A DNA stretch of 32,000 nt from Actinomycetota bacterium (lineage in GTDB: Bacteria > Actinomycetota > Actinomycetes > Actinomycetales > Micrococcaceae), in contig JBNJKW010000001.1 in the NCBI GenBank assembly GCA_051751385.1, positions 851,272-883,271 on the forward strand, given 5' to 3'. The notes under the pieces were generated by a model. It had not been told where the DNA came from. It ran no database searches and saw only the letters and a program-made list of their open reading frames with translations. The translations under genes and the position numbers were made by a program. Shown here in pieces: positions 1 to 32,000 of this stretch. The stretch's first letter is position 1. Each line of letters starts with the position of its first letter.

Positions 1-384
1 TCGGCAGTGAGCGTGACCGTATTGATCGTGGTGCAACTCATCGCAGGTCTTGCAACGAATGCTATCTTCCCCGTCCTTTACGCCTTCGGTTCGGACTCGG
101 CAGAGCCGGGTGCCATGGGGACGGCGAACTCGATTCTTCTGTTCTTCCTTTATGTTGGAGGCGTTTCCCCGCTCGTCCTCGGATGGCTGATTGGACTCGG
201 AGGCGGGTTCGAAAGTGAAACCGGATACTTCTACGGCCTTTACTTCCTGGTGGCAGTTGCTGTCATCTCGGCGATCATCATTGCGCTGTTCACCCGCGAA
301 ACCGTGGGGCGGTTTAAGGACCGTGACCGGGCTCTGGTCTCCCGTGAGCGCACTCATGTGCGTCCGGGACTACCCCAGGAGTAA
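1..384 (+). CDS. MFS-type transporter, C-terminal fragment (gene begins upstream of window)
   Basis: Frame 1 is open from base 1 to TAA at 382-384. The translated tail has several hydrophobic helices (LIAGLATNAIFPVLYAF, ILLFFLYVGGVSPLVLGWLIGL, YFLVAVAVISAIIIALF) and then a charged tail. Family call is by pattern only. Confidence 0.55.
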   Translation, partial: SAVSVTVLIVVQLIAGLATNAIFPVLYAFGSDSAEPGAMGTANSILLFFLYVGGVSPLVLGWLIGLGGGFESETGYFYGLYFLVAVAVISAIIIALFTRETVGRFKDRDRALVSRERTHVRPGLPQE

Positions 385-452
385 GACGTCGCCCTTTCGT
401 CCCCGGGCTGCGGCCCATGGCAGTGATCTCAATCGATGACAAGGAGAAACCG

Positions 453-857
453 ATGGGAATGAGTTACGAACAAGCACGGAAGGCGCTGGAAGCGGCGCTT
501 GACAAGGCCACGGAGATCGGGTCACCCTCCAGCGTGGCCATCGTTGACTCCGGGCGTGAACTGGTTGCGTTCGCGCGGCAGGACGGGGCGCTCTTGGCTA
601 GCACCGAGATTTCGGTGGGGAAGGCCTACACAGCGTGCTCGATGAAGATGGCAACGAAGGACATCGGACCCTTGACCCAGCCAGGTCAACCCCTCTACGG
701 GCTCGAGTACACACACCAGCGCCCACTCGTTACCTTCGGCGGAGGACGGCCCCTGGAGATCGCGGGGGACGTCGTAGGTGGCGTCGGGGTCGCCGGGGGA
801 ACGGTTGACCAGGACGACGAGGTTGCAGCCGCCGCGCTCGGGGCTCTCACCTCGTAG
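453..857 (+). CDS. GlcG/HbpS-like (DUF336) heme-binding family protein
   Basis: ORF 417-857. Preferred start is ATG 453, preceded by AAGGAGAAACCG. C-terminal glycine-rich signature FGGGRPLEIAGDVVGGVGVAGGTVDQDDEVA is typical of the GlcG/DUF336 family. Confidence 0.7.
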   Translation: MGMSYEQARKALEAALDKATEIGSPSSVAIVDSGRELVAFARQDGALLASTEISVGKAYTACSMKMATKDIGPLTQPGQPLYGLEYTHQRPLVTFGGGRPLEIAGDVVGGVGVAGGTVDQDDEVAAAALGALTS

Positions 858-866
858 GAGGCAAAC

Positions 867-1622
867 ATGCAGCTCCAGGGGAAAAAGGCGATCATCACAG
901 GGGCAGCAACCGGCATCGGGGCGGTCACCGCCAGAGCGTTTGCTCAAGAAGGTGCCGCCGTCGTTGTGGCCGACATCAACGAGGACAACGGCTGGCGTGT
1001 GGTCGAGGAAATCCGCAGTCAGGGCGGCACAGCAGAGTTCGTCCGCACTGACGTAACCAGAGAAAGCGACGTAGAGGCGCTCGTAAAGCAAGGCGCAGAG
1101 ACGCTGGGTGGACTCGACGTCTTGTTCAACAATGCAGGGGCCCAGCGCTCGGGGGCCATCACCGATTTCGAGCAGGATCAGTGGGACCTGCTCATGGCGG
1201 TCAACCCCCGCTCCTGCTTCTTCGGAGTCAAGCATGCCGTACCTGTCCTTCGCGAACAGGGAGGCGGGTCGATCATCAACATGGCATCGCTGGCTGCAGT
1301 AAAGGGAGGTGCTGGCTTGACTGCCTACTCCGCGTCCAAAGGCGCCATTGTGGCTTTCACAAAGGCACTAGCCCCCGAGCTCGCGCCTTACCGCATCAGA
1401 GTTAACAGCGTTTGCCCTGGATGGATCGACACACCGTTTAACCGGCCCGCAATCGAGTTCATGGGAGGCGCGGAGGAGCAGGAACGCATCGTCAAACAGA
1501 TCGTACCAATGGGCCGTCAGGGAACACCGGAGGAAATCGCGCCCATCGTTGTGTACCTCGCCTCGGACGGCTCCACCTATATGACCGGCCAAGCACTGAT
1601 AGTGGATGGAGGCGTGTACTGA
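867..1622 (+). CDS. Short-chain dehydrogenase/reductase (SDR), FabG-like
   Basis: Strong SD (AGGAGG) 5 nt before the ATG. Rossmann TGAATGIG, NNAG and catalytic YSASK motifs are present, and the 251 aa length is classical for SDRs. Confidence 0.9.
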   Translation: MQLQGKKAIITGAATGIGAVTARAFAQEGAAVVVADINEDNGWRVVEEIRSQGGTAEFVRTDVTRESDVEALVKQGAETLGGLDVLFNNAGAQRSGAITDFEQDQWDLLMAVNPRSCFFGVKHAVPVLREQGGGSIINMASLAAVKGGAGLTAYSASKGAIVAFTKALAPELAPYRIRVNSVCPGWIDTPFNRPAIEFMGGAEEQERIVKQIVPMGRQGTPEEIAPIVVYLASDGSTYMTGQALIVDGGVY

Positions 1623-1788
1623 CGGAGTTGATCGGACTGCCACTCATAAAGCGGAGATCGGTGGCCTCGTCGTCGCATCGCCCTGCCAGCGTTGCGTGCA
1701 AGGCGGCCCCGGTCCGGCCGGGGGAGGGGTCGTTCAAGCAACGTGGACCGGAAGCTCCCTGTGCTAATGAGGCTGATCGGCAATGGAA

Positions 1789-2373
1789 TTACCCGGCTGG
1801 CACCGTGCCCACCTGCTTTGCTGGCACTCCAACGACCACTGCCCCCGCGGGCACGTCCTTTGTGACTACTGCACCCGCGCCCACCACGGCCCCATCGCCA
1901 ATCGTCACGCCTGGTAGCACCGTCACGTTGGCCCCGAACCACACGCCCAGGCCGATCACTACGCGGGCCGGGTGCATGTCAGCTCGTCGGCTCGGCAACA
2001 TGTCGTGGTTCAAGGTCGTGATTACGGCGTTGTGGCCGATGAGGGAGCCATCGCCGATTTCGATACCGCCCTGGTCCTGAAACCGGCAGCCGCTGTTGAC
2101 AAATACATCTGCGCCGAAACGGATGTTTTTGCCGAAGTCAGCGCTGAACGGCGGGAAGAGTTGGAAGGACTCGGGGACCCCGCGCCCGGTCAGCTCACTT
2201 ATCAGGGCCCGCACCTCAGCGGGGGAGTGGTACCGCCCGTTGAGCTCTGCGGTGATGCGCAGCGACTCCTGGCTCGCGGCGTGCATAGCCTCATGGTGCG
2301 GCGAACCTTCGGGGATCGTCTCCCCGGCGTTCAGCGCGGTCAGGAGTTCGTCGAGACCTTGTATTTCGGCCAT
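1789..2373 (-). CDS. Sugar O-acetyltransferase, left-handed beta-helix (Maa/LacA-like)
   Basis: Minus-strand ORF 1789-2415. Hexapeptide-repeat C-terminal half ([44 protein letters not shown]) and Maa-like N-terminal helical domain. Start chosen at the internal ATG (MAEIQG..., 2373); 2415 is also possible. Confidence 0.8.
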
Positions 2374-2623
2374 GCGGCCACGATATCGTGCCCTTGGCCG
2401 CACCTGAGCATGCATTCAACGGAAGCTCCTGAAATGCTCGACCTCCGACAACCTCTCGTCACTGGGCTGTCGCGAGACGTGTTGCCGGTTGGGCATGGCT
2501 GAGAGGCCGTACCGCAGGACCCGTGCGCCGGTGCCCCCGGCGCTCATGGGTATGTGAGGTTCTGGCTACGTAATGTGGCGGAGTTCCGGTGAGACAGTCC
2601 AGTGATCGGCGCAAGCAGGCAGG

Positions 2624-3082
2624 TCATTCGGGTTGAGGGCGCCTCCGGTTGCGCTTGATCTCGGAGCGCAACCGTTTTCCTTCGAGCCGACGACGCCGCG
2701 AGCCACTCGTGGGCCGGCTCGATCGCCGGACGACAGGGGGAGCCACTGCGTCTCTCAGGACTGCAACAAGGCGTTGCCTCGCCGCAGTCCGGTTACGCCG
2801 CTGGGAGCGGTGCTCGGAGGCGCTGATGGTAAGCACTGTGCCCGAGATTCTCTCGGCGAGCTGGTCGATGGCGCGTTCGCGTTGGACTTCGCTCAGCGCT
2901 GTTGTCGTGCCTAGATCGAGACTGAGTTGCACACGTGAGTCGGCCGTGTTGACGCTCTGGCCGCCGGGGCCGGAGGCTCGGGAGAACTGCTCGACCAGCT
3001 CTCCTGCCGGTACACGGAGGCCGCGGGGCGCGCCGGGTCCCGGGGGCACATGCAGGTAGTCCACACGATTATTGTCCCGCAA
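2624..3082 (-). CDS. arfB: Alternative ribosome-rescue factor ArfB (peptidyl-tRNA hydrolase, GGQ domain)
   Basis: GGQ motif in SGPGGQSVN, followed by a long Arg/Lys-rich C-terminal tail (RRSSRPTSGSRRRRLEGKRLRSEIKRNRRRP). Size ~150 aa. Start is uncertain (TTG 3082 or GTG 3064). Confidence 0.85.
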   Translation of the reverse strand: MRDNNRVDYLHVPPGPGAPRGLRVPAGELVEQFSRASGPGGQSVNTADSRVQLSLDLGTTTALSEVQRERAIDQLAERISGTVLTISASEHRSQRRNRTAARQRLVAVLRDAVAPPVVRRSSRPTSGSRRRRLEGKRLRSEIKRNRRRPQPE

Positions 3083-3138
3083 CTGCGACGCAGAGGTGGT
3101 TAGTAGGGGCTTCTCCTCTGCACTCTCAGCTCGTTAGC

Positions 3139-3585
3139 ATGTCGCGCATGGCCATCAAACTTGAGAACGTCGGTATCGCCGTTCGCGACCTGGAAGCAAC
3201 GATCGCCTTTTTCACCGACCTCGGTCTGACGGTTATCGGACGTGACACGGTCAGTGGTGAGTGGACCGACACCGCCGTCGGACTTGATGGCAACCACGCC
3301 AAGATCGCGATGCTCCAGACCCCAGACGGTCACGGTCGACTCGAACTCTTCGAATACCTCCACCCCGAAGCGATCGAGACGACGCCCACTCGCCCCAACG
3401 AGATTGGCATGCACCGCGTCGCTTTCTCCGTAGATGATTTAGACAACGCCCTTGAGATAGCTGCGAAACACGGATGCCGTCCGCTTCGCGGTGTGGCGAC
3501 TTATGAGGACGTCTATAAGCTCACTTACGTCCGCGGTCCCAGCGGCATCATCGTGATGCTCGCCGAGGAACTGAAGAAGAACTGA
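3139..3585 (+). CDS. VOC/glyoxalase-family protein
   Basis: 148 aa. The N-terminal beta-alpha-beta-beta-beta pattern (ENVGIAVRDLEATIAFFTDLGL) and the HRVAFSVDDLD metal-site-like motif are typical of the vicinal oxygen chelate fold. ATG 3148 is an alternative start. Confidence 0.75.
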   Translation: MSRMAIKLENVGIAVRDLEATIAFFTDLGLTVIGRDTVSGEWTDTAVGLDGNHAKIAMLQTPDGHGRLELFEYLHPEAIETTPTRPNEIGMHRVAFSVDDLDNALEIAAKHGCRPLRGVATYEDVYKLTYVRGPSGIIVMLAEELKKN

Positions 3586-3798
3586 CTGGCGCCTTTCCCC
3601 TCAGCCCATCGGAGGAGTGAGGCCGTACCGGGCGATGATGTCCGGGAGCCACGGGGCTTCGCCGAACTGGATTCCGTACTCGGCTGCCAGTTTGCCGATG
3701 GCCTCCGGATCGGGTGGGGCCCGGCTTCGAGCTGGTCGGCCACTCCCCAGAGAAGTGTGATCCGTAATCTTGTCAGCGCTGGCGGTCTGCGGGACCGC

Positions 3799-4443
3799 CT
3801 ATCGTCGGAATGTCAGGTGGACCGTGCCGCTCTCGGCTGTCTCGGCGGTGACGTCGTAGTCGGATTCGAAGCCGCGCAGGTCGTCCCAGAGGCGGATTCC
3901 GCGGCCGAGGATGATCGGAGCGATCGCGACGTGGAGTTGGTCGACGAGCCCGGCCCTCAGGAAGTCGCGCACGACGGTCGCTCCGCCGCCCACGCGGACG
4001 TCCTTGCCGCTGGCGGCTTCCAGCGCGCGGTCGAGCGCCTCCTGTGGCGTGGCGGAGAGGAAGTGGAACGTCGTGCCGCCTGTCATTTCGATCGGCTGCC
4101 GTGGGGCGCTGTGGGTGAGCACGAAGACCGGGATCCGGAACGGGGGCTCGTCGCCCCACCAGCCTCGCCAGTCCGGGTCGTCAGGGAAGTGGTGCAAGCC
4201 GAACATTCCCGCGCCCATGATCTCTGCGCCGAGCTCAGCGAAGTACGCCTTCGCATACTCGTCGTCCACGCCGGTCGTGCCCTGGCCCGAGGTGTCGTGT
4301 AAGACACGTTCGCGGAAGGTCCGGGTCGCGGCGTAGGCGCCGACCAGGCGGGACCAGTCTTCGCCCATCGGGTTGTCGGGTGTCTGACCCGTCGTCGTCG
4401 CGAATCCGTCGAGCGAGATGTTGAGGTCAACGCGAACGGCCAT
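3799..4443 (-). CDS. Dihydrofolate-reductase-family protein (RibD C-terminal domain type)
   Basis: MAVRVDLNISLDGFATTTGQ... and ...VRVGGGATVVRDFLRAGLVDQLHVAIAPIILGRG are hallmark RibD_C/YyaP-like segments. ATG 4443 has a GGAG 5 nt upstream. Stop is TAG at 3799-3801. Confidence 0.8.
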   Translation of the reverse strand: MAVRVDLNISLDGFATTTGQTPDNPMGEDWSRLVGAYAATRTFRERVLHDTSGQGTTGVDDEYAKAYFAELGAEIMGAGMFGLHHFPDDPDWRGWWGDEPPFRIPVFVLTHSAPRQPIEMTGGTTFHFLSATPQEALDRALEAASGKDVRVGGGATVVRDFLRAGLVDQLHVAIAPIILGRGIRLWDDLRGFESDYDVTAETAESGTVHLTFRR

Positions 4444-4623
4444 CGGTACTCCAGTCAAGAGTGCTTGTAGATTGCAATCACCCTACTGAGGGTTCCGAGC
4501 TCGTCAAGGAGGATCCGTGCAACCCCGTTCCCGTTTGCCCGATCAGCTCGGCGTTCGCTCATTGAAAGCGCCACGATTCAGCGGGCCGGATCGGCGATAC
4601 CGACCCGGCTGCTGCGACGCTAC

Positions 4624-4637
4624 GCGGGCATCTTTGA
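4624..4637 (+). promoter_or_regulatory. Copy 1 of shared 14-mer GCGGGCATCTTTGA, upstream of the Ni permease gene
   Basis: Identical 14-mer recurs at 5881-5894 upstream of hypA. It contains the small inverted repeat CATC-TTT-GATG. A TTGACA hexamer lies at 4655-4660. Function is not established. Confidence 0.4.
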
Positions 4638-4725
4638 TGAGTCAACGCGGGCTCTTGACATGGAAGATGCGTCCTCTGCATTCTGGGCGGAGGTGCACCA
4701 TTGATGTTCCATAGACGAGGCCGTC

Positions 4726-5820
4726 ATGCGGTTAGAGTGGCAGGAAATCGTGAAACGTCACCTCCTAATACAGGCGGCAGGTAGCCGGCGCACTATCTTG
4801 GGCATGGCCTCGGTGATTGCGTTTCTGATGGTCACCGGGTGGGGCATGTTCTTCGCCGTCGTATTACCCGGGCAGTACGAACTGGCAGACCGGGCGCCTT
4901 TCGGCCTCGGACTGGCCTTTACGGCGTTCATCCTGGGGGCGCGCCACGCGTTTGACGCCGACCATATCGCGGCGGTGGACAACACAACACGCAAGCTGGT
5001 GGGGGAGGGCAGTCGGCCGGTCTCCGTAGGGTTCTGGTTCGCTTTGGGGCATTCGACCGTCGTGATCGTTGCTGTTACGCTGCTGGCCGCCGGGCTGAAT
5101 ATGTTGGCCGACCAAATTTCCGACGGCGATTCGTTGCTCGCTTCCATAACCGGAGTTTGGGGTGTCATCGTCTCCGGACTGTTCCTGCTACTGATCGGTT
5201 CACTGAACCTGTATTCGCTCATCGGGATCGCCCATGTATTCCGCCAGCTCAGGATTGGCGAATACAACGAAGCTGAAATCGAGGACCTGCTGCAAAACCG
5301 CGGCCTCCTTAACCGGATTTTGGCACCGCTGGCCCGACAGATCGACCGGCCTTGGAAGATGTATCCCATTGGTGTGTTGTTCGGGCTGGGCTTCGATACG
5401 GCAACGACGATTGGGTTGTTTGTGATCGGCGGCAGCGCCGCCCTGACCGCACCCTGGTATGTGGTTCTCGTCCTGCCGGTCCTGTTCACCGCCGGCATGA
5501 CATTGTTCGACACCCTCGATGGCATCTTCATGCACCGGGCCTACCAGTGGGCGTACGCGCGCCCGGTGCGGAAGGTGTACTACAACCTCATGGTCACGGG
5601 CACGTCCGTCATGGTGGCTTTCCTCGTCGGCGGAGTAGGACTGTTGGGACTGCTGGCCGAGAGAATGCAGGTAAATAGCGGTCCTGTTGCCTGGGTCGCT
5701 TCCGTGAATCTGGAAAACTTCGGCTTCCTGATCTGTGGGCTGTTCGCTGCAACCTGGCTGGCCGCGGTCGCGTACTGGAAACTGGGCAATGTAGAGGCGC
5801 GCTATTCGCTGCCGGACTAA
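4726..5820 (+). CDS. hoxN: NiCoT-family nickel/cobalt permease (HoxN/HupN/NixA type)
   Basis: NiCoT signature in TM2, RHAFDADHIAAVDNTTRK (H-x4-D-H), and the second conserved GLGFDTAT segment. Polytopic membrane protein, 364 aa. Sits directly upstream of hypA/hypB. Confidence 0.9.
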   Translation: MRLEWQEIVKRHLLIQAAGSRRTILGMASVIAFLMVTGWGMFFAVVLPGQYELADRAPFGLGLAFTAFILGARHAFDADHIAAVDNTTRKLVGEGSRPVSVGFWFALGHSTVVIVAVTLLAAGLNMLADQISDGDSLLASITGVWGVIVSGLFLLLIGSLNLYSLIGIAHVFRQLRIGEYNEAEIEDLLQNRGLLNRILAPLARQIDRPWKMYPIGVLFGLGFDTATTIGLFVIGGSAALTAPWYVVLVLPVLFTAGMTLFDTLDGIFMHRAYQWAYARPVRKVYYNLMVTGTSVMVAFLVGGVGLLGLLAERMQVNSGPVAWVASVNLENFGFLICGLFAATWLAAVAYWKLGNVEARYSLPD

Positions 5821-5880
5821 TGATCAACAACCGGGTGCGCCGCGTAATGCCTAACGCAGCGATTCATTGACAGCAGCTCC

Positions 5881-5894
5881 GCGGGCATCTTTGA
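5881..5894 (+). promoter_or_regulatory. Copy 2 of shared 14-mer GCGGGCATCTTTGA, 68 nt upstream of hypA
   Basis: 14/14 identity with 4624-4637. The flank is also similar (..CAAGCGG here, ..CAACGCGG in copy 1). It overlaps a TTGACG hexamer (5891-5896). Confidence 0.4.
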
Positions 5895-5961
5895 CGCGAC
5901 AAGCGGATGGTTGCGCATTGTTCCACACAGGCCTATCTTTGAGTTCACGAGGTGGCAGGCT

Positions 5962-6291
5962 ATGCATGAGCTCTCACTTACGGAAAGCCTTATCGACGCC
6001 GTCCTGGACCGAACAGGTGAACGGCAGGTTACCCTCGTGAATCTTCGCATCGGGGCGCTCTCAGGTGTGCTTCCGGACGCTATGCGCTTCTGCTTTGAAG
6101 TCGCCTCAGCCGGCACAACACTGGCCGGCGCGCAGTTGAAGATCGATGAGCCCCGCGGCCAGGGCCGGTGTCGCAGCTGCAAGCGCGATTTCCTGCTGGA
6201 AGACCTGATTTTGTTGTGCCCCTGCGGCAGCGCCGACGTGGAAGTCCTAGGCGGCCGCGAACTTGCGGTGACATCGGTGGAGGTGGCATAG
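5962..6291 (+). CDS. hypA: Hydrogenase nickel-insertion protein HypA
   Basis: N-terminal MHE nickel-binding motif and zinc site CRSC...CPCG. 109 aa. SD GAGGTGG precedes ATG 5962. The longer track ORF from 5911 is unlikely. Confidence 0.9.
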   Translation: MHELSLTESLIDAVLDRTGERQVTLVNLRIGALSGVLPDAMRFCFEVASAGTTLAGAQLKIDEPRGQGRCRSCKRDFLLEDLILLCPCGSADVEVLGGRELAVTSVEVA

Positions 6292-7128
6292 ATGTGTACC
6301 ACCTGTGGCTGCGGCGACGCAGAGAACACGCGAGTGGAGGGCGTCGAGATTGGGCAGGCCGGCCATGACTATCCGCATCACCACAGCCATCCCCATGAGC
6401 ATGCCACTGGACACGACCATGGGCATGCCGCCAGCGGCCCGCAAACCATTGTGCTTGAGCAGGATCTGCTCGCCAAAAACGACCTGCTGGCCGCCCGGAA
6501 CCGCGGCTGGCTGGAGGGCCGGAGCATCCGTGCCCTCAACGTGATGAGTTCGCCCGGCGCAGGCAAGACCACGCTGCTGGTCCGCACGCTTCAGGAGCTC
6601 GGCGACCGGCTGCAGGCCGGCGTCATCGAAGGAGACCAGGAAACGTCGCTGGATGCCGACCGCATCCGCGCGCTCGGACGGCCAGTCATCCAGATCAACA
6701 CGGGGGCCGGCTGCCACCTCGACGCCGACATGCTCCGCCGAGGACTCGATGCCCTGGACCCGGCCGTGGATTCGACGGTGTTCATCGAGAACGTCGGCAA
6801 CCTAGTCTGTCCGGCGCTCTTCGATCTGGGCGAAGCCGCCAAGGTGGTGATCATTTCGGTGACGGAAGGTGATGACAAACCTCAGAAGTACCCGCACATG
6901 TTCATGGCGGCCGACTTAGTGATCGTCAATAAGTCGGACTTGTTGCCTTACGTGGATTTCGATACCCGTGCATGTCTGGAGCGCATCCGACAAGTTAATC
7001 CGCGGACCGAATTCATGGTCGTTTCGGCCACCACCGGCGAGGGGCTGCCCCGCTGGTATCAGTGGCTCGAAGGCGACGCACCAGAGCCGGAAACCCTGAC
7101 CGGGTCACTGACTACCGACGCTCACTGA
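6292..7128 (+). CDS. hypB: Hydrogenase nickel-incorporation GTPase HypB, with His-rich N-terminal region
   Basis: N-terminal MCTTCGCG (CxxCGC high-affinity Ni site), His-rich stretch HDYPHHHSHPHEHATGHDHGH, P-loop SSPGAGKTTLL and ENVGNLVCPA. The ATG abuts the hypA stop with 0 nt gap. Confidence 0.95.
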   Translation: MCTTCGCGDAENTRVEGVEIGQAGHDYPHHHSHPHEHATGHDHGHAASGPQTIVLEQDLLAKNDLLAARNRGWLEGRSIRALNVMSSPGAGKTTLLVRTLQELGDRLQAGVIEGDQETSLDADRIRALGRPVIQINTGAGCHLDADMLRRGLDALDPAVDSTVFIENVGNLVCPALFDLGEAAKVVIISVTEGDDKPQKYPHMFMAADLVIVNKSDLLPYVDFDTRACLERIRQVNPRTEFMVVSATTGEGLPRWYQWLEGDAPEPETLTGSLTTDAH

Positions 7129-7157
7129 GTCCTTCAAGGGCTCTGAAGGAGGCACCG

Positions 7158-8216
7158 ATGCCTACCGAAACATCATTGCAGGCCGAAGAAGCTCTCATCC
7201 ACGTGCTGTGGATCAACGCAGGGCTCAGCTGCGACGGAGATTCAGTCGCGCTGACGGCGGCCACCCAGCCCAGCGTCGAGGAGATCGCGCTCGGCGCGCT
7301 GCCCGGTTTGCCCAGGATCGCGATGCACTGGCCGCTGATCGACTTTCAGTGCGGGCCCCAGGAAGGGGCCGACGACTTCCTCGAGTGGTTCCGCAAGGCG
7401 GACCGCGACGAACTGGAGCCGTTCGTCCTGGTGGTCGAGGGCTCCATCCCGAACGAGCAGCTCCATGACCCCGGCGGCTACTGGTGCGGCTTCGGCAATG
7501 ATTTGGAGACCGGACAGCCCATCACCACCAGCGAATGGCTGGACCGGCTTGCACCGAAAGCCACCGCGATCATCGCGGCCGGTACCTGCGCCACTTACGG
7601 CGGCATCCATGCGATGGCCGGCAATCCGACCGGTGCCATGGGGGTGCCGGATTATCTGGGGTACGACTGGAAATCCAAAGCAGGCATACCGATCGTCTGC
7701 GTCCCGGGTTGTCCCATCCAACCGGACAACCTCTCGGAAACCATCACGTATCTGCTCTACCAAGCCACGGGACAGGCACCGCCGATTCCGCTGGACGAGG
7801 CGCTGCGCCCCACCTGGCTATTCGGCAAGACAGTCCATGAAGGCTGCGACCGCGCCGGTTACTACGAGCAGGGTGATTTCGCGACCGAATACGGGTCGCC
7901 GAAGTGCATCGTCAAGCTCGGCTGCTGGGGCCCCGTGGTCAAGTGCAATGTCCCCAAGCGCGGATGGATGAACGGTCTCGGCGGCTGCCCCAATGTCGGC
8001 GGCATCTGCATCGGATGCACCATGCCGGGATTCCCGGACAAGTTCATGCCTTTCATGGACGAGCCGCCCGGCGGCAAACTTTCAACCAATGCCGTCCGCC
8101 CCTACGGTGCGGCGATCAAGGCGTTGCGCGGCATCACGGCCAACACGCTGGACAAGGAACCCAAGTGGCGTCGGCCCGGACGTGAACTCCTGACCGGTGC
8201 CCAACGCACCTGGTAA
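7158..8216 (+). CDS. hhyS: [NiFe]-hydrogenase small subunit, Tat-less, group 1h/5 type
   Basis: SD GAAGGAGG precedes ATG 7158. Fe-S ligand patterns are present: LSCDGDS, GTCATYGG, CPIQPDN, CIVKLGCWGPVVKCNVP, CPNVGGICIGCTMPGFPD. There is no RRxF twin-arginine leader at the N-terminus (MPTETSLQAEEALIHVLW). Confidence 0.9.
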   Translation: MPTETSLQAEEALIHVLWINAGLSCDGDSVALTAATQPSVEEIALGALPGLPRIAMHWPLIDFQCGPQEGADDFLEWFRKADRDELEPFVLVVEGSIPNEQLHDPGGYWCGFGNDLETGQPITTSEWLDRLAPKATAIIAAGTCATYGGIHAMAGNPTGAMGVPDYLGYDWKSKAGIPIVCVPGCPIQPDNLSETITYLLYQATGQAPPIPLDEALRPTWLFGKTVHEGCDRAGYYEQGDFATEYGSPKCIVKLGCWGPVVKCNVPKRGWMNGLGGCPNVGGICIGCTMPGFPDKFMPFMDEPPGGKLSTNAVRPYGAAIKALRGITANTLDKEPKWRRPGRELLTGAQRTW

Positions 8217-8249
8217 CCGACCGGCTACTTCCAGACAAGGCGAAGCAAA

Positions 8250-10040
8250 ATGACCTCCACAATTCCAACGCCTTCCCAGAGCAGCACAGGCAGCAACCTA
8301 GTGGAGATGGCGTGGGATCCCATCACCCGGATCGTCGGCAGCCTCGGCATCTACACCAAGATCGATTTCGAGAACAACCAGGTTGTGGAGTGCCGCAGCA
8401 CGTCCTCGATCTTCCGCGGGTACTCCTTGTTCATGAAGGGCAAGGACCCTCGCGACGCCCACTTCATCACCAGCCGGATCTGCGGCATCTGCGGCGACAA
8501 CCATGCCACCTGCTCCTGTTATGCCCAGAACATGGCCTACGGCGTGAAACCCCCGCATCTGGGCGAGTGGATTGTGAACCTCGGCGAAGCGGCCGAGTAC
8601 ATGTTCGACCACAACATCTTCCAAGAGAACCTCGTCGGCGTGGACTACTGCGAAAAGATGGTCTCCGAAACCAACCCCGGCGTACTGGCGAAGGCGGAGA
8701 ACACCCGCGCCCCGCACGAAGCCGACCACGGCTACCGCACCATCGCGGACATCATGCGCTCGTTGAACCCGTTCACCGGCGAGTTCTACCGGGAGGCCCT
8801 GCAGGTCAGCCGGCTCACGCGTGAGATGTTCTGCCTGATGGAAGGACGCCACGTCCACCCGTCAACGCTGTACCCGGGCGGCGTCGGCACGGTGGCGACC
8901 ATCCAGCTCATGACCGACTACATCACCCGGCTGATGCGCTACGTCGAGTTCATGAAGAAGGTTGTGCCGATGCATGACGACCTCTTCGACTTTTTCTACG
9001 AGGCACTGCCAGGCTACGAACAGGTGGGCCTGCGGCGTACCCTGCTCGGCTGCTGGGGTGCCTTCCAGGATCCGGAGTTCTGCAATTTCGAGTACAAGGA
9101 CATGACGGACTGGGGCCGGAAGATGTTCGTGACCCCCGGCGTCGTGGTTGATGGAAAACTGGTGACCACTGACCTGGTGCGGATCAACCTCGGAATCCGA
9201 ATCATGCTCGGTTCCTCGTACTACGAGGACTGGGAGGACCAGGAAATGTTCGTGACGCAGGATCCGCTGGGCAATCCGGTGGACCGCCGGCATCCGTGGA
9301 ACCAGCACACCAACCCGAAGCCGCAGAAGCGCGACCTGGCGGAGAAGTACAGCTGGGTCATGTCCCCGCGCTGGTTCGACGGCACGGACAACCTCGCCCT
9401 GGACACCGGCGGCGGCCCGTTGGCCCGGCTCTGGTCGACGGCGCTGGCAGGGATGGTCGACATCGGCTACATCAAGGCCACCGGCCACAGCGTGCAGATC
9501 AACCTGCCCAAGACCGCGTTGAAGGGGCCGGTCACTTTCGAATGGCACACTCCGCAATGGAGCAACACCCTGGAGCGCAACCGGGCCCGTACGTACTTCC
9601 AGGCCTACGCCGCGGCGGCCGCACTGCATTTCGCCGAGCAGGCGCTCGAAGAGATACGCGCCGGAAGGACCAAGACCTGGGAAACCTTCGAGGTCCCCGA
9701 CGAGGCATTCAGCTGCGGCTTCACCGAGGCCGTGCGCGGCGTGCTTTCGCACCACATGGTGATCCGCGATGGCAAGATCGCCAACTACCACCCGTACCCG
9801 CCGACTCCTTGGAACGCGAGCCCCACAGATTCCCAGGGCATCTCCGGGCCGTACGAGGACGCGGTCCAGGGGCAACCCATCTTCGAGGAGAACGACCGCG
9901 AGCATTTCAAGGGGATCGACATCATGCGCACGGTGCGTAGCTTCGACCCCTGCCTGCCCTGCGGCGTCCACATGTACTTGGGCAAAGGGCAGACCCTGGA
10001 CAAACTGCACTCCCCAACCCAGACGATGACCGGCGAGTGA
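8250..10040 (+). CDS. hhyL: [NiFe]-hydrogenase large subunit, group 1h/5 (high-affinity, oxygen-insensitive type)
   Basis: L1 motif TSRICGICGDNH and L2 motif SFDPCLPCGVH. The GDNH variant is, from memory, characteristic of group 5/1h. 596 aa. All four Ni-Fe ligands are Cys codons. Confidence 0.93.
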   Translation: MTSTIPTPSQSSTGSNLVEMAWDPITRIVGSLGIYTKIDFENNQVVECRSTSSIFRGYSLFMKGKDPRDAHFITSRICGICGDNHATCSCYAQNMAYGVKPPHLGEWIVNLGEAAEYMFDHNIFQENLVGVDYCEKMVSETNPGVLAKAENTRAPHEADHGYRTIADIMRSLNPFTGEFYREALQVSRLTREMFCLMEGRHVHPSTLYPGGVGTVATIQLMTDYITRLMRYVEFMKKVVPMHDDLFDFFYEALPGYEQVGLRRTLLGCWGAFQDPEFCNFEYKDMTDWGRKMFVTPGVVVDGKLVTTDLVRINLGIRIMLGSSYYEDWEDQEMFVTQDPLGNPVDRRHPWNQHTNPKPQKRDLAEKYSWVMSPRWFDGTDNLALDTGGGPLARLWSTALAGMVDIGYIKATGHSVQINLPKTALKGPVTFEWHTPQWSNTLERNRARTYFQAYAAAAALHFAEQALEEIRAGRTKTWETFEVPDEAFSCGFTEAVRGVLSHHMVIRDGKIANYHPYPPTPWNASPTDSQGISGPYEDAVQGQPIFEENDREHFKGIDIMRTVRSFDPCLPCGVHMYLGKGQTLDKLHSPTQTMTGE

Positions 10041-10046
10041 GTTGCC

Positions 10047-10982
10047 ATGCCAGCCGGGGAGCAGCCACGCCAGGCCGGTGAGCGCATCGGCACCCTTTTG
10101 GACGCGCTCGGGGCTGGCGGCGCCGTCGCCCGCGGACGCGCGGAGGACCTGGTCCGCGAGGTGGCTGACCTGTACGGAGCGGGATTGGAACGGCTGCTGG
10201 AAATCCTCAAGGACCGCGGAGTGCTCGATCCTGCCACAATGCAGGCGCTGACCGCGGATGAGCTGGTGTCCGCCGTGCTGCTGATTCACGGGCTGCACCC
10301 GCAGGATCTTCAGACCCGGGTTGCTGCCGCGCTGGACAGCGTCCGCCCATACCTTGGCTCACACGGCGGCGACGTGGAACTGCTGGAAATCAACGACGAC
10401 GGCGTGGTGCGGCTGCGCCTGTTGGGCACCTGCCAGGGGTGCCCGTCGTCGTCCGTTACCCTCAAGTACGCGGTGGAGGACGCGATCGAAGCAGCTGCCC
10501 CGGAAGTGGCGGCGATCGAGGTCGTCGAGGCCGAAAGAGCCGCCGCCGCGCCGGCCGTGATCCCCGTGGACGCACTGCTGGTCCGGCTGAACCGGGAACC
10601 CGATGGCTCCCGGGACCAGCCAGCAGGCTCCTGGGAGCCGCTGCCCCAGCTCGCCGAGCTGGAACCCGGGGAGGTTGCGGGCTTCCTGGTCGGCGGCGGT
10701 TATTCCCTTCTGGCTTGCCGGACCGGGCAGGACGTGTATGCCTACCGCGATTACTGCCCGCGCTGCACCCGCTCGCTGGAAGGGGCGACGCTGCAGCGGG
10801 CACTGGCGGCACCGGTCGGCGGCGGCTTGTTGCGCTGCCCGTCTTGCCGCAGCCACTTCGACGTGCGGCAGGCCGGGGTGTGTCTCGAGGACAAGTCGGT
10901 GCACTTGGATCCGTTGCCGGTGCTGGTCCGCGACGGCGTGATGTCCGTGGCGGTCCCGATGTCAGCCGGGCATGGAGGCTGA
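10047..10982 (+). CDS. hhyE: Putative Fe-S protein: NifU C-terminal-like domain fused to a 4-Cys Rieske-like/zinc-ribbon domain (HhyE-like)
   Basis: Starts 6 nt after the hhyL stop. Central Nfu-like segment VRPYLGSHGGDVELLEINDDGVVRLRLLGTCQGCPSS. C-terminal beta-rich domain carries CPRC...CPSC where Rieske proteins have Cys/His ligands. The symbol is by analogy to the mycobacterial hhy locus and is not verified. Confidence 0.65.
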   Translation: MPAGEQPRQAGERIGTLLDALGAGGAVARGRAEDLVREVADLYGAGLERLLEILKDRGVLDPATMQALTADELVSAVLLIHGLHPQDLQTRVAAALDSVRPYLGSHGGDVELLEINDDGVVRLRLLGTCQGCPSSSVTLKYAVEDAIEAAAPEVAAIEVVEAERAAAAPAVIPVDALLVRLNREPDGSRDQPAGSWEPLPQLAELEPGEVAGFLVGGGYSLLACRTGQDVYAYRDYCPRCTRSLEGATLQRALAAPVGGGLLRCPSCRSHFDVRQAGVCLEDKSVHLDPLPVLVRDGVMSVAVPMSAGHGG

Positions 10983-10983
10983 G

Positions 10984-11679
10984 ATGGAACGGCAGACCGG
11001 GACGGACACGGAGCGAGCCGGAACCATACCGGTCGCGCTGCTGCGCCGGATCGCAGCCACCAAACCCGCCCCCGCGGGCGAGCGCTGCGAGATGTGCGGC
11101 GAGCCCATCACGGAAGAACACCAGCACGTCGTCGATGTGGAAAGCCGCGGCATGCTGTGCACCTGCCGGCCGTGCTACCTCCTCTTCATCGATGCCGACG
11201 CCCGGCTCCGCTACCGCGCCGTCCCCGACCGCTACCTCTCCTTCCCCGATTTCGACCTCGGCCCTGGCCAGTGGGAGGAGCTCGAAATCCCGGTGGGCCT
11301 TGCCTTCTTCTTCTACAGTTCCAAAATGGAGCGCATGGTCGCCTTCTATCCGGGCCCCGCTGGAGCCACCGAATCCGAACTTTCGCTGGAGGCGTGGGGC
11401 GCGGTGTTGGCGCGCAATCCGAGCCTGTCGGTCGCCGCCGCTGATACGGAGGCGCTGCTGATCCGTGGTCCGGGACCCGAGCGGGCACAGGCGGACTGCT
11501 ATTTGGTCCCGGTGGACGCCTGCTATGAACTTGTGGGCCAGCTGCGCCGTGTGTGGCGCGGGTTCGACGGCGGACAGCAGTCCCGCGAGCAACTCAGTGA
11601 GTTCTTCAACCGTGTCAGGAGCCGGTGCCGGCCGGTGCGCGAGGACCGCGGCGGCGCCGGGCAGGGAGGCTCGCCGTGA
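10984..11679 (+). CDS. Conserved hypothetical protein, Cys/His-cluster N-terminus (hydrogenase-associated)
   Basis: ATG 10984 is preceded by GGAGG (10975-10979); ATG 10972 is the alternative. Motif CEMCGEPITEEHQHVVDVESRGMLCTCRPC gives 5 Cys and 2 His in 30 residues. High third-position GC. The stop overlaps the next start. Confidence 0.6.
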   Translation: MERQTGTDTERAGTIPVALLRRIAATKPAPAGERCEMCGEPITEEHQHVVDVESRGMLCTCRPCYLLFIDADARLRYRAVPDRYLSFPDFDLGPGQWEELEIPVGLAFFFYSSKMERMVAFYPGPAGATESELSLEAWGAVLARNPSLSVAAADTEALLIRGPGPERAQADCYLVPVDACYELVGQLRRVWRGFDGGQQSREQLSEFFNRVRSRCRPVREDRGGAGQGGSP

Positions 11680-12332
11680 CCGAGTTGTCCTTCACGGTCC
11701 TCGATATCCAGCCTGAGGCCTACGCGGCGGCTCCCCAGCTGACTGCCCGGCTGCGCGTCACCGAGTCCAGCGGCGCCGTCGTCCACGCGATCGCGCTGCG
11801 CTGCCAGGTCCGCATACTGCCGCAGCGGCGCGGCTATGGCCCGGGTGAGGAACCGGGGCTGCTGGATCTCTTCGGTGAGCGCGGCCGCTGGCCCTCTACC
11901 CTGAAGTCCTTCCTCTGGCTGCAGTGCAGTGCCCTGGTCCAGGGGTTCACCGGCAGCACCGAGGTGGATCTGCCGCTTCCCTGTACCTTCGATTTCGAGG
12001 TCGCGGCGGCCAAGTACCTGCACGCGCTGCAGGAGGGCACGATCCCGTTGGAACTGCTATTCTCCGGCACCGTCTTCACCAGAGGCCAGACCGGGTTCAC
12101 AGTGGAACAGGTGCCGTGGGACCTTGAGGCTTCCTATCAGCTGCCGGTGGAGGCGTGGCGCCGGCTCATGGACCTGCACTTCCCCAACACCGGCTGGCTC
12201 CGGCTGGACCGCGAGGTGCTCGCAGCGTTGGCCCATTTCAAGGCGGTCCGGGGGCTTACCTCTTGGGAGGCAACCATGGAGGCGCTGCTAGCCGGTGCCG
12301 CCGCGAACGCTGTGGGTGAGCCGCCGCGATGA
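11676..12332 (+). CDS. Conserved hypothetical protein (hydrogenase-associated)
   Basis: GTG 11676 overlaps the upstream TGA (GTGA) and is preceded by GGGAGG. 218 aa with no motif I can name. Coding-like composition. Ends in an ATGA overlap with the next gene. Confidence 0.55.
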   Translation: MTELSFTVLDIQPEAYAAAPQLTARLRVTESSGAVVHAIALRCQVRILPQRRGYGPGEEPGLLDLFGERGRWPSTLKSFLWLQCSALVQGFTGSTEVDLPLPCTFDFEVAAAKYLHALQEGTIPLELLFSGTVFTRGQTGFTVEQVPWDLEASYQLPVEAWRRLMDLHFPNTGWLRLDREVLAALAHFKAVRGLTSWEATMEALLAGAAANAVGEPPR

Positions 12333-13777
12333 ACATGGGACTGAGCCTGGCCCGCGCCGTCGCCGATGCTGTCCTCTACGAGGGGTACCTGCTCTACCCG
12401 TACCGCGCGTCGTCCCGGAAGAACCAGGCTCGCTGGCAGTTCGGTATCCTCGGCCCGCCCGGCGCCGCGGCTGCGGGGCTCGGCGAGGAACCGTACATGT
12501 CCGCAGACTGCCTGCTCCAGCCTGGCCGGAACGCATCGCTGGAGGTTCACCTGCGCTTCCTCCAGCTGCAGACCCGGACCGTGGAGGAAAAGTGCGACGA
12601 CGGCGCGTTCAGGGCCGTGGGAGAGCTCACCGTGGGCGCCACCCGATGGCTGACCTGGGACGAAGCCGTTGAGCAGGAAATCACCCTGGGACCGTTTGCG
12701 CTGGCTGACCTGGCCGGCCCGCAGGGGGACGGGCTGGCACTGCCGGTCGACGTGCCGGCCGGTCAGGACACGGAGTTGCTCACCGACCGCGTCGGGCAGG
12801 TTGCCGGGCGACTGGTGCGCCGCCGTCGACGGCTCCGCGGAGAGGTCAGGCTGAACCCGACGCCACATGCCGACGGGGTCATGCGGCTGGGTGTCACCGC
12901 GGAGAACCTCGGTCCCGCTGAGGACACGCCTCCAGCCGCAAACAAACAGGACGCCATCGGCTTGTCCTTCATCGGAACCCACGCTCTGCTGACCGTGCAG
13001 GACGGAGATTTCCTCTCCCTGCTCGAGCCGCCGGAAGCGGCAGGAGCCGCCGCCCGGTCCTGCACACAGCACCGCTGCTGGCCGGTCCTCGCCGGACCCG
13101 AAGGCCAGACCGACGTGTTGCTCATCTCGCCCATCATCCTCTACGACCATCCCGCCGTCGCCCCGGAAAGCTCGGTGGAGCTGTACGACTCGACGGAGAT
13201 CGACGAGATCCTCACACTGCGGGTGCTGACCCTGACGGAAGAGGAGAAGGCGGAGGCCCGGGCCACCGATCCGCGTGCGGCAGCGGTGATCGACCGCTGC
13301 GCCGCCATGTCGCCCGAGGAACTGCAGCAGTTGCACGGCGTCCTGCGCGACCCCCACGCCCCGGCCTTCCCTACGCTCACCGAAGAGCCGGCAGCTGGAT
13401 CCGGCGGCAACAGCGGATCCCAGAGCCTTCCGTGGTGGGATCCCGCGGCGGACGCCAGCGTCCATCCTGACGAGGACGCCGTGCTGATCGGAAGCGTTCC
13501 GGTGGCCCGCGGCAGTCGGGTGCGGGTGAAACCTAGCCGGCGAGCAGATGCCCAGGATCTGTTCTTCGCCGGCCAATCGGCAAGGGTCACCAGCGTCCAT
13601 TTCGACGTCGACGGCAGCACGCACATCGGACTGGTCTTCGAACAAGACCCCGCGGCCGACCTGCACGAGGGCTACGGCCGATCCTTCTACTACGCGCCGG
13701 ACGAACTGGAGCCTCTTGATCCTGCCCCGTCCGGCGGACAGTCCGAAACCCAACAGGGAAGGGAAAACCAATCATGA
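12329..13777 (+). CDS. Conserved hypothetical protein, 482 aa (hydrogenase-associated)
   Basis: ATGA overlap at both ends (12329-12332 and 13774-13777). No catalytic motif recognised. The only long sense-frame ORF here; the 544-aa antisense ORF is a shadow. Confidence 0.6.
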   Translation: MNMGLSLARAVADAVLYEGYLLYPYRASSRKNQARWQFGILGPPGAAAAGLGEEPYMSADCLLQPGRNASLEVHLRFLQLQTRTVEEKCDDGAFRAVGELTVGATRWLTWDEAVEQEITLGPFALADLAGPQGDGLALPVDVPAGQDTELLTDRVGQVAGRLVRRRRRLRGEVRLNPTPHADGVMRLGVTAENLGPAEDTPPAANKQDAIGLSFIGTHALLTVQDGDFLSLLEPPEAAGAAARSCTQHRCWPVLAGPEGQTDVLLISPIILYDHPAVAPESSVELYDSTEIDEILTLRVLTLTEEEKAEARATDPRAAAVIDRCAAMSPEELQQLHGVLRDPHAPAFPTLTEEPAAGSGGNSGSQSLPWWDPAADASVHPDEDAVLIGSVPVARGSRVRVKPSRRADAQDLFFAGQSARVTSVHFDVDGSTHIGLVFEQDPAADLHEGYGRSFYYAPDELEPLDPAPSGGQSETQQGRENQS

Positions 13778-13893
13778 GAGCAGTAGGCATGGTGGCCACG
13801 GGCCTGCTTTCCGCCGTCGCGCTCGGCCTCGTCTACGTCGGGCTGCGGTCACTCCCGGACATCCGGCGCTACCTGAAGCTGAGCCAGATGTGA
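13774..13893 (+). CDS. 39-aa single-pass membrane peptide (not in supplied ORF track)
   Basis: Hand translation gives MRAVGMVATGLLSAVALGLVYVGLRSLPDIRRYLKLSQM. The ATG overlaps the upstream TGA (ATGA), with GGAAGGG 8-10 nt upstream. Its TGA overlaps the GTG of the protease gene (GTGA). One hydrophobic helix plus a basic tail. Confidence 0.5.
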   Translation: MRAVGMVATGLLSAVALGLVYVGLRSLPDIRRYLKLSQM

Positions 13894-14426
13894 ACACCCG
13901 GCTCCAACCACGCGCAGCCGCCGACGGTACCGCCCCGGATTTCACAGGCCGTAGCCTGGTGGCCGGCGTCGGCAACATGTTCCTGCGCGATGACGGCTTC
14001 GGTCCGGAGGTCGCCCGGCGCCTGGCCGTGGCCGCCCCCAGGCCGGGAGTACAAGTGGTCGACTATGGGATCCGGGGGATGCATCTGGCGTACGACCTGC
14101 TGGCCGGCGTGGACGCGCTGGTCCTGGTAGATACCGTCCCTCCTGATGCGCACGATGCAGCACCGGGAAGCATCCGGATCCTGCGCGTCGGTGCCGAAGA
14201 CCTAGCGGAGGCAGGGCCGTTGGATCCACACGGCATGGATCCCGCAGCGGTGTTGGACCGGCTCCGCTCACTCGGCGGCAAACTGCCGCGAACTTACGTC
14301 GTCGGCTGCGTGCCCGCCGACATGACGGACGGCATCGGTCTCTCGCCAGCGGTCGCGGCCGCTGTCCCCAAGGCGATGGCCGCCGTCGTCGCACTCCTCG
14401 ACGAAAACGTTCCCCATCCCACCTAA
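13890..14426 (+). CDS. hupD: Hydrogenase maturation endopeptidase (HupD/HyaD/HybD family)
   Basis: LVAGVGNMFLRDDGFGPEV (GxGNxxxxDDGxG), VVDYG, LVLVD and DPHGM motifs. The track ORF from 13548 is an out-of-context extension. Start is proposed at the coupled GTG 13890; GTG 13959 is the alternative. Confidence 0.8.
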   Translation: MNTRLQPRAAADGTAPDFTGRSLVAGVGNMFLRDDGFGPEVARRLAVAAPRPGVQVVDYGIRGMHLAYDLLAGVDALVLVDTVPPDAHDAAPGSIRILRVGAEDLAEAGPLDPHGMDPAAVLDRLRSLGGKLPRTYVVGCVPADMTDGIGLSPAVAAAVPKAMAAVVALLDENVPHPT

Positions 14427-14438
14427 GGAGGTACCGCC

Positions 14439-14696
14439 ATGTGCCTAGGAATACCGGGGCGGGTCATCGAGCTCATTGAAGGTTACGGCGGCCAGCTCGC
14501 CCTCGTCGATGTTGCCGGGGCGGAGCGGAAAATCAACATCGGTCTGCTGGACGACGGCCCGCCGGAAGCCGGCAGCTGGATCCTGATCCACATGGGCTTC
14601 GCCTTGAAGCGGGTGGATGCAGAGGGTGCGGAGGAGGCGATGACCGGCCTCGAATTGATGGGGCAAGAGCGGGAATCCGGGGGCGGGTTGCCCTAG
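14439..14696 (+). CDS. hypC: Hydrogenase assembly chaperone HypC/HupF family
   Basis: N-terminal MCLGIPG with the essential Cys2. 85 aa. SD TAAGGAGG is 7 nt upstream. Confidence 0.9.
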   Translation: MCLGIPGRVIELIEGYGGQLALVDVAGAERKINIGLLDDGPPEAGSWILIHMGFALKRVDAEGAEEAMTGLELMGQERESGGGLP

Positions 14697-14743
14697 GTCG
14701 CGCTTACTGGAAATCAAAGAGCATTTGTATCGAGGAGGACACC

Positions 14744-15199
14744 ATGTCCGAGGAACAACCCGAGTCCGTTGAACAGCGGGAGCAGCCCGAGACCGACCGG
14801 CTGGGCTACGACTACAACAAAGGAACCAATCCTGCGCCCGGCGGGGAAACGGATACCGGCGGCAGCGCCGTTCCCCCGTACCAGGACCGGAGCACCGAAC
14901 GTACTGAGCCGGCCAAGGGCACTGCCCGCGCCTGGGGCAGCGAGGCTCCGGCGAAAGAACCGGAGCAACCCGGGCAGGAGGAGATTCCCGCTGACGCCGA
15001 GATGGCTCCGGAAGGGGTCGGCGCGAGCATAACCCGCGGCGGCGAAGAAGTGGTCGAGCAGGATGGCAAAGAGCCAGGCCGGGAGGACACCGGGACCAAG
15101 GGGCCGTCCGAGCGTCCTACGGGCACTTCGACGGCGCGCGATTCCACCGGCGTCGACACCGATGAGGCATCGGGGGAGGCCGCTCCACAGGCACCGTAG
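14744..15199 (+). CDS. Acidic, low-complexity (Glu/Pro/Gly/Thr-rich) predicted disordered protein
   Basis: SD GAGGAGG is 6 nt upstream of the ATG. 151 aa with no hydrophobic core segments and no recognisable domain. It is the last gene of the plus-strand run. Confidence 0.45.
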   Translation: MSEEQPESVEQREQPETDRLGYDYNKGTNPAPGGETDTGGSAVPPYQDRSTERTEPAKGTARAWGSEAPAKEPEQPGQEEIPADAEMAPEGVGASITRGGEEVVEQDGKEPGREDTGTKGPSERPTGTSTARDSTGVDTDEASGEAAPQAP

Positions 15200-15216
15200 C
15201 AAGTGGCTGCCGCCCG

Positions 15217-15327
15217 GGGGTAACGCTCAAGGGCTAACGCGCTCCAAGGGCGATCGTTAAGGGCTGACGTTCGAGCGCGGTCGCCGGGCTAACGGATCGC
15301 CGCGCTAACGTTCGAGCGCAATCGCCG
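15217..15327. repeat. Degenerate repeat array: 5-6 copies of GGGCTAACG-like 9-mer plus a 23-nt duplication
   Basis: 9-mers start at 15217 (GGGGTAACG), 15231 (GGGCTAACG), 15248 (GGGCGATCG, weaker), 15261 (GGGCTGACG), 15286 (GGGCTAACG) and 15302 (GCGCTAACG). CTGACGTTCGAGCGCGGTCGCCG (15264-15286) matches CTAACGTTCGAGCGCAATCGCCG (15305-15327) at 20/23, and all differences are G/A. Confidence 0.7.
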
Positions 15328-16078
15328 CGCCCCGATGCTCGACGCCCTTGTTGGCGATCTCCAGGTGCCGGGCGGTGAAGTGCTGCAGTTGCCGCAGTGC
15401 ACGCGGGGACAGGACATCACACACCCAGTCCCAATGGAGGGAGACGACATCCCCGACATTGAGCTTCTCCACGAAACCCGTTCCCGCGACGGCGAATTTC
15501 GCGGTCTCGACCACCGGGTCCCCGACGGAAAGAAACGTGCCGTTCCAGACCAGCTGGGGCGAGCTGACCACTGCCTCGTCACCGGCAAGGCCGAGGACCT
15601 GTCCCCAGCGGATCCTGCAGCGGTCGAGCACGGTGAGCGCCGTGGCGTACCGCCGCTCATCGCGCAGTAGACCCAGCCAGGGATAAATCTCGAAGACATG
15701 GAAGCTGTGGTGGGGAACGCCGCCGGCCAGGACCCCTTCCACCAAGTGCGGGAACTGCTGGCCGGTCCGAGCGCGGAAGCGGTCCTCCATGGAGTTGCCC
15801 ATGTTCCGAATCCCCACGGAATCCAGCAGGCTATTGCCCACCCAATAGGCCTCGACGACACGACGGTCCAACGGATCCGGGATACCGGTCGAGCCGGCGA
15901 TCAGCTCCAAGTACGGGTAGGCTCCGGCGAAACCCTTCGCAAGTTCGCGGAGCCCCTGATCGGTGATTCCGGTCTGTCCGTAGTGGAGCAGGGCGTCGCT
16001 GTCCAGCGGACCGCAGCTGCCCCGGGCATTGGGCGGGTAAGCATAACGGACAAACAACTGGGCGCCGTCGATGACCAT
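15305..16078 (-). CDS. Conserved hypothetical protein (I recall similar ARYAYPPN..CGP proteins as a DUF family near actinobacterial hyp genes; unverified)
   Basis: Minus-strand ORF 15305-16159. Start preferred at ATG 16078 (MVIDGAQLFVRYAYPPNARGSCGP), preceded by GGAAGGTGG. 257 aa with coding-like composition. Confidence 0.6.
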   Translation of the reverse strand: MVIDGAQLFVRYAYPPNARGSCGPLDSDALLHYGQTGITDQGLRELAKGFAGAYPYLELIAGSTGIPDPLDRRVVEAYWVGNSLLDSVGIRNMGNSMEDRFRARTGQQFPHLVEGVLAGGVPHHSFHVFEIYPWLGLLRDERRYATALTVLDRCRIRWGQVLGLAGDEAVVSSPQLVWNGTFLSVGDPVVETAKFAVAGTGFVEKLNVGDVVSLHWDWVCDVLSPRALRQLQHFTARHLEIANKGVEHRGAAIALER

Positions 16079-16239
16079 GCTGTGCCACCTTCCGCTAATG
16101 CGTGCTTCGACGGTAGCACCGGGATTGACACACCGGCAAGGAACATGCACTCCGATCAACTGCCGCCCCTTTTGCGGCCGCCCCCGGGAAAAGTGCTCTG
16201 CGATTCTCGAACCTCACTGAGGCGCGCGCCGCGCTTCCC

Positions 16240-16275
16240 GAGCACAGTAGAGCCGCGGTTCGTGAGCACAGTAGA
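16240..16275. promoter_or_regulatory. Two exact copies of GAGCACAGTAGA, 24 bp apart, in a divergent intergenic region
   Basis: Copies at 16240-16251 and 16264-16275. A TTGACA hexamer follows at 16293-16298. Located between the minus-strand gene (start 16078) and the ABC-importer operon (start 16400). Regulatory role is inferred only. Confidence 0.35.
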
Positions 16276-16399
16276 TGGGTCTCGTCGAGTCGTTGACAGG
16301 CCTCAGCCCGAGGGCGATGCTGTTTACACTGAAGCGCCGCGGCCTCAGCGTCCCTGATGCCGCAACGGCGCAATGCGACAGCATCCGGGGAGCGAGCCC

Positions 16400-17533
16400 A
16401 TGACCGCTGAAATCAACCGCCGGTCACTCCTGCAGGTCATCGGGCTGGGCGGCGGCGTCGCCTTTTTAGCCGGATGCGGCGCCGGCCGCACCGCCCCGGC
16501 ACCGACCGGAGGCAGCACATCTGGAGGCATCAGCTTCCGTGACCAGCAGGGCCGGACCATCACCTTCGACCGACCGGTCACCCGTGTGGTGACCATTCCC
16601 ATGCCGGCCGCCTCGCTGCTGGTGGCGGTGGACGGCGGCGCTGACCATCTGGCCGCCATGCACAACGCATCCTGGGTGGCGATGCGCGACGGCATCCTCG
16701 GTACCATCTTTCCCCGGGCCTTGGAGCTTCCACACGAGATCGCCACGCAGGATTTCACGCCCAACGTCGAGAGCGTACGGGCGCTGAACCCCGACGTCGT
16801 TATCCAATGGAGCGATGCTCAACTGGTAGCACCCTTGGAAAACGCCGGGCTGAAAGTGATCGGCCTGGTCAACAACGGCGAGCAGGAGGACGTGGACGCG
16901 TGGATCGCCATGTTTTCCGCCATGCTCGGGAAGCCGGAACGGGCCACAGAGATCAAGGACCACAGCGATCGGGAACTCGCCGAGGTCAAGGAACTAGCGG
17001 CCGGACGCAACGGCCCCGGGCCGAGCATCCTGTACTTCAACCGATTTTCGGGCGGGCTCAAAGCGGCGGCCGCCAAGACCTACAACGACTTCTATATCAA
17101 GCTGATCGGCGGCAGCAATCCCGCCACCGGCGAGGACGGGCTGCCTGGTACCGGCATGGTGGGGCTGGACGTGGAACAAGTCCTGAGCTGGGATCCGGAG
17201 GTCATCCTGCTGGGTAATTTCGACGGCGCCATGCCGCAGGACGTGTACGACGATCCGGTCTGGAAGAACGTCGCCGCGGTCCGGGACCGGCGAGTCTACA
17301 AGGTGCCGCTCGGCGGCTACCGCTGGGATCCGCCGGGCCAGGAATCGCCGCTCATGTGGCACTGGCTGAGCGACATCGCCTTCCCTCAGGATCAGTCCAG
17401 GTTGCGCGGCAAGATTGACGACTACTACCGGATGCTCTACAACTACAGGCCCACCACCGCGGACCTCGATCGGATTCTCTGGGCCGAGCAGAACGGCCAA
17501 TCCGCCAACTATCAGCAGTTCAATGCTGGATGA
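16400..17533 (+). CDS. ABC importer substrate-binding lipoprotein, siderophore/cobalamin (FecB/BtuF, TroA-like) class
   Basis: N-terminus MTAEINRRSLLQVIGLGGGVAFLAGCGAG has a twin-Arg motif plus lipobox LAGC. The body resembles periplasmic-binding-protein type 2 (PEVILLGNFDG, VYKVPLGGYRWD). Confidence 0.8.
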   Translation: MTAEINRRSLLQVIGLGGGVAFLAGCGAGRTAPAPTGGSTSGGISFRDQQGRTITFDRPVTRVVTIPMPAASLLVAVDGGADHLAAMHNASWVAMRDGILGTIFPRALELPHEIATQDFTPNVESVRALNPDVVIQWSDAQLVAPLENAGLKVIGLVNNGEQEDVDAWIAMFSAMLGKPERATEIKDHSDRELAEVKELAAGRNGPGPSILYFNRFSGGLKAAAAKTYNDFYIKLIGGSNPATGEDGLPGTGMVGLDVEQVLSWDPEVILLGNFDGAMPQDVYDDPVWKNVAAVRDRRVYKVPLGGYRWDPPGQESPLMWHWLSDIAFPQDQSRLRGKIDDYYRMLYNYRPTTADLDRILWAEQNGQSANYQQFNAG

Positions 17534-18632
17534 GGCGGCCTATCCACGGTCGAAAAAGCGGCGAAAGGCGGCTCGCCGTTCCCCTCTACGCAAGGATAGG
17601 AGTCAGCGGTCTGGTGTCTCGTCTGTTCTCGCACCGATCGCCGTCTCCGCTGGCCTGCTGACAGTCGCCGGCCTGGTGGCACTGGCGGTGGGCCGCTACA
17701 ACATCCCGCTATCGCATGTGGCGCAGATCCTCACTGCCCAGCTCTTCCCTGCTGCCCCCGAGGTCAGCGCCACGGAAGAGAGCGTCGTTGTGCTTGTGCG
17801 GCTGCCTCGGGTCCTGCTCGCCCTGCTGGTGGGTGCCGGGCTGTCGATCGGCGGGGCTGCCCTCCAGGCTATCTTCCGTAACCCGCTGGTCAGTCCCGAG
17901 ATTATTGGAGTGTCGGCCGGCGCATCCTTTGGCGGCGCCTTGGCCCTGCTGCTCGGTTTGGGTTCCCTGCTGCTCGTCGGTGGCGCGTTCGTCTTCGGAC
18001 TACTGGCCCTCGTCATGCTCTTCCTCATCACATCCGGGCGAGGCGGGACGCCCCTGCTGATGATCGTGCTTGGCGGGGTGGTCATTGGCTCCTTCTTCTC
18101 CGCCCTCGTCGCCTTCATCACCTACATCGCGGATCCGAACACCACGCTGCCGGCCATCGTCTTCTGGCTGCTCGGCAGCGTTGCGTCCGCTACTTTCGAG
18201 AAGGTGCTGGTGGCGGCCATCCCGATCCTGCTCGGCACCATCGTGCTCTTGGTGCTGCGCTGGCGAATCAATGTGCTCTCGCTGGGCGACGAAGACGCGG
18301 CCGCGCTGGGACTACGACCCGCGACCCTACGCTGGGTGGTGCTGGTGGCCGTCGCGCTGATGGTCGCAGGTGCTGTCGCCGTTAGTGGAGCGGTCAGCTG
18401 GGTGGGCCTCGTCATCCCGCACGTGGCCCGGATGTGGGTGGGGCCCGACCACCGGGTCCTGCTGCCGGTGTCGTTCCTGCTCGGCGGGACCTACATCATC
18501 GTGATCGACACCATCGCCCGGACGCTGACCGCCGGGGAGATTCCGCTCGGCGTGCTCACCGCCCTGATCGGCGCACCGGTGTTCTTCCTCCTCCTGCGCC
18601 AAAACCGGGACAGGATCTGGGACAGTGCTTGA
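17523..18632 (+). CDS. FecCD/BtuC-family ABC permease
   Basis: Multi-TM protein with typical FecCD segments (RLPRVLLALLVGAGLSIGGAALQAIFRNPLVSPEIIGVSAGAS; GEIPLGVLTALIGAPVFFLLLRQ). ATG 17523 overlaps the SBP gene end by 11 nt; the exact start is uncertain. Confidence 0.85.
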   Translation: MLDEAAYPRSKKRRKAARRSPLRKDRSQRSGVSSVLAPIAVSAGLLTVAGLVALAVGRYNIPLSHVAQILTAQLFPAAPEVSATEESVVVLVRLPRVLLALLVGAGLSIGGAALQAIFRNPLVSPEIIGVSAGASFGGALALLLGLGSLLLVGGAFVFGLLALVMLFLITSGRGGTPLLMIVLGGVVIGSFFSALVAFITYIADPNTTLPAIVFWLLGSVASATFEKVLVAAIPILLGTIVLLVLRWRINVLSLGDEDAAALGLRPATLRWVVLVAVALMVAGAVAVSGAVSWVGLVIPHVARMWVGPDHRVLLPVSFLLGGTYIIVIDTIARTLTAGEIPLGVLTALIGAPVFFLLLRQNRDRIWDSA

Positions 18633-19368
18633 GCTTGATGGCGTAGGATTCGGCTATAGCCCGGGGGAATGGACATTTCGTGGCGTCAGCTTCGAAGTAC
18701 ACGCCGGCACCGCGACGGCCGTGCTGGGCCCTAACGGAAGCGGAAAGACCACGCTGGTGCGCTGCGCTGCCGGATTGCTGTCGCCGGTGGAAGGCGCCGT
18801 CCGCCGGGACGGAAACGCCGGGTACGTGCCGCAAGCCCACGGAAGCGCTTTCGCCTACCCCGCACTGGAAATGGTGCTCATGGGGCGGGCCCGGCAGGTC
18901 CGCTTTTTCCGCTCGCCCGGACCGGCCGACCGGGCGGCGGCGCTGGAAGCGATGGACCGGATCGGCATCGCTGAACTACAGGACCGGCTGTTTCCCACCC
19001 TGAGCGGCGGCGAGCAGCAACTGGTCCTGCTCGCCCGCGCCATCGCCACAGGCTGCCCCGTCCTGGTTCTCGACGAGCCCGCTACCGGCCTGGACCTGAA
19101 GAATCAAGCCCGCATCCTGACGCTGCTGCGCGAACTGTGCTCCGACGGCATGACCGTACTGCTGAGCACGCACCACCCCGACCACGCGCTGTACCTGGCC
19201 GATCGGGTTGTCCTCATGGGCGGATCCGGGTCGACAACCGGGACGGCAGAAGAGTTGCTCACCGACGGGGAGCTTTCCTCGCTGTACGGCGTTCCGGTCA
19301 GCACGCTCCTGTACGCCGACGGAAACACGCAACGGCGCACCATCGTTGTCCACTACGGAGGACTCTGA
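18625..19368 (+). CDS. ABC transporter ATP-binding protein (FecE/BtuD-like)
   Basis: Walker A GPNGSGKTT, signature LSGGEQQ, Walker B VLVLDEP, H-loop STHHP. GTG 18625 overlaps the permease stop by 8 nt. Confidence 0.9.
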   Translation: MLELDGVGFGYSPGEWTFRGVSFEVHAGTATAVLGPNGSGKTTLVRCAAGLLSPVEGAVRRDGNAGYVPQAHGSAFAYPALEMVLMGRARQVRFFRSPGPADRAAALEAMDRIGIAELQDRLFPTLSGGEQQLVLLARAIATGCPVLVLDEPATGLDLKNQARILTLLRELCSDGMTVLLSTHHPDHALYLADRVVLMGGSGSTTGTAEELLTDGELSSLYGVPVSTLLYADGNTQRRTIVVHYGGL

Positions 19369-19451
19369 CCCGCTCCCGTACCCGAGTGGCCGAACGCTAT
19401 CGCTGAGCCGCCGGGTAACCACAGCGCGAAGGACGGTCCCGGGCAGCCCGT

Positions 19452-20894
19452 TCAGGATACGGCCCGGTGGCGCGGGCTGTCCGGGTTCATCAGCGAGTGC
19501 TTGCGGCTGTAGAACATGTAGATGACCAGGCCGATGATCAGCCAGATCCCGAAGCGCACCCAGGTTTCCCAGTCCAGCTGCAGCATCAGGAACCCCGAGG
19601 CCAAGACACCGAAGGCGGGGACCACCGGCATCAGCGGCAGCCGGAAGGTCCGCGGCACTTCCGGCCGGGTGCGCCGCAGCACGATCACGGCGACGCAGAC
19701 CACCACGAAGGCGGCCAAAATGCCGATGTTCGTCAGGTCGGCCACGGCACGGATGGGGAACACCCCGGCCAGCAGCGCCGACGCGATGCCGGCGATCCAC
19801 GTCACCCGCTGCGGGGTGCCGTGCCGGTCCGTCGCCGCGAACCAGCCCGGCAGCAACCCGTCGCGGCTCATCGAGAACCATACCCGGGTCACGCCCAGCA
19901 GGAAGGTGAGCATCACCGTCAGGATCGAAACAACGGCGAAGGCTGCAATGATCGTGGCCACGACCGGCAGCCCGACCGACTCGAAGGCGGACGCGAACCC
20001 CGCGGTGGGGCTGATGTCCGTATAGTTCTGCATGCCGGTCAGCACCAGGGTGGCCAGCACATAGAGCGTCATTGCGATGGCCAGCGACAGCAGGATCGCC
20101 TTCGGCATGTGCTTCTTGCCGTCAACGGATTCCTCCGCCGCCGTGCTCATCGCGTCATAGCCGAACACTGCGAAGAAGACGGTGGCGGCACCGGCCAGCA
20201 CCGAACCGAATCCGGAGGGCATGAACGGGGTGTAGTTGTCCGGGTTCACAAAGAAGAAGCCCAGCCCAATGATGAAGAGGATCAGCACGATCTTCAGCCC
20301 GACCGCTATCAGTTCGAACCGGCCGAAGGTGCGGGTCCCGCGGCTAAGGATCCAAGTGATCAACACGCAGACCAGAATGGCCGGCAGGTTGATCACGCCG
20401 CCCTCGACCGTGTCGCTGGTGCCCTGCATCCAGGCCGGTACCTCGACGCCGATGCCCGCCATAAAGGCGCTGAAATAGCCCGAGATACCGATGGCGACGA
20501 CGGCGACGATGGCCGTATACTCCAGCAGCAGGTCCCAGCCGATAAACCAGCCGATGAGCTCCCCCAGGGCAACATAACCATACGTGTAGGCGGAGCCGGC
20601 AAACGGGATCATGCCCGCGAATTCTGCGTACGACAATGCGGCCGCCGCGCTGGCTAGGCCGGCAATGAGGAAGGAAATGAGTACCGCCGGGCCGACCGGC
20701 TCCGCGTCAGCGCCGCCGTTGGCCACAAGCCCGGCCAGCGTGAAGATACCGATGCCGATGATCCCGCCAACGCCGATCGCGGTCAGCTGCCACACGCCCA
20801 AGCTTTTGGAAAGATGGCTTTCCCCGCTTTCCTCAACTAGCTCCGTAATCGGCTTGCGCCTGAGGATGGATTGGGAACCGCTCCCGATAGACAT
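19452..20894 (-). CDS. APC-superfamily amino-acid permease (cationic amino-acid transporter-like)
   Basis: Start taken at ATG 20894 (MSIGSGSQS...), preceded by TGGAG. Has the N-terminal APC motif LSKSLGVWQLTAIGVGGIIGIGIF and about 12-14 TM segments. The upstream extension to 21044 is Arg/Pro-rich and unlikely. Confidence 0.85.
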   Translation of the reverse strand: MSIGSGSQSILRRKPITELVEESGESHLSKSLGVWQLTAIGVGGIIGIGIFTLAGLVANGGADAEPVGPAVLISFLIAGLASAAAALSYAEFAGMIPFAGSAYTYGYVALGELIGWFIGWDLLLEYTAIVAVVAIGISGYFSAFMAGIGVEVPAWMQGTSDTVEGGVINLPAILVCVLITWILSRGTRTFGRFELIAVGLKIVLILFIIGLGFFFVNPDNYTPFMPSGFGSVLAGAATVFFAVFGYDAMSTAAEESVDGKKHMPKAILLSLAIAMTLYVLATLVLTGMQNYTDISPTAGFASAFESVGLPVVATIIAAFAVVSILTVMLTFLLGVTRVWFSMSRDGLLPGWFAATDRHGTPQRVTWIAGIASALLAGVFPIRAVADLTNIGILAAFVVVCVAVIVLRRTRPEVPRTFRLPLMPVVPAFGVLASGFLMLQLDWETWVRFGIWLIIGLVIYMFYSRKHSLMNPDSPRHRAVS

Positions 20895-21102
20895 GCCGGA
20901 CTCCAATGTTCGAGCCTGCATCTGCCGCCGGAACCCTGTGCAAGGGGCGGCTCCGCCGTGCGGATGCCCTGTACGTGTTCGAGTATGGACCGCGCGCCGC
21001 CCGCTGGGAATAGTTTGCGGTCCTGAACATGCAAATTCCGCCACGCCGGTTGCGATCTCAACCGTGCTTGGTCCCGGCGGACGGCCGCGATAGCGTCAAA
21101 CC

Positions 21103-21471
21103 GTGGACAAGCCGAAGACCGTAGACGAATACCTGGCCACGTTCCCCGAAGACGCCCGTCGGCTGTTGGACGAGCTGCGCGCGCTGAGCCGCGGGCAGGT
21201 ACCTGAAGCCGCAGAGGCCTTGAAATGGGGTTCTCCGGCGTACTCTCTCGACGGCACCATCATGTTTGTTTTTGCCGGTTACCGGCAGCACGCAAACTTC
21301 GTTTTTACGCCGAGCACCCGAGCGGCGTTCGCCGACGAACTCGCCGACTTCCGAACGGGCAAGGGGTCGATACAGTTGCCCTACGGACAGCCTGTTCCCG
21401 CCGAGCTGCTGGGACGGATGATTGCCCACCGCATCCGCGAATTCCGCGAAGACGGTGTCTTGTGGATGTAG
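21103..21471 (+). CDS. DUF1801/YdhG-like small protein
   Basis: 122 aa. KTVDEYLATFPEDARRLLDELRALSRG...LKWGSPAYSLDG...FAGYRQHANFVF is the typical DUF1801 pattern. GTG start. Confidence 0.65.
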   Translation: MDKPKTVDEYLATFPEDARRLLDELRALSRGQVPEAAEALKWGSPAYSLDGTIMFVFAGYRQHANFVFTPSTRAAFADELADFRTGKGSIQLPYGQPVPAELLGRMIAHRIREFREDGVLWM

Positions 21472-21607
21472 GACACGGTGATTGCGACTACGGATTGTGG
21501 ACCTTTTGAACGTCTAACCACCAGTTCGGCCAACGGGACGTCCGGGCGGTCGGCTTCCCATCATCGCGCCCCTGTTGCCCGCGCATCCTTTGGGCTAGGG
21601 TGGGCCC

Positions 21608-24600
21608 ATGTCGCGGTTCAGCTTTTTGGAGTGGCCCGTTGTGCGGCAGCTCCGATCGAGTGATTCACTTGGACGGGGCGAGGCCGTCACATCGCCGCGG
21701 ACCCGCGGCATCACTCCCCGGACATCCAGCGCAGACCGCGTGGTGCAAAGCGTGTGCCCCTACTGTGCGGTGGGATGCGGCCAACGCGTCTTCGTCAAGG
21801 ACGAGAAGGTCGTCCAGATCGAAGGGGACCCGGATTCGCCGATCTCCCGCGGCCGGCTCTGCCCCAAGGGATCCGCCAGCGAGCAGTTGGTCAACGCGCC
21901 GAGCAGGCAGACGCAGGTGCTGTATAGGGCACCCCATGCCAAGGACTGGCAGCACCTTGACCTGGACACCGCCGTCGATATGGTGGCCGACAGGTTCCTT
22001 GAGGCGCGCCGGAACAACTGGCAGCAAAACGATGAGCACGGCCGGCCGCTCCGGCGGACCATGGGCATCGCCGGCCTGGGTGGGGCAACCCTGGACAACG
22101 AAGAGAACTATCTGATCAAGAAGCTCTTCACCGCAGCGGGCGCCATCCAGCTCGAAAACCAAGCGCGCATTTGACACTCCGCCACGGTTCCCAGTTTGGG
22201 AACCTCGTTTGGACGCGGGGGAGCGACGCAATCGCTCCAGGACATGGCCAATGCCGACTGCATTGTTATCCAAGGTTCAAACATGGCCGAGTGCCATCCC
22301 GTCGGCTACCAGTGGGTGACGGAGGCTAAGGCGCGCGGCGCGAAGGTCATCCATGTGGATCCGCGGTTCACCCGCACCAGCGCGGTGGCCGACAGGCATG
22401 TTCCGATCCGCGCCGGCTCGGACATCGTTCTTTTGGGTGCCCTGATCAACCATGTGATCAGCAACGATCTGTGGTTCAAGGAATACGTTCTTGCCTATAC
22501 GAACGCGGCAACGCTGGTGGGCGAAGACTTCCGTGACACCGAGGACCTGGACGGGTTGTTCTCCGGGTTCGATCCGGAAACGGGCCAGTATGACCTGGCT
22601 TCCTGGGCCTATGAACGGAGATCAGAGGCAGAAGAATCGGCAGGACACGGACACGAACACGGCCACGAACACGGCGCGGATACCGCCGCCCGGGCCGCCG
22701 GAGATCAATACGGCAGCGGTGGGCCTCCCCTGGGGCGTCCTGACTTCGAGCAGGACCCAACCCTTGAGCACCCGCGGACGGTGTTCCAGATCCTGAAACG
22801 CCACTACTCGCGTTACACTCCGGAAATGGTCCGGGACGCCTGCGGCATCTCCCTTGAGGATTTCGACTACCTCGCGAGGGCAGTCACGGAGAACTCAGGC
22901 CGCGACCGGACCACCTGCTTTGCGTATGCCGTCGGCTGGACCCAGCACACGGTGGGGGCGCAGTACATCCGCACCGCGGCGATCCTGCAGCTCCTGTTGG
23001 GCAACGTGGGGCGGCCAGGCGGGGGAGTCATGGCGCTGCGCGGGCACGCCAGCATCCAAGGCTCCACCGACATCCCGACCCTGTTCAACCTGCTGCCCGG
23101 ATACCTCCCCATGCCGAAGGCCGGTATTGAGACTCTGCGCGAATACTGCGACGGCATTGCATCCCCGGAGCAGAAGGGCTACTGGGCCAATGCCGATGCC
23201 TACACCATCAGCTTGCTCAAAGCTTGGTGGGGCGACGCGGCCAACGAAGACTCGGACTGGGGCTACGGCTACCTTCCCCGAATTAACGGCCCGCACGGGA
23301 CGTACCAGACCGTGATGAGCATGCTTGATGATGAGGTGGAGGGCTACTTCGTCTTTGGCCAGAACCCCGCCATCGGGTCTGCAAACGGCCGGATGCAGCG
23401 CCTTGGCATGTCCCATTTGAAATGGCTGGTGGTGCGCGACCTGAACCTTATCGAGTCGGCGACCTGGTGGAAGGACGGTCCGGAGATCGCCTCGGGCGAG
23501 CTGCGCACCGAGGACATCGGCACGGAGGTCTTCTTCTTGCCGGCCGCTACGCATGTGGAAAAGGCCGGCTCCTTTACCCAGACCCAGCGGCTGCTGCAAT
23601 GGCGGCACCAGGCTGTCCGGCCGCCGGGTGACTGCCGAAGCGAACTGCAGTTCTTCTACGAGTTGGGCAGGCGCATCCGGGCCAAGCTGGCGGATTCGAC
23701 CGATGAACGGGACCGGCCGCTGCTGGACCTGACCTGGGACTATCCCACCGATGAACACGGCGAGCCTGACGGTGAGGCGGTGCTCGCCGAAATCAACGGC
23801 CGGCATCTCACTGGTCCCAAAGCCGGCCAGCTCCTCTCGTCGTACACCGAGATGCGCCCCGACGGCTCGACGGCGGGCGGATGCTGGATCTATACCGGCG
23901 TCTACGCGGACGGTATTAACCACGCCGCGGACCGAAAGCCCGGGCAGGAACAAGGGATCGTCGCCGCCGACTGGGGCTGGGCATGGCCGGCCAACCGGCG
24001 CATTCTCTACAACCGCGCCTCCGCGGATCCCGAGGGCAAGCCGTGGAGCGAACGCAAGAAGTACATTTGGTGGGACCAGGGGCAGAGCCGGTGGATAGGC
24101 GAGGACGTGCCCGATTTCCCCGTGGACCGCGCTCCGGGAAGCCGTCCGGATATATCCGCGGGCGGTGCCGCCGCCTTGGCGGGAGACGACCCCTTCATCA
24201 TGCAAGCCGATGGCAAGGGATGGCTGTTCGCGCCGAAGGGCATGGTGGACGGTCCGCTGCCGACCCACTATGAGCCGCAGGAGTCGCCGGTAGCCAACCC
24301 GCTCTACCGACAGCAGCAAAACCCCGCCCGACTGATCTACCCGCGCGAAGACAACCTCAGTGCGCCCAGCGCGGGCACCCGCGGCGCGGACATCTACCCG
24401 TACGTCTTCACCACGTACCGGTTGACCGAACACCACACGGCCGGCGGGATGAGCCGGTGGCTGCCGTACCTCGCGGAGCTTCAGCCGGAGATGTTCTGCG
24501 AAGTGTCCCCGGAATTGGCGGCCGAACGTGGGTTGGAACCCTACGGATGGGCAACCATCATCTCGCCCAGGGCGGCCATCGAGGCGAGGGTACTGGTCAC

Positions 24601-24925
24601 TGATCGGATGAGGCCGTTGGTGGTGGGCGGCCGCACGATGCACCAGATCGGGCTGCCCTACCATTGGGGGGTCGGCGGTGACGCCGTCGTCAGCGGCGAC
24701 GCAGCCAATGACCTGCTGGGGGTGACACTGGATCCGAATGTGCAGATCCAGGAGTCCAAGGCCGGATCATGCGACATCCGTCCGGGTCGGCGGCCGCAGG
24801 GACCGGAACTCCTCTCCTTGGTAGCCGACTATCAAGCCCGCGCCGGTGTAACGCCCGAGACCGGCAGCGACAAGGTCACCGGCGCCCACCGGGTGTTGGG
24901 TGACGAATCGACGAGGGAAGACTAA
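21608..24925 (+). CDS. fdhA: Formate dehydrogenase catalytic (alpha) subunit, molybdopterin enzyme, selenocysteine at codon 189 (in-frame TGA 22172-22174)
   Basis: Track ORFs 21608-22174 and 22196-24925 are in the same frame and separated only by the TGA. The joined context ENQARI-U-HSATVPSLGTSFGRGGATQ matches the FdnG/FdhF Sec site (QARVUHGP..). N-terminal 4Fe-4S motif CPYCAVGCGQ. A SECIS-like hairpin and the sel genes are adjacent. Confidence 0.9.
22172..22212 (+). other. UGA(Sec) codon plus bacterial SECIS-like stem-loop
   Basis: The 11 nt CACTCCGCCAC follow the TGA, then stem GGTTCCC (22186-22192), loop AGTTT and stem GGGAACC (22198-22204). The loop contains GU. The 11-nt spacing equals that of the E. 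coli fdhF minimal SECIS, as I recall it. Confidence 0.75.
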
Positions 24926-25924
24926 ATGAACAGGCTGACCGAAGCTCCCGGACACATTCCGCACACGGGACACCCGCGAAAGGGCTTTTTCACCGACACT
25001 TCGATTTGCATCGGATGCAAAGCGTGCGAAGTGGCCTGCAAGGAATGGAACCGCAACCCCCACGACTCGCAGTACGAATTGCTCGAGTCCTCCTACGACA
25101 ACACCGGCGCATTGGGAGCGGACACGTGGCGCCACGTCGCCTTCATCGAGCAGGACCGCGAGCAGATCGAAAAGGCACGCGACTCCGGACGGGCACTCGT
25201 CAGCCTCGGTATGCCCGGCATCGGACCGCCGGAAATCTCCGATGCCGCGGGGAAACCCTCCGGCGCGGATACGACGCCCCCCGATACGCCCGATTTCAGG
25301 TGGCTGATGTCCTCCGATGTGTGCAAGCACTGCACTAACGCCGGGTGCCTCGACGTGTGCCCGACCGGTGCACTGTTCCGCACCGAGCACGGCACTGTTG
25401 TGGTGCAGGACGATGTCTGCAACGGGTGCGGCACCTGCGTGGCAGGGTGCCCGTTCGGCGTCATCGAGCGGCGCAGCGATGGCACTGCAGGGGTAAAGGC
25501 ACAGCGCGACTTCACCCCAGGGGAACAGGCGCCGACCCGCAATGTAGGCGTCGCCCAGAAATGCACGCTCTGCTACGACCGGATGGTTGATGGCCAGACC
25601 CCCGCCTGTGCCCAGGCCTGCCCGACGACGTCGATCAAGTACGGCGAGCGCGAGGAGTTGGTGAGCAGCGCGAAACAGCGAGTCGCCGAACTGCACTCGC
25701 AGGGACTGACCGAGGCGCGCCTCTACGGGGCCAATGACGCCGACGGGGTCGGTGGCACCGGTTCCGTGTTCCTGCTGCTGGATGAGCCGGAGGTGTACGG
25801 TCTGCCGCCGGATCCGCGCGTTCCGACCGCCGACTTGCCACGGATGTTCAAACGGGCGGGACTCGCTGCCGCCGGCATGTTGGCGGCGACCGCTGCGGCC
25901 TTCTTGGCTGGAGGCCGCCCTTGA
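24926..25924 (+). CDS. fdhB: Formate dehydrogenase iron-sulfur (beta) subunit, 4x[4Fe-4S], C-terminal membrane anchor
   Basis: The ATG immediately follows the fdhA TAA. Ferredoxin motifs CIGCKACEVACKEWN, CKHCTNAGCLDVCP, CNGCGTCVAGCPFG and CTLCYDR...CAQACPT. Hydrophobic C-terminus AGLAAAGMLAATAAAFLAGG. Confidence 0.9.
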   Translation: MNRLTEAPGHIPHTGHPRKGFFTDTSICIGCKACEVACKEWNRNPHDSQYELLESSYDNTGALGADTWRHVAFIEQDREQIEKARDSGRALVSLGMPGIGPPEISDAAGKPSGADTTPPDTPDFRWLMSSDVCKHCTNAGCLDVCPTGALFRTEHGTVVVQDDVCNGCGTCVAGCPFGVIERRSDGTAGVKAQRDFTPGEQAPTRNVGVAQKCTLCYDRMVDGQTPACAQACPTTSIKYGEREELVSSAKQRVAELHSQGLTEARLYGANDADGVGGTGSVFLLLDEPEVYGLPPDPRVPTADLPRMFKRAGLAAAGMLAATAAAFLAGGRP

Positions 25925-27003
25925 CCGTCTCCGACTTCGACAACTACCGCCCGCCCGAACCGCCACGCCGGTCCAGGCGCGGAGGCAAGCGGCGGCGCGC
26001 TGGAACAGGGGACGGCTCCGGCGAAATACCGATGGTGCCAGAGCCGGAGTTCACCTCCTACTACGGCCGGCCCGTGGTCAAACCGCCGCCATGGGGTGAC
26101 CCGATCGGCGCCTACCTCTTCCTGGGCGGCGTGGCCGGCGGCTCGGCGCTGCTTGGACTCGGCGGGCAGCTCACGGGCAGGCCGGCGCTGTGCCGCAACA
26201 GCCGACTGGCCGCCCTTACATCAGTAGGGATTGGTGCTGCCGCGTTGGTTGCCGATTTGGGCCGGCCGGAACGTTTCCTCAACATGCTGCGCACGATCAA
26301 GCCCACGTCTCCAATGAGCCTTGGCTCCTGGATCCTCGCGGCCTTCAGCGCCGGCGTTGGAATTTCGGCAGCCTCCGAGATTGACCGCATGACCGGTTCC
26401 CGGCTCCCGCTGGGGCCGCTGCGCGGGATGCTGCGCGCGATGGAGGGGCCGGCGGGGATGGAGGCGGCATTGTTCGCGACCCCGCTCTCCGCCTACACCG
26501 CCGTTCTGTTGTCGGACACCGCCAACCCGACGTGGAACGCGGCGCGCGAAGATCTGCCCTTCGTCTTCGTGGGTTCTGCCAGTCTCGCCGCGGCCGGACT
26601 TGCCATGATCACCACACCCGTCCAGGAAGCCGGGCCCGCCCGCGCGCTCGCCGTACTGGGAGTATCAGTCGATCTGATCGCCACCCGGGTTATGGAGAAC
26701 CGCATGGACCCGGTGGCCGCTGAACCCCTCCGCGAGGGCGCTCCCGGGCGAATGCTCACGTGGAGTCAGCGGCTGGCGGTGGCCGGCGGCCTCGGCGTCC
26801 TGGCCGGCGGCTGCCATCGGCCGGTGGCGGCGGCCTGCGGCCTGGCGCTGCTGACAGCCTCGGCGCTCACCCGGTTCGGAATTCTGCGTGCCGGCATCCG
26901 CTCGACCGAAGACCCCCGGTACACGATCGAACCGCAGAAGAAGCGGCTCGCGGCGCGGCGGCAAGCCGGCGTCGTTGACGATTCGATCACGACCGCCGGA
27001 TGA
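25921..27003 (+). CDS. fdhC: NrfD/PsrC-like integral membrane subunit of the formate dehydrogenase
   Basis: TTG 25921 overlaps the fdhB TGA (TTGA); ATG 26032 is the alternative. Polytopic protein: FTSYYGRPVVKPPPWGDPIGAYLFLGGVAGGS followed by about 8 TM segments, typical of the NrfD family. Confidence 0.8.
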   Translation: MTVSDFDNYRPPEPPRRSRRGGKRRRAGTGDGSGEIPMVPEPEFTSYYGRPVVKPPPWGDPIGAYLFLGGVAGGSALLGLGGQLTGRPALCRNSRLAALTSVGIGAAALVADLGRPERFLNMLRTIKPTSPMSLGSWILAAFSAGVGISAASEIDRMTGSRLPLGPLRGMLRAMEGPAGMEAALFATPLSAYTAVLLSDTANPTWNAAREDLPFVFVGSASLAAAGLAMITTPVQEAGPARALAVLGVSVDLIATRVMENRMDPVAAEPLREGAPGRMLTWSQRLAVAGGLGVLAGGCHRPVAAACGLALLTASALTRFGILRAGIRSTEDPRYTIEPQKKRLAARRQAGVVDDSITTAG

Positions 27004-27012
27004 GCCGGGGCG

Positions 27013-27051
27013 ACCGCCGGACAAGCCGGATCACACCGCCGGATAAGCCGG
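27013..27051. repeat. 22-bp-period tandem duplication ACCGCCGGA(C/T)AAGCCGG x2 in the fdhC/selD convergent gap
   Basis: 27013-27029 matches 27035-27051 at 16/17. A partial AGCCGGG also occurs at 27003-27009. Confidence 0.6.
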
Positions 27052-27058
27052 GAGACGT

Positions 27059-28072
27059 TTAGCGCACTTCTATGCCGGACGCCGCAACCGTCTGCCCGAC
27101 TACAGGGTGCCCCGGCAGCTCGCCAACCACGAGCAGGCCGCCCGACGTCTGCGCATCTGCCAGCATCAGCAGGTCGTCTTCCGTGATTCCTGCTCCCGTG
27201 CGCAGGTGCGGGCGCACCCAATCGAGATTGCGCCGGGTGCCTCCGGAGATGTAGCCATCCCGGAGCGCTTCCCGTGCCCCTGCGACGAGGGGAACCGCAG
27301 CGCGGTCGATCACCGCCCCCACCCGGGACGCACGGCACATCTTGTAGAGGTGGCCGAGTAAACCGAAGCCGGTGACGTCGGTTGCTGCGCGGACGCCACT
27401 GCGCAGCGCCGCGTCCGCGGCATCCCGGTTCAACTGAGTCATCACGGCGATCGCCTCCTCGAAGACCTCACCGGTCTGCTTGTGCCGGTTGTTGAGCAGA
27501 CCCAGGCCGATCGGCTTGGTCAGCGTGATCGGCAGCCCGGGCTTGGCTGCATCGTTGCGCATGAGCTGCCCGGGCGCGGCGATTCCGGTCACCGCCATCC
27601 CGTACTTCGGTTCAGGGTCGTCCACCGAGTGCCCGCCGGTCACCGGACACGCCGCGTCCGAAGCTACATCCAGCCCACCTCGCAGCACTTCGGTAAGCAG
27701 TTCCATCGGCAGGACGCCGCGGGGCCAACCGACCAGGTTGATCGCGCTGATCGGACGTCCGCCCATGGCATAGATATCGGAGAGGGCGTTCGCCGCTGCT
27801 ATCCGGCCCCAGTCATAGGCATCGTCCACCACGGGAGTGAAGAAGTCCGCCGTCGAAAGCACCGCGAGATCCTCACCCACTTGTACGGCGGATGCATCGT
27901 CGCCATCGTCGAGCCCCACGAGGACGCCGGGGTCGGCCTGGCCGGTCAAACCGCGGACAACGTCCTCGAGTTCACCGGGCGGAATCTTGCAGGCACAGCC
28001 TCCGCCGTGCGCGTAAGTTGTGAGCCGGACGGCTTCCGCGGGTTCTTTCATCACGCCGGTGATCGCGTTCAT
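27059..28072 (-). CDS. selD: Selenide, water dikinase (selenophosphate synthetase), Cys-type
   Basis: N-terminal RLTTYAHGGGCACKIPPGEL (glycine-rich loop with Cys, not Sec), plus GGHSVDDPEPKYGMAVTG and the AIR-synthase-like fold pattern. 337 aa. An alternative start at Met8 is possible. Confidence 0.92.
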   Translation of the reverse strand: MNAITGVMKEPAEAVRLTTYAHGGGCACKIPPGELEDVVRGLTGQADPGVLVGLDDGDDASAVQVGEDLAVLSTADFFTPVVDDAYDWGRIAAANALSDIYAMGGRPISAINLVGWPRGVLPMELLTEVLRGGLDVASDAACPVTGGHSVDDPEPKYGMAVTGIAAPGQLMRNDAAKPGLPITLTKPIGLGLLNNRHKQTGEVFEEAIAVMTQLNRDAADAALRSGVRAATDVTGFGLLGHLYKMCRASRVGAVIDRAAVPLVAGAREALRDGYISGGTRRNLDWVRPHLRTGAGITEDDLLMLADAQTSGGLLVVGELPGHPVVGQTVAASGIEVR

Positions 28073-28113
28073 GGGTCCAGCATAGGAGCGACGGGCGATG
28101 TTAGCATGCTCTT

Positions 28114-28208
28114 GGAGGCGTCCGGGTCCTGGTGGGCCCCCCGGTCTTCAAAACCGGTGAGACCGAGTACCTCGGTCTGGCGGGTTCGATTCCCGTCCGC
28201 TTCCGCCA
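28114..28208 (+). tRNA. selC: tRNA-Sec (anticodon TCA)
   Basis: Hand fold of 95 nt. Acceptor GGAGGCG pairs with CGCTTCC. 6-bp D stem GGGTCC/GGGCCC with 4-nt loop TGGT. Anticodon loop CTTCAAA (TCA at 28148-28150). Long variable arm AGACCGAG-TAC-CTCGGTCT. T arm has the TTCGATT loop. Acceptor plus T stems total 13 bp. Discriminator G and an encoded CCA are present. Confidence 0.9.
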
Positions 28209-28246
28209 GCTGCTGCAGCTGATGGAGACGCGGGGAAGGAGGGTCC

Positions 28247-29569
28247 GTGGGCCAGAACGACCCGCGCCGGCAGATTCCGCGCACCGACCAGCTGCTCGCC
28301 CATCCGGAGCTTCGCCACGCGCGCAGCCGGCTCGGCGAAGACGTGATCCGTTCTGCTGTGCACGACGTGCAAGAACAGGCGCGCCGTGGCGACCTTGCCC
28401 CGGGAGACGTCGAAGCGATGGTCCTGGCCGCCGTAGCTTCCCGCGCAGCATCCTCGTTAAGGCCCGTACTCAACGCCACCGGGGTCATCGTCCATACGAA
28501 TCTAGGACGTGCTCCGCTCTCCGACTCTGCCCGGCAGGCGCTGCTCTCGGCGGCAGGTTATGTTGACGTCGAGATGGACTTGCCCACCGGCGAGAGATCA
28601 CGGCGTGGGGCCGGTGCGCGGCAGGCTTTGCTGGACGCCTGCCCGGCTGCCGAAGAAGCCTTGGTGGTGAACAATGGTGCCGCGGCCCTGGTGCTGGCCA
28701 CAACCGCGCTCGCCGGTGCCAACGAAGTGGTGATTAGCCGCGGTGAGCTCGTCGAGATCGGGGCCGGTTTCAGGCTTCCCGAGCTGATTGAATCGACCGG
28801 TGCCCGCTTGCGCGAAGTAGGGACCACCAACCGGACGCACCTGGCGGATTACGCTGCGGCGATCGGCTCACCAACCGGTTGCCTGCTCAAGGTGCACCCC
28901 AGCAATTTCCGGGTCAGCGGGTTTACTTCGGGCGTCGGCATCGGCGAGCTACGCTCCCTGGCCGACGAACATCAGGTTCCCCTCGTCGTAGATCTCGGCA
29001 GCGGCCTGCTCGCGCCGGACCCGATGCTGCCTGAGGAACCGGACATATCCGGCGCGCTGGCGGCTGGTGCCGACGTCGTCATCGCCAGCGGGGACAAACT
29101 CCTGGGCGGACCCCAAGCAGGACTGGCCTTGGGCCGAGCCGAAGTGATGGCCCGCCTGACCCGCCATCCTTTGGCGCGGGCGGTGCGGGCGGACAAGCTG
29201 ACGCTGGCCGCGTTGGAAGCGACCATCATCGGCGGACAGACACCGGTAACGGCTGCTCTGCACGCCGACCCCATTCGGCTACGCGAGCGCGCGGAACGCT
29301 TGGCGGCTGCCACCGGAGGCCGGGTAATCCAGCATGACGGAAGGGTCGGCGGCGGGGGAGCGCCCGGGGTCCCGCTGCCGGGCTGGGCGGTCCAGCTGCC
29401 CGAACCGGTCGCCCGCCGGCTACGCACGGGGGACCCGGTTGTATTGCCACGGATCCACGGCGGTGCCTGCCTGATCGACCTGCGCTGTGTGCCGGAGGCC
29501 GACGACGAGCGGCTGGCTGCCGCCGTTCGGGCTGCACTTTCGCACGTCCTTGACGGCCGAGAGCCGTAG
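28247..29569 (+). CDS. selA: L-seryl-tRNA(Sec) selenium transferase
   Basis: GTG start preceded by GGAAGGAGGG. N-terminal RRQIPRTDQLL and the PLP-lysine motif SGDKLLGGPQAG. 440 aa. Confidence 0.92.
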   Translation: MGQNDPRRQIPRTDQLLAHPELRHARSRLGEDVIRSAVHDVQEQARRGDLAPGDVEAMVLAAVASRAASSLRPVLNATGVIVHTNLGRAPLSDSARQALLSAAGYVDVEMDLPTGERSRRGAGARQALLDACPAAEEALVVNNGAAALVLATTALAGANEVVISRGELVEIGAGFRLPELIESTGARLREVGTTNRTHLADYAAAIGSPTGCLLKVHPSNFRVSGFTSGVGIGELRSLADEHQVPLVVDLGSGLLAPDPMLPEEPDISGALAAGADVVIASGDKLLGGPQAGLALGRAEVMARLTRHPLARAVRADKLTLAALEATIIGGQTPVTAALHADPIRLRERAERLAAATGGRVIQHDGRVGGGGAPGVPLPGWAVQLPEPVARRLRTGDPVVLPRIHGGACLIDLRCVPEADDERLAAAVRAALSHVLDGREP

Positions 29570-29578
29570 GCTCCTGAG

Positions 29579-31381
29579 ATGTTCGTGGTGGCCACGGCCG
29601 GACACGTCGACCACGGTAAGAGCACCCTCGTGCGGGCCCTCACCGGAATGGAGCCCGACCGTTGGGCTGAAGAAAGGCGCCGGGGCCTGACCATCGACCT
29701 CGGTTTCGCCTGGACTCGGCTTCCGTCAGGCAAGGACGTGGCCTTCGTGGATGTGCCCGGCCACGAGCGGTTCCTCGGAAATATGCTGGCCGGCCTCGGG
29801 CCCGTCCCGGCGGTGTGTTTCGTCGTCGCCGTCGACGAGGGGTGGCAGGCACAATCCAGCGACCATCGCGACGCCATCGCCGCGTTTGGCATTGAGCACG
29901 GGGTAGTGGTGCTGACCCGCAGTGACCGCGCGCCGGAGCGGGCCGACGAAGTTCTCGCGCGGGTGCGCGCCGAGCTGGCCGGCACCGGGCTGCACAACGC
30001 ACCGGCGGTCACCGTGTCCGCGGTTGCCGGGACCGGACTCAATGAATTGCGCCGCGTACTGGACCAGACGTTGGAAGCTCTACCGCGTCCCGACCCCACG
30101 GCTCGAGTGCGCCTATGGATTGACCGTTCGTTCAGCATCAGTGGAGCCGGGACAGTGATCACCGGGACCCTCACGGCGGGCACCCTGACCCAGGGAGACC
30201 GTTTGAGGATCTACGGCCACCACGATGTCAGGCCGGTATCTGTACGGGCTCTGCACAGCCGCAATCAGGCAGTTCCCTCTGTCGGTCCAACCAGTCGGGT
30301 GGCCGTCAATCTCCGCTCCGGCGTGCCCGCTGATGCCGTGCACCGCGGCGACGTCCTTCTCTCGGACGACAGCTGGCCGGTGGTGGACACGATCGACGTC
30401 CGCCGGACCATGGGTACGCCGTTCGACGACGTTCCGAAGGAACTGATCGCGCATATCGGCACCGCCGCCGTGCCGTGCCGGCTGCGTTCGTTCGACGGCG
30501 ACCATGCTCGGCTCGCCTTCGATCGGCAACTGCCGCTCGAGCTCGGGGACCGACTGGTGCTTCGGACAACGGACAGCCGGTCGGTGCTGGCGGGGGTGCA
30601 CATCCTTGACGTCGATCCGCCGGCACTCAAACGTCGCGGGGACAGTGCTCAGCGGACGCAAAGCCTCGCGGTCATGCCACCCGATGGAGACGCGCTGATC
30701 GAAGTCGCTCGCCGCGGTGCCGTCCGCGTGGAACAGCTGCGGCGCATGGGGATTGCTTCCCTCGGAAATGTACCCGACCAGGTTCAGGCATTTGGTGACT
30801 GGTGGGTACACCGTCCGGTCTTCGATGCCTGGCAGCGGCGGCTGCGGCTCTCGGTCCAAGAACTTGCGAAGAAGGACCCTCTGTCCGCCGGCCTGTCCCG
30901 CGGAGCTGCCCGGGAGCTGCTGGGACCCGAAGGCGAAGCATTGCTGGACGCGGTGGTGCGGGAGGCGGGTCTGGAGCACGACGGAGGATTCATCCGCCTC
31001 CCGGGAACCCGCAGTGACCTCGGCCCGGCAGAGGCGGCCGTGCGCGCGGTGGAGAGAGGCCTAAGCTCCCAACCATTCGCCGCGCCGGAGGCTCACGACC
31101 TGAAGGATCTGGGACTGGGGGAGCGCGAACTTGCGGCGGCCGAGCGAAGCGGACGCCTGCTGCGGCTGGCCGCTGGTGTGGTCCTGCTTCCAGAAGCACC
31201 GGCCATGGCGATGCGTGAATTGGCCCGCCTGCCGCAGCCCTTCACGACCAGCGAGGCGCGCCAAAGCCTGGGTACCACCAGACGTGTTGCTGTCCCGCTG
31301 CTGGAACACCTCGACGCGCTGGGATGGACCCGGCGCCTCGACTCCGGCCACCGCACCCTCGTCCGTCCAGCTCGGGGATAG
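29579..31381 (+). CDS. selB: Selenocysteine-specific translation elongation factor
   Basis: G-domain motifs AGHVDHGKST, DVPGHERF and TRSD. About 250 aa of C-terminal extension is consistent with the SECIS-binding winged-helix domains. Starts 9 nt after the selA stop. Confidence 0.92.
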   Translation: MFVVATAGHVDHGKSTLVRALTGMEPDRWAEERRRGLTIDLGFAWTRLPSGKDVAFVDVPGHERFLGNMLAGLGPVPAVCFVVAVDEGWQAQSSDHRDAIAAFGIEHGVVVLTRSDRAPERADEVLARVRAELAGTGLHNAPAVTVSAVAGTGLNELRRVLDQTLEALPRPDPTARVRLWIDRSFSISGAGTVITGTLTAGTLTQGDRLRIYGHHDVRPVSVRALHSRNQAVPSVGPTSRVAVNLRSGVPADAVHRGDVLLSDDSWPVVDTIDVRRTMGTPFDDVPKELIAHIGTAAVPCRLRSFDGDHARLAFDRQLPLELGDRLVLRTTDSRSVLAGVHILDVDPPALKRRGDSAQRTQSLAVMPPDGDALIEVARRGAVRVEQLRRMGIASLGNVPDQVQAFGDWWVHRPVFDAWQRRLRLSVQELAKKDPLSAGLSRGAARELLGPEGEALLDAVVREAGLEHDGGFIRLPGTRSDLGPAEAAVRAVERGLSSQPFAAPEAHDLKDLGLGERELAAAERSGRLLRLAAGVVLLPEAPAMAMRELARLPQPFTTSEARQSLGTTRRVAVPLLEHLDALGWTRRLDSGHRTLVRPARG

Positions 31382-31468
31382 GCAGCGGACGGCCAGTCGA
31401 AGGCATCAGCAGGCGGCGCGGTTCAGTTAGCAGTCGATAACTAAAGTTTGTCTCAGGCAACTGTCTTC

Positions 31469-31490
31469 AGGGCCCGGCGTCACGGGCCCT
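31469..31490 (+). terminator. GC-rich hairpin downstream of selB (possible terminator, no U-tract)
   Basis: AGGGCCCG-GCGTCA-CGGGCCCT forms a perfect 8-bp stem with a 6-nt loop, 88 nt after the selB stop. No T-run follows, so terminator function is uncertain. Confidence 0.3.
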
Positions 31491-31774
31491 AAGCGCCCTC
31501 GTTCCCCGTGTTTCCGGGCAATTACCGATGTTGCGTCACCATGACGGCCATGTTTCCAGCAGAGACGGGCCGTGGCTTCAAGGTTGCATCTCGGTAACAA
31601 CCGGATCTGAAGCGAAGTTTTTATACCCAACCCGATGGGTTCCGGTTTACGCTCTAATGCGTGTGAGACATGCCACGTTCGGCGGGAAGCTCGTTGAACT
31701 TCAGGCGACGGGGTGTATGTCCGTCCTCGGCAGCACTGCCGGGGACCCTTCAGAGACAGAAACAAGGAGGCGGA

Positions 31775-32000
31775 ATGCGTTTCGGACGTACTTCCAAAGC
31801 TATCGGTGTCGCGGCTGTTGCAGCCCTGGCCCTGAGCGCCTGCGCGACTTCGGGCGGCGGAAATTCTTCCCCCGGAGGCACGGGCGAGTCCACTGCGGCC
31901 GGAACCGGCGGTTCAATCAGCGTCGCTGAGACCAACGCTTTCAGCTCATTCAACTCGGATTCCGCCACGGGCAACGTCGACATTAACGGCAAGATCGCCT
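31775..32000 (+). CDS. Lipoprotein, probable ABC-transporter solute-binding protein (peptide/nickel family-5-like), 5' fragment running off the window
   Basis: Not in the ORF track because it is open at the window end. AAGGAGG lies 5 nt upstream of ATG 31775. Hand translation gives MRFGRTSKAIGVAAVAALALSACATSGGGNSSPGG...SISVAETNAFSSFNSDSATGNVDINGKIA. Signal peptide with lipobox LSAC. Family guess comes from the N-terminal mature sequence only. Confidence 0.65.
   Translation, partial: MRFGRTSKAIGVAAVAALALSACATSGGGNSSPGGTGESTAAGTGGSISVAETNAFSSFNSDSATGNVDINGKIA

Follow-up and report, generated by a model that had tools for sequence, protein, structure and literature searches.

What do the five open reading frames do that separate the large-subunit gene of a group 1h [NiFe]-hydrogenase, the enzyme (Hhy) that harvests hydrogen from air, from the gene of its maturation protease? 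We analysed a 32,000-nt stretch of actinobacterial DNA (the window) in which these genes, g1 to g5, occupy positions 10047–13893 of the + strand between hhyL and hupD (Table 1). The original prediction had offered three roles for them, as electron relay, membrane tether, or O2-protection and assembly apparatus; assembly fits the evidence best, and the electron relay is weakened.

A conserved module between hhyL and hupD

The junctions lie where they had been predicted from hhyL through hupD, with gaps of 6 and 1 nt followed by four 4-nt overlaps. The hhyL stop codon (TGA, 10038–10040) is separated by 6 nt from the g1 ATG at 10047, and the g1 stop codon (TGA, 10980–10982) is followed by the g2 ATG at 10984, a start favored over the alternative ATG at 10972 because of a GGAGG at 10974–10978. 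The overlaps are GTGA for g2/g3 (11676–11679), ATGA for g3/g4 (12329–12332), ATGA for g4/g5 (13774–13777) and GTGA for g5/hupD (13890–13893). No terminator-like or promoter-like site was found on the + strand from hypA to hypC. These junctions show coupled translation, not the equal stoichiometry with the structural subunits that had been claimed from them. Since 4-nt overlaps recur in related loci (g1–g2, 38/66; g2–g3, 53/78; g3–g4, 58/78), the tight packing is conserved and not a local accident.

Table 1. Features of the hydrogenase locus, in window coordinates
Feature	Position	Strand	Evidence
hhyS, group 1h [NiFe]-hydrogenase small subunit	7158..8216	+	Pfam Oxidored_q6, NiFe_hyd_SSU_C
hhyL, group 1h large subunit	8250..10040	+	Pfam NiFeSe_Hases
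g1, HhyE-type protein, 311 aa	10047..10982	+	Pfam NifU 81 bits, Rieske_2 26.6 bits
g1 N-terminal region, motif D71...LLIH81GLH84P...R91	10134..10319	+	alignment A4, 21 sequences
g1 NifU-like domain, C129xxC132	10320..10517	+	Pfam NifU and motif inspection
g1 Rieske-like domain, CPRC (237–240), CPSC (264–267)	10629..10949	+	Rieske_2 match and motifs
g2, DUF5947 protein, 231 aa, homologue of C. necator PHG067	10984..11679	+	Pfam DUF5947 242 bits
g2 Cys/His cluster C35, C38, H46, H48, C59, C61, C64	11086..11187	+	
g3, DUF6084 protein, 218 aa	11676..12332	+	Pfam DUF6084 313 bits
g4, 482 aa, homologue of C. necator PHG069	12329..13777	+	large family without Pfam model
g4 C-terminal SH3-like beta-barrel, residues 384–462	13478..13714	+	AF2 model, PetP structural matches
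g5, DUF6893 micropeptide, 39 aa	13774..13893	+	Pfam DUF6893 47.6 bits
hupD, hydrogenase maturation endopeptidase	13890..14426	+	Pfam HycI, TIGR00072
hypC, maturation chaperone	14439..14696	+	Pfam HupF_HypC, TIGR00074

GC3 is as high in all five ORFs as expected of real genes (0.81–0.82 for g1–g4), and each is a member of a conserved family. The order hhyL-g1-g2-g3-g4 is found in 63/63 related loci with room upstream, and hupD lies at most 1 kb downstream in 73/74, confirming a real module bound to hhyL. The loci that we inspected are all hydrogenase loci and share this gene order, and distant copies (34–44% identity) occur in metagenome contigs, Acidimicrobiia, Acidobacteria, Methylocystis and Cupriavidus necator pHG1.

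The structural genes are those of a group 1h enzyme. The hhyS ATG at 7158 is preceded by GAAGGAGG, and its product has no Tat signal. HhyL carries the L1 and L2 motifs quoted in the literature for group 1h, TSRICGICGDNH and SFDPCLPCGVH, and its best PDB match is 5AA5 HofG (1069 bits), a chain that stops at query residue 574. The 22-aa C-terminal extension of HhyL beyond H574 is the expected HupD substrate.

Domains and conserved residues of the module proteins

HMM searches placed every module protein except g4 in a Pfam family. The g1 protein consists of an N-terminal helical region, a NifU-like domain with the fold of known Fe–S carriers, and a four-Cys Rieske-like domain; its gene takes the position of hhyE in 76 loci. 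Its predicted motifs, C129xxC132, C237PRC240 and C264PSC267, are all present, the latter two placing Cys where a true Rieske centre has His ligands, but the Rieske_2 score of the third domain is slightly below the Pfam cut-off of 27. Across phyla the N-terminal motif holds the only invariant residues. In the same alignment (A4), the NifU CxxC is missing from the orthologues of C. necator, Methylocystis, L052, L065, L082, L088 and L089, so that g1 is not a classical Fe–S carrier everywhere, and the entire Rieske-like domain is absent from Actinoplanes/Asanoa and non-actinobacterial orthologues. Its only PDB relatives are free-standing NifU-like proteins.

The cluster predicted in g2 (CxxC...HxH...CxCxxC) is present as C35xxC38, H46xH48 and C59xC61xxC64. 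With the distant C180 (nt 11521–11523), also invariant, it makes a set of six Cys and two His that is unchanged in 34 sequences from four phyla (Actinomycetota, Burkholderiales, Methylocella, Acidobacteria, Planctomycetes); the cluster is kept in alignment A5 as well. The AF2 model of g2 (pLDDT 87, pTM 0.78) has no fold match in the PDB (best E 0.12), nor does its sequence have one.

Genes 3 and 4 had been described as lacking an assignable motif, which fails for g3, a DUF6084 protein, and stands for g4, which matches nothing in Pfam or NCBIfam although its family is very large (3877 clusters at 50% identity). No conserved Cys or His was found in g3 (alignment A3), no PDB relative of it either, and neither protein has conserved Cys clusters. 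The g4 model (pLDDT 82.5) shows a disordered linker (343–369) before the SH3-like barrel, a domain that forms a stand-alone 109-aa ORF in one Acidobacteria locus. No PDB chain matches g2–g5, and no solved structure contains a module protein.

The predicted membrane peptide, g5, is indeed transmembrane, with a single helix (residues 6–24; Kyte–Doolittle 19-residue window peak 2.08) and a basic tail, RSLPDIRRYLKLSQM. A peptide HMM found it in 84/88 sources, and all copies end with Met before the stop codon. No other transmembrane segment is encoded from hhyS through hypC; the claim that g5 is the sole hydrophobic element holds within these limits, but a multi-pass NicO nickel transporter is encoded on the same strand just upstream (4726–5820).

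Building the enzyme or serving it

We propose, with middling confidence, that g1–g4 are a dedicated assembly machinery of the group 1h hydrogenase, made of two sub-modules, and are not subunits of the working enzyme, with g5 acting at the membrane. Natural fusions suggest that the module helps build the enzyme rather than carry electrons. In other lineages g4 is fused to the HycI protease HupD (six separate 50%-identity cluster representatives, repeated in independent assemblies); g3 is fused to g4 in a 765-aa protein of a 28-member cluster, and g1 to g2 in L089 and P0525. All these fusions are located within hhySL loci, and since adjacent overlapping genes fuse easily, they are weaker proof of joint function than fusions of distant genes. 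Median identities to the window are 55–58% for g1–g4, 55% for hupD and 59% for hypC, compared with 85–86% for hhyS and hhyL; g1–g4 thus diverge at the rate of the maturation genes and not at that of the structural genes.

The analysis shows which families the genes belong to, how strictly they are linked to hhySL and hupD, and which fusions, conserved residues and predicted folds they have; the substrate of each sub-module, the metal involved and the role of g5 are inferred. The first sub-module, g1 (Nfu-like fold, conserved HxxH) with g2 (invariant 6-Cys/2-His metal site), would handle a metal or Fe–S step, most likely the loading or protection of HhyS clusters in air. The second, g3 with g4, would act with HupD at the last step, when Ni-loaded HhyL would shed its 22-residue tail and pair with HhyS. 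The single-pass g5, its conserved basic tail predicted to face the cytoplasm, may bring either this step of assembly or the completed enzyme to the membrane; a role as tether is possible.

It is rather unlikely, though worth weighing, that the module instead serves the working enzyme as its electron relay and membrane tether, with g1 and g2 carrying redox-active Fe–S or Fe centres fed by the distal HhyS cluster, g3 and g4 as scaffold, and g5 anchoring the complex for the reduction of menaquinone. In favor of this, no cytochrome b subunit is encoded in group 1h loci, and Hhy associates with the membrane although no transmembrane regions are predicted in it. The lone helix of g5, the Cys motifs of g1 and the Cys/His set of g2 would suit such a unit, as would the YceI (polyisoprenoid-binding family) genes adjoining DUF6893 in three loci. 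The g2 homologue PHG067 was earlier proposed as an electron acceptor, and on native gels HhyE reportedly migrated together with HhyS and HhyL, a result that a subunit role would explain as well. Yet the Hhy zymogram band of the M. smegmatis hhyE mutant is lost even with nitroblue tetrazolium as acceptor (PMC6883350), and purified Huc, which contains HucS/L/M only, reduces menaquinone analogues without HucE (PMC10017518). The relay is further weakened because 5AA5, the sole group 1h structure, contains no homologue of g1–g5, and because the g1 cluster ligands and Rieske-like domain are absent from C. necator and other lineages. The lack of Cys clusters in g3 and g4, the fusion of g4 to a protease rather than a redox protein, and the fast divergence of g1–g4 also argue against it.

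Less probable still is a system of O2 protection or repair that would maintain or restore the Fe–S clusters and active site once the enzyme is built, through prolonged contact with air, for instance by re-inserting clusters or reducing oxidised states. Group 1h enzymes function in air, Nfu-type proteins matter for Fe–S proteins under oxidative stress, and the module and the structural genes are transcribed together. The present data do not separate repair from first assembly, but fusion of g4 to HupD, which acts once on a precursor, points to biogenesis, and Methylacidiphilum enzymes are O2-tolerant without hhyE. That g1–g5 are passengers with no relation to the hydrogenase, or a cassette for regulation or defence that is in the operon by chance, is highly improbable and close to refuted by the synteny. 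This reading is suggested by a weak resemblance of g4 to DrmA (Foldseek match 7s9v_A, E 2.2e-5; PADLOC HMM, E 0.0015), but the TM-score is only 0.22 and the genes have no helicase, methylase or nuclease beside them as partner.

Comparison with known systems

The assembly reading can be set against several systems. The module is not newly found here: it is already known as PHG066–PHG069 of the AH (actinobacterial-type hydrogenase, HofKG) locus on the C. necator H16 megaplasmid pHG1, described as "four ORFs of unknown function", and the window holds a further copy. Both loci run from the small to the large subunit and on through a NifU-family protein, DUF5947, DUF6084 and a hypothetical protein (~476 aa in C. 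necator) to the protease, with the same kind of overlap at the junctions, and g4 shares 36% identity with its homologue over 94% of its length. Unlike g1, PHG066 (192 aa) has neither the CxxC nor any part of the Rieske-like domain; the DUF6893 peptide (L086:10999-11100), absent from the annotation table, lies downstream of the protease, whereas g5 precedes hupD; and hypFCDE come immediately afterwards, while hypDEF are missing from the window.

Mycobacterial loci have the five-gene order of the window at 50–60% identity. As had been predicted, g1 is of the type of M. smegmatis HhyE (MSMEG_2718), which is required for Hhy activity and H2 oxidation and for which the authors allow an assembly-factor role (PMC6883350). 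Both have a NifU-like CxxC and two C-terminal CxxC and are encoded right after hhyL; orthology is inferred through other mycobacteria. Genetics of the M. smegmatis locus covers HhyE only, and MSMEG_2717 is the reported PHG067 homologue. No published function for g2–g5 was found in the literature, in line with the original prediction: our search turned up nothing published on DUF5947 or DUF6893 and a single passing mention of DUF6084, and a 2025 paper still labels these genes CDS of unknown function.

Group 2a hydrogenases have a paralogous NifU-like protein, HucE, encoded after the structural genes and required for activity; it carries a true Rieske signature (CxH...CxxC), where g1 has Cys. 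In a 2023 review, the studies of HucE and HhyE are cited where additional proteins for assembly and maturation are treated. Methylacidiphilum group 1h enzymes, with hhyS-hhyL-hupD adjacent and no hhyE, are active, so the module is not universally required.

Residues 92–157 of g1 correspond to the C-terminal domain of NifU, CxxC included (81 bits), and plant Nfu2 and NFU1 are its closest PDB relatives. Compared with Nfu/NfuA-type Fe–S carriers, g1 has extra N- and C-terminal domains and a CxxC that is not conserved among orthologues, and it scores well short of what the NfuA and NifU equivalog models require (47 bits vs 269). The g4 barrel superposes on PetP, an SH3-like peripheral subunit of cyanobacterial cytochrome b6f that docks on the cytoplasmic face of its membrane complex (2n5u, 7r0w_V; TM 0.64–0.76 relative to target), a resemblance of fold only (15–18% identity, E about 0.01–0.02) that implies no membership.

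The accessories of O2-tolerant membrane-bound hydrogenases (C. necator HoxL, O, Q, R, T and V; E. coli HyaE and HyaF) have no sequence relationship to the module, and Pfam/NCBIfam models of these known chaperones match none of g1–g5. A rubredoxin is the cited example of such a protein. They nevertheless provide our working analogy. O2-tolerant membrane-bound hydrogenases have extra chaperones, encoded beside the structural genes, that enable subunit and Fe–S cluster assembly in air.

Locus organization and neighboring genes

The window has a high GC content and derives from a Micrococcaceae-like actinobacterium. By its sequence signatures, its hydrogenase belongs to group 1h. HhyL carries the L1 motif TSRICGICGDNH and the L2 motif SFDPCLPCGVH, both exact and identical to the group 1h motifs quoted in PMC5364354. 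Its best match in the PDB is HofG, the large subunit of the C. necator enzyme (5AA5, 1069 bits), whose chain ends at the His preceding a 22-residue extension of the window protein. We found no twin-arginine motif or Tat signal at the N-terminus of HhyS (MPTETSLQ...), and a domain search of the operon proteins returned no cytochrome b domain. The RefSeq name "hydrogenase expression protein HypE" attached to the group 1h small subunits of C. necator pHG1 (L086:4208-5263) and Methylocystis parvus (L087:4305-5384) looks like a misannotation, because each gene immediately precedes that of the large subunit and window hhyS gives tblastn matches at the equivalent position in related loci (77-95% identity).

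Five ORFs, here g1 to g5, separate hhyL from the protease gene hupD. The tight junctions described in the original prediction were confirmed base by base, with gaps of 6 nt between hhyL and g1 and 1 nt between g1 and g2, followed by the predicted overlaps GTGA, ATGA, ATGA and GTGA at the next four junctions. The g2 start at ATG 10984 is favored because GGAGG lies at 10974-10978. A scan of the + strand for promoter-like and terminator-like sites found none inside the cluster. Across 72 loci the gap from hhyL to g1 has a median of 7 nt, and the 4-nt overlaps are present in 58-74% of related loci. The window lacks hypD, hypE and hypF, and so do Arthrobacter loci L001, L002 and L006, while most other group 1h loci have them adjoining hypC; in the window genome they must be located elsewhere.

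Features of the hydrogenase locus and its surroundings in the window
Feature	Position	Strand	Remark
nicO	4726-5820	+	upstream of hydrogenase genes
hypA, hypB	between nicO and hhyS	+	
hhyS	7158-8216	+	
hhyL	8250-10040	+	
g1-g5	10047-13893	+	between hhyL and hupD
hupD	13890-14426	+	
hypC	14439-14696	+	
Acidic low-complexity ORF, 151 aa	14744-15199	+	good Shine-Dalgarno; directly after hypC
DUF6390 protein	15305-16159	-	293 bits; convergent with hydrogenase operon
FecCD-type ABC importer	16373-19368		
Formate-dehydrogenase/Sec region	21608-24925, 24926-27003, 27059-28072 (-), 28114-28208, 28247-31381		

The DUF6390 gene is a candidate for one more conserved Hhy accessory gene: in 65 of the 80 best related loci (of 596) the module has a homolog of it within 10 kb. 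The DUF6390 protein has no relative in the PDB. For the 151-aa ORF we obtained no family match, and the sole tblastn matches came from four close Arthrobacter loci (L001-L004). The ABC importer downstream of the hydrogenase cluster is of the FecCD/periplasmic-binding-protein type 2 kind, with a binding protein, a permease and an ATPase, and could supply metal or siderophore. The formate-dehydrogenase/Sec region encodes a selenocysteine-dependent formate-dehydrogenase-type molybdoenzyme whose catalytic subunit is interrupted by a TGA in frame (22172-22174, within 21608-24925; …ENQARI*HSATVP…) and is followed by a 4Fe-4S subunit and then an NrfD-like membrane subunit. A complete Sec machinery lies alongside, with selD, tRNA-Sec (anticodon TCA), selA and selB.

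The five gene products

The product of g1 (311 aa) had been predicted to combine a NifU/Nfu-type CxxC domain with an all-Cys Rieske-like domain, and both sets of motifs were found. The NifU domain (PF01106, 81 bits) spans residues 92-157 with C129xxC132, and scores below the NCBIfam equivalog cut-offs for Nfu/NfuA (TIGR03341, 46.7 vs 269 bits; TIGR02000, 36 vs 273). In the C-terminal domain, CPRC 237-240 and CPSC 264-267 replace His-containing Rieske ligands, so that Cys occupies the His positions of the Rieske [2Fe-2S] pattern (CxH ... CxxH); with a Rieske_2 score of 26.6 bits, just below the cut-off of 27, this domain is at most Rieske-like in fold, as judged from sequence. Published HhyE-clade proteins carry two CxxC motifs in their C-terminal domain in place of the Rieske signature CxH...CxxC (PMC6883350), and g1 conforms to this description in its NifU-like CxxC, its two C-terminal CxxC and its position directly downstream of hhyL. 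In an alignment of 21 sequences, the NifU CxxC is missing from the orthologs PHG066 of C. necator, Methylocystis, L052, L065, L082, L088 and L089, and the Rieske-like domain is missing from many orthologs. The putative Fe-S ligands of g1 are thus not universal in this alignment, in which the residues invariant in 21/21 sequences (D71, H81, L83, H84, P85 and R91) all belong to the N-terminal region.

Pfam models could be assigned to three of the remaining four products. g2 is DUF5947 (PF19372, 242 bits vs a gathering threshold of 25, model positions 1-176 of 177); its Cys/His set C35, C38, H46, H48, C59, C61, C64 and C180 is kept in 34/34 sequences from four phyla, and its predicted structure is confident (pLDDT 87), with no significant fold match in the PDB. 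g3, originally described as motif-less, is DUF6084 (PF19562, 313 bits vs 25, positions 1-211 of 213) and shows no conserved Cys or His in its alignment. g4 is still without a model, as no Pfam or NCBIfam entry matched it above cut-off. In the PDB, neither sequence nor profile searches gave relatives of g2, g3, g4 or g5, and g1 matched free NifU-like proteins only. Since g2, g3 and g4 were mutually unrelated in profile-profile comparison, we rejected an internal duplication among them.

g4 (482 aa) belongs to a very large family, with more than 8000 close sequences and 3877 clusters at 50% identity. The exact protein is recorded from an Actinomycetota MAG, and the closest relatives are from Arthrobacter. 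Residues 10-463 align with the C. necator PHG069 protein (WP_011153991 region; 36% identity, E 9e-46), which represents a type of protein encoded, in group 1h loci, after DUF6084 and before the protease, and covered by no curated family. The predicted model (pLDDT 82.5) has four parts: besides a large domain of beta-sheet there are a helical segment and a disordered linker, and at the C-terminus an SH3-like barrel that resembles PetP in fold. The barrel is encoded as a separate ORF in Acidobacteria, where g4 is called as two ORFs of 346 and 109 aa (L091:9294-10629), the break coinciding with the disordered linker that precedes the SH3-like domain. Structure searches of PDB and BFVD returned only herpesvirus gB noise, small SH3-like matches and a weak DrmA match, and a Phage_TAC_7 match (17.6 bits) lay below cut-off and was taken as noise. 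Residues 65-280 (window 12521-13168) faintly resemble the N-terminal part of DrmA by two independent methods (Foldseek 7s9v_A, E 2e-5, TM 0.22; PADLOC HMM, E 0.0015). The SF2 helicase core of DISARM DrmA and the DrmB, DrmC and methylase partners are all absent, and in view of the synteny we rejected a defense-system reading of g4.

The 39-aa product of g5 is DUF6893 (PF21833, 47.6 bits vs 24.6, full 32-position model), a single hydrophobic helix with a basic tail. Its description as the sole hydrophobic element holds from hhyS to hypC, where it is the only transmembrane segment, but not once NicO upstream is counted. A search with an HMM for the peptide itself detected it in 84 of 88 sources, adjoining g4 or hupD, with the motif S-[ILV]-P-D-x-[RKQ]-R-Y-[LM]-[KR]-x-R-x-M, in which Met is always last. 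On C. necator pHG1 we found an unannotated 33-aa DUF6893 micropeptide, MKGFLKYLVLPALVVALLANIKDIRRYIRIRSM (L086:10999-11100; NC_005241.1 ~66753-66854), which sits between the protease gene and hypF and is missing from the gene table of that record. As this case shows, the conserved micropeptide can escape genome annotation. The basic tail of g5 is expected on the cytoplasmic side, and we infer that the peptide may bring assembly, or the enzyme itself, to the membrane. A gene of the polyisoprenoid-binding YceI family directly adjoins the peptide gene in Acidimicrobiia-type and Acidobacteria loci (L088:11044-11565, L089:12084-12596, L091:11592-12167), with PadR-YceI fusion proteins nearby. YceI is absent from the window; the pairing may reflect a lipid or quinone link.

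Conservation and gene fusions

A scan with a g4 profile, using one genome per species, confirmed 596 relatives, and the analysis continued with the best 80 loci. These came from Arthrobacter, Mycobacterium, Nocardia, Rhodococcus, Streptomyces, Actinoplanes, Nocardioides and Jatrophihabitans, and include one MAG labeled Sericytochromatia and one labeled deltaproteobacterium. Among these best 80 of 596, hhyL, g1, g2 and g3 were present at all 63 loci with at least 4.5 kb of upstream sequence, 62 of them colinear and compact, as expected from the predicted linkage to hhyL, and hupD lay within 1 kb downstream in 73 of 74. More distant g4 or g2 relatives (34-44% identity) occupy the same module on metagenome contigs, on an Acidimicrobiia-type contig, in an Acidobacteria genome, on a Methylocystis parvus plasmid and on C. 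necator pHG1; the P0248 contig does not extend far enough to reveal its gene neighborhood. Median identity to the window is 55-58% for g1-g4, 55% for hupD and 59% for hypC, vs 85-86% for hhyS/hhyL.

Several module genes are fused, in each case within hhySL loci. Six separate g4 cluster representatives end in a HycI protease domain, and cluster members of equal length were seen again in independent assemblies, among them an NCBI Acidimicrobiaceae MAG. A DUF6084::g4 fusion of 765 aa forms a 28-member cluster, and the same locus encodes a 375-aa g1::g2 fusion; a second g1::g2 fusion has a recognizable NifU domain. At the sequence level, this pattern divides the module into g1 with g2 and g3 with g4 and HupD, which provides testable pairings.

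Possible assembly role and alternative functions

The observation behind the original prediction is confirmed, and its interpretation is supported in part. The module is not new: it corresponds to PHG066-PHG069 of pHG1, described in the literature as four open reading frames without known function; a proposal of PHG067 as electron acceptor is cited in PMC6883350. In a 2025 methanotroph study the module still appears as four CDS without known function, of which the first is NifU-like. For DUF5947 and DUF6893 our literature search found no papers, and for DUF6084 a single passing mention; M. smegmatis locus tags appeared in expression lists only, and a lead to hhaA/B/C proved to be noise, those names denoting hyp genes in Methylacidiphilum. 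g2-g5 have no relatives of solved structure and no published function, and the module is a known entity, of which the window carries a further copy.

Much of the soil sink for atmospheric H2 is due to group 1h hydrogenases, which are also sought after as catalysts that are stable in air. The module is the obvious candidate for two questions, namely how Hhy is assembled in air and how it connects to the membrane and the quinone pool. Known maturation families (HypA-F, HupK/HoxV, HyaE/HoxO, HyaF/HoxQ/HupH, HybE/HoxT and the rubredoxin HoxR) gave no Pfam or NCBIfam match to g1-g5 with E values as high as 10 allowed, in the same searches that recognized HypA, HypB, HupD and HypC.

Published experiments favor a role in assembly. 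In M. smegmatis, the only organism in which genetics has shown that Hhy activity requires HhyE, the zymogram band of an hhyE mutant is lost even with an artificial acceptor (PMC6883350). Purified Huc, the group 2a enzyme, consists of HucS/L/M and reduces menaquinone analogs without HucE (PMC10017518), and a 2023 review treats the work on HucE/HhyE among additional assembly and maturation proteins. Because of these experiments, the protease fusion and the divergence pattern, we give roughly even chances to the reading that g1-g4 would form a dedicated assembly apparatus for the group 1h hydrogenase, in which case they are probably what the production of Hhy-type enzymes in other hosts needs. 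Other observations speak against assembly: co-migration of HhyE with HhySL has been reported (PMC6883350), and verrucomicrobial group 1h enzymes work without hhyE, with hhyS, hhyL and hupD adjacent (PMC5364354). The fusions, moreover, weaken as support, since neighbors with overlapping genes fuse easily. That the genes encode an electron-relay and tether unit of the enzyme seems unlikely to us, and a repair system is more improbable still.

Within the assembly reading, we tentatively propose a more specific version, to which we give clearly less than even chances. The predicted folds of g2 and of N-terminal g4 have no solved relative and g3 has no sequence relative in the PDB; g1-g5 may be an unrecognized maturation machine in two parts, dedicated to high-affinity hydrogenases that are stable in air, with a new invariant 6-Cys/2-His metal center in g2. 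The strictly conserved ...RYxxxxxM tail of g5 would dock on g4, at its SH3-like domain or at acidic patches, bringing the final step of assembly, and with it the finished enzyme, to the membrane. Such docking would account for the membrane association of Hhy, which has no transmembrane subunits.
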